A stretch of DNA of 58,804 nt. Source: a virus (Duplodnaviria > Caudoviricetes). The translations under genes were made by a program, and so were the position numbers. Positions 1 through 58,804 of this stretch are shown here, one piece after another. Each line of letters starts with the position of its first letter. Within the stretch, counting starts at the first letter, position 1. Where the stretch lies: the IMG/VR virus record IMGVR_UViG_3300033150_000453, positions 1-58,804 of that record; one strand, 5' to 3'. Under the pieces are notes generated by a model. It did not search any database and was not told the origin of the DNA. It saw nothing but the letters and a program-made list of their open reading frames with translations.

Positions 1-315
1 GGCATCTTGCCCGGCGGCGGTGTTACCCTGTACAACTTGAGCCGGAAGTTGGGCGAAGGCAGTACGGCTAGTTACATCTTGCGCCAAGCTTTGCAGGCTC
101 CGTTGAAGCAGATTATGGAGAACGCCGGCGTTGACTACGACTATAGTATGGTTGAGGACGGCATGGGCTACAACATTAAGACCGGAGAGTTTGGCGACAT
201 GATTGACATGGGCATCGTGGACCCGACGCGGGTCACGGTTACTGCTTTGCAGAACGCGGTCAGTGTGGCCATCACCATCCTTAGCACGAAAGCAATTATT
301 ACTTTGGCCCAATGA
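1..315 (+). CDS. groEL: Chaperonin GroEL, C-terminal part (5'-truncated by window)
   Basis: GILPGGGV...ALQAPLKQIMENAG...MIDMGIVDPTRVTVTALQNAVSVA matches the Cpn60 C-terminus; no GGM tail. Confidence 0.93.
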   Translation, partial: GILPGGGVTLYNLSRKLGEGSTASYILRQALQAPLKQIMENAGVDYDYSMVEDGMGYNIKTGEFGDMIDMGIVDPTRVTVTALQNAVSVAITILSTKAIITLAQ

Positions 316-545
316 GGGACGAGGTACTCGAGTATTTAGACAGCGCATTGTTCGCCGACGGCTTTGACGACGCCATCCTTGGTTTCACTGACGCGGGCGT
401 TGTTGTGTATGACGAGGGTCGGTGTTTGGAGATTCTAATGCTCAACGGCTTGGAGTATGACGAGGCATACGAGTTCTATACTTTCAATGTTGCGGGAGCT
501 TACGTCGGCCCCAAGACACCAATTTTTATTACATGCGTCCGATAG
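312..545 (+). CDS. Hypothetical protein (77 aa)
   Basis: Coupled to neighbours by overlaps; ADGFDDAILG...EAYEFYTFNVAGAYVG.TPIF resembles small proteins common in aquatic phages. Confidence 0.7.
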   Translation: MRDEVLEYLDSALFADGFDDAILGFTDAGVVVYDEGRCLEILMLNGLEYDEAYEFYTFNVAGAYVGPKTPIFITCVR

Positions 546-793
546 GAAAATACATTGTCCTCCAGCCCATCGAAGAGGAGGTGACGACAGAGAGCGGCTT
601 GTTGCTTAGCGGTGAGGACACCAGCCAGTTGCGATATGCTCGCGGCAAGGTTGTGGCAGCGGGCACGGATGTCGAAGCCATCCACGCTGATGAGGAGCTA
701 TACTACGACAAGCGCAGTGCGTACTCTATGATGATTGAGGATGTTAAGTACACCATCATCTCTGAGCGCGATGTTGTCGTTGTGCTTCATTGA
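533..793 (+). CDS. groES: Co-chaperonin GroES
   Basis: MRPIGKYIVLQPIEEEVTTESGLLL...GKVVAAG...YTIISERDVVVVL Cpn10 pattern, next to groEL. Confidence 0.9.
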   Translation: MRPIGKYIVLQPIEEEVTTESGLLLSGEDTSQLRYARGKVVAAGTDVEAIHADEELYYDKRSAYSMMIEDVKYTIISERDVVVVLH

Positions 794-1178
794 TTTGCAT
801 CATCACCTGCTTGTACATCTTGTCGGTGAATGAGCAGTCTCGCCTGAATACGGGGTTGTTCTGCGCCTCCATGGGATACTCTTTTCCTTCGAGCAGGGCG
901 TAGGCGTACCCTATTACGCGCTTGGCTTTGTAGGTCAGGTTGTATACCCCTAGCCTCGACTTAGACTCTACGGACACTTTCTCTACCCATCCGTTTTTGA
1001 CGAGGCGGTTGAAGCGGTCTTTGTCCCACGAGAAGGTCTTGTCGAACTCTTTGAACTTGGCTCGGGTGAAGTAGGGCTCATCGTAGAGGAAGATGAGCAT
1101 CTCTAGGTCGGGCTGGGAGATGCCGTATTTGGCATTGATGAAGTATCGGACGACCCTCCAGTACTTTAGATAGTTCAT
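756..1178 (-). CDS. Putative winged-helix (MarR-like) protein
   Basis: ATG at 1178 (MNYLKYWRVVRY); DLEMLIFLY...RFNRLVKNGWV...YNLTYKAK resembles a wHTH; TATCTTGT motif upstream on the - strand. Confidence 0.55.
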   Translation of the reverse strand: MNYLKYWRVVRYFINAKYGISQPDLEMLIFLYDEPYFTRAKFKEFDKTFSWDKDRFNRLVKNGWVEKVSVESKSRLGVYNLTYKAKRVIGYAYALLEGKEYPMEAQNNPVFRRDCSFTDKMYKQVMMQINEAQRQHRAQR

Positions 1179-1206
1179 TGTATTTTGGTCCCACAAGATA
1201 CTTGTT

Positions 1207-1584
1207 ATGGAAAAGAAGACTACGGTCAAGCGCACGGTTTACAAGAACCGTGGAGGCACAGGAAAGATGGTCGAGGTTTCCAAGGGCCGCAAAACCAAAA
1301 CCAAAACTCGCAATGTTCGCGGCGGCGCTACTGTCACCAAGACCAAGGTGAAGACCAAGGGCGAGAAGGACAAGGTGAAGACGCGTACCAGTTCTGTTGG
1401 TACGACCAAGACCACCAAGAACAAGAGTGCGACTGGGCGTAAGTACACGACCAAGGTCAAGACGACCAAGACCAACACTCGTACGGGTGTCGGTTACGGC
1501 CCTCAAACTTCTCGTGGAAAGCAGTCTAAAGGAGCTTCTGCTACGGCCAAAACTCGCCGGCGCGTTGTCAAGCGTCGTGGCTAA
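1207..1584 (+). CDS. Lys/Thr-rich highly basic protein
   Basis: 125 aa with KTKTK/TTKTTK low-complexity repeats and almost no acidic residues. Confidence 0.65.
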   Translation: MEKKTTVKRTVYKNRGGTGKMVEVSKGRKTKTKTRNVRGGATVTKTKVKTKGEKDKVKTRTSSVGTTKTTKNKSATGRKYTTKVKTTKTNTRTGVGYGPQTSRGKQSKGASATAKTRRRVVKRRG

Positions 1585-1655
1585 AGAGTTCTCTTACAAG
1601 ATGGTGGGCCTCGGCATGGTCGGGGCCTTCATCTGTCTTGTATATCTTGTAGTCC

Positions 1656-1805
1656 ATGGCGGGTAGAACCAAGAAGAAGAACAAGATTTGTCCGGCTGGT
1701 ATTGCTTGGGCTAAGCGGACTTTTGACCGCTACCCAAGCGCCTATGCCAACATGGCTGCGAGCAAGTACTGCAAGGACCCGAACTACGCAAAAAACAAGA
1801 AGTGA
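1656..1805 (+). CDS. Small basic protein (49 aa), not in ORF track
   Basis: Translated by hand: MAGRTKKKNKICPAGIAWAKRTFDRYPSAYANMAASKYCKDPNYAKNKK; TGA overlaps next ATG. Confidence 0.7.
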   Translation: MAGRTKKKNKICPAGIAWAKRTFDRYPSAYANMAASKYCKDPNYAKNKK

Positions 1806-2173
1806 TGCCGAGAAATTACCGAAAAGCTCAGAGGGAGCGCGACAAGAAGAAGCGGTCTCGAATTTCGAGAGGAACCAAGTCTTCCAAAACAGTTCCTTCG
1901 ACCAAGCCCAGCGGCACGGCCTCCGGGACTAAGTCTTCGCGCAAGAAGACTTATCTCGAAAAAACAAACGATAGGGCTAACCGTGTTGGCCGCTCGCCAT
2001 TCATATACGGCGTTGGCCCGAACAATCAAGGTGTCGTACAGAGAAAAGAACATTACATAGGTCATCAAGGAGTTGCGGTAGCTCATGGCCCTAAGCACAT
2101 CAAGCCGCTGAAGTCAAAGCCAGCGTCGCCTATTAAAGGCCGCGACATCCCCCTCCCCAAAAGCAAGTTCTGA
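1805..2173 (+). CDS. Basic hypothetical protein
   Basis: TGATG coupling at both ends; K/R/S-rich. Confidence 0.6.
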   Translation: MPRNYRKAQRERDKKKRSRISRGTKSSKTVPSTKPSGTASGTKSSRKKTYLEKTNDRANRVGRSPFIYGVGPNNQGVVQRKEHYIGHQGVAVAHGPKHIKPLKSKPASPIKGRDIPLPKSKF

Positions 2174-2256
2174 TGCCTAAGTATGGAAAGCCGTGTACGG
2201 CAAAGAACAAGCCCAAGGTTCGCAAGCCTAAGTCCAAGCCTTACGGCAAAAAGTAA
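2173..2256 (+). CDS. Basic micro-protein (27 aa), not in ORF track
   Basis: MPKYGKPCTAKNKPKVRKPKSKPYGKK fills the gap exactly, with TGATG and TAATG overlaps. Confidence 0.55.
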   Translation: MPKYGKPCTAKNKPKVRKPKSKPYGKK

Positions 2257-2498
2257 TGGGCGAGCTCAAGAAGTGGCGGGACGAGAAGTGGGTGCGCATC
2301 GGTACCGATGGCAGCATCAAGGGCGAGTGCGGCACGAGCAAGAACAAGAAGAACCCGGACAGGTGTTTGCCATTGGCTAAGGCCAAGCGTTTGAGCAAGG
2401 CCCAGCGTGCCAAGACGGCTCGGAAGAAAAAGGCTCAGGGTAAGCGCAAGCAGTTTGTCTCTAATACGAAAGCAGCCCGTGTCACCCGTGGTAGGTAA
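2256..2498 (+). CDS. Small basic protein, possibly DUF5872-like
   Basis: LKKWRDEKWVRIG...CG...RCLPLAKA pattern recalled from phage and giant-virus small proteins. Confidence 0.65.
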   Translation: MGELKKWRDEKWVRIGTDGSIKGECGTSKNKKNPDRCLPLAKAKRLSKAQRAKTARKKKAQGKRKQFVSNTKAARVTRGR

Positions 2499-2607
2499 GG
2501 TTTTGAAGTTCATGTCGCGCCGCATCCCGCGTTGGGTTGCGAAGGTGGCGGTCAACCGCGCTGTCAAGAAACTAAGGAAGAGACATGCCGCGAATAAACA
2601 GTCGTAA
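2488..2607 (+). CDS. Small basic hypothetical protein
   Basis: GTG start, VGKVLKFMSRRIPRWVAKVAVNRAVKKLRKRH; fills the gap before 2613; start uncertain. Confidence 0.4.
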   Translation: MVGKVLKFMSRRIPRWVAKVAVNRAVKKLRKRHAANKQS

Positions 2608-2612
2608 AAAAA

Positions 2613-4094
2613 ATGGCAATTCCAGCAGGAACTAAGTTTCACGGGGTGGCCTCCGGTGTAGATACGGACAACCGTGGTTCTCGTCGCAAGAATGATGACC
2701 GCAAGGCGTATTCTATAGAAGAAATTGCTGCCCCACCATTTCAGTATTCCAGTGGCCTTCCTGCGATTGCCACATTGACATTTTCTGGCTTGCCAGCAAA
2801 TGGTGAAACTCTAACGATTGGGGGCACTGTAATTACTTTTCGGACCGCGCTCACTGGTTCTGGCAATGAGATTAAAATTCAAAGTTCGGTCGGCAACCAG
2901 TCTAGTAGGATTGTAAATTTCTTTGGTAACTCCAAGCAAACCAGCTTCGACTACACCATTGAATCTGAATTCAGTGTAATTGCACTTGAAGCTCCCACTG
3001 ACGACAGTGTCATCAACCTTATTGCTAAGACGGCCGGCACATCGGGGAACTCTATTTCGGTTGCGACTACTATTGCGAACGCCACTTTAAGTGGGGCCAC
3101 ACTTTCGGGGGGAACCAATTCGGCGGCTTCTGTAAGCTCACTTAAAAATGCCTACGTAAACGCGGTTGCGGCTGAGGCACTCAGCCACTCAACGATTGTA
3201 TACCAAATTGGAGTTGACCAGACTACGGGGCTGCCCCTTGTTATAGACAACCCCGCTATCGCTCGCGGCGTAAATGCTAATACCGATGGCAATACGTACA
3301 CACCTATGGGCGTCGTTTATGACGAAAAGGTGGTGGACGGAACCTCTTCAGGCTTTAGTACAATTAGTCAAGGAGAGACCTTTAAGATTTGCTCTAACGG
3401 TATCGTACCTAAAGCTATAGTCTACACAGACGCGGCAACTGGGGCCCGCCCTCCTGCGGGCTCGACACTAACCGCAGGGGTGACAGGAGACATTCTTAGT
3501 GCCGATAGTGGTTCTGGACAGTCTATTGCCACTATGATTATTTCGGGCACTGCCTCCTCGTTTGTACAGGACGCGGTGGTTTACGTGAATGGAGGCATCG
3601 AAGACCCTTATTTGCGACCCACGCGCGACGGTGTGTCCAACCAAAGCACGGTGCGTTTACCCGCCATTGGTAACGCCGGTGTTACTGCGGGCTCTTTGGT
3701 TGTCCATGCCGGCAACACGTCGTCCGACGTTGGTAATGGTGTCGCCTTCGTCTCTAACGTTCGTCATTACACGAACACCGACGCCAACTTAGATATCCTT
3801 GGAATTTCCTCAGCCACAGTTTCTGGAAACGGCACCGATGATGGGATGGGTGTCTGTGCTCATGGGCTTGTTAACGCTACAGTTTATGACGCTTCGGGTA
3901 ATGTACTTACGAGCGAAACCGCAGGTCTCCTTAGCTCTGTTGTATACGCTGGCGACGGCACAACTAACGCCAGCCATCTGTTGACTACAGACAACACAAG
4001 CGGTGTGGCAGTAGGCATTATTTATGGGTACCCAATTCGGGGTGCTGCCGAAGTCAATAAATTCTCTATCCTTTTCCAGCCTTACAGACTGTAA
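2613..4094 (+). CDS. Putative virion decoration/fibre protein, paralogue 1
   Basis: G/S/T/A-rich 493 aa; N-terminal KFHGVASGVDT..GS.R.N..R and C-terminal SHLLTTD.TSG..VGII shared with paralogues. Confidence 0.7.
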   Translation: MAIPAGTKFHGVASGVDTDNRGSRRKNDDRKAYSIEEIAAPPFQYSSGLPAIATLTFSGLPANGETLTIGGTVITFRTALTGSGNEIKIQSSVGNQSSRIVNFFGNSKQTSFDYTIESEFSVIALEAPTDDSVINLIAKTAGTSGNSISVATTIANATLSGATLSGGTNSAASVSSLKNAYVNAVAAEALSHSTIVYQIGVDQTTGLPLVIDNPAIARGVNANTDGNTYTPMGVVYDEKVVDGTSSGFSTISQGETFKICSNGIVPKAIVYTDAATGARPPAGSTLTAGVTGDILSADSGSGQSIATMIISGTASSFVQDAVVYVNGGIEDPYLRPTRDGVSNQSTVRLPAIGNAGVTAGSLVVHAGNTSSDVGNGVAFVSNVRHYTNTDANLDILGISSATVSGNGTDDGMGVCAHGLVNATVYDASGNVLTSETAGLLSSVVYAGDGTTNASHLLTTDNTSGVAVGIIYGYPIRGAAEVNKFSILFQPYRL

Positions 4095-4099
4095 CAATA

Positions 4100-4390
4100 A
4101 TGCCGAGCAAAAAGGACATGCCCTGCAACAAGCCTCGTCGTAGTACGAGCAAGGGTAAGAAGATGATGGTCAAGGGATGCGAGGGCGGCAAGGAGAAAAT
4201 TATTCATTTCGGAGCGAAGGGCTATGGTCACAACTACAGTGCAGCGGCGCGTAAAAGTTTCAAGGCGCGGCACAAGTGCGGCTCAGCCAAGAGTAAACTC
4301 ACCGCTAGATACTGGGCCTGCAAGAAGCTGTGGGCTGGCCCCGGTGGAAGTACAAAGAGCAGCCCCAAAGGAAGACAGGGAAAGTATTAA
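4100..4390 (+). CDS. Small basic protein, possibly DUF5754-like
   Basis: KKMMV...KIIHFGAKGY...RKSFKARH...ARYWACKKLW pattern. Confidence 0.65.
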   Translation: MPSKKDMPCNKPRRSTSKGKKMMVKGCEGGKEKIIHFGAKGYGHNYSAAARKSFKARHKCGSAKSKLTARYWACKKLWAGPGGSTKSSPKGRQGKY

Positions 4391-4399
4391 CTTAGGACC

Positions 4400-4606
4400 A
4401 TGAAACAAGGTTACAACGCACGTCTCGACGAGGCTCTCGGGGCTCGCCACGGTAAGAAGTCTCAATCCATGAAAGCTCGCCGGGACGAGTCCAAGGGCAT
4501 GAGCAAAGCTTCTGGCGACAACCCATATGGTGGCGACCATTCTATGGAAGAGACCCGCCGGGTCCACAACGTCAAAGCGCATATTTCAAGCTGCATCCGC
4601 AAGTGA
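4400..4606 (+). CDS. Hypothetical protein
   Basis: ORF in the run of small late genes (MKQGYNARLDEALG...RRDESKGM). Confidence 0.6.
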   Translation: MKQGYNARLDEALGARHGKKSQSMKARRDESKGMSKASGDNPYGGDHSMEETRRVHNVKAHISSCIRK

Positions 4607-4746
4607 GGGGCTTAGGCGACACTATTGAAAAGGTCACCAAGGCTACGGGCGTCAAGTACGTGGTAGACAAAGTGTCTAAGGGTAAGGACTGCGGATGCGC
4701 GAGGCGACGTGACTCCTTGAATCGTCAATTTCCATTTGGTAAGTAA
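4603..4746 (+). CDS. Small protein with DCGC motif (47 aa), not in ORF track
   Basis: MRGLGDTIEKVTKATGVKYVVDKVSKGKDCGCARRRDSLNRQFPFGK; GTGA and TAATG overlaps. Confidence 0.7.
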   Translation: MRGLGDTIEKVTKATGVKYVVDKVSKGKDCGCARRRDSLNRQFPFGK

Positions 4747-5207
4747 TGGCATATCAAAAACTTCAAGTCGGGACCGGCGTCAAAGTCATCAAGTCCGACA
4801 CCATCGACGTCCCCAACGTCGCTGGCCCCAGTGTAAGCGGCACTGCCACTGCCACGACTACCAACAAACTCGTGGACAGCGGCGCGGCATTTAGCAGCAA
4901 CCTTGTAGGATTCATTGTCTACAACACAACTGATAGCACGGTAGCAAAGGTTACTGCTGTTGATTCTCCCACCCAGCTCACCTTGAGTGCCAATATTATG
5001 GCCAATGGTGAGAACTACACGCTGTATTCCGACACCAACCCCGGTTGCGTTCTTTATTCTGGCAGTGGAGGAGACATTGAGGTATTGACTTCTAGCGGCG
5101 CCTTGTTGTTATTCTCAACGGTTCCAGCAGGGTCTTTCCTTCCGGTTCAAGTGAAGCGCGTCTTGGCCAGCAATACCTCGGCAACCAACATTTTGGCTCT
5201 CTGGTAA
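4746..5207 (+). CDS. Putative virion structural protein
   Basis: Beta-rich 153 aa ending in VPAGSFLPVQVKRVLASNTSATNILALW. Confidence 0.65.
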   Translation: MAYQKLQVGTGVKVIKSDTIDVPNVAGPSVSGTATATTTNKLVDSGAAFSSNLVGFIVYNTTDSTVAKVTAVDSPTQLTLSANIMANGENYTLYSDTNPGCVLYSGSGGDIEVLTSSGALLLFSTVPAGSFLPVQVKRVLASNTSATNILALW

Positions 5208-5365
5208 TGCCGCTTGCGATTGCGATTTCCAATCAGATTCAGAGCCTGACGACCGGTAGCGGTGCCGCTCCGCAGCCCACCAACTTTATTATCCAGAACG
5301 GCACCCCGTCTCCAAATCGCATCGCGCTAAATCAAAACACCTCAGAATACCTTATCCAGAACTGA
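5207..5365 (+). CDS. Small protein (52 aa), not in ORF track
   Basis: MPLAIAISNQIQSL...SEYLIQN; TAATG and TGATG coupling. Confidence 0.6.
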   Translation: MPLAIAISNQIQSLTTGSGAAPQPTNFIIQNGTPSPNRIALNQNTSEYLIQN

Positions 5366-6069
5366 TGGCTGATAAGACAATTACAGACCTCAATGCTCTC
5401 ACGACGCCGGCGTCAACAGATGTCTTGGCCATCGTCGATGTTGCAGGTAACGAAACAAAAAAAATTGAGGTCGGCAATCTTGTCGACTCCGGGGTTACTC
5501 AGGTAGCTACCGGTACGGGTCTTACGGGTGGTCCGATTACCACGACGGGCACTATTGACCTTGCAAACACGGCCGTTACAGCCGGCTCCTACACGAGCGC
5601 GGACATTACTGTCGACGCTCAGGGACGCATTACGGCTGCTGCTAACGGCAGTGGGGGCGGAGGAGGCACGAACAACGTGATGATTCCTTACGCGTTTTTT
5701 GACAACAACGTGCGGGATGTATTCATTCCGATTACCAGCGAGTCGGAGCAAAGCAGTCGCCAGAGGTACAATAGGTTTGTTGCACCTTTCGCCGGGTCGC
5801 TCAAAGCCGCTACGTTTTATGGGACTTTGAACCTTAGCGGGGGCACCGGTTTTTCTCTGGGCATTCAGCTTATGCAAGCGGGTAGTGCAAGCAACTTCAC
5901 GACGCTAGAGACGCAGAGCGCACAGGGACTGACCAGCTATACGGCAACTACCCTGACGTTTTCGAGCAACAGTTTTTCCGCCGGCGACGTGCTGTATTTT
6001 TTCTTAACCAACGGCTTCGGAACGTCGTTTGGCAACATGACCGGAACCCTTTTATTTGAAGTATCATGA
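5365..6069 (+). CDS. Tail fibre-like protein
   Basis: MADKTITDLNALT N-terminus; GSYTSADITVDAQGRITAA fibre repeat; beta-rich tip. Confidence 0.75.
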   Translation: MADKTITDLNALTTPASTDVLAIVDVAGNETKKIEVGNLVDSGVTQVATGTGLTGGPITTTGTIDLANTAVTAGSYTSADITVDAQGRITAAANGSGGGGGTNNVMIPYAFFDNNVRDVFIPITSESEQSSRQRYNRFVAPFAGSLKAATFYGTLNLSGGTGFSLGIQLMQAGSASNFTTLETQSAQGLTSYTATTLTFSSNSFSAGDVLYFFLTNGFGTSFGNMTGTLLFEVS

Positions 6070-6218
6070 GCTGTTTGACGACTTGGACCCCAGAGACGCA
6101 GGAGGACTGCATTGACATCGAGCGCCTTGCTGCCGTCATCACGGAGATTGACGACAAACTGCACGACATCCTCGAGCGCCTTGAGGCCCTTGAAGGCGTC
6201 GGTAAAGCCTCAAAATAA
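6066..6218 (+). CDS. Small coiled-coil protein (50 aa), possible fibre chaperone, not in ORF track
   Basis: MSCLTTW...IERLAAVITEIDDKLHDILERLEALEG heptad pattern; ATGA and TAATG overlaps. Confidence 0.55.
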   Translation: MSCLTTWTPETQEDCIDIERLAAVITEIDDKLHDILERLEALEGVGKASK

Positions 6219-7216
6219 TGACCGAGCTTTCTCGAGACTCAAAGATTCACACCGTAGCGGCGGGTGTAGATACTCAAGACAAGGGTTCGGCTCGAACCAA
6301 CGCAAACCGCGAGGCGGTTACGGTGGACGACGTTGCTCGCGTAACCTGTTCGTTTAAGGCAGAAGTCTTTGGCAACTCGCCTAATTATACCAAATGCGTC
6401 TCATTCTACGGTACCGCAACCGATGGTTCACCGATAGTGCGGGGTAGTAACGGAAGCCCCGGCGCACTGACAAACCAACAGGTAGACTTCCCTAATGTTC
6501 TGGGCATTAACCTTGGCGCATCCAGCGGGCAAATTAATGACATAGTTAGCTACGGCGTTTTAGAGAATGTTGAGGTAATTGTCCTAGAAGGAGAAACTCC
6601 CCTGCTGGGTTCAATTCTCTATTCGGGCTCAGGACACGCTATTTATGGCAAGAGCGCCTCGGGGTACTACATTGATGCGGGGTCTATAGTTAGTTTGGGG
6701 ACGATTATAAAGGTGGGAAGCTTGGTGCGAAGCTTCTCGGGCTTTTTCGACGTCTATGCTTGCGACATTTTTGTCAACATGCCCGACCATGGCGCTATCC
6801 ATATGGACGGTGTTCCATACAAGCAAAGTCAAAGGTTTCGGGCTAAGGAAGACGTAGGTGTAGTTGCCGGAAACATCGTTAAGTTTGCACCCGGAGGGAA
6901 TCCCACGGGCACGGAAATGTTTGTATCAAACTGGGATGCTTCTAGTGATAGTACAGATTTAATCACGGGGGTTGTGTGCAATGAGCCAATAGGAATCTTT
7001 TGTACTGTAGCTACCAGCGGACTGATTAACCTGTCGCCCTCAATGATTGGCGGCGCTGCGCCAGTTTCGGGAGGCATTGTGTACGCCGACAACACCACGT
7101 CGCACCTCCTTACCACCGACTCTACAAGCGGAACAAAGATTGGTATTATCACGAATTTTCACCTCGCTCCATCTACACAAGCACCCTATGTTCGGATTCT
7201 GCTGAAGTTCATCTAA
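6218..7216 (+). CDS. Putative virion decoration/fibre protein, paralogue 2
   Basis: 332 aa, colinear with 7255..8256. Confidence 0.75.
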   Translation: MTELSRDSKIHTVAAGVDTQDKGSARTNANREAVTVDDVARVTCSFKAEVFGNSPNYTKCVSFYGTATDGSPIVRGSNGSPGALTNQQVDFPNVLGINLGASSGQINDIVSYGVLENVEVIVLEGETPLLGSILYSGSGHAIYGKSASGYYIDAGSIVSLGTIIKVGSLVRSFSGFFDVYACDIFVNMPDHGAIHMDGVPYKQSQRFRAKEDVGVVAGNIVKFAPGGNPTGTEMFVSNWDASSDSTDLITGVVCNEPIGIFCTVATSGLINLSPSMIGGAAPVSGGIVYADNTTSHLLTTDSTSGTKIGIITNFHLAPSTQAPYVRILLKFI

Positions 7217-7226
7217 TGAGCCCTCG

Positions 7227-7239
7227 TTATCTTTATCGG
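7227..7239 (+). promoter_or_regulatory. TTATCTTTATCGG motif, copy 1 (putative promoter -7 element)
   Basis: Intergenic; TATCTTTA is close to the Bacteroidota TAnnTTTG consensus. Confidence 0.6.
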
Positions 7240-7254
7240 TAAAGCCTCAAAATA

Positions 7255-8256
7255 ATGACCGAGCTTTCTCGAGACTCAAAGATTCACACCGTAGCAGCGG
7301 GTGTAGATACTCAAGACAAGGGTTCGGCTCGAACCAATGCAAACCGCGAGGCGGTTACGGTGGGGGATATCGCTCGTGTAACTAATGGGTTTACAGCAGA
7401 ACTTGGAAGCAACCTAACCACCTTTAGCAAACTCCTTGATATTTTTTCTCTGGGGGATAGTGGTTTCCCGAGGGTGATTGGTAGTAACGGAGACCCTACC
7501 GCAAGCACAAACAGGGGCTTAGCGTCTCCTCTAGCTCTTTGCCCTTCCGGAGTCAGCGGAGACATTATTGATGGAGTCGCTTCTGGTAAAGTAGAAAACT
7601 GTAACGTACTCGTTATAGAAGGAGAAACTCCGATTCTTGGGTCAACCTTGTATTCAGGTTTGAGCCACGCTATTTATGCTAAAAGCACTTCGGGGTATGT
7701 AAACAAGGTTTCGTCACTACTTAGTGTCGGTAAGATTATAAGTGAGGGTACCCTTAAACAAAGCTTTGCGGGTTTTTTCGATGTCTATACCTGCGACATA
7801 TTTGTCAACCTCCCCGTTTCCAACCCGGTTTTTATTGACGGTGTAGCGTACAAACAAAGTCAAAGGTTTCGGGCTCTTCCTGACACAGGCGCAGTGGCCG
7901 GTCATATCGTTAAGTTTTTACCAGATGGAGGAAGTAGTGACGCCGAATTTTTTGTAGGAAACTGGGATGCTTCTAGTGATAGTACAGATTTAATCGCAGG
8001 TGTTATATGTAATGAGCCCATTGATACCTACTGTACTATAGCGACTAACGGGCTAATTAACCTTCCAACGACAATGATTGGCGGGGCTGAAGCAAACGGC
8101 GGGGACATTATATACGCTGACAATACCACGTCTCACCTTCTTACGACTGACTCTGCCAGTGGCACAAAGATTGGGATTGTCACCAATACACGATACAATA
8201 GTGCTAGTCCTGAAGACCTTCCAGATTTCGTTCGGATTCTGCTGAAGTTCATCTGA
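7255..8256 (+). CDS. Putative virion decoration/fibre protein, paralogue 3
   Basis: 333 aa, same N-terminus and same C-terminal VRILLKFI as 6218..7216. Confidence 0.75.
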   Translation: MTELSRDSKIHTVAAGVDTQDKGSARTNANREAVTVGDIARVTNGFTAELGSNLTTFSKLLDIFSLGDSGFPRVIGSNGDPTASTNRGLASPLALCPSGVSGDIIDGVASGKVENCNVLVIEGETPILGSTLYSGLSHAIYAKSTSGYVNKVSSLLSVGKIISEGTLKQSFAGFFDVYTCDIFVNLPVSNPVFIDGVAYKQSQRFRALPDTGAVAGHIVKFLPDGGSSDAEFFVGNWDASSDSTDLIAGVICNEPIDTYCTIATNGLINLPTTMIGGAEANGGDIIYADNTTSHLLTTDSASGTKIGIVTNTRYNSASPEDLPDFVRILLKFI

Positions 8257-8266
8257 TTGGCCTTAA

Positions 8267-8279
8267 TTATCTTTATCGG
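8267..8279 (+). promoter_or_regulatory. TTATCTTTATCGG motif, copy 2
   Basis: Exact intergenic copy upstream of 8328. Confidence 0.6.
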
Positions 8280-8327
8280 AATAGTAGTGGTGCTGAGGCC
8301 GAGGGTTGGCTTCCAAACGAATAAGAC

Positions 8328-9659
8328 ATGCCTATCCCTCCCGGAACAAAATTTCATGGCGTAGCCCCCGGCGTCGATACCGACAACAAGGGGTCAAAGC
8401 GCAAGAACGACCAGCGGAACACTTACACCATCGAGGAGCTTGGCGGTGGCAATACCATAAGTGTAGTTGCTGATAGCAATATCCAAGCGGGCAGAGCTTG
8501 TTATATGGTAGGCAGTGACGAAGCTACGGGGTTGCCATTGGTATCTGACTCCCCGGCATCGGCACCTGTTGGAATAGGCAAGTATCTTGGTCTTCGGGAT
8601 TATTATTCGGGCAATGTTGCTGCTGGCGAGACGTTTGACCTTGTTGTCAACGGACCCGTGACGGCTATCCTTTATCGCACAGACAGAAACATTTATGGTG
8701 ATGGAGGGTTCTATGATGGCCAACCCATATACGTCCACCCTCGGTATGTGAATGAAATCAGCCCTATAGATGGTTCTGGGGTAAAGGTTGGGTATCTAGC
8801 GGACGCGACGGTTATTGACGGGTTTTATCGAAAGGTTTACCTTCAGCCCAACCCCACTACCACTTGGTTCGATGGTGTGGGGTATGGCTTGAGTCATAGG
8901 GTGCCGATTTTTTCTACCCCGAGAATTCCAAACAGCAATACGTATAAGATAGATACGTCCTATTCCGGCACGGGGCTTACGGGAGGAATGATTGTGGTCG
9001 CCCCATGGGTAGAGGGCACCGACAATACATCTACTTTGAAATTTATATCTGTCGGCGATTCTAACGGAACAAACGGAACTACAAGTGGTGTAATTCGCGG
9101 TACAGTTACGCTTGCTCTTGCCGACGATTATTCTTTTGGTGATTCAATTTACATTGAGTCCGGCGGTAGTGGACTTACCCCAACCTCAACTAGCGGAATT
9201 TCCGTTGGTATTATCACAGATGACAATCGAAGTGGTGCGTATGCGGTGGGGACATTTACGGGAGTTCCTTCCGACGGAGACACCATTGAATTCAATTCAA
9301 ACACGTTTTATTTTGTCTCTACAGTTAATTCTGGCAACGCTAGAAACCAGATTGAGATAGGCTCCTTGACATCCGCGAGCGACTTTGCGACTCTTTTCAA
9401 AGAAGTTGTTGATGCTGGCAGCGCAGCTACGGGCTCTGGCAGCGCACCTACAAGCGGCAATAGCTATTACATAGACTCTTTGGTCTTGGGCCTAAGAGCC
9501 AACACCCCGGCCATCAGTCTTGGAGACTTGGTTTACGTATACGCTGTTAAAGGCTCTGCGGGTAACGGTTACACAGCGACTTCTTCGTCCTCTGCATTTT
9601 CTTGGACCCAGACTTTTTCAGGAGGCTCTGATGATTATGAGTGTTACATAGACGTCTAA
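8328..9659 (+). CDS. Putative virion decoration/fibre protein, paralogue 4
   Basis: MPIPPGTKFHGVAPGVDTDNKGSKRKNDQR nearly equals the N-terminus of 2613..4094; GTFTGVPSDGDTIEFN module resembles TLTFSGLPANGETLTIG in paralogue 1. Confidence 0.72.
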   Translation: MPIPPGTKFHGVAPGVDTDNKGSKRKNDQRNTYTIEELGGGNTISVVADSNIQAGRACYMVGSDEATGLPLVSDSPASAPVGIGKYLGLRDYYSGNVAAGETFDLVVNGPVTAILYRTDRNIYGDGGFYDGQPIYVHPRYVNEISPIDGSGVKVGYLADATVIDGFYRKVYLQPNPTTTWFDGVGYGLSHRVPIFSTPRIPNSNTYKIDTSYSGTGLTGGMIVVAPWVEGTDNTSTLKFISVGDSNGTNGTTSGVIRGTVTLALADDYSFGDSIYIESGGSGLTPTSTSGISVGIITDDNRSGAYAVGTFTGVPSDGDTIEFNSNTFYFVSTVNSGNARNQIEIGSLTSASDFATLFKEVVDAGSAATGSGSAPTSGNSYYIDSLVLGLRANTPAISLGDLVYVYAVKGSAGNGYTATSSSSAFSWTQTFSGGSDDYECYIDV

Positions 9660-9766
9660 TGAACTGGACGGCTTTCGAGTGGACCCGGGTTGTCTTGGAC
9701 CTTTTGGCGGATGGATTGGTTATTGTTTTCTGCGTAGTCTCGATATCATTCTTGATTAAAAAGTAA
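9659..9766 (+). CDS. Small membrane peptide (35 aa), not in ORF track
   Basis: MNWTAFEWTRVVLDLLADGLVIVFCVVSISFLIKK; TAATG overlap. Confidence 0.45.
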   Translation: MNWTAFEWTRVVLDLLADGLVIVFCVVSISFLIKK

Positions 9767-9778
9767 GATGCGTCTGAA

Positions 9779-9791
9779 TTATCTTTATCGG
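9779..9791 (+). promoter_or_regulatory. TTATCTTTATCGG motif, copy 3
   Basis: Exact copy upstream of the lysis genes. Confidence 0.6.
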
Positions 9792-9853
9792 AGTAACAAG
9801 CACGAGCAGTATTGGATTTACTGGGACGAGCCCGATTGGGATAACAACGCATC

Positions 9854-10063
9854 ATGGACAGCACTATCACCTTGTTCGAAATCATCACCCTCTCCGGAGC
9901 CCTCATCGGAGTCTACGTCAAGTTGAGTAGCGAGGTCGGCAAGCTCAAGTCCCGCATCATCATGCTAGAGCGGCAGGAAAGCGAGGTGAAGGCAATGCTG
10001 ACGGCCCTTACCGAGGCTGTGCAAGAAATTAAGATTCTGCTGGCCCAAACGGGCATCAAGTGA
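9854..10063 (+). CDS. Putative holin-like membrane/coiled-coil protein
   Basis: One N-terminal hydrophobic helix plus coiled coil, directly before the endolysin. Confidence 0.55.
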   Translation: MDSTITLFEIITLSGALIGVYVKLSSEVGKLKSRIIMLERQESEVKAMLTALTEAVQEIKILLAQTGIK

Positions 10064-10413
10064 AGTACTTCACCTACGACGAATTCGACAGCCCGGACCA
10101 GCCGGGGTCGGGCTACGAGATGGAGCCCATCTTTTTGGAGAAGCTTGATTTGGCTCGCGAGCTGAGCGGCGTTCCGTACGTCATCAACTCTGGCTATCGT
10201 ACGGAGTACTGGAATCAAAAAGTTGGGGGCCGCGTTGGAAGCAGCCATCTTACGGGCTGGGCGGCCGACATCCGTGCTAACAGTTCCAACCGCCGGTTTT
10301 TTGTTCTGAAGGGCCTTATCGAAGCCGGATTCGACAGGATTGGCGTGGGCACCAACTTCATCCACGTGGACTGCGACCCGAGCAAAGCAGGCAACGTAAC
10401 GTGGTTGTACTGA
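10060..10413 (+). CDS. Endolysin, peptidase M15 family
   Basis: INSGYRT..N.KVGG...SSHLTGWAADI...RIGV...FIHVD Zn-peptidase motifs. Confidence 0.9.
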   Translation: MKYFTYDEFDSPDQPGSGYEMEPIFLEKLDLARELSGVPYVINSGYRTEYWNQKVGGRVGSSHLTGWAADIRANSSNRRFFVLKGLIEAGFDRIGVGTNFIHVDCDPSKAGNVTWLY

Positions 10414-10431
10414 ATTGCGTAACTTGGTTCC

Positions 10432-10590
10432 ATGATTGATTTTATCACTGAGTTTTGGGCTGAGCTTTTGCTCGCCGCTCTGGCATTCGCGAAGGTCATC
10501 GTGAATCTCACACCGACGGAGAGCGACAACCAAGTCTTCGGGTATCTGGATTTGCTTATTACTGCTATTACTGGCGACCGCCGTAAGTGA
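10432..10590 (+). CDS. Small holin-like membrane protein (52 aa), not in ORF track
   Basis: MIDFITEFWAELLLAALAFAKVIVNLTPTESDNQVFGYLDLLITAITGDRRK, directly after the endolysin. Confidence 0.6.
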   Translation: MIDFITEFWAELLLAALAFAKVIVNLTPTESDNQVFGYLDLLITAITGDRRK

Positions 10591-10591
10591 G

Positions 10592-11833
10592 ATGGCTAAG
10601 ATTGGCAACGACACAAGCTATCCTCAAAAGACAACCCCGGTAGGGGCGGATACGCTTATTGGCACCGACTCTCAGGATAACGAGAATACTAAGCAGTTTA
10701 CTGTTCAGGGCCTCGCGAACTTTGTGACAGGCGGCGGAGGCGTTGTCAACACCGTTACTGGGACTAGCCCTATACAGGCGACCCCGACTTCGGGCAACGT
10801 CAACGTAAGCCTTTCTACTGTGTCTTCTCAAGGCACATACAGTTACGCGAGCGTCATTGTGGACCAGTACGGCCGTGTTATTGGAGCTAACTCCAACACT
10901 CCCGTTACCGCTGCTTCCGCTGGCGGGACAAGCCTTACTGGGGATGTAACTTTTGCCGCAGGGCCAAACACCATTGTTACTGGTGACGCAGCCACCAACA
11001 CCATTACCATCGAGTCTACGGGGGGTGCGGGCCCCGGCGGTACGGTTACTCAGGTTAATACCGGGACAGGGCTCTCTGGAGGGCCGGTAACAACTACCGG
11101 AACCATTTCTTTGGCCAACACTGCTGTAACTGCGGGGAGCTATACAGCGCCTACTATTGCGGTTAATGCTCAGGGTCAGATTACTTCTGCATCGAGCAAC
11201 ACCATTGACCTTCAATACGTCCTCAATAACGGAGGTGTATCTAATGGTCAATCCGTTATTCTTACAGGCACAGGTGTTCAGATTAGTGCGCCGGGCGCGG
11301 TTTTTACCAGCTCTAACACTGGCTCCACTGTTACCGCCGACCTGCGTGTAGGCAACCAGCTTCTCGACTACAACAATGCCTTTGGGACTAGCGGTCAAGT
11401 CCTTGTGGCGGACCCTAATGCGGGGGGAGTTGGGGTACCCGGGGTGGTTTGGGCCAACCCCTCTACATTCACGGCCACAGCCACGATTAGTTCAGCGGCG
11501 CTAAATGCAGCTACTCCCGTTCAAGTTGTAGCTGCGCCCGGAGCCGGCAAGTACATTCAGGTCATTTCTGCCGCAGCGAAATACAACTACGGAACCTCGA
11601 CTTATAGCTTTAACCAGCCTTTGAAGCTGTACACGAACGTCAGCAGCCCGCAGTTTGAGCTTGACGAAAACTTCTTGCTCCTCCCGGCAAGTCAGGTCCG
11701 AGCTATGTCTTTGACTACTAGCGGAGCCCTGACTGAAAACACCGCACTTTTCTTTGCTCCGGCCGCTGTTCCGAGTTCAAATGGCGACGGAGATATTGAA
11801 CTTAACGTACAGTATCGTATTGTTGAGTTCTGA
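10592..11833 (+). CDS. Tail fibre protein
   Basis: Two fibre repeats (YASVIVDQYGRVI; YTAPTIAVNAQGQIT); G/T-rich shaft; segment shared with 5365..6069. Confidence 0.78.
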   Translation: MAKIGNDTSYPQKTTPVGADTLIGTDSQDNENTKQFTVQGLANFVTGGGGVVNTVTGTSPIQATPTSGNVNVSLSTVSSQGTYSYASVIVDQYGRVIGANSNTPVTAASAGGTSLTGDVTFAAGPNTIVTGDAATNTITIESTGGAGPGGTVTQVNTGTGLSGGPVTTTGTISLANTAVTAGSYTAPTIAVNAQGQITSASSNTIDLQYVLNNGGVSNGQSVILTGTGVQISAPGAVFTSSNTGSTVTADLRVGNQLLDYNNAFGTSGQVLVADPNAGGVGVPGVVWANPSTFTATATISSAALNAATPVQVVAAPGAGKYIQVISAAAKYNYGTSTYSFNQPLKLYTNVSSPQFELDENFLLLPASQVRAMSLTTSGALTENTALFFAPAAVPSSNGDGDIELNVQYRIVEF

Positions 11834-12051
11834 TGCGAGACATTAGAAAGCTCTGTGTCGGTCCGAACTACAAGGACTCGATGTGTTACGTGGTGGGGCA
11901 GCCAGTTCTTGGCGGCACCCACCATGTGCATTTAATTAAATACGTAGACGGCAACTTCCTCATCTTCATTGAGCAGGAGGACGTGATTGTGCTTTGGAAA
12001 GAGTTCACGTCTCCCATGCCGATTTCAATAGAGTACAATATCAACTTTTGA
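11833..12051 (+). CDS. Hypothetical protein
   Basis: Coupled ORF (IRKLCVGPNYKDSMCYVVGQ...LWKEF...MPISIEYNINF). Confidence 0.7.
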   Translation: MRDIRKLCVGPNYKDSMCYVVGQPVLGGTHHVHLIKYVDGNFLIFIEQEDVIVLWKEFTSPMPISIEYNINF

Positions 12052-12599
12052 GAGCAGTAGAGCAATTCATTGTACGGGGAGATAGATACGCAAATACCAA
12101 GGGGGACCTCATCGTCAGCGCGAACGAGGAGGACCACCGCTTTTCGAACCGGGAGGGCGAGGTAGTTGCGTTACCCTTGGGCTACGACGGCCCTATCTCT
12201 GTTGGCGACACCCTACTTGTTCACCACAACGTGTTCAAGTACTATAACGACATGAAGGGTCGCCGGCAAAGCGGCAGGAGCTTTCTCAGGGACGACCTCT
12301 TCCTCGTCGACTTCGACCAGTTCTATATGTGGCGTTCGGACGGGGACTGGCGCCCCCACGACAGGTTTTGTTTTGTCAAACCCATACCTCCTGTAGAGTC
12401 AACAATATTTAAGCCGTTGACAGAGGAGCCGTTGATGGGTATAATGAGTTACCCAAATGATTATCTTATGGCGCAAGGAATCAAGTCTGGTGACACGGTA
12501 ACCTTTAGACCCGAAAGCGAGTACGAGTTCATTGTTGACGGGGAGAAGTTGTACCGAATGTTCGACCACCAAATCACATGCAAGATTCAAGGAGGCTGA
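12048..12599 (+). CDS. Divergent GroES-like protein with two modules
   Basis: GEVVALP....ISVGDTLLVHH and IKSGDTVTF..SEYEFIVDGEKLYRMFDHQI; TTG start at 12048 inferred from overlap. Confidence 0.6.
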   Translation: MRAVEQFIVRGDRYANTKGDLIVSANEEDHRFSNREGEVVALPLGYDGPISVGDTLLVHHNVFKYYNDMKGRRQSGRSFLRDDLFLVDFDQFYMWRSDGDWRPHDRFCFVKPIPPVESTIFKPLTEEPLMGIMSYPNDYLMAQGIKSGDTVTFRPESEYEFIVDGEKLYRMFDHQITCKIQGG

Positions 12600-12859
12600 A
12601 GGAACGCATCATTGCTGCCGGCCGCGTGGCCGTGGAGCAACTCATCAAGGTTGCTCAGGAGGACATCCTGAAGCCGGGTGAGGATGATGACCTTGCGGCA
12701 GACAGGCTGAAAAATGCGGCGGCTACGAAGAAGCTGGCCATCATGGACGCCTTTGAAATCTTGAATCGCATCGACTCCGAAGAAGAGGAGTTGGAGCTGG
12801 CGTCGAGCTCTACCAAGACAGAAACTAAGGTGGGGTTTGCAGAGCGACGTTCCAGATAA
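12578..12859 (+). CDS. Helical protein, possible terminase small subunit
   Basis: Position directly upstream of terL; function inferred from position only. Confidence 0.45.
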   Translation: MQDSRRLKERIIAAGRVAVEQLIKVAQEDILKPGEDDDLAADRLKNAAATKKLAIMDAFEILNRIDSEEEELELASSSTKTETKVGFAERRSR

Positions 12860-15056
12860 GCTATACACCGTTCGGTACGACTACGTATCGAAGGGAGTGG
12901 TATCCAACAAGAACCGCGCGAAGACGTGGATGTATGGATACAACGAGAAGTACGACATGGTCGTTATCTCCAAGACCGGACAGATTGGAGACATCATAGA
13001 GGTCAACGGCCTCGTTATCGCGCTCCCCTTGGCGCCGAAAGACTTGCCCAAGGGCAATAACAAGTGGGTCCGCGAAGAGCTCCCCAAGGCCCTTTCTCGC
13101 GTCCAGAGCATCTTCCAATGGAATGATATGCCCAAGGCGTTCAAGGCGCAGTGGGTAGACTATATCGAGAGCGAATTCGACCGCCGGGAGGAGGGCCATT
13201 GGTTCATTAACAACGGCATCTCGACGTACATCACGGGCGCCCACTACATGTACTTGCAGTGGACGAGCATCGACGTGGGCTACCCCGACTACCGCGAGGC
13301 CAATCGGATATTCTTTATCTTCTGGGAAGCGTGCAAGGCGGACCCCCGCAGCTTCGGTATGGTATACCTGAAGATTCGTCGTTCGGGATTTTCGTTCATG
13401 GGGTCTTCGGAGTGCGTCAACACAGGAACTCTAGCCAAGGACTCACGAGTTGGGATACTCTCAAAGACAGGTAACGACGCGAAAAAGATGTTCACCGACA
13501 AGGTGGTACCCATCGCGAACCGACTTCCATTCTTCTTCAAACCGATACAGGACGGCATGGATAAGCCGAAAACGGAACTGGCGTTTCGTATACCTGCTTC
13601 GAAGATTACAAAGAAGAACATGTACGATGTGGAGGACGAAGAGATTTTCGGACTGGACACGACCATCGACTGGAAGAACACCGACGACAACTCCTACGAC
13701 GGAGAGAAGCTCCTCCTCCTCGTCCACGACGAGAGCGGAAAGTGGATTAAGCCCAACAACATCCTCAACAACTGGCGAGTTACCAAGACGTGTTTGCGCT
13801 TGGGCAGCAAGATTATCGGCAAGTGCCTTATGGGCTCCACTTCGAACGCGCTGGCGAAGGGAGGCTCAAATTTCAAGAAGCTATACGAGGATTCCGACCC
13901 GCGTGTACGCAACGCCAACGGACAAACCAAGAGCGGCATGTACTCCCTCTTCATCCCGATGGAGTACAATATGGAAGGCTTCATCGACGAGTTCGGCCAC
14001 CCGGTGTTCCACGCGCCGGAGAAGCCGGTGATGGGTGTCGACGGCGAGAAGATTCGTGGCGGGGCGGTAGACTACTGGGACGCGGAGGTCGAAAGCATGA
14101 AGAGCGACCCCGACGCCCTTAACGAGTTCTACCGACAGTTTCCGCGTACTGAGTCGCACGCTTTCCGGGACGAAAGCAAGCAGAGCCTATTTAATCTGAC
14201 CAAGATTTACCAGCAGATTGATTACGCCGACAGCCTTGTCAAAGAGCACTACCTCACGCGCGGTTCGTTTCAGTGGCAGAACGGAATCAAGGACAGCAAA
14301 GTCATCTTCAGTCCCGACAAGCGGGGCAGATTTAATGTGTCTTGGACGCCACCCCAGCACATGCAAAATCGTTGGATAGACAAACGTGGCGTTAAGTATC
14401 CCGGCAATGAACATCTCGGTTCCTTTGGATGTGACTCCTACGACATTAGTGGCACTGTTGGCGGTGGTGGTAGTAATGGCGCTCTGCACGGAATGACCAA
14501 GTTCCACATGGACGACGCGCCTACCAACGAGTTCTTCTTGGAGTATGTCGCCCGCCCGCAGACGGCGGAGATTTTCTTCGAGGAGGTGCTCATGGCTTGC
14601 ATCTTCTATGGTATGCCCATCTTGATTGAGAACAACAAGCCCCGCCTGTTGTACCACTTCAAGAACCGAGGGTATCGCGGGTTCTGTATGAACCGTCCGG
14701 ACAAGCACTTCAATAAGTTGAGTAAGACCGAGCGCGAGCTGGGCGGCATCCCCAACAGTTCTGAAGACGTCAAGCAGGCCCACGCCGCCGCCGTGGAGAG
14801 CTATATCGAAAAGCACGTTGGCGTGCTAGAGGACGGAGAAATTGGGATGATGCCGTTCGTCAGAACCCTTGAGGACTGGGCACGATTTGATATTAGCAAC
14901 CGTACTGCATTTGACGCCACCATTAGCAGCGGACTGGCTGTTATGGCCAACCAAAAACACCTCTATCTTCCTGAGCAGAAGAAGAGTTCAATAAGCATTA
15001 CCTTGCCGAGATATAACAATCGTGGTTATAGGAGCGAGCTGAATGAAGGACGTTAA
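12837..15056 (+). CDS. terL: Terminase large subunit
   Basis: LKIRRSGFS Walker A-like, LLLVHDESGKW Walker B, MGST motif, FGCDSYD and ILIENN nuclease motifs. Confidence 0.9.
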   Translation: MQSDVPDKLYTVRYDYVSKGVVSNKNRAKTWMYGYNEKYDMVVISKTGQIGDIIEVNGLVIALPLAPKDLPKGNNKWVREELPKALSRVQSIFQWNDMPKAFKAQWVDYIESEFDRREEGHWFINNGISTYITGAHYMYLQWTSIDVGYPDYREANRIFFIFWEACKADPRSFGMVYLKIRRSGFSFMGSSECVNTGTLAKDSRVGILSKTGNDAKKMFTDKVVPIANRLPFFFKPIQDGMDKPKTELAFRIPASKITKKNMYDVEDEEIFGLDTTIDWKNTDDNSYDGEKLLLLVHDESGKWIKPNNILNNWRVTKTCLRLGSKIIGKCLMGSTSNALAKGGSNFKKLYEDSDPRVRNANGQTKSGMYSLFIPMEYNMEGFIDEFGHPVFHAPEKPVMGVDGEKIRGGAVDYWDAEVESMKSDPDALNEFYRQFPRTESHAFRDESKQSLFNLTKIYQQIDYADSLVKEHYLTRGSFQWQNGIKDSKVIFSPDKRGRFNVSWTPPQHMQNRWIDKRGVKYPGNEHLGSFGCDSYDISGTVGGGGSNGALHGMTKFHMDDAPTNEFFLEYVARPQTAEIFFEEVLMACIFYGMPILIENNKPRLLYHFKNRGYRGFCMNRPDKHFNKLSKTERELGGIPNSSEDVKQAHAAAVESYIEKHVGVLEDGEIGMMPFVRTLEDWARFDISNRTAFDATISSGLAVMANQKHLYLPEQKKSSISITLPRYNNRGYRSELNEGR

Positions 15057-17478
15057 GGTTAACATCTCTACTGCTGGTTTCCCAAGTCAGTTCGTTTCTG
15101 ACGCGGAGAAGGCATCGGACGAGTACGGCCTTATGGTCGGACAAGCCATTCAATACGAGTGGTTCAAGAAAGACGGCAACCAGTGCCGTTTCTACAATCA
15201 GTGGCGAGACTTCAATCGTTTGCGCCTCTACGCTCGTGGAGAGCAAAGCATTGCCAAATACAAGAACGAACTCGCCATTGATGGTGACCTTTCGTATTTG
15301 AATTTGGATTGGACGCCGGTTCCTATCCTCCCGAAGTTCGTGGACATCGTCGTCAACGGCATGTCGGAGCGCCTTTTTAAGGTTCAGGCTTACGCTCAAG
15401 ACGCGCTGTCTCAGTCTAAGCGGAGCAAGTATCAGGACATGATTGAGGGACAGATGGTCGCCAAGCCTGTCCTCCAGCTCATACAGGAGAAGACGGGCGT
15501 AGACCCCTTTACCATGGACCCGGCTGACTTGCCGAGCACGGACGAGGAGCTGAGCTTGTACATGCAGCTTAACTACAAGCCTGCCATCGAGATTGCTGAG
15601 GAAGAGGCCATCAACACCATCCTTGAGGAGAATCACTATGTGGACACCCGAAAGCGCCTCGACTACGACCTAACCGTCTTGGGCATCAGCGTGGCCAAGC
15701 ATGAGTTCTTGCCGGGCTCGGGTGTGCAGGTTTCTTACGTCGACCCGGCCAACGTCGTATACAGCTATACGGAAGACCCTCAGTTCAAGGACTGCTTCTA
15801 CTGGGGTGAGATTAAGACACTTCCCATCACTGAGCTGATGAAGATTGACCCAAGCCTCACCAACGAGGACTTGGAGGAGATTAGCAAGTACAGCCAGAGT
15901 TGGTACGACTACTACAACGTGGCCCAGTTCTACGAGAACGATATGTTCTATCGTGACGTGGCTACGCTGATGTACTTCAACTACAAGACAACCAAGAAGA
16001 TTGTCTACAAGAAGAAGAAGCTCGACGGCGACGGAGCCCGGATGATTGAAAAGGACGACCAGTTCAATCCGCCGGACGAGATGATGGAGGAGGGCAACTT
16101 CGAGAAGGTCGAGAAGACCATCGACGTTTGGTACGAGGGCATCATGGTTATGGGCACCAATATCCTGCTGAAGTGGGAGGTGGCCGAGAACATGGTTCGC
16201 CCGAAGTCGGCAAGCCAGCACGCCCTGCCCAACTACGTGGCTACGGCCCCCCGTATGTACAAGGGCGTCATCGAGTCCTTGGTCCGGCGCATGGTCCCCT
16301 TCGCGGACCTCATCCAGATTACGCACCTCAAGCTCCAGCAGGTTATCGCACGTACGGTACCGGACGGGGTGTATATCGACGCCGACGGCCTCAACGAGGT
16401 TGACCTTGGGACGGGCAACGCATACAACCCTGAAGACGCTCTACGGCTCTACTTCCAAACGGGTAGCGTCATCGGTCGCTCCTTCACTCAGGACGGAGAG
16501 TTCAACCATGGCAAGGTTCCCATTCAGGAGCTTACCTCCAACAGCGGTGCGTCTAAGACGCAGATGCTGATTGGCAACATGAACCACTACCTGCAAATGA
16601 TTCGTGACGTCACAGGTCTCAATGAGGCCCGCGACGGTAGCACTCCCGACCCGCATAGTCTGGTCGGCTTGCAGAAGCTGGCTGCGGCAAACAGCAATAC
16701 GGCTACCCGCCACATTCTGGACGGCAGCCTGTACATGTTCCGGTCTCTGGCTGAGGCCCTGACGTATCGGGTTAGCGATATCCTTGAGTACGCTGACTTC
16801 AAGGACGAGTTCGCCAACCAGATTGGTAAGTACAACGTCAGTATCCTCGGTGAGATTAACGACCTGTACATCTACGACTTCGGCATCTTCATTGAGGTCA
16901 GCCCCGATGAGGAGCAGCGTGCGCAACTCGAGGCCAATATTCAAATGGCTTTGAGCAAGGGCGACATCAACCTCGAGGACGCCATCGACATCCGTGAGCT
17001 CAAGAACATCAAGCTCGCCAACCAACTGCTGAAGGTCAAGCGTATGGCCAAGCAGGAGAGGGAGCAGAAGATGGCTCTTCAGCAGCAGGCCATGCAGCAG
17101 CAAGCTAATATGCAGTCACAGCAAATGGCAGCTCAGACGGCTATGCAGAAGATTCAGGCTGAGTCGCAGGGCAAAATGCAGGTCAAGCAGGCCGAGATTG
17201 CATTTGAGATTGAGAAGATGCAGGCCGAGGCGCAGCTCAAGGCACAGCTTATGGAGCGCGAGTTCCAGTACCAGATGCAGATTGCTGGCATCCAAGAGCA
17301 GGGTTTGCAGCAGCGCGAGGACAACCGCGAGCAGGCCAAGGCCAGCCGCATTAGTCAACAAAATACTGAGCAGAGCAAGCTTATCGACCAACGGAAGAAT
17401 AACTTGCCGCCAATCAATTTCGAGTCGAATGAAGACAGCTTGGACGGCTTCGACTTGGCAGAATTTAGTCCGAGATAA
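15043..17478 (+). CDS. Portal protein
   Basis: 811 aa after terL; VPILPKFVDIVVNG, IRDVTGLNEARDG, Q-rich helical C-terminal barrel. Confidence 0.85.
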   Translation: MKDVKVNISTAGFPSQFVSDAEKASDEYGLMVGQAIQYEWFKKDGNQCRFYNQWRDFNRLRLYARGEQSIAKYKNELAIDGDLSYLNLDWTPVPILPKFVDIVVNGMSERLFKVQAYAQDALSQSKRSKYQDMIEGQMVAKPVLQLIQEKTGVDPFTMDPADLPSTDEELSLYMQLNYKPAIEIAEEEAINTILEENHYVDTRKRLDYDLTVLGISVAKHEFLPGSGVQVSYVDPANVVYSYTEDPQFKDCFYWGEIKTLPITELMKIDPSLTNEDLEEISKYSQSWYDYYNVAQFYENDMFYRDVATLMYFNYKTTKKIVYKKKKLDGDGARMIEKDDQFNPPDEMMEEGNFEKVEKTIDVWYEGIMVMGTNILLKWEVAENMVRPKSASQHALPNYVATAPRMYKGVIESLVRRMVPFADLIQITHLKLQQVIARTVPDGVYIDADGLNEVDLGTGNAYNPEDALRLYFQTGSVIGRSFTQDGEFNHGKVPIQELTSNSGASKTQMLIGNMNHYLQMIRDVTGLNEARDGSTPDPHSLVGLQKLAAANSNTATRHILDGSLYMFRSLAEALTYRVSDILEYADFKDEFANQIGKYNVSILGEINDLYIYDFGIFIEVSPDEEQRAQLEANIQMALSKGDINLEDAIDIRELKNIKLANQLLKVKRMAKQEREQKMALQQQAMQQQANMQSQQMAAQTAMQKIQAESQGKMQVKQAEIAFEIEKMQAEAQLKAQLMEREFQYQMQIAGIQEQGLQQREDNREQAKASRISQQNTEQSKLIDQRKNNLPPINFESNEDSLDGFDLAEFSPR

Positions 17479-17497
17479 ATAATATAATTTTACAGCA

Positions 17498-18565
17498 ATG
17501 GAAATCAAAGTCCGTGAGGTCAGCGAGGTAGAATCCAAGTCCGCTCAAGAGGTGGAACAGGAACTCCTTGCTAAGCATGAGGCAGACTTGAACGGGGATG
17601 CCCCCGCTCAGGAGGAGGCTACGGCCGAAGAGCCCGCTGGGCTCTCCGAGGATGACGTGCGTTCGTTTTTGAGCGAGCGTTACGGTCGGGAGATTACTTC
17701 TCTCGATGAATTTAACGAGGCGCGGGAGACCGCCCCCGAGCTGCCCGATGACGTGGCGGCGTACTACAAATACAAGCAAGAGACGGGCCGTGGGCTCGAA
17801 GACTTTATGAAGGTAAACCGCAACCTCGATGAGGCTGACGGAGACAACCTACTGAAGGAATACCTCCTCATCACTGAAGACGGTCTCGACGCCGAGGACG
17901 TGGAGATGATGATGGACGATTATAAATATGATGAAGACCTCGATGACGAGGGCGACATCAAGAAGGCCAAGTTGGCCAAAAAGAAAGCGATTGCTAAGGC
18001 GAAGAAATACTTCGAAGAGCAGAAGGAGAAGTATCAGGCCCCTCTTGAGTCAAGGGGTGCCGGGTCTCTGGAAGACTCCGAGGAGTACCAAGCGTACCAG
18101 CAATACGTTGAGCAGGCGAAGACGTACCAAGAGGAACAGAAGCGCAGGAAAGAGTGGTTTGACGAGAAGACCAATGAGGTTTTCTCTGATGGATTCAAAG
18201 GTTTTGAGTTCAGCATCGACGACAAATCCTACGTGTACACTCCCGGTGACCGCACTGAATTGAAGAAGCTCCAACAGACTCCGGAGGCTTGGTTGAACAA
18301 GTATCTGGATGACAAGGGCCTCGTCAAGGACGCTGCGGGATACCACAAGTCTTTGGCTGTCGCCATGAATCCCGAGAAGTTTGCCCGGTTCTTCTACGAG
18401 CAGGGGCAGGCTAATGCCGTGGATGATGTCATGCGCAAGACGAAAAACATCAACATGTCTGAGCGTGCGGCACCACAGTCTACGACGAAGGGAGGATTGA
18501 AAATCCGCGCCGTCAATACAGATTCAGGCCGAGGCTTGAAGATTAAGACGCGGCGCAGTTCCTAA
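17498..18565 (+). CDS. Putative capsid scaffolding protein
   Basis: Acidic helical protein between portal and capsid genes. Confidence 0.7.
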   Translation: MEIKVREVSEVESKSAQEVEQELLAKHEADLNGDAPAQEEATAEEPAGLSEDDVRSFLSERYGREITSLDEFNEARETAPELPDDVAAYYKYKQETGRGLEDFMKVNRNLDEADGDNLLKEYLLITEDGLDAEDVEMMMDDYKYDEDLDDEGDIKKAKLAKKKAIAKAKKYFEEQKEKYQAPLESRGAGSLEDSEEYQAYQQYVEQAKTYQEEQKRRKEWFDEKTNEVFSDGFKGFEFSIDDKSYVYTPGDRTELKKLQQTPEAWLNKYLDDKGLVKDAAGYHKSLAVAMNPEKFARFFYEQGQANAVDDVMRKTKNINMSERAAPQSTTKGGLKIRAVNTDSGRGLKIKTRRSS

Positions 18566-18584
18566 CTCTTAGAAAACAGAAAAC

Positions 18585-20018
18585 ATGGCAGGTTCAGTAC
18601 AAGCCAACCCCGGGTTCGATTTGCAACCCAGCGCAGAGCGCGTTGCTCTCGCAACCAATTACATCACCAACTTCGACTTCCTCAACCAGTATCTCCCCGA
18701 TACTTACGAGAAGGAGTTCGAGCGTTACGGCAACCGGACTGTGTCTGGCTTCCTTCGCATGGTTGGTGCCGAGATGCCCACCAACTCCGACATGATTAAG
18801 TGGGCGGAGCAAGGTCGTCTTCACACTAAGTACACCAACTGCACGTCGGCTGCTGCCGCGACTTCCAACACGGCTACGTGGACGGTGAACGACACCCTCA
18901 ACCCCGGCACTGGCGGCATCGCCATCCGCAAGGGGCAGACGGTGTTCATTACCGACAACACGGCGGCTAGTGGTCTTACCAACAAAGCTGTCGTGACGGA
19001 CGTCGACTATGCTAACGGCACTTTTGACGTCGCCTACTATGAGGGCGGTGGTCAGGCCGTTGCCGCAGCCGTGGTTTGTACCGTGATGATTTACGGTTCA
19101 GAGTTCAAGAAGGGCGACACTGGCATGGAGGACTCTCTCGAGGCCGACGACTTCATCTTCGACAACAAGCCCATCATCCTGAAGGACCGCTACGAAGTTT
19201 CCGGTTCCGACATGGCGCAGATTGGCTGGATTGAGGTGACGACCGAGAACGGCGCTACGGGATACCTGTGGTACCTGAAGTCCGAGCACGAGACCCGTCT
19301 CCGCTTCGACGACTACCTCGAGACCGCTATGATTGAGGCTGTCCCGGCCGCTCCGAACTCCGGTGCCGAGGGTGCCCTGAGTACTGCTACGGCTGCCGTG
19401 GGTACGGTCAACGCTGGTTCCGAGGGTATCTTCTACGCTGTGGAGACTCGCGGAAACCTCTGGTCTGGCGGTATCCCGTCCACCCTTGCTGACTTCGACT
19501 CCGTCATCGGACGTCTGGACAAGCAAGGTGCCATCGAGGAGAACGTCCTCTTCGTGAATCGTGAGATGAGCTTCGATATCGACGACATGCTGGCTGCGCA
19601 GAACAGCTACGGTGCCGGCGGTACGAGCTACGGTCTCTTCGACAACGACGAGCAGATGGCCCTCAACCTTGGCTTCACGGGCTTCCGTCGCGGTTACGAC
19701 TTCTACAAGTCTGACTGGAAGTACCTGAACGACCCGACGATGCGCGGTGGCCTTACCAACGGCGTTGTCAACGGTCTGCTTGTTCCGGCTGGTAGCACCA
19801 CGGTCTATGACCAAGTGCTCGGCAAGAACGCCAAGCGTCCGTTCCTCCACGTCCGTTACCGGGCGAGCGAGACCGAGGACCGTCGGTACAAGACTTGGAT
19901 TACCGGTTCCGCCGGAGGCGCTCGCACGAGCTCTCTGGACGCCATGGAAGTCCACTTCCTGTCCGAGCGTGCTGTTTGCGTCATGGGCGCCAACAACTTC
20001 TTCTTGTTCCAAGACTGA
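18585..20018 (+). CDS. Major capsid protein
   Basis: 477 aa, strongly biased codons, position after scaffold, hairpin downstream. Confidence 0.82.
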   Translation: MAGSVQANPGFDLQPSAERVALATNYITNFDFLNQYLPDTYEKEFERYGNRTVSGFLRMVGAEMPTNSDMIKWAEQGRLHTKYTNCTSAAAATSNTATWTVNDTLNPGTGGIAIRKGQTVFITDNTAASGLTNKAVVTDVDYANGTFDVAYYEGGGQAVAAAVVCTVMIYGSEFKKGDTGMEDSLEADDFIFDNKPIILKDRYEVSGSDMAQIGWIEVTTENGATGYLWYLKSEHETRLRFDDYLETAMIEAVPAAPNSGAEGALSTATAAVGTVNAGSEGIFYAVETRGNLWSGGIPSTLADFDSVIGRLDKQGAIEENVLFVNREMSFDIDDMLAAQNSYGAGGTSYGLFDNDEQMALNLGFTGFRRGYDFYKSDWKYLNDPTMRGGLTNGVVNGLLVPAGSTTVYDQVLGKNAKRPFLHVRYRASETEDRRYKTWITGSAGGARTSSLDAMEVHFLSERAVCVMGANNFFLFQD

Positions 20019-20033
20019 TTCTGAATCGGATAT

Positions 20034-20068
20034 GGGGGCCACAAAGGGTGGTCCCCCTATCCACCCCC
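20034..20068 (+). promoter_or_regulatory. GC-rich stem-loop(s) after the capsid gene
   Basis: GGGGGCCAC-AAAGG-GTGGTCCCC; alternative pairing GGGTGG/CCACCC; no U-tract. Confidence 0.45.
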
Positions 20069-20081
20069 AAATACAATAGTT

Positions 20082-20816
20082 ATGAATAAAGACAAGACCT
20101 ACCGCCTCAAGCGTGGGCGAGCCCCCCTCTCCTTTATGATTCCCGGTCGTAGCACCAGCCGAAAGCCTCTCCTGTATTGGGATGAGGAAAAGGGTGAGAA
20201 CCGCGTTCTCCGCTACGCACGGAACCAAAAGAGCCCCTTCGAGGATGAGCAAGATGGTAACGCCATCGTCGAGCCCATCATTTTTGAAGACGGCTTCCTT
20301 CACGTCCCGAAGAATAATCCGGTCCTTCAGAGCTTCCTCGCGCACCACCCGCTGAATGGGGCGCAGTATGAGGAAGTCAACCTCGAGCGCGACGCCGAGG
20401 CCGAGGTGGAGCAGTTGAACCTTGAGGTCGATGCGCTCATCGAGTGCAAGGCTTTGACGCTGGACCAGCTTGAGTCCATGTCTCGCATCATGCTTGGCCT
20501 AGACCCTCGCAAGTACACTACGGCTGAGCTTCGCCGCGATATGCTCGTTGCCGTCCGCCGCGAGCCCGAGCACTTCCTTTCGTTGGTTAATGACCCCGAC
20601 GTGAAGTTGCAGGGTCAGGTGCAGCGGTTCTTCGACGACAACCTCCTTTCCTTCCGTCGCAACAAGACTGAGATTTGGTACAATGGTCCGTCCAACAAAA
20701 AGAAGTTGGTGACGGTACCGCATGGTAAAGACTATCTCGCTGTTGCGATTTCCTATCTACTTAGCGACGAGGGCCTTGAGCACCTCCGTGCCCTCGAGGC
20801 GTTGACTCAGGAGTGA
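20082..20816 (+). CDS. Hypothetical protein of the head module
   Basis: 244-aa ORF with phage-typical codon usage. Confidence 0.75.
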   Translation: MNKDKTYRLKRGRAPLSFMIPGRSTSRKPLLYWDEEKGENRVLRYARNQKSPFEDEQDGNAIVEPIIFEDGFLHVPKNNPVLQSFLAHHPLNGAQYEEVNLERDAEAEVEQLNLEVDALIECKALTLDQLESMSRIMLGLDPRKYTTAELRRDMLVAVRREPEHFLSLVNDPDVKLQGQVQRFFDDNLLSFRRNKTEIWYNGPSNKKKLVTVPHGKDYLAVAISYLLSDEGLEHLRALEALTQE

Positions 20817-20846
20817 ACGCCTAACGCTTCCACCTTACTGATAAAG

Positions 20847-20878
20847 AAAAGAGCCACCTTCGGGTGGCTTTTTTTTTG
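20847..20878 (+). terminator. Rho-independent terminator
   Basis: AGCCACC-TTCG-GGTGGCT followed by a T run. Confidence 0.88.
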
Positions 20879-20890
20879 GACCTTGGTGGT

Positions 20891-22123
20891 ATGAAGAGAT
20901 GGCTGCTACTCCTTTGGTTCCCAACAGCTTCGTACGCTCAGTGCGACCTTGAGCTCCTCGACTTCGACCCTATCGTCGGTGAGATTACGGTTGCGTTCAA
21001 CAACACCGAGAGCTGCGGGGGACTGGCGGGACCGACTGGGATAGCTGAGATTCAGTTTGGCTTTCAGGCTTTGGACTCCAACTGCAACGCCCTGAATCAG
21101 GGGTGGGACTTCCCGTGGGGTCTGAGCATTCCCGACGACAGCAACCACCCGGGGTGGATTTACTCTGCTACGACTACGGTTCAGTCTACCAACTGGACCA
21201 ATCTGGACGTATGGGCCGACTACAACGTAGACCCCCCGTACTATACGGGCGATACCATCACGTTTCCCCTCGATGACTTCTATCAGGCTGGTAGCACTAG
21301 CCTGTTCTCCAACCTGCTTAACGCCTTTGACTTCTGGTTGGGTCAGGGCTTGGGCATACAGGCCGTCATCTGGCAGATAAGCTATGGGCCTACTATGTAT
21401 GCTGCCGACGGCGGCTGGGCTGAGGTGGGCATCAATGGCGACGGTACCGGCGGTGGGGGTGGCCTCTATGAGGACCAGAACTGGCAAGACAATTGGCTCA
21501 TCACCTGTCCGGACGAGGTGCCTGTGGTCGTCTATGACACGGTGTATATCGAGTTGCCACCCGATACTATCATCGAGTACGTCTATGACACGACTTACAT
21601 AGAGCTTCCGCCCGTGGTGGAGTTCGATACCATCTCTATCACCCTGTACGACACGGTCTTCGTTCAGCTCCCTCCGATTACGATTTACGACACGACGTAT
21701 ATCGAGCTCACGCCTGATACGGTGGTGTTGTGGGATACGGTCACGTGGTATCTGACTGACACGGTCTATCTAACGCTCTTAGACACCATCGTCGTCGAAG
21801 TAGACTGCGAGACGGGTGAGGAGTGCTTGGGTATTATTGAGTGCCCCATTTACGCTCCTAACGCCTTTACGCCAGACGGCGACGGGGTCAACGACGTGTG
21901 GTTTGTGGAGGCTCCTGACGATTGCTGGGATAATGTGAACGTCAAGGTCTACTCCCGGTGGGGCGACTTGGTGTGGGCTTCGAGCTCATTCAACGAGCTG
22001 TGGGACGGTGGCTACGATGTGGCATACGTACGTGACGACGTGTACACGTATCACTTCATAGCTCGGAATATCCACACCAATCAGTGGGTGGAAAGGAGTG
22101 GCCATGTAGTGGTATTGAGATGA
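20891..22123 (+). CDS. Secreted protein with T9SS type B (gliding-motility-associated, CHU_C-like) C-terminal sorting domain
   Basis: Signal peptide MKRWLLLLWFPTASYA-Q; C-terminal PNAFTPDGDGVNDVW...VYSRWGDLVW...WDG...VYTY...GHVVVLR. Confidence 0.88.
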   Translation: MKRWLLLLWFPTASYAQCDLELLDFDPIVGEITVAFNNTESCGGLAGPTGIAEIQFGFQALDSNCNALNQGWDFPWGLSIPDDSNHPGWIYSATTTVQSTNWTNLDVWADYNVDPPYYTGDTITFPLDDFYQAGSTSLFSNLLNAFDFWLGQGLGIQAVIWQISYGPTMYAADGGWAEVGINGDGTGGGGGLYEDQNWQDNWLITCPDEVPVVVYDTVYIELPPDTIIEYVYDTTYIELPPVVEFDTISITLYDTVFVQLPPITIYDTTYIELTPDTVVLWDTVTWYLTDTVYLTLLDTIVVEVDCETGEECLGIIECPIYAPNAFTPDGDGVNDVWFVEAPDDCWDNVNVKVYSRWGDLVWASSSFNELWDGGYDVAYVRDDVYTYHFIARNIHTNQWVERSGHVVVLR

Positions 22124-22132
22124 TTATCTTTA
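22124..22132 (+). promoter_or_regulatory. TTATCTTTA motif before the tail genes
   Basis: Same core as 7227, 8267 and 9779. Confidence 0.5.
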
Positions 22133-22136
22133 GAGA

Positions 22137-22844
22137 ATGATTAACTCGGTCCGTAATACCGTATTGTCGATTCTGAATAAGAACAACTACGGATACATCT
22201 CCCCCTCGGACTTCAACCTGTTTGCGAAGCAGGCGCAGCTCGAAATCTTCGACGGGTACTTCAAGGAGCTCAACCAAGTCATCAACGCCGAAAACGCGCG
22301 CATGTCGGGCACGGAGTACGCCGACTTGAACAAGGGCACGCGAGAATCCATTGACATCTTTTCTCGAACGGCAACGCTTACTCAAACTGGCGCTGGCGTA
22401 AACACCTATTTCACGCCAAGTCAGGCGACTACAACGGACGACTACTACCTCATCAACAAGGTTTTAGCTAGTGGCGTAGAGGCAGAGCGGGTGACTCACG
22501 GAAAGATTACGCTCCTCAACAGTAGCCTGTTGACAGCGCCGAGCGTGCAGTATCCGGCATACACACTTGAAGCAGACCGCATCACCCTTTTCCCAAACAC
22601 TATCACTGGGGCAACCGATGTGACGTGTCAGTACATTCGTTACCCACGCGACCCGCAGTGGACTTACAGTGTGCTGTCGGGCGGAGAGCCGGTCTTCAAC
22701 CAGAGTCTTTCGGACTACCAAGACTTTGAGGTGCCTATTGATGATGAAACCGACCTCGTGTACCGCATCTTGCAGATGGCCGGCTTGAGCATCCGCGAGG
22801 GAGACGTGTACCAATACGCTAACGCCGAGGAAGCCCAAAACTGA
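22137..22844 (+). CDS. Tail ring/adaptor-like structural protein
   Basis: LNKNNYGYISPSDFNLFAKQAQLEIF...YIRYPRDPQW; podovirus-type synteny. Confidence 0.7.
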   Translation: MINSVRNTVLSILNKNNYGYISPSDFNLFAKQAQLEIFDGYFKELNQVINAENARMSGTEYADLNKGTRESIDIFSRTATLTQTGAGVNTYFTPSQATTTDDYYLINKVLASGVEAERVTHGKITLLNSSLLTAPSVQYPAYTLEADRITLFPNTITGATDVTCQYIRYPRDPQWTYSVLSGGEPVFNQSLSDYQDFEVPIDDETDLVYRILQMAGLSIREGDVYQYANAEEAQN

Positions 22845-23782
22845 TGCCATACCTAGCCAGCGACTACGTCTATTACGAGAACGGCGGTACCGCGCCTGAA
22901 GATGCCAACTGGGGCAGCTATCAGTACGTTACCCTACAAGACATCGTAACCAACTTCCAGCTCATGTACATGGGCAACCACTCCTTGGTCAACAACGAGG
23001 AGCGGTACAAGGTCTTGTTCCACGCCAAGCGTGCTATCCAAGAGCTCAACTACGACGCGTTCAAGGAGGTCAAGGTCCTCGAGCTCAACGTCTGCGACCA
23101 GCTCCGTTTCGTGCTACCTCCCGACTACGTCAACTGGGTTCGCATCAGCCTGTACAAGGACGGTGTCCTGCGCCCGCTGACGGAGAACATCCAGACCAAC
23201 TTTAGCGGTGCGTACCTGCAAGACAACGAGTGCCGCATCCTCTTCGACGCGGCCGGCAATATCCTGCGCCCTCAGAACTCGACCATCGACTTCGACCGCA
23301 TTACGGGAACCAAGAAGAGCATCTACCTCAACATCTACCTCAATGAGAGTAATAGGTTCGACGGGCAGCTCGGATACGAGTGCGATGGGGATTGGTACTT
23401 CGACTACAACATCGGGGCCCGGTACGGGCTGAACACGGAGACAGCTAATTCGAACCCGACGTTTAGTATCGACCGCAAGGGCGGCGTCATCAACTTCAGC
23501 AGTGGCATCGCCGACGAGCTGGTCATCCTCGAGTACGTCAGCGACGGCATGGAGGCCGGCGACAATTCGGCGATTACGGTCAACAAGCTTTTCGAAGAGT
23601 ACGTCTATGCGTACATCAACTACTCTATTCTGGACGCCAAGCTGGGCGTACAGGAGTACATCGTGAACCGCGCTCGGAAGAAGAAGAACGCCTTGTTGCG
23701 TAACGCCAAGATTCGCATCAGCAACATCCACCCGGGACGGTTGCTTATGAACCTACGCGGTCGCGGCAAGTGGATTAAGTAA
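22844..23782 (+). CDS. Tail ring-like structural protein
   Basis: KRAIQELNYD...LPPDYVNWVRIS...LEYVSDG; synteny. Confidence 0.68.
   Translation: MPYLASDYVYYENGGTAPEDANWGSYQYVTLQDIVTNFQLMYMGNHSLVNNEERYKVLFHAKRAIQELNYDAFKEVKVLELNVCDQLRFVLPPDYVNWVRISLYKDGVLRPLTENIQTNFSGAYLQDNECRILFDAAGNILRPQNSTIDFDRITGTKKSIYLNIYLNESNRFDGQLGYECDGDWYFDYNIGARYGLNTETANSNPTFSIDRKGGVINFSSGIADELVILEYVSDGMEAGDNSAITVNKLFEEYVYAYINYSILDAKLGVQEYIVNRARKKKNALLRNAKIRISNIHPGRLLMNLRGRGKWIK
23320..23343 (+). repeat. 12-bp perfect tandem duplication (CATCTACCTCAA x2)
   Basis: Gives IYLN-IYLN in frame. Confidence 0.85.
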
Positions 23783-26700
23783 TGGCAAATCTGGTAAGGA
23801 ACTTCATCAAGGGCCGGATGAACAAGAGCGTTGACGAGCGCCTTGTTCCGAACGGAGAGTACATCGACGCTCAGAACGTCCGCATGGGGTCTACCGAAGA
23901 CTCCGAGATTGGTGCCGTCGAGAACACCAAGGGCAACACTGAGCTCACTAGGCTGGTGTATCCGGATACTGGAGATGCGCTAAGTGCGCAGGCAACATGT
24001 ATCGGGTCGTATGCCGACGGAGCCAACGAAACCATCTATTGGTTCGTTCACGACCCCGCCTTTACGGCCGTGGGGGCCACAGGGAAGTTGGACCTGATTG
24101 TGTCATACAACGCTCGTACCGACAATTTGCGGTACCACGTAGTAAGTATCGACGACCCCTCAGACCCCACCAATACGCTCACGACCCTCAACTTCGACCC
24201 GCAGCACTTGGTCACCGGCGTTGATTTGGTTGACGACCTACTGTTCTTCACCGACGACTACAATCCGCCTCGCAGAATCAACATCAACACGGCGTACCCA
24301 CAGCCCACAGCTCCGACTCATGTCGATGGGGGTGTTCTGGGTGACGACATCCTCGTCATCAAGGCTCCGCCGATAGAAGCGCCCGTAGTAACTGCCGTAG
24401 ACGTAGACTCCCGTGAGGACTTTATGGAAGACCGGCTGCTTTGCTTTGGCTATCGTTGGGAATACGCTAACAACGAATACTCGGCGACATCACAGTTTAG
24501 TGCTCCTGTTTTTGAAAGCAACCCATTCTCCTTCAGTCAAGAAGATTACCTGAATGTGGGAATGGAGAACTCCATTCAGGCATGCAATGTCACTGTGCGT
24601 ACGGGGAGCTCTTTGGTTAAGGGCATCGACATCTTGTTCAAGGAGATGGACGACTCCATCATCCGCGTTATCGAGAAAGTGGACAAAGCGGACTCGGCTT
24701 TGACCGACAACTCGGACTACACCATTCAATTCAGCAAGCGCAAGATTTTCACCCTTCTGCCGGAGAGCGAGATTTTGAGACTGTATGACAATGTCCCCCG
24801 CCTATCTAAGGCTCAGACATTGATGGGCAACCGCATTGTATATGGCAACTACCTCGAGGGGTACAACCTCATAAACAAAGACAATCTGAGCGTAAAGCTT
24901 GGGTTCAGTGCCGCACTACTGCAAACGCCTCTTGACAACGATGACCCCGCAATAGAAACTCCTGAGGTTTACTCGGCTACCAGCCTGCATAGCAACCGCA
25001 ACTATGAAGTGGGTATCATCTATATGGACGAGTATGGTCGCGCCAGCACTGTGCTTACTGCGCCCAACAACAAGGTGGAGATTGAGTGTGGTCAATCCAT
25101 CTTTCAGAATCAGATTCGGGTTACCATCCCCACACTTATGTCTCCGCCTGAGTGGGCCACTCGATACAAGTTTGCGATTAAGTCTGATGCAGACCTCTAC
25201 GAGACGGTGTACACTAATCAGAACTTTGAGTTCCCGGCCAACTCTGGCGATGTCTATTTCCTGCTTGAGGGGGAGAACGCAGCCAAAGTTGAAAAGGGTG
25301 ACGACCTGATTGTAAAGAGGGACACCTCCGGTGCCGTCACGTCTTGCCTCTCCGCTAATGTGTTGGAGAAAAAGGCGTACGCGGTAGGGGAGTTCGATGA
25401 CTCTACTCCCGGGGCCTTGGTGCCTGCCGTGGCGGGAACCTACATGAAGATGCGCCCCGACTTTTCGTACGGGCCAACCGAAGATGGGTCTGGAAATGTG
25501 CTGAGCAACGTTAGCCCCGGAAAGCAATCCGCCGGAACCAATGGCGGTAACGACCAGCGAACCGAGAATGGTCAGTTTTCTGCTGGCGACTTCCCATACT
25601 TAGTCTATCAAGGCTTCGACTCTGACAGCATCCCCCAAGGGACCAGAATCCGCCTGACAATGACATTCACTCGTCAGGGCCGTGGTGACGCAGCGTGTGA
25701 AACGAGGACACTAGACTTTGACCACACGTGGGTGGCTGATGCAAACTATACCGACATCGTTGATTGGTTCTATGGAGACCCCGATGTTGAAGCTGTTATC
25801 GAGGCCGCATCGGGCGTGTCTGGAGACCCCTCCGCTGCCGCTCCGACAAATCAGGTCGAGCCACAAAACACCAGTAACGCTATCGACTTCGGAGTCTCGG
25901 GAAACTTGCTTGTCAACAAGGTCTTCTTCAACACTCACGCCTCGGTACCTCGATTTGTAGCAATCGGAACCCAGAAGTGTGACGGGTTGCTAGGTTCCGG
26001 AAGTAGTCCTAATCGCCGCTCACGAGTTGATGCGGAATGGACCATCACGAGAGCTACAGACGTGGTTGCGTTCGAAACCGAGCCGACACCATCACTGCCA
26101 AACCTGTGGTATGAGTCTAGCGCCTCGTATCAAATTGACCGGCAAAACGGCCTGCACTATGGCAACGTACAGAACCAAACGCCAACGCAGCCGGCTATCG
26201 TTGACACGGCATTCTTTAATTGTATCAGCTATGGTAATGGGGTTGAGAGCTACAAGATTCGAGACTCCGTAAAAGGAAAGCCTATTACGCTGGGCAACCG
26301 TGCCTTATCAAATAGTGAGGAACGATTCTCTGAAGTCCGCCGCTTTGCAGACCTGACGTACAGTGGCGTATACAACGACGAGACGAACGTAAACAAGCTC
26401 AACGAATTCAACCTTGGTTTGCTCAACTTCAAGCCGCTGGAGGACATCTATGGGCCTGTAGAGAAGCTGTTCGGTAGGCGCACCGATATCCTCACGTTGC
26501 AGGAGGACAAGATTAGCTACGTCTTGGCGGGTAAGAATCTGCTTACCGACGCCACGGGTGATAGCGTGGTTACCTCAGTACCTGAGGTGTTGGGTACGCA
26601 GGTAGCCCGTGTGGAGGACTATGGCATCAGCAACAACCCCGAGAGCTTCGCTCAGTGGGGCCCACACAAGTTCTTCACCGACGCCAAGCGCGGGGCAGTC

Positions 26701-27642
26701 ATCCATTTGTTGGGTGACGGGACCAACGAACAGCTTGAGGTCATTAGTGAACAGGGTATGCGCGGCTGGTTCCGTGATGAGTTTATCGCAAGCTTCAACA
26801 CTCAAAAGCTTGGGGGCTACGACCCGTATATGAACGAGTACGTGCTTGCGAGCAACGGGGTCTTTTTGCCGGGAGAGGAGCCCTGTATCGAGTGTGATAC
26901 GGTACAAACTTTCCTGCTTACCCCGACTCAACAAAGCTTTTGTGTCGACGTGGGAAATACGATTGGCACAGTCGTCGTCAACTATGCCGTTATTTCCGCT
27001 CAGGCCGGGGACGAGGCTACGCTAACCACTACGTATAACGGTACTACCTTTACGACAGGGCCCATAACTAGCGCCTCTCAACCTGCGGCCCCCGCCATCA
27101 ACAAAAACTCGGTTACTGCGGATACCGTTACTGTTAATCTGGACTATACCGGCTCCGAGAAGTTCATTATTCAGGTGCAGGTAAAGTGTCCGCAAGCGCA
27201 AAATATTCTTCTTCGCTTGATTACGGTCAGTAACCGAGACAACGCCCGGCAGTCCATCCATAGTGAGTTCCAGTGGGTTGATGGAAGCTTTGTTTCCCCG
27301 CTTAGCAGTACCGCTGTTACCTTCCCCGCCGGCACTGGCCCCAACATCGCTGATTGGCAAGAGTACTCTGTTGCCGAGGGCAGCAATCTGGGGCCTCCAC
27401 GCGGAAGTACGGTGACGATGTTCTACAATCGCATCTCTCCGGATAACTACATTATTCGAGCGGTAGACCGGTTCAAGTATTTACGCACCAACACCAATTA
27501 CACTCAGGCGGATATTGTGACTTTGTTGAGCGCGGCAAATTCGCTGACCCCCACCGGTGCAGACCCTCAATACGAGGCTTCGTTTACGGTTCCCACCGCC
27601 GGGGCCTACCTCTACTTAATCTGGGATTATTCCAACCCCTAA
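23782..27642 (+). CDS. Tail nozzle/stabilisation protein
   Basis: GRMNKSVDERLVPNGEYIDAQNVR N-terminus, LLFFTDDYNPPRRINI, YGISNNPESFA, FFTDAKRGAVIHL. Confidence 0.75.
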   Translation: MANLVRNFIKGRMNKSVDERLVPNGEYIDAQNVRMGSTEDSEIGAVENTKGNTELTRLVYPDTGDALSAQATCIGSYADGANETIYWFVHDPAFTAVGATGKLDLIVSYNARTDNLRYHVVSIDDPSDPTNTLTTLNFDPQHLVTGVDLVDDLLFFTDDYNPPRRININTAYPQPTAPTHVDGGVLGDDILVIKAPPIEAPVVTAVDVDSREDFMEDRLLCFGYRWEYANNEYSATSQFSAPVFESNPFSFSQEDYLNVGMENSIQACNVTVRTGSSLVKGIDILFKEMDDSIIRVIEKVDKADSALTDNSDYTIQFSKRKIFTLLPESEILRLYDNVPRLSKAQTLMGNRIVYGNYLEGYNLINKDNLSVKLGFSAALLQTPLDNDDPAIETPEVYSATSLHSNRNYEVGIIYMDEYGRASTVLTAPNNKVEIECGQSIFQNQIRVTIPTLMSPPEWATRYKFAIKSDADLYETVYTNQNFEFPANSGDVYFLLEGENAAKVEKGDDLIVKRDTSGAVTSCLSANVLEKKAYAVGEFDDSTPGALVPAVAGTYMKMRPDFSYGPTEDGSGNVLSNVSPGKQSAGTNGGNDQRTENGQFSAGDFPYLVYQGFDSDSIPQGTRIRLTMTFTRQGRGDAACETRTLDFDHTWVADANYTDIVDWFYGDPDVEAVIEAASGVSGDPSAAAPTNQVEPQNTSNAIDFGVSGNLLVNKVFFNTHASVPRFVAIGTQKCDGLLGSGSSPNRRSRVDAEWTITRATDVVAFETEPTPSLPNLWYESSASYQIDRQNGLHYGNVQNQTPTQPAIVDTAFFNCISYGNGVESYKIRDSVKGKPITLGNRALSNSEERFSEVRRFADLTYSGVYNDETNVNKLNEFNLGLLNFKPLEDIYGPVEKLFGRRTDILTLQEDKISYVLAGKNLLTDATGDSVVTSVPEVLGTQVARVEDYGISNNPESFAQWGPHKFFTDAKRGAVIHLLGDGTNEQLEVISEQGMRGWFRDEFIASFNTQKLGGYDPYMNEYVLASNGVFLPGEEPCIECDTVQTFLLTPTQQSFCVDVGNTIGTVVVNYAVISAQAGDEATLTTTYNGTTFTTGPITSASQPAAPAINKNSVTADTVTVNLDYTGSEKFIIQVQVKCPQAQNILLRLITVSNRDNARQSIHSEFQWVDGSFVSPLSSTAVTFPAGTGPNIADWQEYSVAEGSNLGPPRGSTVTMFYNRISPDNYIIRAVDRFKYLRTNTNYTQADIVTLLSAANSLTPTGADPQYEASFTVPTAGAYLYLIWDYSNP

Positions 27643-28415
27643 TGCCTAACTATACCCTGACATATAGCCCGCCTGCTGAGGGGTGGCCGTCCTTCTACTC
27701 CTATGAGCCCGAGTGGATTCAGGGCATGAACCAGTACCTGTACACGTTCAGTGGGGGCAACCTGTGGCGTCACAATACTAACGAGACGCGCAACAACTTC
27801 TATGGGACGCAGTACGACAGTAGTATTCAGAGCGTCTTCAACGACCAGCCCATCGTCAACAAGATTTTCAAGACGCTGGCCATCGAAGGCAATCGGCCTT
27901 GGGCCGCTACGCTTGTCTCGGACCAGCAGGACACGGGCTTCATCAACGCCTCATACTTCGAGAAGAAGGAGGGGGACTTCTTTGCTTTCGTTCGCAACAG
28001 CGGCACCAACCCCGCCAGCCCTGACGAATACGCTCTTCGTTCTCTGAATGGCATTGGCCAAAGCATAAGTGTTTTGGGGAACGTGGTCAGGTTTCCGCCT
28101 ACCGTCAGCATCGGCAGTATCCTGAGCGTGGGAGATAACTTCTACTTCTCTCCGTCACCGTTTACAGCAATTACGTTTGCGGGTAATGTCACAAGTATCG
28201 ACGTCGATTTGCCAAACGGAATCAATACTGTAACCCACGACGGCTCTGGCGCGGCCGGCGGAAACACGGACCTGTGGCTTGGCATTAAGAACCAAGTGGC
28301 GGAGTCTCATGGCATCCTCGGTCACTACGGCGTCTTCACCCTGACCAACACTGATACTACGGCGGTGGAGATGTTCGTGGCCAAGAGTGAGGTCATGCAG
28401 TCGTATCCGGGGTAA
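27642..28415 (+). CDS. Tail protein, probably the separately encoded nozzle C-terminal part
   Basis: TLTYS...GWPSFYSYEPE...NNFYG.QY...NKIFKTL; TAATG coupled. Confidence 0.65.
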   Translation: MPNYTLTYSPPAEGWPSFYSYEPEWIQGMNQYLYTFSGGNLWRHNTNETRNNFYGTQYDSSIQSVFNDQPIVNKIFKTLAIEGNRPWAATLVSDQQDTGFINASYFEKKEGDFFAFVRNSGTNPASPDEYALRSLNGIGQSISVLGNVVRFPPTVSIGSILSVGDNFYFSPSPFTAITFAGNVTSIDVDLPNGINTVTHDGSGAAGGNTDLWLGIKNQVAESHGILGHYGVFTLTNTDTTAVEMFVAKSEVMQSYPG

Positions 28416-28433
28416 ATCGTACTTTTATAGTTG

Positions 28434-28913
28434 ATGGAAGAGATTCTGCATCACGTTCACACTCAGCGCGGCCTGCTTTGGGAATCCATTGAGGATTTGC
28501 AGAAGGCGCTCGTAGGGTTGAACGAGACTGTAGAGCACCACACCGAAGCCATGCAGGACTTGATGCCCGTGACCCACAAGCTTGAGAACGGCCTGTATAC
28601 GCGTGAGATTTTCATGCCGGCGGGGCAGCTCGTGGTGAGCTTCATCCACAAGCAGAACCACCCGTCCTTCTTCATGGAAGGCGATATGTCCTTGCTCCTC
28701 GACGACGGTACGGTCAAGCGCGTCAAGGCGCCTATGGTGGTGCATACTGAGGTGGGCACGCAGCGCGTGGCATATATCCACGAGGACACGCGGTGGGCGT
28801 GCGTGTACCGCACCGATGCCAAGACCATTGAAGAGGCGGAGAAAGAGGTGTATACCATGGACTTCCGGGAGCTTCCGGAGGCCGTAATCCAAAAGAAATT
28901 ATGTCAGGAGTAA
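28434..28913 (+). CDS. Cupin-like protein
   Basis: GLYTREIFMPAGQLVVSFIHKQNH...GTQRVAYIHEDTRW. Confidence 0.65.
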   Translation: MEEILHHVHTQRGLLWESIEDLQKALVGLNETVEHHTEAMQDLMPVTHKLENGLYTREIFMPAGQLVVSFIHKQNHPSFFMEGDMSLLLDDGTVKRVKAPMVVHTEVGTQRVAYIHEDTRWACVYRTDAKTIEEAEKEVYTMDFRELPEAVIQKKLCQE

Positions 28914-30157
28914 TTCTAGCTACAGCTATCGGAAGTGGCGTCGCCGCTGCGGGCGGTACGGCAGCGGTCGTAGCCGCAGGTATCGGCGCGGGAACGACGC
29001 TCTACGGTGGCGCCAAGTCTTTCAGCGATGCTAACAAGGCGCGTAAGCGTGGGGAGGACGCCCAGCGCGACCTCCTCAAGAGTATGAAGGAGGCCAAGCG
29101 GCGTATCGACGTCAACGTCTACGAACAGTTGTCAATTCCCAAGGAGCCATTCGAGCTTATGCGCGAAGCTGCTCTAGTACAGGGCGCTACAGGTATGCAG
29201 GCTGGAGTAGAGGGTGACCAACGTGGCTCAGCGGCTACGGCAGGCCGAATACAGATGGCACAGCAGGCACAGCAAGCTGGCATTAGGACGGCTATGGGCG
29301 AGCAGATGATGGCCATTGATAAGCTCGTAGCTCAGGACGACGCACGCATCCAACAGCAGTTGGCAGGCATCGCCATGGAAGAGGCAGCGGGAGCTCAGGC
29401 CGCTATCCGCGACGCGGAGGAGGACCGGGCAAACTACATCACTCAAGGCGTGGGCACGCTGGGCAGTATCGCCGAGGGGTTGGCTACCAACTACGCGGAG
29501 GGCAACTTTGGTCAGCTTCGACAAGGCAACGCAGACTTGCGTCAGAGTGAGGGGGTGGCCTCTCCCGATACGCGTGTTGGTCGTAGGCAGATGCGAGAGG
29601 GGGACCGTCTTATGAGGCAGGACATGAGGCAGGCAGGTGACCTCAGTGGCTTTGGTTTTGACCAGCAGTTTGATATCACGGCACCTACCCAACCAGACGC
29701 TTATGTGCCTCCGGGCATGACCAACCGCGAGCTGAATCAAGCCCGCCGTAGTGAGCGTCAAGCCCTCAACCAGCAGCGCCGCGACCTCGGTATTTCTCGC
29801 GATGAGTTTGCTCGTCGCCGTGCCGAAGCGGAGGCTTTCGTTCCACGTGAGCAAGAGATGCAAGCTATTCGACAGTTTGACGACAAGAGTTTTAGCTCCT
29901 ACAGGCCGAGCGCAGACCGATTATTCACGCGTAGGGTTCCGGCAACAGAACCGCTCTTTGACCCCTACAATAGGGTTGGTAGCGTCCTTGGAGACCCGAA
30001 TAACCCAGATAGGTTTGATTATCGCACAATGCGTACGATGACTTTGGGCAACAGCTACGATGACCTCCCCACCGGCCCCCGCCCGTTGCCTCCGGGACCG
30101 CCTAATCTCGGACAGTACTCTGGCCTTGGCTTCCCGTCATACTTGATGTACGAATGA
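28901..30157 (+). CDS. Putative internal virion (ejection) protein 1
   Basis: G/A-rich hydrophobic N-terminus and Q/A-rich helices, as in DNA-transfer proteins. Confidence 0.65.
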   Translation: MSGVILATAIGSGVAAAGGTAAVVAAGIGAGTTLYGGAKSFSDANKARKRGEDAQRDLLKSMKEAKRRIDVNVYEQLSIPKEPFELMREAALVQGATGMQAGVEGDQRGSAATAGRIQMAQQAQQAGIRTAMGEQMMAIDKLVAQDDARIQQQLAGIAMEEAAGAQAAIRDAEEDRANYITQGVGTLGSIAEGLATNYAEGNFGQLRQGNADLRQSEGVASPDTRVGRRQMREGDRLMRQDMRQAGDLSGFGFDQQFDITAPTQPDAYVPPGMTNRELNQARRSERQALNQQRRDLGISRDEFARRRAEAEAFVPREQEMQAIRQFDDKSFSSYRPSADRLFTRRVPATEPLFDPYNRVGSVLGDPNNPDRFDYRTMRTMTLGNSYDDLPTGPRPLPPGPPNLGQYSGLGFPSYLMYE

Positions 30158-32124
30158 GCTATTTCAAGTACGCCGAACGGTCATCTGAATCTCGGGTAGA
30201 CTGGAATGAGATTAGCAAGGGCATGGTCGACATGCTCAAGGAGCAGACGCGCCTGCGCAACGAGAAGCTCGACGAGGCGGTAAAGCTCCAAGGCGAAGTC
30301 ACGACCACCCTGTCCGAGGCCCCGATGGGGTCCGACGTGAATGCCAACCAGCGGGTGGCAGAGTTTGCGTCCGACGCGCAGGAGTATTCGCTCATGATGA
30401 ACAAGCTGTGGCGTAGCGGGGAGATGAGCTACCGGGAGTACATGGCTGCGACCAACAACTTCAAGACCAATACCGAGGGATACCTCAGTCAGGCCGAGAA
30501 GTACGCCGCCAACTACGAGGTTCACAAGAAGCGCATGGAGGAGCAGATTGCCTCTGGCGTAGAGGTGTCTGAGCTGGCCCGTGTCGAGGACTTTGGCAAC
30601 TTCAGCAAGTTCACCCCGGTTATCGACGCGCCTACAGGCGCTATTGGATTGGTGGGAGAAGACGGAACCAAGTACGCCAGCATGACTCAGCTTGGCGTAG
30701 CCGTTATGTCTCAGTACGACAGGCTCGATGTCAATGCCGCTACTACTTCGGTCGCAGAGCAGATGGGCACTACGGTTGAGGTGATTAAGAGAGGCGGTGT
30801 TCGGACTCTGGAAAGCGCATTGCAGAACGAAGATTACATCGCCGCCGAGGACAACGCTATCAGCGGCATCCTTGTTGGCGACAACGCCCATACGTCTGTT
30901 TTGGTCGATTACGACATGGGTGCATACAGCACGACCCACGACATCAACGACGCCATCAACGACCCCAATGCCATCCTTATGGTCCCTAGCTCTAGGAATC
31001 CAAACAGGATGATTGGTGCTGTCGAAGACGATGCTGCCTTTGATAGGTACATCGACGAGCAAGCCACCCGAAACGGTCAGCCTCTGACCGATGGGGAGAA
31101 GGCCACTCTCCGACGCCACCGTGACGCGCAGCGCGAGCAGTCTTTCGAAACCGTTCGCAAGCAGCTCCGTGCCCGACTGGACTTCAAGGAGACTCCGATG
31201 GCGGACCGGCAGCCGCCAAAGCCATCCGACAGAGAGAAGGCTGGGCGCTCTTCCGCTGAAACGGGAATAAACAACTTGCAGGCCATCTACACCGCCACGG
31301 ATGACACGAAGGACAAGATGATTGCCGCCATCAACTACTTCGAGGGGCTCAATGAGGGGCTTGACCTTGAGGTGGTGACCCGTGATAATCAGCGTACTCT
31401 TGCCATCAAGCGTGAGGGTGAGGATGAGACGCGATACATTTCCATGGAAACCGATTACCCCACTTTTGTGGAGTCGGTCTCCACCTTCGTTATGCCGAAC
31501 ACGCAGTACTTGAGTTCTGCGCTTGAAGAGAACCCCCTCCCCGAGGGGGCAACGCGTGGAACGGCTTTGGGTGGTGTCGTGATGGAACGTGACGTAGACC
31601 TCGAAAACATCGGTGCCGAAGTGGTGACGTACGATGAAGATGGGGACCAAATTGAGACCACTTTCCGAGGCTTTATGGAGGGCCTTCCCGTGCCGGAAAG
31701 TGATATGTCAAATGAAGACGACAAAACCATTGTTGCGGTAAACGAAATTAACAGCGCCCTTGACCAGTTGAATTTGACCGATAAGATTACGGTCAGTTCC
31801 GTAGTCGAGAACACACTGGAAGACCTGTATGGCAGGACTTTAGGCACGTCGCCCATCGACTACCCCGGCATAAAAATTCAGGCTCCGAACATGCCGAATG
31901 GAATTCTCATTTCGCATGAGCCAAATGACGTCAACACCATTGGACCTATCTTGGAATTGATTGCTACGGGACGCCCTGTAACAATGGAAGAACTATACGC
32001 TCTCATGGGTGATGAGTCTATTGCAATCACCAACAAGCTGATTGAGAAGGGACACTTGAACATCGAGCGGCCCGAGATTCCGAATCCAAACGCGCAAACA
32101 GCTTCAGGAGGTAACGTACGGTAA
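30154..32124 (+). CDS. Putative internal virion (ejection) protein 2
   Basis: 656-aa helical protein between ejection protein 1 and the giant gene. Confidence 0.6.
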   Translation: MSYFKYAERSSESRVDWNEISKGMVDMLKEQTRLRNEKLDEAVKLQGEVTTTLSEAPMGSDVNANQRVAEFASDAQEYSLMMNKLWRSGEMSYREYMAATNNFKTNTEGYLSQAEKYAANYEVHKKRMEEQIASGVEVSELARVEDFGNFSKFTPVIDAPTGAIGLVGEDGTKYASMTQLGVAVMSQYDRLDVNAATTSVAEQMGTTVEVIKRGGVRTLESALQNEDYIAAEDNAISGILVGDNAHTSVLVDYDMGAYSTTHDINDAINDPNAILMVPSSRNPNRMIGAVEDDAAFDRYIDEQATRNGQPLTDGEKATLRRHRDAQREQSFETVRKQLRARLDFKETPMADRQPPKPSDREKAGRSSAETGINNLQAIYTATDDTKDKMIAAINYFEGLNEGLDLEVVTRDNQRTLAIKREGEDETRYISMETDYPTFVESVSTFVMPNTQYLSSALEENPLPEGATRGTALGGVVMERDVDLENIGAEVVTYDEDGDQIETTFRGFMEGLPVPESDMSNEDDKTIVAVNEINSALDQLNLTDKITVSSVVENTLEDLYGRTLGTSPIDYPGIKIQAPNMPNGILISHEPNDVNTIGPILELIATGRPVTMEELYALMGDESIAITNKLIEKGHLNIERPEIPNPNAQTASGGNVR

Positions 32125-35100
32125 TGAACGACGAGCAGGTACTCAAGGATTTTATTGCGACCGCGCAGGCCAATAATTATAACTATGATGTGGTCATGCC
32201 CAAGTTCCCGGAGCTTGAAGGCTACGACCTTCAGGTGCTCAAGGACTACATCGCTACAGCGGAGGCCAACGATTACAACTATGAGGTAATCAACCCCAAG
32301 TTCCCCGAGCTGTTCGACGATAAAAAAAAAGACGATACGGAATCTGTATCGGAGGTTGGTTCATTGGAGCCACCCGTTGTTGAGGAACAAGCTGAACGGG
32401 CCCGGAACCTACGCCCCACTGCGCGGCTGAACGAAGACGGAACGGAGTCTACCGTCTTGATGGCTTCGATGGAAGTCGACGGGAAGAACGTGGCTATCCC
32501 AACCCTATTCCCCAAGGACCCAAACAACGTCACGTCGAGCCCCGAGGACTGGATGGAGCTGGACGCCATGGAGGCATACAACACCGCCCTTGAGCGCGGA
32601 GAAGTCTTTGAGTTCGAAACGCCCGAGGAGGCCAACGCTTTCGCTGAGGGCTCTTGGAAGGTTGACACCCCCGTTGAACAGCCCCGCACGGAGGCGGACA
32701 CTTTCTTCGACATGGCTTTGGAGGCGGTTACGCCCGAGCTAATCGACAGGGGCGACGAGGACAAAGTAGCCTTTGAGCTCAACGACCTTCTCAACCAGTT
32801 CGGTTTCAATGTCGAGACGTCTGGGTTTCTGACCGACGCCTTGAAGGTGACGGCCAAGAACGGCCAGAGCATTGACGTAGACCTTGACCCGTTCCGAACC
32901 AGTACTGAGGTGGCGGAGTCGGACAAGCTCCGTCAGTTCCTTGTCGACAACCGCCGTGAGTCAGAGAACCTGCTCAAGCAGGAAGACGACTATCAGGCCG
33001 CTAAGCTGAAGTTCGCCACCGAGAAGCAGATTGACGAGAACGTAGCCCGCCTGAACCAACAGGCGAACGAGTTCCAGCAGTTCGCTCGCGAGGTCGACGA
33101 TGCGGCTTTGCAGATTCAAAAGAAGCACGCTGGCTTAGAGAAATACACCGAGGAGTATTTGCGTGCCAACCCCGAGGAATACGACGAGTACAAGGCTCAA
33201 TACGATGCTTACGCAGCCGATATGGCTGCTCTCGAAGACTTGGACAAACAGTTGCAGCGGCGTAGCCAAGAGCTGCTGTATGCCGACCAAGAAATCAATC
33301 GCGCCGCAGGAGAGTACATCCAAACCAAGGGTGAGTTCTTTAGGTCAGACATCCCCGGCTTGGCCAAGCGTGCCCTAGCGGAGGGGACGTCTCGTTTGGC
33401 ACGGGGAAGCGTAGACCTTATGGTCGACATCGGACTCCCCGGTCGCGCAATCGACTACAAGCTCGGCACCTTGGACAGGGCCGACGAGGCGGAAGACTTT
33501 GTGTTGGCAGCCAACGAGATTGGCCTAACCAATATCCCGGAGGACGCGGTTGAGAACTTCGACGCTTGGTGGGACTCCCTCCCCGAGGACCTTCAGCAAG
33601 ACATTACTGCTAAGCACCTCGACAACTACGCCAAAGCCCTCAAGTATGGTGGCGAAGATGCGGCGAAGATGTCTGGCGTCGACTTGGAAAAGGGACTCGG
33701 CGGTGACGCATTTGATGGAACGATGTGGGTCTTCGGAGAGTCCGAGGGCGACCTTACTTACGACCTGACTAAAGAGGGTTGGTGGGGTGGCGCGATTCTC
33801 GGTGCCATTGAATCCATTCCCGCCTTTGTTGGCTTCGGGAAAAGCGTCGTGGGCAAAGCCCTTGGTGCGGGTACGCGCTTGGGTAGGCTCTACACACAGA
33901 CTTCCGACCACGTTGACGAGGAGTTCCGCAAAGACCCCGAGTTGCGTAACGTAAGTGAGGCCGATAAGCTCAAGCTGAAAGTCCCGCTGTCGCTGACGGT
34001 AGCTGCACTGGAGAATGTTGGCTTCAGGAACATGGTGCAGTCGAGGAACCTGATGGGCAAGGCGCTTCTTAAGATTGCCGGTAAGCCCACCGAGCGGGCT
34101 ACGGGCCGAACATTTCGAGAGATTATTCAGCGTGAGGTCAATAACGGTGTGGCACGCGCTGGACTCACTCTTACTGCCGGCGCCGCTGCCGAGTTCGAGA
34201 CCGGCTTTGCCCAAGAGGGTGCCGATATCGCTATGAAGAAGCTGTGGAACTTGACGTCAGAAAACCCAGAGTTCGAGACCCCGGACAATGTCCTTATGGC
34301 GATGCTTAACGGCGGTGCTCAGGAGGCTGTGGGTTCTTTCGTCCTCGGCGCCCCCACTGCTGTTGGTGCGTATGCTAACAAGTCTGACTTCTCCAAGCTG
34401 TCAAATGCGGAGCTGGCGGTATTCGAGTGGATGTCCAACCCCGGCAACCGTGGTGCTACCAAGCCTATGATTGCTGCCCACCTAAAGAACCTTGTCAACC
34501 AAGGCAAGCTGACGGGGGCTGAGGCCAAGGCTGCACTCGACGGTTACGAGCGTACCTCACAAGCCATGGATGGCATTCGTGGTGTAGATGGTATGACGCC
34601 CGAGCAAAAGAAGTCGTACCTCGCTATGGAGCTCCGCAAGCAGGAGTTGCAGAGGCAGCTTGACGGTCGTGCCGCACCGTTCAAGAAAGCCATCCAGCAG
34701 GAGATTGACGACCTAGGAATTAGACAACAAGAGATAGCAGATGCCGTTCAAGAGCAAAGCACAGAGAAGGTTCCTACACGCGACGAATCCGGAGCTCGCG
34801 CAGAAGTGGGAAAAGAAGTACAAGACGAGCAAGAACCTCCCGTCGAAACTCAAGAAGCGGAAGAAGAAGTAGAGAGAGACTCTCTTTTTGAGCAGGCAGC
34901 TCGGGCCGTCATTGAGTCTGGTATAGCCGATTCTGGCGCTCTGATGCGGAAGTTTAAAATCGGTAATAACCGGGCCGGTAAAATCATTGACCAGCTTGAG
35001 CAGGCAGGAGTTGTTAGTGAGTTTAGTCCAGAAGGCCGAAAGGTCCTGATGGACGAAGGCGCTTTAGATAATCTGTTGGCTCCAACAGAGGAGGTCGCAC

Positions 35101-38100
35101 CTGCTGAGGAAACGGCCCCCACAGAAAGTGCCGCACCAGAGCTGACCGAAGAGGAGCGTGCCGAGGCCGAGGCTTTGGAGGCGCAGTTTGGTGCCGAGGG
35201 TACACCCGACGTTACCGAAACCACTGACGATGGCGTCAATGTGCGCACGCGTGAGGGCAGCAAGCTGACCAAGAAGCAACAGCGGTATGTGGAGCAGGCC
35301 AACAACGTATTGAAGGCCCTTCAGTCCGTTATCCCGGATGTCAAAGTCGTAGCATACCAAACTACCGAGCAGTACCGTGAGGCTACTGGCCGGAGCGGTA
35401 GCGGGATGTACTTCGACAAGACCATCCACATCAACCTCGCCAAGGCCAATAGCCGTACTGCTTTCCACGAGGCGTTCCACGCCATCTTCTTGGAACAGCT
35501 ACGTAACCCCGAGAGTAACGAAGAGGCGCAGGCGAAGGCAAAGGCGTTGCTGCGCACCATCCGTAAGGCTATCCCGCCGAAGTCGGTTCTGGCTAACCGT
35601 ATCGACAACTTCCTCACTCAATACGAGGAGCAGGACATCAGCGAGGAGGCTTTGTCGGAAGTCTTCGGGTACATCGCCAGTGGCTATACCGCCCTCGGCC
35701 CACAGGTCAAAAGCAGGATTAAGGCCGCCATCAAGGGCTTTATCGAAGGCATCATCGGTCGCAAGCTGGGGTCGCAGTGGTCACAAGGCGACCAAGCTGT
35801 GCTTGACGCCATGCGGTTGCTGGCTGGTAAGGTCGAGCGTGGTGAAGCCCTGACCGAAGAGGATGTCGCTGGTATCGAGGTCAGTGAGGAGGCTGCCGCC
35901 AAGGAGGAAGCCGAGGCAGAGCTGGACCGTGGCATCAGTGCGATTCAGAAGCTGCGTCAGGATGCTTTGAGTGCCGCTAATGACGTACTTGGGCCACTGG
36001 CTGAGAAGGTGACCAAGACCGACAAGGGTCGGGAGACCCTGCGCAAACTGGTCAAGCGTATCGACGACAAGAAGCTCGCGTCCATCGAGAAGAAGATGCG
36101 CGATGCGAAGAAGTCGAAGAAGATGTCCGAGGCCGACAAGGCTGAGCGCATTGCGTCATTACAGCGTGATGCGGAGGCGGAGATGGAGCGGCTCGCCAAG
36201 GAGCGTGAGGCTGTAGCCAAGGAAGCTGAGGAGGCTTTGGAGAAGCTCAAGCCCATCGAGGAGAAGCAGGAGCAGGAGTCCAAGCTGGCCGATATCAAGC
36301 GGCGGCAGAAGGAGATTACCGAGCAGCTTTCCAAGGACAAGCGCGAGGCAAAGAGGACTTTCGAAGGCGAGGAGCTCAAGGAGTATGTGAAGGGTCTTAC
36401 CGAGGAGGCTGAGGCCAAGCGGGCTGCTTTGCGTGACGAGATTGCTGAGCTGCGCGGGAAGAAGAAGAAGGTCGAGGAAGAAGCCCCGGTGGAGGAGGCA
36501 CCCGTTGAGGAGACCCCCACCGTCGGCACCATCCGCACCAAGGTTGGCGTCGAGGCGTTCGGGAAGTTGGAGGCTGCGGTGCGCGACTACTTGGAGTATA
36601 TGGATGCTCTCGACCCGGAGCAGGACATGACCCGTGGTCAAAAGGCTGCGTCCACACGACGGGTAAACAAGGTGGTGAATCTGGCTTTCGAGCTAGGCTT
36701 AACTGATGCGGAGCAGGCGGTGGTGCAGAACTCCGTACAGGAAAAGATTGATGCAGAGAAGCGGGCAGCCGAGGCGAAGGAGGCCGAGCAGGCCGAGCTC
36801 ACGGCAGCAGCCGAGCGGGCTAAGAAGGCAGCGGAGGAGCCCACGGTGGAGGAAACGGTAGAGGAGGAGCCCACGGTGGAGGAGACGGTGGACGACGCAG
36901 AGATTGCCCGGCTTGAGGAGGAGCTGCGCAAGGCTGAGGAGGACCTTGACTTCTACAACCGTGACGAGCCGGACAATACCAAGTACCCGAAGTACAAGAG
37001 CTTTAAGCAGGCGAAAGAGGCCATCAATGCGGGCAAAGACCCGCGCTTCCATAGTATGGAAGACGCGCCGTCTATGGGTGCGCAAACAGCTAATGAGAAC
37101 TTAGATAGAAAGTACACGGCTGAGCAAAAAACTCCCTATATAACGGGTTTGGAGACGACCATGGTGTTTGAGGACAGTGCTCGCGACGCCTTGGTTTCCA
37201 TCAACAGGACATACAGAGCCACTAAGAGCAGAGACACCGCCGGTGTGGGTGAAGACCTTGAGAGCACGGTCGAAGACCTAAAAAAACAACTCGCCGAAGC
37301 CAAGAAGACTCAGGCGCCCAAGGCTACGGAGGCGCAGAAGCGTGCTGCTATCGAGGGCGTCAGCGTGGAGGATTTCACCAAGGAGCAGCAGCGGGTAGAG
37401 CGCCAGCGGAAAGACACGCTGTCTCGGCAGGCGAAGCGGGAGCTGGACGGGCTGAAGGGGAAGACCGATAAGGCGTCCAAGGCCAAGAGGGCAGAGCTCA
37501 AGGAGTTCATGTCCAACCTCGGTACCATGTCCGTGGACGAGGCTCAGGCGAAGCGGCAGCCCAAGGCTCGGGAGCAGCGTGCTTCGGAGGTGTTGGGTCG
37601 GTACAAGTTCCGTCCGGACGGAAGTCTGATTGGCGATGCAAAGCTGGCAGCAGAGCTGCGTGGCTACATGAAGAAGTTTGGCTTCGGAGTGGAGCAGTTC
37701 GGAGACCGCGACGACAGGTTCTATATCGTGGAAGACGGCAAGCGGGTCAAACCTGCTGACGTCATTGCCAGCGACGAGGCGTTCATTGCCGACCGAGAGG
37801 CCATCGAAGCAGAGCAGCGCGAGGCGCAGGCCGCAGAGAGCTTGGCCCGTGCCGAGGCTGAAGACCTGCGTACCGAGGGACTCAAGCGGTACCAAGACGA
37901 GTACCTCGACTTCCCGGAGGGGATGATTCCTCCGAGCCGGTTGTCGGCCCGTGAGCAGCGTAGCGACCTCGGAGATTCCACCGAAGGGTTCTCTACCTCA
38001 GCCGTGGTTAAGTTCGCCAAGGAGCGCGGCTTCTCCGACAAGGCCATCCTCGCCGTACGCCCCGGGGCAGAGCAAGCCATCGCCGAGTACGACGCCAAGG

Positions 38101-41100
38101 CTGCTCGTGTCAACCGTGAGATTCAAGGCATCATCCAGCGCACTCGAGAGCGCGTGCGTGGTGAGGCTTCCATCCAAGCCATCACCAACAAGGGGGCCCG
38201 AGCCAAGGCCGTCAACGACCGCATCGAAGAGGCCGTGCTCGAGTATCTGCGTGGTTCCAAGTTCTACAAGGACGCATCCGATGTGGGGCGTGAGGCTATG
38301 GAGCTCAACGTAAAGCGGCAGATGGGGCGTCGCATCAAGTCGTCACCCAAGCCGGGCACCATCCTCAACGCACCGAAGGACAAGACGTTTACGGTCAAAG
38401 AGAAGGACGCCCTCCGCCAGAAGATTCGGGACATGGCCCGCAGCTCCGCAAATACGGCAGCAGCTATCGCAGCGGCCCGTCGCGAGCTTGCCAAAGACGT
38501 GGCTAAACTGCGGAAGGCAGGTGCCCTTACATCCGCTCAGGCAGCGGCGCTGGTGTCTCGCATGAGCCGCACCAATCCGCTCAACGAGGCTTCGGTAAGC
38601 TCATTCATTGAGTACGCCGACAACGTATTCAAGGACGCCGACTACGCGGACAAGATGAACCGCGCAAATAAGCTGCGTAAGCGCGCGTGGAGGAACGTAG
38701 AGTCAGGTAAGATTGGCGTTGCCGAGAACATCAAAGAGTCTATCCGCGTCATCACCGGCATCAACGCAGAGGTTATTCCGGAAGGGGCGCTCGAGGACTA
38801 CATGGAGCTCATCGAGATGTTGGGTGAACGCAAGGCTACACTCGACTTGGCCCCGATGGGACAGGTGGAGATGCTAGTCGATGGCATCATCAACGAAATC
38901 AATCAGGAGCTCAACGCCAAGGACGAGTTGCTGGCCGAGTTTGAGAACTTCGAGGACAAGGTATATACCAAGGAGGGCAAGCTGAGCGTGGCCAGAACTA
39001 TTACGGCTATGGTCAAAGCTGGCGTAATAACCGAAGACGAGGCCAAGCTGTTGCGGAAGTATGGCTCCGAGCTCTTTGTTGCCCCGGAGGGTAAGACCGA
39101 GGAGGAGTTGGAAGACGCTCGTCGTGACGAGAAGATGCGACTGCTCACCGCCGTTGAGGCTTTGTCAGCCTTACCTACCAACTTCGGGCTTCGGGAGGAG
39201 AACAACCTCGTGCGGCAGCTTAACCAACTGATTCGTACGGGGGCTGTAGAGAAGCTGGACAATGCCGAGCTGAAGAACCTGCTGCGCGTGGCAAACAATA
39301 TCGAGAACGGCTTTGTGCCGCACATGACAGAGATGTTGGTGGAGAAGCTCGACGGCTTAGTGCGTGCCGACCAAGTGATGCAGTCCATCTACAACGACAA
39401 GTCCGGTCTCGCCCGGTTCTTTGATAGGACTAGGCTCACCTCCTTGACGCGACGCGGGCGACGCAACCCGCAGTACTACATCGACCAAGTGTGGGGTGAC
39501 TTCAAGAGCACGCGTATCTACGACGCCGTATTTGCTCCTTTGGCTAAGGCTTCCGCTCAGTTCCGCTCGGAGTTGCAGGGTATCGAGGCCCGCATGGACA
39601 ACGTGGAGAACGCGCTCATCAAGAGCCTCAGTCGTGACCCGAACAAGATTACTCGTGCTAAGTTCCTGCTCGGAGCATACATGATGCAGAAGGAGTTCGA
39701 GGCCAACGAGGGGCGGACGGGGGTGTATTCCGCCGTCGACCTGCTCGATGCGACCATCGACCAAGCGGACACCCGTGGAAACAAAGTCAAGTATAACCGA
39801 GAGTCTGCTGCGGTGCTACAGTCTATCCGTGATGAGATAGACGGCAAGTCCGCTGCGGAGATAGAGGCGCTGATTCGCAAGCAGAAAGGCGGGGAGCAGA
39901 TGATGGCCGTGGCAGAAGAGATTCGGAAGATTAACGACGAGCTCACGCCGAAAGCCAACTATACGGCGAGCGTGCTGCGTGGCATGCCGTTCCGTCCGTA
40001 TTCACAGTATTTCCACCGCGTTGTGCTGACGCCAGAGCAGGATGCAGGTACCATGTTCTCTTCCGGGAATATGGCTGACGCACTGAACAAAAGGTTCCAA
40101 GCCACGACGAAGGCTAAGAACCTCATCGAGCGTGAAGGAGGTGCCGCTCCGGCAGTGAGCTTCGACCCGTTTGCTTCTGTCAACCGTGGTGCCAAGTTCA
40201 TCCTGACCGACTACCACATGACCAAGCCCGTGCGCACAGCGTATCGGATGCTGAAGAACTTGGAGAATGTCAGGGGTCTCAACCTCAGGCAGGAGGAAAT
40301 GCTTGACCTTATCGACGATAGCGTGCGCCAGCTTGTGAAAGACCAGCTCGTACAAACCGTCAACCAAGACAGTATGGCCTCCAAGATTTTCAATACCGTA
40401 AGGAAGATTGGATACCAGCTCACCCTCGGTCAGGTTGAGCGAGCCTTCTCTGAGTTCGGCTCCAACTTGGGATATGCTCTAACGGTAGACCCCGGCGCGT
40501 TCCGTGAGGGGCAGCGGTATCGAAACATGTATCACAACGAGGGGGCCAACATCCTTCGCAACGTGGGAAGCGTGCAAACGACGAGGCTGTTCCCTGATGG
40601 TGAGGGAACGCAAATCACTTCATCCGCCCTCGACCAGTTCCGTGAGGCCACGTCTCCCGGTCGGGCAGAGATTCGTGGCGGCGCATCCAATGCCTTTGGA
40701 AAGATTTGGGCTAACACCGGCGGAAGCTTGCAGAAGGTGACGGGTAAGTTGGCAGACAAGATGATTACCACGCCGGATAAGGCGGTGTCTCGCCCCTTGT
40801 GGTTTGGTTCTTTCTCACGGTCTTTCGAGGCACAGACAGGTCAGAAACCAGACATGGCGAAGATTGCCGAGAACGATGTCCAATACATGAACCAGTATCG
40901 CGGGGCTATCGAAAACGCTACGCGTGATGCTGACGACACGTCAGTCAAGGCGGGTGCTACGGACAACATCTTCTTGGGCATGCTTGGCGGGACCATCCGA
41001 CCCGACGCCAACATCGGCTCCAATGTCTACGCTTTCATCAATAGCTATATGACACGCTTCCTTGTGTTCGAGTATGTCACCACGCGCACGGCACTCAACG

Positions 41101-41780
41101 CTATGGTGGGCAACGGAATGATTACCCGTGGTCAAGGAGCGGCGCTCTTGGGTGGCGTGGGTGTCCGTATGGTTTCTTACACCCTGATGGCAGGATTGAT
41201 GCGAGACTTCATCGCCTCCATGTACGGTGACGATGAGTGGGAAGAAGAAGACATCGCTGAGCGTCTCAAGAGGTCCATCGCTCAGGGGGCGGCCACGCTA
41301 GTTCTGGGCGGCACTCGTGGTCAACTTGCCCGTGGTGCTGTCGCAATTCCTGTTGAGCTCATCAACCGTGATATGTACGGTGACGAAGAGTACGGCTTTG
41401 GCAAGCGTGTTATGATGCCGCTGTTCGACATCAACGACGAGAAGCAGTGGAAGGGAAAGATGTGGGACGCCTTTACCCGTACGTCTGGTCCGCTCGGCCC
41501 GGCGCTTCGCTTTGCCGAGGGCGCCCTCGGATTCGCTGCCGAAGAGCTTGGCATCAAGAAGAAGAGAAAGGACGCAGCCCGTCAAGAGCAGGAGTACACA
41601 AGGTCCCTTATCAAGGGTCTCGGTGTTGTCGGTCTACTGCCCTTCGCCAACGACATCAACTACCACTACCAGCGGTACATCTACAAAGACATTGACAAGG
41701 AGGATACGGGGCGGAGAACTCGGGAGTCGAGAAGTAGAGAGCGCCGAAGTAGAGAGCGTAGGGCGGGAGAGCGTCGCTAG
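32124..41780 (+). CDS. Giant polyvalent internal virion protein (3218 aa) with FtsK-gamma and HExxH modules
   Basis: Last late gene; DSLFEQAARAVIESG...KIGNNRAGKIIDQLEQAGVVS; TAFHEAFHAIF...EEALSE; long coiled coils. Confidence 0.75.
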   Translation: MNDEQVLKDFIATAQANNYNYDVVMPKFPELEGYDLQVLKDYIATAEANDYNYEVINPKFPELFDDKKKDDTESVSEVGSLEPPVVEEQAERARNLRPTARLNEDGTESTVLMASMEVDGKNVAIPTLFPKDPNNVTSSPEDWMELDAMEAYNTALERGEVFEFETPEEANAFAEGSWKVDTPVEQPRTEADTFFDMALEAVTPELIDRGDEDKVAFELNDLLNQFGFNVETSGFLTDALKVTAKNGQSIDVDLDPFRTSTEVAESDKLRQFLVDNRRESENLLKQEDDYQAAKLKFATEKQIDENVARLNQQANEFQQFAREVDDAALQIQKKHAGLEKYTEEYLRANPEEYDEYKAQYDAYAADMAALEDLDKQLQRRSQELLYADQEINRAAGEYIQTKGEFFRSDIPGLAKRALAEGTSRLARGSVDLMVDIGLPGRAIDYKLGTLDRADEAEDFVLAANEIGLTNIPEDAVENFDAWWDSLPEDLQQDITAKHLDNYAKALKYGGEDAAKMSGVDLEKGLGGDAFDGTMWVFGESEGDLTYDLTKEGWWGGAILGAIESIPAFVGFGKSVVGKALGAGTRLGRLYTQTSDHVDEEFRKDPELRNVSEADKLKLKVPLSLTVAALENVGFRNMVQSRNLMGKALLKIAGKPTERATGRTFREIIQREVNNGVARAGLTLTAGAAAEFETGFAQEGADIAMKKLWNLTSENPEFETPDNVLMAMLNGGAQEAVGSFVLGAPTAVGAYANKSDFSKLSNAELAVFEWMSNPGNRGATKPMIAAHLKNLVNQGKLTGAEAKAALDGYERTSQAMDGIRGVDGMTPEQKKSYLAMELRKQELQRQLDGRAAPFKKAIQQEIDDLGIRQQEIADAVQEQSTEKVPTRDESGARAEVGKEVQDEQEPPVETQEAEEEVERDSLFEQAARAVIESGIADSGALMRKFKIGNNRAGKIIDQLEQAGVVSEFSPEGRKVLMDEGALDNLLAPTEEVAPAEETAPTESAAPELTEEERAEAEALEAQFGAEGTPDVTETTDDGVNVRTREGSKLTKKQQRYVEQANNVLKALQSVIPDVKVVAYQTTEQYREATGRSGSGMYFDKTIHINLAKANSRTAFHEAFHAIFLEQLRNPESNEEAQAKAKALLRTIRKAIPPKSVLANRIDNFLTQYEEQDISEEALSEVFGYIASGYTALGPQVKSRIKAAIKGFIEGIIGRKLGSQWSQGDQAVLDAMRLLAGKVERGEALTEEDVAGIEVSEEAAAKEEAEAELDRGISAIQKLRQDALSAANDVLGPLAEKVTKTDKGRETLRKLVKRIDDKKLASIEKKMRDAKKSKKMSEADKAERIASLQRDAEAEMERLAKEREAVAKEAEEALEKLKPIEEKQEQESKLADIKRRQKEITEQLSKDKREAKRTFEGEELKEYVKGLTEEAEAKRAALRDEIAELRGKKKKVEEEAPVEEAPVEETPTVGTIRTKVGVEAFGKLEAAVRDYLEYMDALDPEQDMTRGQKAASTRRVNKVVNLAFELGLTDAEQAVVQNSVQEKIDAEKRAAEAKEAEQAELTAAAERAKKAAEEPTVEETVEEEPTVEETVDDAEIARLEEELRKAEEDLDFYNRDEPDNTKYPKYKSFKQAKEAINAGKDPRFHSMEDAPSMGAQTANENLDRKYTAEQKTPYITGLETTMVFEDSARDALVSINRTYRATKSRDTAGVGEDLESTVEDLKKQLAEAKKTQAPKATEAQKRAAIEGVSVEDFTKEQQRVERQRKDTLSRQAKRELDGLKGKTDKASKAKRAELKEFMSNLGTMSVDEAQAKRQPKAREQRASEVLGRYKFRPDGSLIGDAKLAAELRGYMKKFGFGVEQFGDRDDRFYIVEDGKRVKPADVIASDEAFIADREAIEAEQREAQAAESLARAEAEDLRTEGLKRYQDEYLDFPEGMIPPSRLSAREQRSDLGDSTEGFSTSAVVKFAKERGFSDKAILAVRPGAEQAIAEYDAKAARVNREIQGIIQRTRERVRGEASIQAITNKGARAKAVNDRIEEAVLEYLRGSKFYKDASDVGREAMELNVKRQMGRRIKSSPKPGTILNAPKDKTFTVKEKDALRQKIRDMARSSANTAAAIAAARRELAKDVAKLRKAGALTSAQAAALVSRMSRTNPLNEASVSSFIEYADNVFKDADYADKMNRANKLRKRAWRNVESGKIGVAENIKESIRVITGINAEVIPEGALEDYMELIEMLGERKATLDLAPMGQVEMLVDGIINEINQELNAKDELLAEFENFEDKVYTKEGKLSVARTITAMVKAGVITEDEAKLLRKYGSELFVAPEGKTEEELEDARRDEKMRLLTAVEALSALPTNFGLREENNLVRQLNQLIRTGAVEKLDNAELKNLLRVANNIENGFVPHMTEMLVEKLDGLVRADQVMQSIYNDKSGLARFFDRTRLTSLTRRGRRNPQYYIDQVWGDFKSTRIYDAVFAPLAKASAQFRSELQGIEARMDNVENALIKSLSRDPNKITRAKFLLGAYMMQKEFEANEGRTGVYSAVDLLDATIDQADTRGNKVKYNRESAAVLQSIRDEIDGKSAAEIEALIRKQKGGEQMMAVAEEIRKINDELTPKANYTASVLRGMPFRPYSQYFHRVVLTPEQDAGTMFSSGNMADALNKRFQATTKAKNLIEREGGAAPAVSFDPFASVNRGAKFILTDYHMTKPVRTAYRMLKNLENVRGLNLRQEEMLDLIDDSVRQLVKDQLVQTVNQDSMASKIFNTVRKIGYQLTLGQVERAFSEFGSNLGYALTVDPGAFREGQRYRNMYHNEGANILRNVGSVQTTRLFPDGEGTQITSSALDQFREATSPGRAEIRGGASNAFGKIWANTGGSLQKVTGKLADKMITTPDKAVSRPLWFGSFSRSFEAQTGQKPDMAKIAENDVQYMNQYRGAIENATRDADDTSVKAGATDNIFLGMLGGTIRPDANIGSNVYAFINSYMTRFLVFEYVTTRTALNAMVGNGMITRGQGAALLGGVGVRMVSYTLMAGLMRDFIASMYGDDEWEEEDIAERLKRSIAQGAATLVLGGTRGQLARGAVAIPVELINRDMYGDEEYGFGKRVMMPLFDINDEKQWKGKMWDAFTRTSGPLGPALRFAEGALGFAAEELGIKKKRKDAARQEQEYTRSLIKGLGVVGLLPFANDINYHYQRYIYKDIDKEDTGRRTRESRSRERRSRERRAGERR

Positions 41781-41923
41781 ATAACCCAGTGGACATCGAC
41801 AGCGCGAATCTCGCAGTCCTCGTTGACGCAGAGCCATGAGACCATGAGACCCTGCTGACCGTCCTCGTCGGAGTCGTGGTCACCAGTCCACATCATGTTC
41901 TTACGGCACTGCGGGCACTTCAT
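41777..41923 (-). CDS. Small Zn-ribbon-like protein (48 aa), not in ORF track
   Basis: MKCPQCRKNMMWTGDHD...WLCVNEDC; ATGA overlap with the upstream gene. Confidence 0.6.
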   Translation of the reverse strand: MKCPQCRKNMMWTGDHDSDEDGQQGLMVSWLCVNEDCEIRAVDVHWVI

Positions 41924-42429
41924 AATCCGTTGTAGAGCCGGTTAATCCGGATTAATACCTCGTCCAACTTGTCACGCTTGGTGCGCCAGCGTACGACGTT
42001 GAAGATTTCCTCGAGGTGGCGGTCCTCCTTGGCTTGATGCTTGTAGGCTTGCAACTCTAGTTGCATCTTGTTGCGCTCGTTGCGTAGCTCGATAAACTTC
42101 TTGCGGAGGTCTCGGCTGGAGTAGTAGTACACCGGCTCCTTGCCTGCGTACTCTTCTCGGCACTTGACGAACCGCTTCAGGAAAATCTTATCCGTCTCCA
42201 TCAAAGCCTCGCCACGGTTCCAGTAGTGCAGTACTGTAGCGTGGTTGCGGTTGAGGAGCTTGCCGATTTCGGAGCAGCCCAGCCCCTGCTCACGGAGCAT
42301 GAGGGAGAAGGCGATGCGGCCATCGACATGCTGCCGCTTGCGGCAACGGGTGTATACGTCGGAATCGAATCCGTTGCGGACAATTTCTGCGAGGCGCTTG
42401 ACCTCGTCGGGGTGTTTGGGTGAAATCAC
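41920..42429 (-). CDS. DnaA C-terminal-like HTH protein with coiled coil
   Basis: RKRQHVDGRIAFSLMLR...SEIGKLLNRNHATVLHY matches the DnaA domain IV/TrpR-like signature. Confidence 0.75.
   Translation of the reverse strand: MISPKHPDEVKRLAEIVRNGFDSDVYTRCRKRQHVDGRIAFSLMLREQGLGCSEIGKLLNRNHATVLHYWNRGEALMETDKIFLKRFVKCREEYAGKEPVYYYSSRDLRKKFIELRNERNKMQLELQAYKHQAKEDRHLEEIFNVVRWRTKRDKLDEVLIRINRLYNGL
41942..41955. promoter_or_regulatory. Palindrome TTAATCCGGATTAA, copy 1
   Basis: Perfect inverted repeat, one of six exact copies. Confidence 0.7.
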
Positions 42430-42737
42430 GATATGACTAATTTATTGTCGACCATCATGTCCAAGTAGTCGTCTACTTCGACAAGACGAAAGTCGAGGAG
42501 GACAGGGACCCAGCCCTCCATGTTGTAGTATTCAAATTCGTAAAAGACCTGTGAGCCCACCCGACCCCCGGCAACCATGGTGTCGTCGTCGGTGTACTCA
42601 AGTTCTTCTATAGCACTGTTTATTTGCCGAAGCACACGAAGCCTGTGGTGGGCAGCCAATTCCATGACGCCGTCCACGAACCCTTCGTCCAACTCGTACG
42701 AAGAGTCAACCTCGATATACTTCGGTCTCAATTCCAT
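42426..42737 (-). CDS. Acidic hypothetical protein
   Basis: ORF in the - strand operon. Confidence 0.55.
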   Translation of the reverse strand: MELRPKYIEVDSSYELDEGFVDGVMELAAHHRLRVLRQINSAIEELEYTDDDTMVAGGRVGSQVFYEFEYYNMEGWVPVLLDFRLVEVDDYLDMMVDNKLVIS

Positions 42738-42945
42738 GTTGCCTCAACTCTTTCATCCGGTACTCCTGTAGCTTAGATACCGTACCCTTCGGTCGCTTGA
42801 CTTCAGAGAAAATAACGCCGCTGTCAGGAGGGATAGCAACGAGGTCAGGGATGCCGTTCTTGTTGGTCTTGATGAGCTTGATGACATAGTAGCCCTGCTC
42901 CTCGAGCTCCTTGATACGGCGTGTCTGAATCTGCTGCTCCGTCAT
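42706..42945 (-). CDS. VRR-NUC domain nuclease
   Basis: EQQIQ...GIPDLVAI...FSEVKRPKG.VSKLQEYR. Confidence 0.85.
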   Translation of the reverse strand: MTEQQIQTRRIKELEEQGYYVIKLIKTNKNGIPDLVAIPPDSGVIFSEVKRPKGTVSKLQEYRMKELRQHGIETEVYRG

Positions 42946-42964
42946 CCCAGATACAAGATAACAT

Positions 42965-43333
42965 CTATACCATTCTCATGAATTCACACAATGGGATAAG
43001 GATGGAGGTGGAGCTGTTCTTGTCACCCATCTTCTTGATGCTTCCCTTCTTCAAGTACTCTCGAGCTATGTCTTTCAGCCTCTCGGTGTCCACCATGATG
43101 AATGTTTTTTTGGCTTCCTCACCATCGAAGATGAAGCACCAGTAGTCAGCTTCGGTAGTGGCGATTCCGGAGGGCTTGCCACGGCTCTCGTACTCCACAG
43201 CAATGTTGCGCGTTCGGCCAATCCAACTGTCAGCCTTGACCTCGATGGTGGCGCCCTCAAGGATGGCGGCCAGATACCGCTCCCCTTTGTGGCCCACCTT
43301 CAGGTCGTGTCTAAAATCGCTGTTGTATTCCAT
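42965..43333 (-). CDS. Putative PD-(D/E)XK-like protein
   Basis: Start MEYNSDFRHDLKVG; IEVKAD...NIAVEYESRGKPSGIATTEADYW. Confidence 0.6.
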   Translation of the reverse strand: MEYNSDFRHDLKVGHKGERYLAAILEGATIEVKADSWIGRTRNIAVEYESRGKPSGIATTEADYWCFIFDGEEAKKTFIMVDTERLKDIAREYLKKGSIKKMGDKNSSTSILIPLCEFMRMV

Positions 43334-44538
43334 TTCTTGAAGTGATTTAACGTGTAGTCTTTCTTCTCGGTCACGGCCTTGTACACCTGCCTCTCGATGC
43401 CCTTCTCGGCGAAGACCCAATAGATGTCGCTCTCGGTCCTGTCCTTGGTCGTCATCCGGTCCCGCGACTGCCAATAGCTGGTCGCAGAGAAGTCGATGTT
43501 GTAGTACACCAACGCAGAGGCTTGCTTCAAAGAGATGCCTTCCCGCCCGCTCACAATTTGTAGGGCTATGCTCTTGTCGCCGTCGTAAAATTCCTGAAGG
43601 TCTGTAGTCAGCTCGTCGCCATACACGTCCTGCAAAGCCTTGAGCTCAGCCTTGAACTTGTAGAAGATGCCAATCTTGTCCCGACAGAACCTGTCGTAGA
43701 TGAACTGCGCCTTGCTGTGGTCGAAGACCATGGCCCTGCCGCTCTCGAACTTAACCGTACCGGAGTACATCTGATGCAGCTTCTGCATGAGCTTGACCGG
43801 AGTGTCGGCCAAGACAACCTCCTCGTTCCCGTCGATGACGCGGTCCTTGCGGAGGCGTTTGCACAGCTCGTACGTGCGGGCCTCCATGGGGACGCGCAAA
43901 ATGTGCTCCCGAAGGTCGCTCTTGAAGCCTGCCTCGCGCTGGCTGAAGCTAATCATATATGGCTGCATGGCCGTCAGGATACTCGGCAAGCCCTTGTTGT
44001 AGAACTTGATAGGAAGGGAGTTAACTACCTGAGTCTTAACGTCTACGTAGTCGTCGCAGAAGCGGTAGAAGTTCCTGTACCCAGCAAACGGATTGCCCTT
44101 GATGCCATATACCTGATGGTACATCTGACTGTACGACTCCGGGGTAGGGGTGCCGGAGAGGAGGATGACCTTGCTTCCCCGCACAAGGTCGCGGACGCCC
44201 TTGGCTCGCTTGCTCGGCTTAGGGAACGCACCCAAGCTGTGGGCCTCGTCCAAGATGACGAGGTCCCAGTTTTTGTGGGGCAGCTTGTGCATGCTCTCGT
44301 AGTTGATGGCGAAGAACTCGTACGAGGGGCACAGCTTCAGGGCGTCTTCCCCCACGCTGCCGAGCGCCTTCTTCTTGGTCAAGAACAAAACACTATGCAC
44401 GCCTAACTCTTCGGCTATGCTCAGGGATGTGAGCGTCTTTCCGGTGCGCACCTCCATAGCGAGGTAGACGAAGCCATGCTGCTCCACGATGCGCTTAGCG
44501 CGGTGGACGATGCGCTTCTGATAGTTTCTCAGTTCCAT
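43300..44538 (-). CDS. SNF2-like superfamily 2 helicase
   Basis: LRNYQ, EVRTGKT, VILDEAH, LSGTP, GREGISL, YWQSRDR. Confidence 0.88.
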   Translation of the reverse strand: MELRNYQKRIVHRAKRIVEQHGFVYLAMEVRTGKTLTSLSIAEELGVHSVLFLTKKKALGSVGEDALKLCPSYEFFAINYESMHKLPHKNWDLVILDEAHSLGAFPKPSKRAKGVRDLVRGSKVILLSGTPTPESYSQMYHQVYGIKGNPFAGYRNFYRFCDDYVDVKTQVVNSLPIKFYNKGLPSILTAMQPYMISFSQREAGFKSDLREHILRVPMEARTYELCKRLRKDRVIDGNEEVVLADTPVKLMQKLHQMYSGTVKFESGRAMVFDHSKAQFIYDRFCRDKIGIFYKFKAELKALQDVYGDELTTDLQEFYDGDKSIALQIVSGREGISLKQASALVYYNIDFSATSYWQSRDRMTTKDRTESDIYWVFAEKGIERQVYKAVTEKKDYTLNHFKKWNTTAILDTT

Positions 44539-46940
44539 TGCAGTTCAGTTTGTTCTTCGGTGGGCTTTCGGATGCGGAGCCAGCGCCCGGCGCTGTCCCG
44601 CCCTTCCTCTGGTGCCAAGCCGTGTTTGTGCATGCAGTACGCCACAAGCCACTTGTAGAACTTGGTGCGCGAAATGCTTTGCTTGGCCTTCGGTGCGTAG
44701 TCAGGATACTCCTGCACGAAGTCGAGGTATACGTCGTGCTTGTACAGCTTGGCGTACGGCTCGAGCGTCTTGTTCTCCTCGCCACCGATGAGGCCGCACC
44801 ACTCGATGAAGTCGTGGCTCGTCTCTGCCGAGAGCTGACGGATACCGAGGTTGATGAACTTGCTTTCGACAAGGCCGGTAGCGAGGTATCCGCGCAGGCA
44901 GGCGACCATATAGTTGTCGAACTTGCACCAATCGTCGTCGTCCCAATCTGCGAAGAAGTGCTTCTTGAATTCGTGGATGGGAGTGAACGCCTTGCTGTAG
45001 TACTGGTGTAGCTCAAGCTCCCACTTCCTCCGCGCGAAGCTGTTGCCCGCACCCTTGATGGCATAGTTGGTCGTGATACCAATCTTGGGGGACTTCTCGA
45101 ACGGAATCTTGATGGCGTCCTTGTTCTTCTTCTCCAACGTCAAACCCTCTGTGACTACGCTGAATAGACGCTCGAAGTCGAAGTTCTTCTTTACGTCATC
45201 GAAGCAAAGTATCTGAGTGTCAGCACTTACGAGCTGATAGGGGAAGCTTCTCTCGAAGGCGAACGCTTTACCGTCTATGACTACCAGCTTTTTCATCTTG
45301 GATAGGGCCGCCATGAAGAGGCCCTTGCCTGTCCCGCCCTCGGGGTTGTCGCTGATGACCTCGTCGTTGAGGATGACCGCAGGGGAATAGCTGAGGTTCT
45401 TGTAGCCGTGGAGCATGTACCCGATGGTACTCTCCATACTCGCCGTACGGCCGTCGTCGCCACCGCAGATGTTGGCGATAAACTTCTGATAGTCGAAGCC
45501 ATCGTAGCTGCACTCGTTGAACGAGCGGTCTATGATGTGGTCGCTCCAAACGTATCCGCCGAGGTCGAGGTAGTCGATGCTCGTGACGGCCTCCGGCGTG
45601 ACGCGCACAGCGCAGTTGCGGTAGTACAGGTACGCCGAGTCACTGGTGTCCTCCATGAAGTACACGTCGATGGTGGCGAGCAGGGTGAGGAACTCCTCAC
45701 GGAAGTAGCGCACCGCATCGGCGAAGAAGTTGTAGATGGTCTTGTCGTCGTGTTCCAAGAGGTGGCCGAGGACGAAGTCCTTTATCTCCTTCTCCGACGT
45801 GTGGTCGATGAGGTTGTTGGTGACGCGCACGAAGACGTAGTTCTTGCTACCCTCCGGGCAGTACTTGTAGAACCCGTTGTCCTCGAGGAATGTCTTGAAG
45901 TCGAGCGGCACAATCTTGATGACGCCCTTCTCGGTCTTGGTCCAGAATGTCTGCTCCTCGTTCTCTCGCTCCACCCGCTCGATGACGGAATCAATTACGT
46001 CGCTCTCCAGCTTGGACTCCTTGAGTTGGGAGCGGACCTCTTTTTTTGACACGCCGCGCTTGAGCTGTGCCTTGATGGAGTTGATGCGGTCAGAGTCCTC
46101 GTAGTATCGGGTGCCGTGGTTCGCGGTATTGCTGTATGCCGAAGCCAGAGTACGCTCAATCTCTTCGGCCTTGAAGTCGGGCTGCTCGAACTGACGGAGG
46201 ATGTGGGAGGCGAGGCTACGGTTCACGCCGAAGTCATTGAACGCCATAGCCAGCTTGTACAGGTTGGCGTTGCGCTCCCCGTCGACCATGCCGTACTTCT
46301 TGGTCCACCACTTCAGGAGTATGTCAACCACCTTATTCTCGTCGGTGATGGGGATGGTGGGGGCATCGCGGATGGCTTCGACCTCTACGTACTCCGCCTC
46401 CTCCACCTTGGTCCAAACCGAGGACTCTTCGTTGATGTAGATGAGCGGGTCAAAGCTCTCGTAGCATACCCGACTGATGTTCTTGCACGTCTTATCGAAG
46501 TGCTCCGAGTTGAAGTGCTTCTCTAGCGCGTTAAAGTAACTCGTATGATTGTCAGGGTCTTGCATGATGCGGACCAAGACCTTGAGGCCATTGCCGGAGG
46601 GAGAGGTGAAGACAGAGAAAACGTACTTGTCTTTGCTAAGCCGCTCGCGCTCAGCCATCATGAGCTTCTTGGTCTTGTATCCGTCGAAGTCGAGGCAGAT
46701 AAAGCCACTGTGCTCCATCAGGTTGGCGTCGCTGCGCTTGTTGAATGTGCCGGAGAAGCATACCGCAGGGAGCCCCTTCTTGAGCTCGTTGCGGGCGGAC
46801 TTGTCTTTCTCCTTGCGGATGCGAGTGACCAATTCTTTGGACGCTCCATCGCGGATTCTACCAAGCACAAAGTCCACGGAGCGGTGGAACGGAGTCTCCG
46901 TTTCCTTGATGTCCTTAAAGATTGTGACGATTCTTGACAT
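44529..46940 (-). CDS. Primase-helicase (BT4734/VirE N-terminal-like, PriCT-like and P-loop domains)
   Basis: SGFICLDFD, FTSPSGNGLKVLV, GERNANLYKLA, GGTGKG, ILCFDD, ITTNY. Confidence 0.85.
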   Translation of the reverse strand: MSRIVTIFKDIKETETPFHRSVDFVLGRIRDGASKELVTRIRKEKDKSARNELKKGLPAVCFSGTFNKRSDANLMEHSGFICLDFDGYKTKKLMMAERERLSKDKYVFSVFTSPSGNGLKVLVRIMQDPDNHTSYFNALEKHFNSEHFDKTCKNISRVCYESFDPLIYINEESSVWTKVEEAEYVEVEAIRDAPTIPITDENKVVDILLKWWTKKYGMVDGERNANLYKLAMAFNDFGVNRSLASHILRQFEQPDFKAEEIERTLASAYSNTANHGTRYYEDSDRINSIKAQLKRGVSKKEVRSQLKESKLESDVIDSVIERVERENEEQTFWTKTEKGVIKIVPLDFKTFLEDNGFYKYCPEGSKNYVFVRVTNNLIDHTSEKEIKDFVLGHLLEHDDKTIYNFFADAVRYFREEFLTLLATIDVYFMEDTSDSAYLYYRNCAVRVTPEAVTSIDYLDLGGYVWSDHIIDRSFNECSYDGFDYQKFIANICGGDDGRTASMESTIGYMLHGYKNLSYSPAVILNDEVISDNPEGGTGKGLFMAALSKMKKLVVIDGKAFAFERSFPYQLVSADTQILCFDDVKKNFDFERLFSVVTEGLTLEKKNKDAIKIPFEKSPKIGITTNYAIKGAGNSFARRKWELELHQYYSKAFTPIHEFKKHFFADWDDDDWCKFDNYMVACLRGYLATGLVESKFINLGIRQLSAETSHDFIEWCGLIGGEENKTLEPYAKLYKHDVYLDFVQEYPDYAPKAKQSISRTKFYKWLVAYCMHKHGLAPEEGRDSAGRWLRIRKPTEEQTELQWN

Positions 46941-47110
46941 GGGTGTGTCGATTTTGGTGCCGGTTTATTGTAGTCAACTACCTGATTATCAGGAGCTGTG
47001 TCGAAAATGTCGATTATTCTTCTCGTATACGTAGGAGAAGAGAAGGAAGTAAAGAAAGTAAAAGAGAGAGTAGGGGCCAACGAAAAACGACATCCGCGTC
47101 ATGAGATGAA
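46941..47110. other. Non-coding region, candidate replication origin
   Basis: Upstream of primase-helicase; TGTCGA x3, palindrome CCTGATTATCAGG, purine tract. Confidence 0.4.
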
Positions 47111-47132
47111 GGAGGGGACCGAAGCCCCCTCC
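47111..47132 (-). terminator. UUCG stem-loop, probable terminator
   Basis: GGAGGGGGC-TTCG-GTCCCCTCC on the - strand; weak U-tract. Confidence 0.6.
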
Positions 47133-47158
47133 CCACTCATCACAATGACCCAATCCAA

Positions 47159-47410
47159 TCAGAACGGGGTGTCGTCAGCGTTGTCCTGTTTCTTCGGCTC
47201 CCACGTGTCAAGCTCGAAGTAGTAACGCCCGTCTTGGGCTTGCTTCATCTCGAAGTTAATCCAGCCCGAGGGCTTGGCGTTCTCCTTGAGGAAGGTAATG
47301 AACTCGTCAGTCTTGATGCCAAGCTTGGCTTTGACGAAGTCGGGAGCACCCTCACGGGGTTGGCTCCAATTCATGGCGGGTGCAAAGACCCTGTCTTTCT
47401 GGTCGCTCAT
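47159..47410 (-). CDS. Putative single-stranded DNA-binding protein
   Basis: Small protein with acidic C-terminal DDTPF tail, after annealase and exonuclease. Confidence 0.6.
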   Translation of the reverse strand: MSDQKDRVFAPAMNWSQPREGAPDFVKAKLGIKTDEFITFLKENAKPSGWINFEMKQAQDGRYYFELDTWEPKKQDNADDTPF

Positions 47411-48138
47411 AGCGTCTCTTTGATGTAAAAGGTTTCGATGTTGTGTGTGGCATCGGCTCCAAAGAACCGGTCGTAGACCTCGAGGGCCCTCTCAACTTTA
47501 TCCCTGCCACGGCGGATGAAGTCGTCACTGGTATCAAACATGCCCATCCTACCCGTCTTCTTGTCGATGGCATAGAACACCATCGGTTTGCCGAACAGGC
47601 TTTGGTAGATATAGGCTTGACTGTCGTAGCCATACTTGCGCGCCGACCACTTGAAGTCGTCGAGGTTACTCGTCGTCTTCAGGTCAATGATGCAGTCGGC
47701 ACCAAGGATGTCTGCCTTCCCTTTGAACTGCTTGCCCATGATGGTACCCACGGCGGGCTGCTCATAGACGTTGCCGTCCTCACGGATGGTATCGAAGAAG
47801 TCAAGGTTGCCAAGCATCTTGTCGGTCAACCTCGTGATGTTCTCCTGCTCTTTGCAGAGGAGCATAAAGGGCACACCGGCTTCGGCACAGGCGTCCTTGT
47901 ACTTCTTGGTGTTGCGGCTTGCGGCATCGACACACACTACGCCTGCCGCCTTCTCCGGCTCAAGGATGAGCTGATGGAAGAGGCGACCCCCGGCAAACGC
48001 AGGGTTGTCCGGAGTGGGCACGCCATACTGCGATGGGTCCTCAAGCAGAACCTTGATGTCCGAGTTGGACAGGAACTGCCGGCCGAACTTTCCGTAGTAC
48101 TGGCTGTCGTCACGCAGCTTGTCGATAGTATCGCTCAT
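47407..48138 (-). CDS. PD-(D/E)XK exonuclease (RecE/DUF3799-like)
   Basis: LSNSDIK, GRLFHQLILEP, KGKADIL...IIDLKTT, YDSQAYIY. Confidence 0.82.
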   Translation of the reverse strand: MSDTIDKLRDDSQYYGKFGRQFLSNSDIKVLLEDPSQYGVPTPDNPAFAGGRLFHQLILEPEKAAGVVCVDAASRNTKKYKDACAEAGVPFMLLCKEQENITRLTDKMLGNLDFFDTIREDGNVYEQPAVGTIMGKQFKGKADILGADCIIDLKTTSNLDDFKWSARKYGYDSQAYIYQSLFGKPMVFYAIDKKTGRMGMFDTSDDFIRRGRDKVERALEVYDRFFGADATHNIETFYIKETL

Positions 48139-48731
48139 CCCATGTTGTCCTTCAGGGCCTTCTGCACCTTGGTGCTCACCTTGTACTTGGTGCGAAGGTT
48201 CTTCAGCAGTTCGTCAATGCCCAACTCCTTGTTGGCCACCACGTACTTGAGCACCTTCGACCAGTTCTCGTCGTCGACCTCGAGCGAGATGCGCTGCTTT
48301 GGCTCTTTAGAGGGGGCCTCCTTGACCTCGGACGGCTGCGATGGAACATCTTCGCCCGTCCATAGAGATAGGCCGAGGCCGTGCATCGCAATAGCCTTAG
48401 CGGTGGCGCGTTGGATGGCCTTGTTGACGTCCATGCTGGTCACCTTCTCCACCGAGATGGAGTTGTTGCGGTAGTCCATGACCGGGAGCATGTCGATATG
48501 CTCGATGTCATTGACCACAATGCCGACCTTGACGTAGCAGGTGCGACCGTCGGTGAAATAGTTGAGCCCAGTGTGCTCGCTCTCGTAGACGATGCGTTGG
48601 GCTTGAGGGTAGAGCTGCTTGAGCATGTGCCATGCCTGAGCCCACGACAGGTAGTCGAGGTTGCCCTTGCGCTCCACCTTGGGGCGCACGTCGATGCCAC
48701 TGAGGTGGCCGTAAACTGACTCGTGTTTCAT
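48135..48731 (-). CDS. Sak/Rad52-like single-strand annealing protein (DUF1071-like)
   Basis: LDYLSWAQAW...LPVMDYRN...DVNKAIQRATAKAIAMHGLGLSLWTGED. Confidence 0.85.
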   Translation of the reverse strand: MKHESVYGHLSGIDVRPKVERKGNLDYLSWAQAWHMLKQLYPQAQRIVYESEHTGLNYFTDGRTCYVKVGIVVNDIEHIDMLPVMDYRNNSISVEKVTSMDVNKAIQRATAKAIAMHGLGLSLWTGEDVPSQPSEVKEAPSKEPKQRISLEVDDENWSKVLKYVVANKELGIDELLKNLRTKYKVSTKVQKALKDNMG

Positions 48732-49015
48732 TTGAGTTGGTTAATTAGAGTGGTGTAGTCTGGGTCGTTGGCGATGTGTTCTTCCACGCGCTTCAGACCA
48801 TGAGCGATGGAAGGTAAGTCGATAGCGTATCCGTTCTCCGTCATGTACCGCTTGATGTAGGTGTTGGTCATCGGACGCTCCTTGCACAGGTAGTACAGCA
48901 TGTGGCGGGCGTCAACTACGTCACGCGATTTGTCTTTGGCGAACAGTCGCTCTCGGGGGATGTCGAATCGGGCGCTGACCCGCTCGACATAGTCTTCGAA
49001 AATGTCTCGTTTCAT
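48728..49015 (-). CDS. DnaA C-terminal-like HTH protein
   Basis: LFAKDKSRDVVDARHMLYYLC...SIAHGLKRVEE. Confidence 0.65.
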   Translation of the reverse strand: MKRDIFEDYVERVSARFDIPRERLFAKDKSRDVVDARHMLYYLCKERPMTNTYIKRYMTENGYAIDLPSIAHGLKRVEEHIANDPDYTTLINQLK

Positions 49016-49247
49016 TCGAGTTCGTCGGTTAGAATAGCGGTGCCGACAAGGTGCCGGCCCGCAATGTTAGATGCAGTCATGTTGGTAGGCAAGCCAAGAA
49101 GCAAGCCCTCCTCGTTGACTACGATGAATTGTTTTCCGGGGAGGTAGACAAGCTCAATCAAGCCGCCGACTACCTGCTGGAGGTCATGCAAGGAGAGCGG
49201 TCCTTCAACCGTCTCCCTGCTACCATCGAGGTGTAGAATCTCTATCA
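49012..49247 (-). CDS. DUF3846-like protein
   Basis: LHDLQQVVGGLIELV...VVNEEGLLLGLPTN..AS...LVGTAIL; start at MIEILH. Confidence 0.75.
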
Positions 49248-49970
49248 TCAGAAGAACCTTGTGTGCTTGCGCTTTTTGTGATTGTACACCTGCTCGAACA
49301 TCCGCATGTACTCCTGCGTGGTTCCGGCGTGCATGAACATGTGGGGGTTCATCTCCGCCTTCTTCAGCAACTCCTTCCAATTAAAGCCTTCGACGGTGCG
49401 GATGCACCGCAGGAAGGCGGTGATGAAGTTGTTGTTCAGGAAGAACGGCCAACGGCTGAAGGCGCTGATGGCATACAGCCTAGCGTAGGCGTCGTCACGC
49501 TTGGCGCGGAACTCCCACGTCCCCCCACCGAGGTTCATCCCGTTGCGGCCTGACGATTGAGAGCTACTGCCTTGTGCAATGTGCGCCGCAGACCGGACCG
49601 AAAACTTCGGGTGTACCTCTCGGCACTCGGCATGGAACTCAAGCAGCTTGATGTAGTGCTCGTTGCCCTGCGCCGCATAGCTTTTGACCTTGTCCATGAT
49701 GGTCCAAGACTTGCTTGCGTTGTTGAGCTTGACCACATCCGCGATGTCCATGGCGTCACGGACGATGTATTGGATGGGGATGCCGAGCTCTCGGCACGCA
49801 TGGAAGCGGTGCTGTCCGTCGATGATGGTCCCGTCAGCGGTGACGATGATGGGTTGGACGAGTCCGAGTTCGCTGATGTTCTTCTTCAGCCTGCGGATTT
49901 GAGTGGCATCGACGCCACGGTTCAGCTCGTTGAAGTCGAACTGAGAGTAATTACTTGTTGTGTGAATCAT
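49248..49970 (-). CDS. ParB N-terminal-like domain protein
   Basis: NRGVD...GLVQPIIV...IIDGQHRFHACRELGIP; start at MIHTTSNY. Confidence 0.8.
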   Translation of the reverse strand: MIHTTSNYSQFDFNELNRGVDATQIRRLKKNISELGLVQPIIVTADGTIIDGQHRFHACRELGIPIQYIVRDAMDIADVVKLNNASKSWTIMDKVKSYAAQGNEHYIKLLEFHAECREVHPKFSVRSAAHIAQGSSSQSSGRNGMNLGGGTWEFRAKRDDAYARLYAISAFSRWPFFLNNNFITAFLRCIRTVEGFNWKELLKKAEMNPHMFMHAGTTQEYMRMFEQVYNHKKRKHTRFF

Positions 49971-50445
49971 AGTCGAGAATGTATTCGGTGATGGCATTGA
50001 ATTGTCGGGCTGCATGGATGTCGTAGTCGCAGTCGGGGTAGCTTTGGCTACGCATCCAATCCCGGAATCCGTGCATGTTGTACCCAATGCGCTGGATGCT
50101 GTCGGTGAACGCTCGGTAAAAGGTGGTGATGAACCCGTCCTCCAAAGCGTTGCAGAACCCGTTGTTGTAGTACTCATACTGAAGGCGACCCAAGGCACGG
50201 ATGGCCTCGCCATACGGCGTGTCGGCCTCGCCGCTTGCCGGGACGTGCTTGTCCCACAGGGCGTCCCACTCCGCCTGTCGGGGGTGGTTGCCGTCCCACA
50301 GGGTAGGTTCGGTCAGTTGGATGGTCAACAGACCGTCCTCGTAACCGTGTGACTCCGGCGTAACAATCTTGCCGTCGATAAGGAAGCGAACCTTTTTTGT
50401 GTCAGGGTGTCGCTCAATCACCCTGTTCCATTCTTTCAAGAACAT
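49951..50445 (-). CDS. Hypothetical protein
   Basis: LWDKHVPASGEADT..GEAIRA..RL.YEYYNNG; operon context. Confidence 0.65.
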   Translation of the reverse strand: MFLKEWNRVIERHPDTKKVRFLIDGKIVTPESHGYEDGLLTIQLTEPTLWDGNHPRQAEWDALWDKHVPASGEADTPYGEAIRALGRLQYEYYNNGFCNALEDGFITTFYRAFTDSIQRIGYNMHGFRDWMRSQSYPDCDYDIHAARQFNAITEYILDYDSHNK

Positions 50446-50605
50446 GTTGTATTGTATTGATGGTTTCCATTAGTGAATCGTATACGATGTCTTCGTACTC
50501 CCGCTCCAAGTAGCCGTCGGCAATCTCTTGGAGGTGCTTACGCAGGTCGTTGAGGTCATCGTATTCGGAGGGCAGATACCTATACGGCTCGTTTGGATTG
50601 GACAT
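50414..50605 (-). CDS. Hypothetical protein
   Basis: MSNPNEPYRY... fills the operon. Confidence 0.5.
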   Translation of the reverse strand: MSNPNEPYRYLPSEYDDLNDLRKHLQEIADGYLEREYEDIVYDSLMETINTIQHVLERMEQGD

Positions 50606-51104
50606 TGTACTCGTCGTCGTAAGGGATGTGTGCATACTCGCCCGCCTCGCGCATACTCCAGAACTCGTTGGGCGCACCCGGCATACGATTGTGCTCCTCG
50701 AGATACAGGGGGGTGTCGTAATTCGACAGGTCGTACACGGCGCTCTCAGTCATCTCTGCCTCGGCATGGTCGAGAGCTTTGTGATGGAAGTAACTGTGTC
50801 GTGCTAGGCTCATGATGAGCTTGTCGCCAAGGCGGGTAATGACTACGCCGTAGTCGCACGTGTCGTGGCCACGCTTGAAGGCCAAGTCCTCAGCCAATCG
50901 CATCATGCGGGTCCAGTGCTCGAAAGCATCTTGGGTGAATGCATGCTTGATGTCAAGCTGTGCCTCGTTGGGTTCGCGGACACCGTGGATGTATCCGCTC
51001 ATGGTCGCGCCTTGGAAGACGTCGCACTTGGTCATACAGATACCGAAGGCCACGGCGTGGCCAACGGTTTCTGCGTAGTTGCGGGATTGACGTGTCATCT
51101 TCAT
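50580..51104 (-). CDS. Hypothetical protein
   Basis: ATGA-coupled early ORF. Confidence 0.6.
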   Translation of the reverse strand: MKMTRQSRNYAETVGHAVAFGICMTKCDVFQGATMSGYIHGVREPNEAQLDIKHAFTQDAFEHWTRMMRLAEDLAFKRGHDTCDYGVVITRLGDKLIMSLARHSYFHHKALDHAEAEMTESAVYDLSNYDTPLYLEEHNRMPGAPNEFWSMREAGEYAHIPYDDEYNVQSKRAV

Positions 51105-51307
51105 GATACAAGCTCTGCAATGCCGCCGTCACCGATGTCTGTGCCGAGGTAGTCACGGACACCCTCCGGACCGTAGTCGTGGTAGATGACAGCCAGCTCG
51201 TAAATCTTGGTGACCGGAATGGACGCGGGGTCGACACCACAGCCACGCAAGAACGCAACACAGGAGATAGCGGAATCTTGGATTCTCTTCTTGTAGTCGT
51301 CACTCAT
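51101..51307 (-). CDS. Hypothetical protein
   Basis: ATG 2 nt from palindrome copy 2. Confidence 0.6.
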   Translation of the reverse strand: MSDDYKKRIQDSAISCVAFLRGCGVDPASIPVTKIYELAVIYHDYGPEGVRDYLGTDIGDGGIAELVS

Positions 51308-51309
51308 GA

Positions 51310-51323
51310 TTAATCCGGATTAA
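51310..51323. promoter_or_regulatory. Palindrome TTAATCCGGATTAA, copy 2
   Basis: Extends to 16 bp (51309-51324); supplies the stop codon of the upstream ORF. Confidence 0.75.
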
Positions 51324-51696
51324 TGACCTCGTCAATCACGTCGTCGGTGATGACCACATCGCCGAACTGAATGTTGTCGGCGTAGGTGTCGCCCTCAATC
51401 CAAACCTGACCGCTGTAGTCCCAGCGTAGCCCGTCAGAGTGTCCGTCAATCTCGACGTACGGCTCGATGTCCGGACACTCGAAGTTCTCCTGCTGTGCCT
51501 CGGCACCCATGACAAAGAACTTGCGGGCCAAGGCACGCAACTGCTCGGTGGAGAGGGATGGTTGTTGAACGGCCTCGATACTGCGGATGCAGGCTTTGAC
51601 CTCTAAGAGTTGTGCCTCGATGGCCTTGATGGCCTCGTTGGCTTCGGCCAAGTTGGCCTCGGTGGTCTTGACGACCGGGTGATTGGATTGTTCCAT
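51310..51696 (-). CDS. Hypothetical coiled-coil/acidic protein
   Basis: Start MEQSNHPVV just after the promoter at 51718-51748; ends INPD*. Confidence 0.6.
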   Translation of the reverse strand: MEQSNHPVVKTTEANLAEANEAIKAIEAQLLEVKACIRSIEAVQQPSLSTEQLRALARKFFVMGAEAQQENFECPDIEPYVEIDGHSDGLRWDYSGQVWIEGDTYADNIQFGDVVITDDVIDEVINPD

Positions 51697-51717
51697 GATT
51701 GGATTGTAATTGATGTT

Positions 51718-51748
51718 GCAATATAAGGAATATATTAGTGGCTTGCAA
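51718..51748 (-). promoter_or_regulatory. Bacteroidota-type early promoter (TTG-N20-TATATTGC)
   Basis: Same elements and spacing as 55173-55203 and 58286-58316. Confidence 0.72.
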
Positions 51749-51895
51749 CTTGTTCCACTGTTAATGTTCGGAAGTGCGTCAACTTTTTTACGCCCTTCGG
51801 TAGTCGTGCTGAGTATGAACCCCACGGACAGAACCATGTGTGTACCACAGTCCTGTTACCGCGCTCGTCTGCTCCGACGAGCTGCCTGTTGTGGC

Positions 51896-52141
51896 TTACT
51901 TGAAAGCGTCCCATACCTCATCGGGTAATTGTTCACGGCATGCCGTGTCCATGTTGCGGATGTAGTTGCGTATCTCTTCGTCACTTGCGTGGCGTCGAAG
52001 TAGGGGGGACAGGCCACGGATGTTGGCTACGTCACCGCATAGGTCTTCCCATCCGTTGCGCCTATTGGTATCGGCCATGCGCTTGGCCCGGTCACGGCAC
52101 AACTGTGCCATGTGGTTGTCGAGGTGTTTCGTTCGTGTCAT
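51896..52141 (-). CDS. Hypothetical protein
   Basis: Early-region ORF. Confidence 0.55.
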   Translation of the reverse strand: MTRTKHLDNHMAQLCRDRAKRMADTNRRNGWEDLCGDVANIRGLSPLLRRHASDEEIRNYIRNMDTACREQLPDEVWDAFK

Positions 52142-52151
52142 GATTCCTTGG

Positions 52152-52646
52152 TTATGTCAGTGAATGTCTTTTGCGGGGAATGGTGGATTTTGGGTAGTAC
52201 ACCTTGAGCAAGAAACGAGAGTTGCAGTACTGGTTTTCCAGACGGGCAAGACGTGCCTCGGCTTCCTCCTGTTTCTTTTGCTGTTCCTCGTACCAAAATT
52301 CTCCGTCTGGGTCGCTACCCCATTCGTCGCCGGGATACAAGTCGCATATCCAATTTGGATGGTGTTTATCAATAAGGTCGGTGTCCTTCTTCTCGATTAG
52401 TCTCAGTGTGTCATGGTTCCAAGGTGGTTGGCTTTTGGCGGCAAAGGCTTCCTGTTTCAGGATGCACCACTTGAGGATGGTGCGGGCATGACCTGAGTGG
52501 ACTGAGTCGATGATGGGGAGCAGGTCGGGCCGCTTCCACTTTCGGACGAACCACCGCGCCGCATTGTAGACGTAGGTGATGTCCATCTCGTCGATGTCCA
52601 GCGTTGCGCGGCGGGTGGTGTAGTATACGGGGCCGATGTCCATCAT
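52152..52646 (-). CDS. Hypothetical protein
   Basis: Early-region ORF, ATGA overlap. Confidence 0.55.
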   Translation of the reverse strand: MMDIGPVYYTTRRATLDIDEMDITYVYNAARWFVRKWKRPDLLPIIDSVHSGHARTILKWCILKQEAFAAKSQPPWNHDTLRLIEKKDTDLIDKHHPNWICDLYPGDEWGSDPDGEFWYEEQQKKQEEAEARLARLENQYCNSRFLLKVYYPKSTIPRKRHSLT

Positions 52647-53362
52647 TCTTCAATCCATTTGAGGTCAGTGCAGTTGTTGATGGTCTCGTTGGTGTCGGGC
52701 CCCCACCGGCAAACGGTGAAGGGCTGGCCGTGCTCGAGGTAGGTACGCGCCTCGTCCTCGTCCATGCACCTGTTGTACGTACGCGCCTCGTCCTCGTCCA
52801 TGCACCTGTTGTACTCTTCGTTCCATAGCATGTCCATGTAGCTCTCGTCGAGGTAGAACAACCGCGATGCGGCATACCCACCACGTACATCGGCACCGCC
52901 GTGAACGCTGATGAGGACGTACGGGTCGTCACCAATGGTCAGGTGCTGGTACTGGAACACTTGGTCCAAGCAGTCGCTGTCGTTGTAGGTGTTGTAGCAC
53001 CGCTCGTCGTCGATGTCTGCGTCCCACTCCATTAGCTTCTGATAGCACTGCTCGGTGGTGAAGGCAAGGTCGTCGCACCAAGGGTCGGCGCTGTCGATGA
53101 GAGCATTGAACTCCTCGGCCCGCTCGTCCTCCTCAATGTTGGCGCCCATCAGCCAATGGTATAGGGTGATGGTCGGGATGATGTCACGATACCTGACCGT
53201 GCCGTCCTCGTTGTAGTTCATGTTCACCTCGAAGGTGATGGGCTCCTCCGACTCGAAGTCGCGGAACTGATTGCGTTGCCAACGCCTACCGTTGGCGCCG
53301 CCGCTGTCCATGGGATGCTTGCCCGTGTTCTCGAGAAGCATGGATTTGATTGTGTCTTTCAT
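52643..53362 (-). CDS. Hypothetical protein
   Basis: MLLENTGKHPMDSGG..GRRWQRN...NTYN...LDQVFQY...SVHGGADVRGGY. Confidence 0.7.
   Translation of the reverse strand: MKDTIKSMLLENTGKHPMDSGGANGRRWQRNQFRDFESEEPITFEVNMNYNEDGTVRYRDIIPTITLYHWLMGANIEEDERAEEFNALIDSADPWCDDLAFTTEQCYQKLMEWDADIDDERCYNTYNDSDCLDQVFQYQHLTIGDDPYVLISVHGGADVRGGYAASRLFYLDESYMDMLWNEEYNRCMDEDEARTYNRCMDEDEARTYLEHGQPFTVCRWGPDTNETINNCTDLKWIEE
52743..52814. repeat. 36-bp perfect tandem duplication
   Basis: GTACGCGCCTCGTCCTCGTCCATGCACCTGTTGTAC x2 (YNRCMDEDEART x2). Confidence 0.92.
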
Positions 53363-53523
53363 GTTTCGTTGAAGTGGTTGTTATACATTTCGTCAATCGC
53401 TTCATCGCTATCACCCTCAAGGGACTCTGCGATGGTCTCGTAGACGTAGTGGTACATGGTCTTCCAATCCATGCCGTCGATAACGCTGTCGATGTAGCGT
53501 TCGATTTTCTCTTCTCGTGTCAT
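53359..53523 (-). CDS. Small acidic protein (54 aa), not in ORF track
   Basis: MTREEKIERYIDSVIDGMDWKTMY...; ATGA overlaps at both ends. Confidence 0.6.
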   Translation of the reverse strand: MTREEKIERYIDSVIDGMDWKTMYHYVYETIAESLEGDSDEAIDEMYNNHFNET

Positions 53524-53747
53524 TGCTTTATGTATAAGTTTCCTGATTCGAGTTCTCGTTGTGAACCGTAGGCGGTAGTGATGTAGTACCCTAGCAAAGT
53601 CGGATTCACCATGTATACGAAGCAGTACAGGTGGTCGCCCGCAGGGAAGCCGACATCCTCATGCTCGGATAGTCTGCCCCACTCGGCGTGTTCAGAGACT
53701 TGGATGTCACCAAAATCCTTGGTCTTGATTGTCTTAGGTATGGTCAT
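53520..53747 (-). CDS. Hypothetical protein
   Basis: ATGA-coupled ORF. Confidence 0.55.
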   Translation of the reverse strand: MTIPKTIKTKDFGDIQVSEHAEWGRLSEHEDVGFPAGDHLYCFVYMVNPTLLGYYITTAYGSQRELESGNLYIKQ

Positions 53748-54118
53748 GAGCAGATTCCGTGACAGAGTTGAACGTCAGTGTTGTACTCCCGCAAGCCCGT
53801 CTCCGGGTTGAGCTTGTCAACGAACACGTTGTATTGCCACCGGTCCTCGACGATGAAGATGTTGACGGCGATGTAGCCAATGCTGAACCACGTGTCACTG
53901 CATGGCTCCATAGGCGGTACATCAATACGCCCAAGGACAGGGCTGATGATTTGCTTGGGGAAGGCGGACAACTGCAAGTGCCACTTGAGATGGTCGACAA
54001 CGTCACGCACGGTGGTGTCGCCGATGGGTTCGTCCATGAGGCTGAGGCTACTGTCGAGCCAAGCCTCGAGAGCGCAGATGTTGGTGAGCGCGTCAGAATT
54101 GGGTGCTGAGGATTGCAT
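53744..54118 (-). CDS. Hypothetical protein (start uncertain)
   Basis: ORF in the early operon. Confidence 0.45.
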   Translation of the reverse strand: MQSSAPNSDALTNICALEAWLDSSLSLMDEPIGDTTVRDVVDHLKWHLQLSAFPKQIISPVLGRIDVPPMEPCSDTWFSIGYIAVNIFIVEDRWQYNVFVDKLNPETGLREYNTDVQLCHGICS

Positions 54119-54254
54119 TGAGATGGAGTTGATTGGTGATTGAGTTCCTGCCCTTGTCTTTCTTGATGAGGCCCCGCACATCGGAGTTCTCGTAGGCAAC
54201 ACGAGGGTCGATGTTGTGCTCATTGCACAGGGAGATGAATGTGTTGGCGGTCAT
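54093..54254 (-). CDS. Small protein (53 aa), paralogue of 56041..56208, not in ORF track
   Basis: MTANTFISLCNEHNIDPRVAYENSDVRGLIKKDKGRNSITNQLHLNAILSTQF. Confidence 0.65.
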   Translation of the reverse strand: MTANTFISLCNEHNIDPRVAYENSDVRGLIKKDKGRNSITNQLHLNAILSTQF

Positions 54255-54505
54255 GATTTCAGTTCATGGAAGTTGGGTAGGGATTGCATCTTGTTGGGGT
54301 GGTCGTCGCATAGGGTACTCTTGTACTGCACCTCGATGATGCGCTCGGCACACTCGTAGATGTTGGCGAGAAGACACCCCACGTCAGCACCGTTGAGGTC
54401 GGTGTCCAAGTCTTGAACGCGCTTGGGTATTGCTTGGAGGAGACGGCGCACGTCTTCTTGGATTGCGAGGCACGCCTCGTAGGGGTTCATGATTTCGATA
54501 GCCAT
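54251..54505 (-). CDS. Hypothetical protein
   Basis: Coupled ORF. Confidence 0.55.
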   Translation of the reverse strand: MAIEIMNPYEACLAIQEDVRRLLQAIPKRVQDLDTDLNGADVGCLLANIYECAERIIEVQYKSTLCDDHPNKMQSLPNFHELKS

Positions 54506-54789
54506 CAGTTGTTGATTTTGAATACGCTGTTGAGGAAGTCAGATGTCATAGGGCGGGAGCACTCCTCCTGTTGTGCCCACTTGAGGATGTCCTTGCACCG
54601 CCAATACTCAGCGAAGTGTTTCTTCTTGCGCTCGATGCTTCTGATGTGCTTGTGCAGGGAGACCTGAATCTCACGCAGTTGGTGGTCGTCGTAGTACGAG
54701 AGCAGTTCTCGTACCTCGGCCTCGTCGCACTTGAGGAGGGGCTTGGCCCGTAGCTCGGCGATGCGAGCGTCAATCTCTTGGTCGGTCAT
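54505..54789 (-). CDS. Hypothetical protein
   Basis: Start MTDQEIDARIAEL, ATGA overlap. Confidence 0.55.
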   Translation of the reverse strand: MTDQEIDARIAELRAKPLLKCDEAEVRELLSYYDDHQLREIQVSLHKHIRSIERKKKHFAEYWRCKDILKWAQQEECSRPMTSDFLNSVFKINN

Positions 54790-55124
54790 GCGTTCCGAAG
54801 GGCTTGGATGATGGACTCGTAGATGGCATCGAGTTGGTCGGCAACCTTGGTGGCGTTGCCCTTGACCCCGTAGTATTTCTTGAGGTCGGTGATGCGCCAA
54901 TGACGTGTTGGCTTCATGCCGATGGTGGCATACGAACGGGCATACCGACGTTGGAAGGTCAACTGCAACAGCGAGCGGTATTGGTCAGCACTCTTGCTCG
55001 TGCCGTCGTTCTCGATGTAACCGACGTTGGTGACTCGGCGCTCGGCAACGTCACGCTCGAGCTGTTCGAAGAAGGGGGCCGAAGCATCGACGCCCTTGGG
55101 AGGGGTGTAATGGATTGTAGTCAT
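54786..55124 (-). CDS. Hypothetical protein
   Basis: First ORF after promoter and palindrome; GMKPTRHWRITDLKKYYGVKGN. Confidence 0.65.
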   Translation of the reverse strand: MTTIHYTPPKGVDASAPFFEQLERDVAERRVTNVGYIENDGTSKSADQYRSLLQLTFQRRYARSYATIGMKPTRHWRITDLKKYYGVKGNATKVADQLDAIYESIIQALRNA

Positions 55125-55126
55125 AA

Positions 55127-55140
55127 TTAATCCGGATTAA
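55127..55140. promoter_or_regulatory. Palindrome TTAATCCGGATTAA, copy 3
   Basis: Extends to 18 bp (55125-55142); between promoter and ATG. Confidence 0.78.
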
Positions 55141-55172
55141 TTGGCAGGATTGCCTTGTAATGAATTGATAGC

Positions 55173-55203
55173 GCAATATAAGGAATAACTTCCATACTTG
55201 CAA
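55173..55203 (-). promoter_or_regulatory. Bacteroidota-type early promoter (TTG-N20-TATATTGC)
   Basis: AT-rich intergenic; flanks shared with the 58286-58316 copy. Confidence 0.75.
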
Positions 55204-55227
55204 GTAATTAGTAAGAAATCTTTGGGT

Positions 55228-55671
55228 TCAAAGCAGATTTAGTTCGGCGAAGCTGTTCCACTTGTCCGAGGTGACGATGATGTGGTCGAGCATGGCGATG
55301 TCAAGTAGCTTGCCCCCGTCCTTGAGGGTGCGGGTCAAGTTCTTGTCTGCCATACTCGGAGATGGGTTGCCACTCGGGTGGTTGTGGGAGCAGATGAACG
55401 CCGCGCAGTTGTCGAGCAACAGCCGACTGAACACAAGCTTGGGGTCCACGACACAGCCCGCACAGCCGCCGGCGCCGACCTCGAAGCACGAGCGTATCTT
55501 GTTGGAGCGAGATATGCCGACGATGAAGAACCTCTCCCGAACCTCAAGGTCTGGGTCGTACAAGGGGCGAAGGAACTTCACCAAGTCGATGGCCCTCGAA
55601 ACCTTCGGGCCGTCAGGTTCTGTCCTGTTGTAGGTGAGCGCCAACTCACCGGCTTTCCAATCGTAGTTCAT
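55228..55671 (-). CDS. radC: RadC-like JAB domain protein
   Basis: RERF...VVDPKLVF...HNHPSGNPSPSMADKNLT...LDIAMLDHIIV. Confidence 0.88.
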   Translation of the reverse strand: MNYDWKAGELALTYNRTEPDGPKVSRAIDLVKFLRPLYDPDLEVRERFFIVGISRSNKIRSCFEVGAGGCAGCVVDPKLVFSRLLLDNCAAFICSHNHPSGNPSPSMADKNLTRTLKDGGKLLDIAMLDHIIVTSDKWNSFAELNLL

Positions 55672-55892
55672 AGCGCATCGGTGTTGTCCATGTATTCAAG
55701 GGTGTCCTCGATGTGCTTGGAGATTTGGTGCATGAGGGTCTCGTTGTCCTCGAACGTGGCAATGAGTACACGCTCAAGGGTGGCTTGGTCCAAGTCGTAG
55801 TCAAGGCGTTGAGCGATACACTCCACTTCCTCGACACTCCACTTGAGTTCGGGTCCGGTGTAGCACCCTTCGGGGTCAATAGGTTTATTCAT
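55668..55892 (-). CDS. Hypothetical protein
   Basis: ATGA-coupled acidic ORF. Confidence 0.55.
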   Translation of the reverse strand: MNKPIDPEGCYTGPELKWSVEEVECIAQRLDYDLDQATLERVLIATFEDNETLMHQISKHIEDTLEYMDNTDAL

Positions 55893-56044
55893 GGCTTGAA
55901 TATTTCAGGGAATGCCTCGACAAGGCGAGGCTTGTTGGTGTTGTCAGCTTTGAAGAATGCATCAATGATGGCGGCGTTGAACGACCCGCCCATCTTGGCG
56001 GAATCGCTCAATCGGTTGTAGTTCTCTTGGGTGTTCCACGTCAT
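55889..56044 (-). CDS. Small hypothetical protein
   Basis: MTWNTQEN...GGSFNAAIIDAFFKADNTNKPRLVEAFPEIF. Confidence 0.6.
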   Translation of the reverse strand: MTWNTQENYNRLSDSAKMGGSFNAAIIDAFFKADNTNKPRLVEAFPEIFKP

Positions 56045-56208
56045 GACTTGAATTCTTGAGTGAGGATGCCGTTCAGTTCGAGTTGGTCCTTGATACTCTC
56101 CCGACCATCGCAACGGTCGATGAGGGCACGGACCCTGTCGTTCTTGAACGCGTCAGGGAAAGCAACGTCGTGTTGCTCGCAAATGGATTTGAATGTTTCG
56201 AACTTCAT
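56041..56208 (-). CDS. Small protein (55 aa), paralogue of 54093..54254, not in ORF track
   Basis: MKFETFKSICEQHDVAFPDAFKNDRVRALIDRCDGRESIKDQLELNGILTQEFKS. Confidence 0.65.
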   Translation of the reverse strand: MKFETFKSICEQHDVAFPDAFKNDRVRALIDRCDGRESIKDQLELNGILTQEFKS

Positions 56209-56285
56209 GGTAGAAGGCTGATGATGATGAACATGCCGACGAACCCAATCAGGGCTACGCGGAGGATGATACTTGTGAAACTCAT
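56205..56285 (-). CDS. Single-helix membrane micro-protein (26 aa), not in ORF track
   Basis: MSFTSIILRVALIGFVGMFIIISLLP; ATGA overlaps at both ends. Confidence 0.55.
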   Translation of the reverse strand: MSFTSIILRVALIGFVGMFIIISLLP

Positions 56286-56683
56286 GGCAGGAGGGTGTCG
56301 ATTGTCTTAATCATACTTTCAACGTCGTCGGTGTTCCATCCTTCTACGGCCCGGAACGTACACAGCTCGTCGAGCATTCCTATCAGGGATTGCTTGAGTT
56401 CCAAGCGCCGGGCATACTCCGCCGCTTGCTCGGCGGCGAGCAACAGCTCGTCGACGGGATAGATGAATACAATGGTGGCCGCCCCGTATGGCATCCACGC
56501 GTCGTCGTGTAGATACCGGCCCCGGCAACCCGTGAAGCCAACTAATTCTCTCGCTTTGCGCCACACCTGACTGTCGGTGGCGTCGTCAGGAACGGTGAAC
56601 GTATGCCGCTCAACACGGCTGTAGTTGCCGCTCCATTGGTAGCCATCGTGGATGGCGTCGGTACTCTCAACTGTATAGGTCAT
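56282..56683 (-). CDS. Hypothetical protein
   Basis: Early-region ORF. Confidence 0.6.
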   Translation of the reverse strand: MTYTVESTDAIHDGYQWSGNYSRVERHTFTVPDDATDSQVWRKARELVGFTGCRGRYLHDDAWMPYGAATIVFIYPVDELLLAAEQAAEYARRLELKQSLIGMLDELCTFRAVEGWNTDDVESMIKTIDTLLP

Positions 56684-56888
56684 CGAACATCTCTTTTGCG
56701 CGGCCCATCAGTCGGTGCCACAGGTGAGGCTCCACGAGGAGCAGCTTGTCCTTGTTCTCTTCGAGCCACGCGTCCTTGCTCTCGGCCATCTGTTGAAGGC
56801 CGATGCGCAACGCTTGGTCGAAGACGCCGGGCAGGATAGGATGCTCCTTCGCCGCCTCGTCCATGAGTTTGGATAGTGGGTGTTTCAT
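56667..56888 (-). CDS. Hypothetical protein
   Basis: Early-region ORF. Confidence 0.55.
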   Translation of the reverse strand: MKHPLSKLMDEAAKEHPILPGVFDQALRIGLQQMAESKDAWLEENKDKLLLVEPHLWHRLMGRAKEMFDDLYS

Positions 56889-57565
56889 TGTATTGTCCCT
56901 CGTTTGTTGGTTTGGAACATGGGGGTGAGGAAGCCCATCTTCTCTAATTCAAAAGGTCTGATGAGTCGGCACATACGCTTGGCATGCTCGATGTCGTCGG
57001 TGTTGGCGCGGTAGTATTGGTTGCCCACTAACTCTCCGGCAAAGCGGAACACGATGTCCTTGGTTCGCTCGTTGTGTTGCAACTCCATAAACCACGCACG
57101 CTTGCCGAGTACGTTGTTCTCCCGAAGCCACTCCTTGGTGAAGACTTCTTTGTTGCGTAGGCAACTGCGGATGTGACTGTTGTACCACACGACGCGGTAA
57201 TAGGTATCACCACTGATACCTGAGTCGAAGCGGTCACCCCGGTCTCGATACGCTCTCGCGCCCTCGATGGCCTCGGTGTCGTCGGCATAGCAGACGTAGA
57301 CGAAAGGGTACGGCTTACCGTGCCTGCCTTGGTCACCAATCCATATCGCCACGCCGTCCCTACGCTTGTAAGTGGTGGGGCAGATGATGGTGCAGGTGAA
57401 CTCCTCGTCAGCCTTACTGCGAGAAATGGCACGTTGCATAGCCTCGTTGCAGGTGAAGATGTCGTAGCCGTGGTCGTCCTCAACGTCGCCGTGGAGGTAT
57501 GACCACGCGGCACGGAACTTGCCTCGGTGTATGTTGTCGAAGGTGGTGGGGTATACTATCCGCAT
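56885..57565 (-). CDS. Hypothetical protein
   Basis: 226-aa ORF, TGATG coupled. Confidence 0.6.
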   Translation of the reverse strand: MRIVYPTTFDNIHRGKFRAAWSYLHGDVEDDHGYDIFTCNEAMQRAISRSKADEEFTCTIICPTTYKRRDGVAIWIGDQGRHGKPYPFVYVCYADDTEAIEGARAYRDRGDRFDSGISGDTYYRVVWYNSHIRSCLRNKEVFTKEWLRENNVLGKRAWFMELQHNERTKDIVFRFAGELVGNQYYRANTDDIEHAKRMCRLIRPFELEKMGFLTPMFQTNKRGTIQ

Positions 57566-58044
57566 CAGAACTCTCCTTTGTCACGTGGTACCACTTGGAT
57601 GCAGTCGATGCCGTTGGCCCGCCACATATCGACAACCTGATTGCGGTCGTCGTAAACCCTCTCGATGAGGTCTTCGCCACCCTTGCGGATGTTGTCCAAC
57701 AACTCTTGCTTGAACACGTTGTCGGGGCGATAGTCCCCGTCCTTGCGCATATAGAGCGCGTCGTAGTGGATGCCGTACTGCGCGAGCCACTGCTCGGTCA
57801 CGTCCCTGTTCTTGTCGTTGCGGGCAGAGACGATGACGATGTGTTTGCCCCGCTCTCGCCAGTCCCTGAGGACACTGACCACCAACTCGTTGGGTACGTC
57901 GAGACGCAGGATGTTGTCGGGGTTCTGCCACGCCGCCCACCACGCTTGGCGTTCGTTGCTTGGGTATGGGGCCTGTGCTTCGTCTGCCGCTTGGCGTCTG
58001 CGGTCGACGTTGGCAATGGTGCCGTCTAAATCGAATAGAATCAT
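57565..58044 (-). CDS. HAD-family phosphatase (T4 PNK 3'-phosphatase-like)
   Basis: LFDLDGTIA, VSAR, LYMRKDGDYRPDNVFKQE, YDDRNQVVDMWRANGIDCIQV. Confidence 0.9.
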   Translation of the reverse strand: MILFDLDGTIANVDRRRQAADEAQAPYPSNERQAWWAAWQNPDNILRLDVPNELVVSVLRDWRERGKHIVIVSARNDKNRDVTEQWLAQYGIHYDALYMRKDGDYRPDNVFKQELLDNIRKGGEDLIERVYDDRNQVVDMWRANGIDCIQVVPRDKGEF

Positions 58045-58046
58045 GG

Positions 58047-58060
58047 TTAATCCGGATTAA
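58047..58060. promoter_or_regulatory. Palindrome TTAATCCGGATTAA, copy 4
   Basis: 2 nt before the phosphatase ATG; supplies the stop codon of the upstream ORF. Confidence 0.75.
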
Positions 58061-58223
58061 TTGTGCGTGTCGAAAGCTCGTCCCTGACTGCGTTGCGCAG
58101 TTCAAGGAACTCAGGCGAGAGCCAACCCTCGCACTTGTCTGCCATCTCTGATATGGCTGTCAACTCTTCAGTCGGTAGGCGCTTAGCCGCTCGCTTGCAA
58201 ATGTTGTAGTGTGGTGTGCTCAT
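58047..58223 (-). CDS. Small protein (58 aa), not in ORF track
   Basis: MSTPHYNICKRAAKRLPTEEL...RTINPD*; bracketed by two palindromes. Confidence 0.6.
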   Translation of the reverse strand: MSTPHYNICKRAAKRLPTEELTAISEMADKCEGWLSPEFLELRNAVRDELSTRTINPD

Positions 58224-58228
58224 CTGAA

Positions 58229-58242
58229 TTAATCCGGATTAA
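58229..58242. promoter_or_regulatory. Palindrome TTAATCCGGATTAA, copy 5
   Basis: Between promoter and the ATG at 58223. Confidence 0.78.
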
Positions 58243-58285
58243 TCGGCTCCGGGTGCCGCCTATTTGTTCCTTGAATAATGATAGC

Positions 58286-58316
58286 GCAATATACGTAGAT
58301 TATATGGATATTACAA
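58286..58316 (-). promoter_or_regulatory. Bacteroidota-type early promoter (TTG-N20-TATATTGC)
   Basis: Third copy of the same architecture. Confidence 0.75.
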
Positions 58317-58358
58317 GAAATAAGTAAGAAATCTGCATGGGGTAAGTGCAGGTTTTTC

Positions 58359-58502
58359 GCGTCCCTGACTCGGAGCGTGGGAAGCGTCCCTGACCCGCAC
58401 TCGCAGAGCGAGCGCGTCCCTGACTCGGAGCAGGGGAACGAAGGGAGAGGGTCGCAGAGCGAGCGCGTCCCTGACTCGGAGCAGGGGAACGAAGGGAGAG
58501 GG
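58359..58502. repeat. GCGTCCCTGAC direct repeats and a 51-bp tandem duplication
   Basis: GTCCCTGAC at 58361, 58386, 58416, 58467; 58401-58451 equals 58452-58502. Confidence 0.88.
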
Positions 58503-58512
58503 AGGGCCGGGG

Positions 58513-58526
58513 TTAATCCGGATTAA
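58513..58526. promoter_or_regulatory. Palindrome TTAATCCGGATTAA, copy 6
   Basis: Non-coding, beside the repeat block. Confidence 0.7.
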
Positions 58527-58547
58527 TCAGAGCAGAAACAACGGGGC

Positions 58548-58582
58548 AAAAAAATACCCCGCACCGGGTAGGTGCGGGGTAT
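58548..58582 (-). terminator. Rho-independent terminator
   Basis: ATACCCCGCACC/GGTGCGGGGTAT stem with a T run on the - strand. Confidence 0.82.
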
Positions 58583-58599
58583 GTGGGGGGCGCGGGGCC

Positions 58600-58804
58600 T
58601 TAGGCGTTGACCGGGGCGGGGATGATGATTTCCACGCCACACTCGGCCGCCAATTCTTCGATGCATTCGAGGAAATTAGCTCGGGCCGTGTCGCCAAATC
58701 GGAGAGGCACCGTAATCGTCACGCGGTTGGTGTCCTTGCCTTTCGTGACCGTCGTATGAGTCCGCTCAGGTGCCGGGCCGGCTTTTTCGGTGGCCTTAGC
58801 CGCG
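58600..58804 (-). CDS. 3' end of a hypothetical gene (truncated by window)
   Basis: Open frame ...NFLECIEELAAECGVEIIIPAPVNA* followed by the terminator. Confidence 0.5.
   Translation of the reverse strand, partial: AAKATEKAGPAPERTHTTVTKGKDTNRVTITVPLRFGDTARANFLECIEELAAECGVEIIIPAPVNA

Follow-up and report, generated by a model that had tools for sequence, protein, structure and literature searches.

We propose that a phage gene lying between the head and tail genes of a podovirus encodes a protein that its host would export and that would be exposed at the infected cell's surface. The gene, at 20891–22123 of the window (the whole stretch of 58,804 nucleotides of DNA that was analysed), has all the sequence hallmarks of a Bacteroidota Sec/signal peptidase I (SPI) substrate with a type B C-terminal sorting domain (CTD) of a type IX secretion system (T9SS). 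Export through the T9SS and surface display of the phage protein on the infected Bacteroidota cell would therefore be the probable fate of the product. As a whole, the explanation that best accounts for the data, to which we give a little better than an even chance, is that of an accessory gene whose late product would be exported by the host and shown on the surface of the infected cell.

The window was a complete podovirus genome (CheckV: 100% complete, viral), and the genes on both sides of the cargo gene encoded terminase, portal and virion proteins. The phage is a marine, Bacteroidota-type phage; its cultured relatives, as identified by terminase and capsid protein, have Flavobacterium, Cellulophaga, Tenacibaculum and Maribacter, within the Flavobacteriia, as hosts. 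The open reading frame spans 20864–22123 from a GTG start (419 aa), and the ATG at 20891 gives a protein of 410 aa, a start supported by the alignment of homologue N-termini to MKRW. The protein consists of four parts, i.e., a Sec signal peptide, an acidic N-domain, a DT-repeat stalk and a type B T9SS CTD, and had no PHROG match at E<0.1. The dN/dS values were 0.12–0.30 across all four segments, with dS saturated; judged in this way, the cargo gene is functional. The GC content of the gene (0.54–0.56, versus 0.51–0.60 in the flanks) did not set its composition apart from the surroundings. The gene and its flanks, all given on the plus strand, are as follows:

20082–20816, plus strand: upstream flank, phrog_34748, function not assigned; final conserved gene ahead of the variable slot
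20852–20877, plus strand: terminator-type hairpin AGCCACC-TTCG-GGTGGCT with T-run (hairpin at 20852–20869)
20891–20938, plus strand: signal peptide, aa 1–16, with SPI cleavage at A16/Q17 predicted from the homologue pattern
20939–21508, plus strand: passenger N-domain, aa 17–206, an orphan; beta-sandwich with one helix in the model
21509–21805, plus strand: stalk, aa 207–305, degenerate YDT(T/V)YIELPPDT-type repeats without Lys or Arg
21806–22120, plus strand: Cys-rich linker (DCxTGxxC...C) and type B T9SS CTD, aa 306–410, ending GHVVVLR
22125–22132, plus strand: TATCTTTA box, promoter-like, 4 nt 5′ of the tail-gene ATG
22137–22844, plus strand: downstream flank, virion structural protein phrog_14543; opens the tail block

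The N-terminal sequence was MKRWLLLLWFPTASYA, followed by the cleavage site and QCDL. We called the signal peptide by heuristics (n-region, h-region, and the residues at −1 and +1) and compiled statistics from 83 of the 85 aligned homologues, namely those with at least eight residues ahead of the Gln. Position −1 was small in all 83 (Ala in 55, Gly in 20 and Ser in 8), QCDL occupied +1 to +4 in 83/83, the best 8-residue Kyte–Doolittle window scored at least 1.85 (median 2.60), and 68 had a K/R n-region. The Sec-type signal peptide with Gln after the cleavage site, as read in the initial annotation, was thus a property of the family. A lipoprotein cleaved before Cys18 was ruled out by the lipobox rule, because residue −1 would be an invariant Gln. 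Gln at the mature N-terminus (the Q-rule) has been reported for SPI substrates of Bacteroidetes (PMC5837995, PMC10653852).

At the other end of the protein, both profiles for the type B CTD exceeded their curated cut-offs, bearing out the assignment made from the letters: PF13585 (CHU_C; cut-off 27) matched aa 322–391 with 53.4 bits and TIGR04131 (Bac_Flav_CTERM; cut-off 35) matched aa 322–394 with 42.6 bits, and a six-frame search placed CHU_C at 21854–22069 with 56.6 bits. The domain is the extreme C-terminus, with the match beginning at aa 322 of 410 and the terminal GHVVVLR aligned. In the terminal G-x-V-x-x-x-R, G404 and R410 were invariant among 85 sequences, and the CTD was under purifying selection. 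Type B CTDs are reported to have five motifs, A–E, in their final 100 residues, each required for secretion (PMC12618676). The conserved blocks PNAFTPDGDGVND, YSRWG, WDG, YxY and GHVxxxR were present in the phage protein and aligned with GhpA, the grappling-hook protein of Aureispira, to whose C-terminus the CTD aligned with an E-value of 1.8e-6. When the full model was searched with Foldseek, the top match was PorZ (E 1.7e-3), and the CTD alone was matched. A recent capture of a host CTD was also considered and rejected: the closest CTDs in long (bacterial-type) proteins were 33–43% identical, in a word-based search that has weak negative power.

The initial annotation had recognised no partner gene in the window and held that such a partner is normally needed. 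A search with PF11751 (PorP/SprF) found none in the window and 10 other family-bearing viral records (control genomes stayed below the cut-off, so that these searches had no positive control) and none in 10 ORFs scanned directly; a type A CTD gene was likewise not found in the window. Because the phage encodes no PorP/SprF partner, a host shuttle would have to be used. In F. johnsoniae, 9 of 12 type B cargos are reported to have an adjacent cognate PorP/SprF-like gene, which is not obligatory; the other 3, which are orphans, share a single orphan shuttle, and pairs of type B CTD and shuttle are described as highly specific (PMC12618676). At the surface, type B cargos are reported to stay attached to PorP-like proteins (PMC9143113). 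The first statement stood: no partner is encoded by the phage. As to the second, lacking an adjacent one is not abnormal for a type B cargo, given the 3 orphans among the 12 (PMC12618676).

The passenger was as acidic as first described and could not be assigned by Pfam: residues 17–206 contained 24 Asp and Glu and no Lys or Arg (pI 4.05), and Trp and Cys occurred 10 and 4 times, respectively. Passenger and stalk together had neither Lys nor Arg in 82 of the 85 homologues. Such a strict lack over some 300 exported residues is a constraint without an explanation so far, and is of interest in itself. The AF2 model of the N-domain alone reached a pLDDT of 72.6 and a pTM of 0.74. The passenger, with a dN/dS of about 0.12 (dS saturated), was better conserved between lineages than any other part, which speaks for an activity of its own. 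The domain occurred almost only in viral contigs, with just 20 cluster representatives among 1.84 billion, and all 8 longer N-domain relatives examined also terminated in CHU_C. Pfam searches with 31 N-domains and a profile search of PDB sequences gave no match; Foldseek with the N-domain model found nothing in the PDB at E<0.05 (TM about 0.2) and only two family members in BFVD, and the ESM Atlas gave no usable match for the passenger. Weak full-model Foldseek matches to CopC and LPMO beta-sandwiches (E 5e-3 to 6e-2) suggested an N-terminal metal site; this idea was dropped because the mature N-terminus is Gln and not His and the domain-only search lacked those matches.

The repeat stalk noticed at first reading was also recovered, with degenerate repeats: 10 of the 11 DT dipeptides of the protein fell in residues 207–305, a segment rich in Thr, Val, Asp, Tyr, Ile, Leu and Pro. 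TRF detected no tandem repeat in the stalk DNA, so that the repeats are degenerate and can be seen at the protein level only. The stalk varied in length from 78 to 196 aa (median 108) among 85 homologues, and pLDDT in the AF2 model was below 50 over residues 210–314.

The cargo gene is accessory and moron-like: close relatives either have or lack it at one set position that is flanked by conserved genes. This site had been described as lying between a terminator and a promoter-like motif, and both flanking elements were found. The hairpin had a folding energy of −20.7 kcal/mol (z = −4.8), and none of 200 shuffles was as stable. It was invariant in 5 relatives and still stood directly 5′ of the cargo gene at three loci with a different upstream gene (L007, L065 and L067). 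A pattern scan reported it on the minus strand only; as an A-tract precedes it, it is possibly bidirectional. The TATCTTTA box was invariant in 6 relatives and resembles what we take to be the Bacteroidota −7 motif, TAnnTTTG; a sigma-70 scan found neither a promoter at this box nor a recognisable own promoter for the cargo gene. The T-run of the terminator resembles the Bacteroidota −7 box only loosely. In relatives without the gene, TATCTTT(G/A) immediately followed the terminator T-run, and the phrog_34748 homologue lay directly 5′ of the tail gene. Among complete relatives, MW202828.1 and Elemovirus were the closest, and in both the terminator adjoined the box with no gene in between; the gene was also missing from L059, and a contig from an independent marine run (X4) omitted exactly 20877–22115. 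In total, 3 of the 66 head–tail junctions surveyed had the cargo gene, and the same slot in relatives carried other small variable genes. A classical moron has its own promoter and terminator; here, the terminator stands upstream of the cargo gene, not downstream. A moron would also be expected to deviate from the genome around it in base composition, which this gene did not. Because of this strong terminator on the 5′ side and the lack of a recognisable own promoter, expression in the window's phage could be very low. Two RNA libraries (X16 and X17) yielded contigs over relatives' capsid and tail genes and none over the cargo gene, which is uninformative on expression.

Rather than being a private acquisition by one phage, the gene belongs to a widespread mobile phage gene family for which no close bacterial donor was found. 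Full-length homologues numbered more than 100, and the cargo gene was present at 53 viral loci. There were 358 matches at E≤1e-3; the best 120 of these 358 all had PF13585, and most of the matches listed showed at least 96% query coverage and 45–92% identity. The species genomes scanned yielded a sole match, a contig of 61.6 kb. The family occupied at least two late-operon slots, at the head–tail junction or directly upstream of terL, and the gene start overlapped the upstream stop (ATGA) at L015, L019 and L039. In the CTD tree, the 7 genes of the head–tail slot fell into a single clade (100/97). The same 7 genes required at least 3 changes in the N-domain tree, where the N-domain of the window's gene clustered (100/99) with those of L004 and L012, both from other contexts. 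These phylogenies indicate that evolution is modular, with the CTD tracking the phage backbone and the passenger exchanged among lineages. If the tag has to suit the shuttle of a particular host, a CTD that follows the backbone is the pattern to be expected.

We envisage the following route. In the window's phage, transcripts of the cargo gene would arise from polymerase reading through the terminator of the head operon; in other lineages, they would be part of the terminase operon. Sec would export the product, and SPI would cleave it after Ala16 and expose Gln17 in keeping with the Bacteroidota Q-rule; the eight conserved Cys may then form disulfides in the periplasm. As with published type B cargos, the CTD would be taken by the host T9SS translocon and passed to a PorP/SprF-type shuttle, presumably that of the host because the phage has none. 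This shuttle would retain the protein on the outer membrane, either static or on the gliding track, and the DT-repeat stalk would project the acidic, Trp-rich N-domain outward as a ligand-binding head, in an architecture like that of an adhesin or lectin. Since the passenger had no detectable relative of known function, the term binding head is drawn entirely from architecture and composition.

As to the purpose, we tentatively prefer late remodelling of the surface, so that superinfecting phages or the phage's own progeny virions are not adsorbed; late expression fits classical superinfection exclusion poorly. The purposes put forward in the initial annotation, from receptor masking and exclusion to adhesion and jamming, are all conjectural. 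Somewhat more doubtful is a plug-in "surface-coat" cassette of marine Bacteroidota phages, in which the CTD would be tuned to one host PorP/SprF shuttle, possibly with loading onto the gliding track, the head would be exchanged by recombination, and a Lys/Arg-free, protease-proof polyanionic brush would keep virions off infected cells and lysis debris. If true, exclusion or exit would here depend on the T9SS, a mechanism for which no counterpart has been described.

Alternatively, on the same T9SS route, the head may be an adhesin by which infected cells are attached to particles, polysaccharide of algae or neighbours, or which rides the gliding track; the virus factory would thereby remain at places with many susceptible hosts. 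We consider this rather unlikely. A globular head at the far end of a stalk whose length varies (78–196 aa) agrees with it, and the head is rich in Trp, Tyr and Asn, as carbohydrate-binding modules (CBMs) are. The type B cargos of F. johnsoniae have been described as putative adhesins, with the orphans going to the gliding machinery (PMC12618676). However, no CBM or adhesin family or fold was matched, and the benefit for a lytic phage is speculative.

Less likely still, the protein may be exported by Sec only and stay periplasmic or be released, the CHU_C-like domain being just an Ig-like module. The missing partner and the identity of only 33–43% to the closest CTDs in long proteins agree with this reading; however, the CTD forms the extreme end of the protein, has an invariant G404 and R410, is under purifying selection and exceeds both curated cut-offs, and 8/8 longer N-domain relatives likewise end in CHU_C. 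We would also put a low value on sabotage of the T9SS and gliding, in which the shuttle or translocon would be occupied, secretion and gliding halted, and T9SS-dependent receptors removed or the outer membrane weakened to aid lysis. Phage resistance in Flavobacterium has been mapped to gliding/T9SS genes (bioRxiv 10.1101/2020.10.02.323337, PMC9804748), so that this part of the cell surface is of consequence to phages, the tag co-varies with the phage backbone, and the gene lies in late operons. Nevertheless, a strongly conserved passenger of 190 aa (dN/dS 0.12) and a stalk would be superfluous for jamming, and the site behind a terminator suggests a modest dosage.

It is very unlikely that the protein is a virion part (a head fibre or decoration) with a spurious signal peptide. 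The gene does lie within the structural block, in a slot that hosts other small variable genes in relatives, but the cleavage-site pattern was kept in 83/83 homologues, close relatives with the same virion genes lack the gene, no PHROG structural family was matched, and other lineages have the gene upstream of terL. Finally, an assembly chimera or captured host DNA, the former named in the initial annotation as a refuting outcome, has a negligible probability: no supporting point was found, both junctions were conserved in at least five independent viral contigs, a contig from another study's DNA run (X2) spanned the 3′ junction, the GC content equalled that of the flanks, and the scanned species genomes gave one match (the 61.6 kb contig). 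With a significant CTD match and recurring junctions, none of the three refuting outcomes listed in the initial annotation arose.

Some of the nearest parallels to display by the host T9SS are bacterial. The F. johnsoniae orphans (Fjoh_1123, Fjoh_1720, Fjoh_4934), as well as SprB, share the signal peptide, passenger and TIGR04131/CHU_C CTD, and the orphans also lack an adjacent PorP/SprF gene, a shuttle encoded elsewhere and surface retention being expected (PMC12618676). The phage protein differs in that it comes from a lytic-type phage, has about 400 aa and an orphan passenger, and would use a shuttle belonging to the host. GhpA (PDB 9flp) is a bacterial protein of 5898 aa, and the likeness is limited to the sorting domain, where its final ~70 residues align with the phage CTD (E 1.8e-6). 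The T5 protein Llp is a phage-made envelope lipoprotein that takes the Lol route, blocks adsorption and protects progeny; it is a possible functional analogy, with no sequence or structural relation to the phage cargo.

Among phages, "Cryophage" (Bellas et al. 2020, PMC7468147) is described as encoding T9SS-tagged proteins as variable accessory genes, which its authors read as a hijack of the host secretion system. According to that account, its cargos have type A tags, follow the PorV route, are usually cleaved and are LPS-linked or released, and their passengers are recognisable (endoglucanase, GH39, PA14). In contrast, the present family has a type B tag, for which the PorP/SprF route and non-covalent anchoring would apply, and an orphan passenger, and is spread over many marine phage lineages. 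Prophages of Porphyromonas gingivalis have function-unassigned genes with signal peptides that leave Gln at the mature N-terminus, which was interpreted as an adaptation to host secretion and as a potential to modify the outer membrane; those phages are temperate and belong to an oral pathogen, and that paper mentions neither T9SS, "type IX" nor CTD (PMC10367356). No report of type B CTD proteins encoded by phages was found in the literature searched. To call this a new system was too strong, as type A-tagged phage T9SS cargos were described in 2020 (PMC7468147); phage use of host T9SS display has one printed precedent that we found, for the type A tag, and the type B tag is new as far as has been reported.

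The surface of Bacteroidota is dominated by T9SS and gliding proteins. If entry into the T9SS is true, viruses would reprogramme this surface from inside, and the family would supply small type B tags, already diversified in nature, with which the specificity between tag and shuttle could be dissected. Matching of tag to shuttle could also help the host assignment of uncultured marine phages. Marine metagenomes contain the family in abundance, and its effects on adsorption, adhesion or gliding, if any, would therefore be felt at an ecological scale.

The ATG at 20891 starts a 410-aa product (20891-22123, + strand) with four parts: a signal peptide, an N-domain (the passenger, aa 17-206), a stalk, and a Cys-rich linker joined to the C-terminal type B sorting domain (CTD) for type IX secretion (T9SS). 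The signal peptide reads MKRWLLLLWFPTASYA/QCDL in the window protein. A presequence of at least eight residues was present in 83 of 85 aligned homologues; all 83 had a hydrophobic core, A, G or S at position -1 and QCDL at the mature end, and 68 had a basic n-region, confirming the Sec-type signal peptide followed by Gln that was proposed in the initial annotation. According to PMC5837995 and PMC10653852, an exposed Gln marks Bacteroidetes signal peptidase I substrates (the Q-rule). The type B sorting domain, also proposed initially, scored above cut-off with both profiles (PF13585, 53.4 bits, cut-off 27; TIGR04131, 42.6 bits, cut-off 35) and extends to the final residue. At the sequence level, the CTD matched the C-terminal end of the grappling-hook protein from Aureispira (E 1.8e-6), and PorZ was the best structural match of the full-length model.

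The N-domain, which the initial annotation could not assign, indeed had no match in Pfam, NCBIfam, PHROG or PDB sequences, and its AF2 model, a beta-sandwich with one helix at moderate confidence (pLDDT 72.6, pTM 0.74), gave nothing convincing against the PDB in Foldseek. Residues Q17, C18, D19, C42, W72, H86, G88 and W89, a VxWQI strand and GGWA were invariant even at ~30% identity. The stalk (aa 207-305; 78-196 aa across homologues) consists of degenerate YDTxYIELPPDT-type repeats with pLDDT <50. As initially described, the passenger is acidic and followed by a repeat stalk. A feature that the initial annotation did not mention is that the two together (289 aa; 20939-21805) contain 43 Asp/Glu and no Lys/Arg. 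The Lys/Arg count of this region (~300 aa) was zero in 82 of the 85 homologues and at most one in any; for comparison, Lys and Arg make up 7-14% of neighbouring phage proteins and a median of five residues in the CTD. Protease resistance, an anionic brush and cation binding are possible reasons for this absence.

The cargo gene is a mobile, widespread phage family. A protein search returned 358 matches at E ≤ 1e-3; among the 120 listed, all carried PF13585, most had at least 96% query coverage at 45-92% identity, and several lay on ~60 kb contigs. In IMG/VR, 53 loci were found in three contexts (loci from this and the other searches carry L numbers). Seven of the grouped loci (L002, L003, L005-L009) have the window-type slot between head and tail genes, and in 18 the gene lies directly 5' of terL in a lineage further removed from the window (48-50% identity in terL, 30-33% in portal), its start overlapping the upstream stop in L015, L019 and L039. 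Other loci hold ~550-580 aa variants with an extra middle domain, or members that are 29-36% identical and lie on contigs of 64-199 kb. The passenger is almost virus-specific: out of 1.84 billion, just 20 cluster representatives matched it, and eight of the 10 scanned end in CHU_C (PF13585), the other two being short, with 243 and 202 aa. When 185,579 species genomes were scanned with a pattern, one locus emerged (L057; GC 43%), at 7938-9080 of a 61,607-bp contig in a MAG labelled Pseudomonadales. This member is full-length, with a signal peptide with SQCDV, an N-domain, a DT stalk and a CTD; because the contig is phage-sized, it may be a mis-binned phage. The CTD was only 33-43% identical to long bacterial-type proteins, and a single-sequence tblastn of INPHARED matched only two huge uncultured phages, in the CTD part only.

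The window (58,804 bp; CheckV completeness 100%) is arranged as follows.

11994-12599, + strand, GroES-like gene upstream of the terminase (phrog_13932, annotated co-chaperonin GroES, 73.5 bits)
12837-15053, + strand, large terminase
after the terminase, + strand, portal, then a scaffold-like gene
18585-20015, + strand, capsid-type virion protein
20082-20816, + strand, conserved gene of unknown function just before the cargo gene
20891-22123, + strand, cargo gene
3' of the cargo gene, + strand, virion/tail protein block
23782-27642, + strand, virion protein of 1286 aa (phrog_14478)
27642-28412, + strand, 257-aa crAss-virus muzzle protein C-terminal domain (PF25729, 61.8 bits), following the 1286-aa protein
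32124-41780, + strand, 3218-aa ORF, last of the structural arm, with partial PHROG matches only, among them an FtsK/SpoIIIE-like stretch at aa 910-977
from 41.9 kb on, - strand, replication genes (helicase, primase, exonuclease, Sak annealase, ParB)

A hairpin with a T-run (20852-20877; -20.7 kcal/mol, z -4.8) closes the head block 13 nt 5' of the ATG, and after the stop codon comes a TATCTTTA box, 4 nt 5' of the tail gene. We take this box to resemble the Bacteroidota -7 promoter element. In seven gene-less relatives (MW202828.1, Elemovirus, L059, L074, L079, L102 and L119), the hairpin and T-run are followed at once by TATCTTT(G/A) and then the tail gene; therefore, the cargo gene sits exactly between terminator and -7-like element, as the initial annotation had placed it. 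In L007, L065 and L067, the upstream neighbour differs, yet the same hairpin lies directly 5' of the gene.

Related phage genomes were surveyed for CTD genes at this junction using the best 80 viral loci with the tail-side flank; both flanks were present in 66, three of which carry the gene. The remaining gaps fell into clusters of 61-116 nt, ~410-450 nt and ~700-860 nt, apart from two lone ones of 1547 and 1707 nt, and were occupied by small paralogous genes, one to three per gap. Because gap sizes and fillings vary in this way, the junction between head and tail genes is a hypervariable slot. The slot genes of L058-L136 encode ~80-110 aa, start with M-x-K-[YF] and share an SW-x-N-like motif, conserved and close to the end; some relatives hold larger genes (240-295 aa) instead. 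No obvious signal peptide was seen in any slot gene of these relatives.

A chimeric host insertion, raised initially as a way in which the finding could fail, was not borne out. An independent marine metagenome (run X4) yielded one gene-less contig (depth 6.6) that joins 20876 to 22116, with 18 other letters in place of 20877-22115. This contig retains the hairpin and the gene's final 8 nt, has ~306 additional bases immediately behind the stop codon of the upstream gene, and resembles a variant in which the cassette was deleted or replaced. The 3' junction is bridged by a contig from a different study (run X2), and the gene junctions are conserved in five to six viral contigs. Assembly chimerism is thus ruled out.

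NG86 dN/dS values (N-domain 0.12, stalk 0.17, CTD 0.23, signal peptide 0.30; rough, as dS of ~1.5 is saturated) point to purifying selection on all four segments. Compared with the window, loci in the same slot (L002, L003, L007) are 86-92% identical in the CTD and 61-68% in the N-domain, whereas loci in other contexts (L004, L010, L012, L017, L019) are 38-44% and 82-89% identical. Trees of 27 non-duplicate genes (eight duplicate rows dropped) placed the seven head-tail-slot genes in one CTD clade (100/97); in the N-domain tree these genes require at least three changes, and the window's N-domain groups with L004 and L012 (100/99). The tag is thus kept with the phage backbone while the head is exchanged between lineages; the tag would thereby also follow the host.

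Domain architecture, conservation, accessory status, late-operon placement and co-variation of tag and backbone are directly supported. PMC12618676 describes type B CTDs as both necessary and sufficient for targeting as well as for T9SS export, as pairing very specifically with PorP/SprF-like shuttles, with one orphan shuttle common to three orphan cargos in F. johnsoniae, and as delivering cargos to the gliding machinery or to static anchoring. PorP-like proteins reportedly hold type B cargos at the surface (PMC9143113), and the moving track is disulfide-linked to SprF (PMC12635249). Consistent with the initial annotation, profile search found no PorP/SprF gene in the window or in 10 other family-bearing viral records; the control genomes also fell below cut-off. 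As no phage-encoded shuttle was found, we read the protein as a cargo that would borrow a host shuttle. It would be made late in infection, cleaved at its signal peptide, secreted via the T9SS and anchored on the infected cell, where the stalk would hold out an acidic head that may bind a ligand. Phage resistance in Flavobacterium is reported to map to gliding and T9SS genes, making this surface a plausible phage target. The purpose that we favour, with low confidence, is to keep further virions or progeny from adsorbing to infected cells and to debris. Less likely alternatives are a role in adhesion or transmission, jamming of the T9SS, and a Sec-only role.

The initial claim of a new system was too strong. 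Bellas et al. 2020 (PMC7468147) describe a cryoconite phage with three cargo genes that bear type A tags, called a unique occurrence there; these are phage-encoded T9SS cargo genes like that of the window, with a type A tag in place of type B. Matrishin et al. 2023 (PMC10367356) report that prophages of P. gingivalis encode Q-rule proteins; the terms T9SS, "type IX" and CTD do not occur in that paper. No paper on phage-encoded type B cargos was found in the literature searched, and some viral family members are already auto-annotated as "gliding motility-associated C-terminal domain" proteins. What is new is therefore the type B-tagged phage cargo family, phage-encoded T9SS cargos as such being known. 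The family is real, widespread and mechanistically suggestive, with a putative function.

When terminase and capsid protein are compared, the cultured relatives prove to be podoviruses infecting Flavobacterium, Cellulophaga, Tenacibaculum and Maribacter, and the nearest record is MW202828.1 (uncultured podovirus, 60.8 kb; 75% and 69% identity). The PF25729 match and the preceding phrog_14478 protein suggest that this Flavobacteriia-type podovirus has a tail muzzle of the crAss-like kind. In the terL-adjacent lineage, a gene of similar size (191-195 aa; L019 4698-5285, L027 5128-5703), likened by position only, stands where the window has its GroES-like gene, and the cargo gene there is flanked by this region on one side and terL on the other. 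The GC content of the window is ~0.50-0.60 over 16-27 kb. The Flavobacteriia hosting cultured relatives are mostly low-GC; the window seems high for such hosts, and a higher-GC Bacteroidota lineage may be the host.

Follow-up and report, generated by a model that had tools for sequence, protein, structure and literature searches.

FtsK reads KOPS through its gamma domain. In the E. coli protein, residue R1289 of this domain is the key salt-bridge partner of XerD, and RQFRIGYNR is the minimal activating peptide; the KOPS-blind residues are N1296, R1300 and E1303. Beyond FtsK, the domain occurs in fusions with AAA ATPase, Mrr nuclease, TerB-C, HIT, DnaG primase, VapE-like, ddrB-ParB and RdgC-like proteins, and outside FtsK, phages and cells use it mostly in fusion with DNA enzymes. 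What FtsK_gamma-like genes do in phages has been stated to be unknown (PMC8190038). According to Iyer et al. 2017 (PMC5512222), polyvalent proteins, a class thought to bear anti-host effectors, infrequently use the FtsK wHTH as a domain that binds dsDNA.

The window, i.e. the whole 58,804-nt stretch of viral DNA analysed here, carries a domain of this type inside a giant protein (Table 1). It belongs to a tailed phage of ~59 kb that is kin to the podophages of Flavobacteriia, and the members of the giant protein's family are encoded on phage contigs of about 60 kb. A megablast search of the giant gene against 50,697 phage records returned no near-identical phage genome. The start of the giant open reading frame (ORF) and the stop of the ORF before it (30154-32124) overlap, and terminase, portal, virion structural and tail-fibre-like genes are located directly upstream on the plus strand. 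The homolog in an elemo phage carries the database annotation 'structural protein'. Gene position and the annotation of relatives thus suggest that the giant protein is a virion protein. A search for the D.D.D site of crAss-type polymerases gave one match in the giant protein (residue 251), with about one expected by chance from rough arithmetic, and this candidate was rejected. The protein ends in a basic tail rich in Arg, Ser and Glu; a scan for membrane segments found a single weak hydrophobic stretch (residues 558-576), from which no channel is claimed. The two antisense ORFs overlapping the locus had no Pfam match, and there was no Rfam match within positions 33500-36500.

Table 1. Positions, in the window, of the giant ORF and of the features recognised in its product
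Feature	Positions	Strand	Remarks
Giant ORF, 3218 aa	32124..41780	+	Uninterrupted frame; last gene of the plus-strand head/tail module
Upstream acidic linker, residues 871-918	34734..34877	+	Net charge -11, 16/48 D/E; contains the lowest GC3 of the ORF
Exchangeable cassette, about 275 bp	34851..35137	+	Drop in identity to the close relative L004
FtsK-gamma winged-helix domain	34872..35051	+	Pfam envelope residues 917-976
Downstream acidic linker, Pro/Thr/Ala-rich, residues 977-1040	35052..35243	+	Net charge -19, 20/64 D/E
Conserved HExxH region, residues 1061-1251	35304..35876	+	HEAFH at residues 1115-1119 (35466-35480)
Conserved C-terminal core of the family, residues 2439-3179	39438..41660	+	phrog_32588

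The plus-strand interval 34878-35051 encodes exactly the 58 residues (919-976 of the ORF) that the initial annotation, made from the sequence alone, had assigned to the FtsK-gamma winged helix, and this assignment was borne out by several kinds of comparison. The Pfam family FtsK_gamma (PF09397, cut-off 30.6 bits) matched the whole protein with 52.9 bits (E 3.1e-14; profile positions 2-62 of 63), the domain alone with 58.2 bits and the six-frame translation of the genome with 59.6 bits; it was the sole Pfam family found in the giant protein at E<=1. At E<=0.01, the PDB yielded 6 distinct matching sequences, every one an FtsK gamma domain or a C-terminal construct of FtsK (E 7.7e-9 to 2.2e-7). 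The AlphaFold model of the domain had a mean pLDDT of 84.9, with values of 85-95 in 10-residue blocks from model residue 11 to 80, and every one of its 13 Foldseek matches in the PDB at E<=0.001 was an FtsK gamma chain (target TM-scores 0.75-0.91), the rmsd being 1.1-1.5 A over 58-62 columns in 11 of them. On the evidence of profile, PDB sequence matches and predicted fold, these 58-60 residues are a genuine winged helix of the FtsK-gamma type. The annotation also stands in having seen no FtsK motor nearby, since the FtsK_SpoIIIE motor family (PF01580) had no match in the protein or anywhere in the 58.8-kb genome. The genome likewise lacks a tyrosine recombinase of the XerC/D type (PF00589).

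The giant protein appears from the domains of its homologs to be a polyvalent protein, with several unrelated modules that differ among relatives; this assignment follows from the ART-PolyVal, Kinase-PolyVal, LPD23, SprT-like or ParB_N modules that homologs carry. Precomputed Pfam assignments for the 120 homologs listed comprise DUF7178 in 10 proteins, LPD23 in 7, ART-PolyVal in 6, SHOCT-like in 4, SprT-like in 3, PF09397 and acetyltransferase in 2 each, and ParB_N, Kinase-PolyVal and LRR_5 in 1 each, most homologs having none; the module names were checked on 6 proteins. The location among late or virion genes expected of polyvalent proteins is also seen here, because the terminase-portal block lies directly upstream on the same strand. 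An alignment of 16 proteins shows no variation at the H, E and H of the HExxH motif, nor at two Glu residues about 59 residues downstream. A family profile of this region matches 40 of the 120 homologs listed and has no match in an unrelated giant protein (P0264), while one homolog scores 25.7 bits for SprT-like, against a cut-off of 25.6. The structural model of the region is of low confidence (pLDDT 66.5), and Foldseek found nothing for it at E<=0.001 (best E 0.097); the weak top matches, with E of 0.1-1, include collagenase, PPEP/Zmp1 and MATCAP peptidases. The language-model look-alikes of the HExxH region and the C-terminal core fall into LPD23, LPD1 and LPD39 clusters, which serve as leads only.

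The gamma domain lies about 140 residues upstream of the invariant HExxH motif, in an optional, exchangeable cassette within an acidic hypervariable linker. Compared with the close relative L004 in 30-nt windows, 20-30 of 30 positions are identical before the cassette, 11-18 inside it and 27-30 after it; the flanks are 85-95% identical in DNA, and the slot of L004 is occupied by an unrelated sequence for which no relative was detected in the family at E<=0.01. Nothing beyond short, chance-level repeats was found at the cassette borders. Of 10 aligned family members, three have the gamma domain in this slot, three another helical filler and four a short linker. Among the 120 homologs listed, only 2 carry PF09397; the module is absent from the other 118, is hence dispensable and cannot belong to the core ejection mechanism. 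A word-index search (residues 905-990, proteins of 1769-5632 aa) recovered P0003 alone and missed P0006 and P0264, so it is a poor gauge of rarity. The runs in which the cassette of the window occurs are metagenomes of marine, sediment and vent origin, with runs of small word share left out as evidence of habitat or expression. Over 364-696 nt, contigs from three runs, which belong to three studies and of which one is possibly the window's own sample, show 0 differences in the cassette.

Both flanks of the domain are strongly acidic, as had been noted at the outset, and the domain itself has a net charge of 0; linkers of such charge (Table 1) beside a neutral domain could compete with DNA. The remark that the domain has more A/T-ending codons than its flanks holds in part. 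With a GC3 of 0.48 (ORF mean, 0.70), it ranks in the bottom 3.7% of windows of 58 codons. An equal stretch directly downstream has 0.53, but the one directly upstream has only 0.33, the minimum of the ORF. Low GC3 thus extends beyond the domain and is no special property of it.

The XerD/DNA-contact peptide of the helix2-loop-helix3 surface, RQFRIGYNR in E. coli (1289-1297), reads RKFKIGNNR here, with 6 of 9 residues identical and R1289 kept. G947, R950 and A951 are preserved along with the hydrophobic core and the pattern of the recognition helix. Three near-invariant positions are altered relative to the 236 closest related domains: Asp936 replaces a Ser present in 203 of them, Met941 a Gln present in 214, and Asn948 a Tyr found in 188 (Phe in 30); Asn at this last position, equivalent to Tyr1295, occurs in only 4. 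The acidic Asp936 stands at the start of helix 2 and could weaken the predicted DNA binding. The substitutions accumulate stepwise across carriers, P0006 being canonical, P0003 having two changes and the window all three.

Such a series would fit a passenger, i.e. an insert acquired by recombination that has lost its DNA binding and persists as a mere folded spacer in a variable linker. The readiness of the slot to accept unrelated fillers or almost nothing points the same way, as does divergence from P0003 at the average rate of the protein (81% in the domain and 81% in the protein). However, the frame is intact, the core and the recognition-helix pattern just listed have been kept, the domain is modelled confidently and the cassette is free of differences in the contigs of three runs; a passenger or decaying insert is considered unlikely.

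The kept residues of the contact peptide bear on another explanation, in which the delivered domain acts as an anti-host decoy: as a mimic of the host's FtsK gamma, it would attach to XerD or occupy KOPS-like loading sites and so disturb dimer resolution, segregation or division. The predicted fold is that of FtsK gamma, the R1289 equivalent is present, and polyvalent proteins are, as noted above, thought to bear anti-host effectors (PMC5512222). Against this, Tyr1295 and Gln1288, two of the positions altered here, are replaced by Asn and Met, and the uses of the domain outside FtsK are for the most part the DNA-enzyme fusions mentioned above. Furthermore, the best identity to a true FtsK gamma domain among 1.84 billion representatives is 59%, and the owner is a Lachnospiraceae metagenome-assembled genome (MAG); no host-like donor is therefore visible. 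An attempt to derive the donor or host from this nearest FtsK was abandoned, as a 60-residue domain cannot resolve origin. None of the three roles suggested in the initial annotation (binding of oriented motifs during entry, competition with host FtsK, engagement of XerCD) found support in the computations: no host-like copy was seen, the phage genome lacks a tyrosine recombinase, the known motifs are without polarity (see below) and three near-invariant positions are altered. A decoy of this kind appears very unlikely. The narrower proposal that a virion-delivered FtsK mimic engages host XerD/FtsK loading sites via the R1289-type loop, stalling or misdirecting dimer resolution and segregation in the first minutes after entry, is regarded as highly unlikely; if true, phages would here be countering a central machine of the cell cycle, by means of an optional cassette that spreads among related phages.

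It had also been proposed that the protein binds oriented motifs on phage DNA during entry. In its fullest form, this reading would have the gamma domain recognise polar motifs of the phage genome and direct DNA entry or packaging, as KOPS do for FtsK. The domain does perform the KOPS reading in FtsK, and a Bacillus phage small terminase contains one too (PMC8190038). However, the known KOPS/SRS motifs are without polarity in the genome, although 58.8 kb gives little power: GGGNAGGG occurs 2 times on the plus and 5 times on the minus strand, and GAGAAGGG 1 and 2 times, respectively. A de novo search for polar motifs among skewed 6- to 8-mers over the same 58.8 kb, likewise of little power, yielded no evident motif, and the three contexts examined were intragenic. 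There is no translocase (PF01580) for the domain to load, and 118 of the 120 homologs listed do without it. Very little probability is assigned to an orientation reader.

The explanation that accounts best for these data, to which we give about an even chance, is that the optional gamma cassette of a capsid-packaged polyvalent protein serves as a generic dsDNA tether, brought into the cell together with the genome. A generic dsDNA-binding adaptor is favoured because the module is an optional cassette and because the domain is elsewhere fused to primases, nucleases, ParB-like and RdgC-like proteins. The giant protein would be packaged in the capsid and would exit together with the DNA; the neighbouring HExxH domain, a putative zincin-like peptidase, may cleave the polyprotein at the linkers. 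The gamma module would then be a plain dsDNA anchor, keeping the giant protein, or a fragment freed from it, attached to the phage genome as this enters, for example to shield the genome or to position neighbouring modules on it. As a tether it would be neither a KOPS reader nor an XerD activator.

A variant confines the same activity to the capsid, the domain binding packaged DNA and thereby placing the giant protein close to the portal or ordering the end of the genome, with no role after entry. The place of the gene within the virion block agrees with this, and the basic C-terminal tail could contact DNA, but the module is optional, and neighbours as acidic as the two linkers would be odd inside a DNA-packed capsid. 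Restriction to the capsid is judged quite unlikely.

Whatever the function, the locus shows, as a clean natural example, how phage polyvalent proteins exchange modules: immediately upstream of HExxH, the slot may hold a winged helix or an unrelated filler, and the comparable position in the Flavobacterium elemo phages holds DUF3293. Paired natural alleles, with gamma or filler between near-identical flanks, would permit a direct test of the contribution of a rare DNA-binding cargo to infection. The locus adds to a class of multi-module phage proteins that has been described before and does not establish a system of a new type.

Compared with the solved FtsK gamma domains of Pseudomonas aeruginosa and E. 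coli (PDB 2VE8/2VE9, 2J5O and 2J5P; 5DCF with XerD), the phage domain shares the Pfam family and the three-helix winged-helix fold, with 43-45% identity over the 58-62 aligned columns; the rmsd of 1.1-1.5 A refers here to a predicted model. R1289, G1294, N1296, R1297 and A1298 of E. coli are common to both, whereas Tyr1295, Gln1288, Ser1283 and Arg1300 are replaced by Asn, Met, Asp and Lys, respectively. Unlike in FtsK, the domain is not C-terminal to a translocase, and the genome is without an alpha/beta motor.

Phage-borne gamma domains without a motor are also known from the small terminases of Bacillus phages Sam46 and Sam112, which have FtsK_gamma at the N-terminus (PMC8190038). There, the domain is fused to Terminase_2 and a part in the choice of packaging site was proposed, whereas here it lies within a giant late protein unrelated to terminase. 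The virion RNA polymerase gp50 of coliphage N4 is likewise giant; it is packaged and injected, and the relevant passage of Iyer et al. (PMC5512222) ascribes a zincin-like HExxH domain to it. Unlike gp50, the giant protein of the window has no detected RNA-polymerase domain, and its injection is inferred.

A further resemblance is to the polyvalent proteins of phages and conjugative elements as outlined in PMC5512222: the product is very large, is encoded among late virion genes and has a mosaic of optional modules around an HExxH domain. The ART-PolyVal, Kinase-PolyVal and LPD23 families found in homologs were themselves defined in Pfam from that study. The zincin-like metallopeptidase hub of polyvalent proteins has a candidate counterpart here in the HExxH region, whose peptidase fold is putative. 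The FtsK-wHTH example in the part of the study that treats it is a Cupriavidus protein, compared here by its description alone, while the protein of the window has two recognisable modules only. The occurrence of an FtsK wHTH within a polyvalent protein is, by that description, a combination already published, of which this locus is a real but rare case.

Translation of positions 34878-35051 on the plus strand gave exactly the 58 residues that the initial annotation had assigned to an FtsK gamma domain, and they form residues 919-976 of a single open frame, 32124-41780, encoding a giant protein of 3218 residues. The assignment is correct. FtsK_gamma (PF09397) was the sole Pfam family in the giant protein at E<=1, with a score of 52.9 bits (curated threshold 30.6; residues 917-976, profile positions 2-62 of 63), and of 58.2 bits for the isolated domain, while a PDB sequence search returned six distinct sequences, each of them an FtsK gamma or FtsK C-terminal construct (E 7.7e-9 to 2.2e-7). 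Structure prediction, proposed as a check together with the profile search, led to the same result: an 86-residue piece (905-990), folded from an input alignment of 18 small relatives, was modelled with a mean pLDDT of 84.9 as three helices and a hairpin, and every one of the 13 Foldseek matches at E<=0.001 was a gamma chain from the FtsK of P. aeruginosa or E. coli, with target TM-scores of 0.75-0.91 and, for 11 of them, an rmsd of 1.1-1.5 A over 58-62 columns.

The observation is thus real, and most of its local details hold as well. The linkers on both sides are acidic, with net charges of -11 upstream (residues 871-918) and -19 downstream (977-1040), and an FtsK motor is absent from the giant protein as well as from the rest of the genome. 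The reported excess of A/T-ending codons stands relative to the whole ORF (GC3 0.48 versus 0.70, within the lowest 3.7% of windows), but not relative to the upstream linker, where GC3 is lower still (0.33). Two antisense ORFs overlapping the region had no Pfam match, and an Rfam search of 33500-36500 matched no family.

At 58,804 bases the window is a whole viral record, in which the giant ORF closes the virion gene block, its start overlapping the stop of the preceding gene (see the table). The large terminase has 74.8% identity with its counterpart in the uncultured podovirus record MW202828.1 and about 45% with the terminases in 68 Flavobacterium 'elemo' phage records; the other terminase matches, out of 89 in all, belong to Cellulophaga, Tenacibaculum, Maribacter and Azobacteroides phages. 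In both relatives inspected, an elemo phage and MW202828.1, a giant gene occupies the same place, and neither product carries FtsK_gamma at E<=0.1. The elemo protein, gp18, is annotated as 'structural protein' and is similar to the window's giant protein in the HExxH region (residues 1061-1251, 33% identity) and in a portion of the C-terminal core. The MW202828.1 protein, with two HEFGH motifs, has no blastp similarity to it at E<=1e-3 although the terminases are close; the giant gene appears, from these comparisons, to have been replaced wholesale between close relatives. Elsewhere in the genome, two adjacent ORFs without PHROG match share some 38 nearly identical nucleotides at comparable offsets and are therefore probably tandem paralogs.

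Coordinates of features in the window and in other viral sequences
Feature	Sequence	Position	Strand	Remarks
ORF, 332 aa	window	6218-7216		near-identical stretch at 6741-6778
ORF, 333 aa	window	7255-8256		near-identical stretch at 7772-7809
Virion gene block	window	~12.8 kb to 41.8 kb	+	large terminase, portal, several 'virion structural protein' families, tail-fibre-like protein, then giant ORF
Tandem motif, two copies	window	32139-32312		26 residues, 20/26 identical; extreme N-terminus of giant protein
Conserved HExxH region	window	35304-35876	+	HEAFH at 35466-35480; ~140 residues after gamma domain
Basic tail	window	41697-41777		Arg/Ser/Glu-rich; last ~27 residues of giant protein
Primase/helicase and helicase genes	window	beyond 41.9 kb	-
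Elemo gp18, 3694 aa	L001, NC_055854.1	4549-15633
Giant protein, 3859 aa	L002, MW202828.1	741-12320	-
Gamma within DnaG-type primase	L012	2778-6395		between zinc ribbon and catalytic core
Gamma in primase-helicase	L011	3739-6876
Gamma ahead of VapE-like domain	L074	8819-11527
Gamma ahead of ddrB-ParB domain	L058	7371-10424

A search with the conserved C-terminal 800 residues of the giant protein against 5.8 billion proteins found 256 giant homologs at E<=0.001, and among the best 120 of these many are encoded on contigs close to 60 kb in length. Their Pfam content is mosaic. According to precomputed Pfam lists, with family names verified on 6 of the module-bearing homologs, the best 120 of 256 include DUF7178 (10 proteins), LPD23 (7), ART-PolyVal (6), a SHOCT-like domain (4), SprT-like (3), acetyltransferases (2), PF09397 (2) and ParB_N, Kinase-PolyVal and LRR_5 (1 each), and most have no module. 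A phmmer search with the 58 gamma residues against the same 120 proteins likewise identified only the homologs P0003 and P0006 as carriers. At its two ends the giant protein bears the tandem motif VLKD[FY]IATA.AN.YNY.V..PKFPEL and a basic tail, the latter not conserved in P0003 (last-block identity 0.18).

Alignment of the first 1500 residues of ten family members places the gamma domain in a variable acidic linker ahead of the invariant HEAFH. The same slot holds an unrelated Lys/Glu-rich helical segment in P0004, P0005 and P0008, close kin of the gamma-bearing P0006, and a short linker only in P0009, P0011, P0013 and P0014. An IMG/VR relative (L004), 75% identical overall to residues 780-1249, retains 20-30 identical positions per 30-nt window on either side and only 11-18 of 30 between 34851 and 35137, where the 97 residues that it encodes are different and have no relative found within the giant-protein family. 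This drop in identity between conserved flanks, together with the differing slot contents of the homologs, shows that the gamma domain belongs to an exchangeable block some 275 bp long. Its presence and absence both occur in each sub-clade (81-85% identity; 62%). In elemo gp18, DUF3293 (residues 1323-1392) lies about 150 residues before HEIFH (residue 1543), roughly corresponding to the gamma slot.

The cassette recurs in runs from three studies, labelled as hydrothermal vent, sediment and marine metagenomes, on contigs that match the window at every position (34743-35438, 34690-35155 and 34680-35043), one of these runs possibly being the window's own source sample. In the marine run the contig identical over 34680-35043 is accompanied by only one listed contig over 35192-35414, which differs at 25 of 223 positions. 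The pair is no more than a hint of an identical cassette on diverged backgrounds, since mixed strains assembled as short contigs can look alike. Within the upstream linker, the Glu-rich GAA-repeat part (34723-34816) reached summed contig depths of up to 243 in three runs; these are matches of other organisms to low-complexity coding sequence, since the contigs continue into unrelated sequence.

Residue numbers of the window's giant protein were obtained by subtracting 347 from those of E. coli FtsK, based on the PDB alignment and the peptide 1289-1297 (RQFRIGYNR) in PMC5052618. As described there, R1289 is the key XerD contact, and the same helix2-loop-helix3 surface contacts KOPS DNA. The window copy reads RKFKIGNNR (6 of 9 identical) and retains R1289. 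Three columns that are near-invariant among 236 domains from the 150 best relatives are changed: Ser1283 (203 of 236) to Asp936, Gln1288 (214) to Met941, and Tyr1295 (Tyr 188, Phe 30, Asn 4) to Asn948. P0006 is canonical at all three, and P0003 shares the first two changes. At 1296, 1300 and 1303, the positions of the KOPS-blind mutants (N1296, R1300, E1303), the window copy has N, K and D. Identity to P0003 is 81% both for the domain and for the whole protein, which indicates neither unusual constraint nor unusual decay. A passenger insert in the slot is an unlikely reading of the domain.

A full HMMER scan with residues 905-990 against 1.84 billion representatives gave 3598 matches at E<=0.001, the top-scoring proteins bearing two or three tandem gamma domains. 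Ten proteins were checked for domains: three are ordinary FtsK (alpha domain and motor), one has the motor alone, and in the remainder gamma is combined with an AAA ATPase, an Mrr nuclease, TerB-C or HIT, or occurs as tandem copies alone. The best single-domain identity was 59%, to two true FtsK proteins, one from a Lachnospiraceae MAG, so that no plausible donor or host could be proposed. Gamma domains were found in 76 of 50,697 phage records, in features annotated as RdgC-like 'recombination-associated' proteins, FtsK/SpoIIIE-like proteins, small terminase and others, with none in a giant structural protein among the 60 matches listed. A pattern-limited IMG/VR scan returned 79 loci, with open frames of at least 1500 codons in none, 700-1499 in 9, 300-699 in 54 and fewer than 300 in 16; in seven frames compared with Pfam, gamma is fused to DUF4236, DnaG primase, primase-helicase domains, VapE-like, ddrB-ParB, DUF6371, or FtsK motor with Mrr. 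In an unrelated giant of 5368 aa (P0264), residues 2018-2105 form a gamma domain with 46% identity to that of the window, and HE..H follows at 2184. The order of gamma before HExxH thus recurs in P0264 with no homology detectable outside the gamma domain, and the HExxH region of P0264 has no detectable relation to that of the window family. Together these sequences suggest a portable adaptor for dsDNA binding that seldom occurs in giant proteins.

The functions initially proposed, namely binding of oriented motifs, competition with host FtsK and engagement of XerCD, are not refuted and have gained no support, since the known KOPS/SRS motifs are not polar in the window genome (GGGNAGGG, 2 on the plus and 5 on the minus strand; GAGAAGGG, 1 and 2) and neither a tyrosine recombinase nor a translocase is encoded by the phage. 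GAAGAAG is frequent on both strands (29 plus, 12 minus), and none of the most skewed 6- to 8-mers stands out; the three whose contexts were inspected lie within genes, and a genome of this size is too small for a fair de novo test. A role as orientation reader is highly improbable, and a decoy for host FtsK/XerD is quite improbable, even with the XerD-contacting arginine in place. It is about an even call that the module is a generic dsDNA anchor travelling with the genome: the giant protein would be packaged in the virion, ejected and subjected to peptidase processing, and its gamma module would bind DNA. A tether acting inside the capsid is a distinctly unlikely alternative to such an anchor.

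The HExxH region is a putative peptidase, and all 16 aligned family proteins keep its H1115, E1116 and H1119 unchanged, along with two Glu some 59 residues downstream. A model of the region (pLDDT 66.5) gave no structural match at E<=0.001; among the weak, non-significant top matches (E 0.1-1) are collagenase, PPEP-1/Zmp1 and MATCAP metallopeptidases. Language-model look-alikes, taken as leads only, were LPD23 and LPD1 clusters for the HExxH region (scores 0.92-0.95) and one LPD39 cluster for the C-terminal core (0.96). The Pfam entries for the LPD, ART-PolyVal and Kinase-PolyVal families all use the term 'polyvalent protein'. Iyer et al. (2017, PMC5512222) portray the polyvalent proteins found in phages and conjugative elements as multi-module proteins, encoded beside virion genes and probably packaged and delivered with the DNA, whose commonest hub domain is a zincin-like HExxH peptidase. 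The giant protein belongs to this class, with the gamma domain as a rare, optional cargo module, a combination of FtsK gamma with a polyvalent protein that is already in print there as a rare case.
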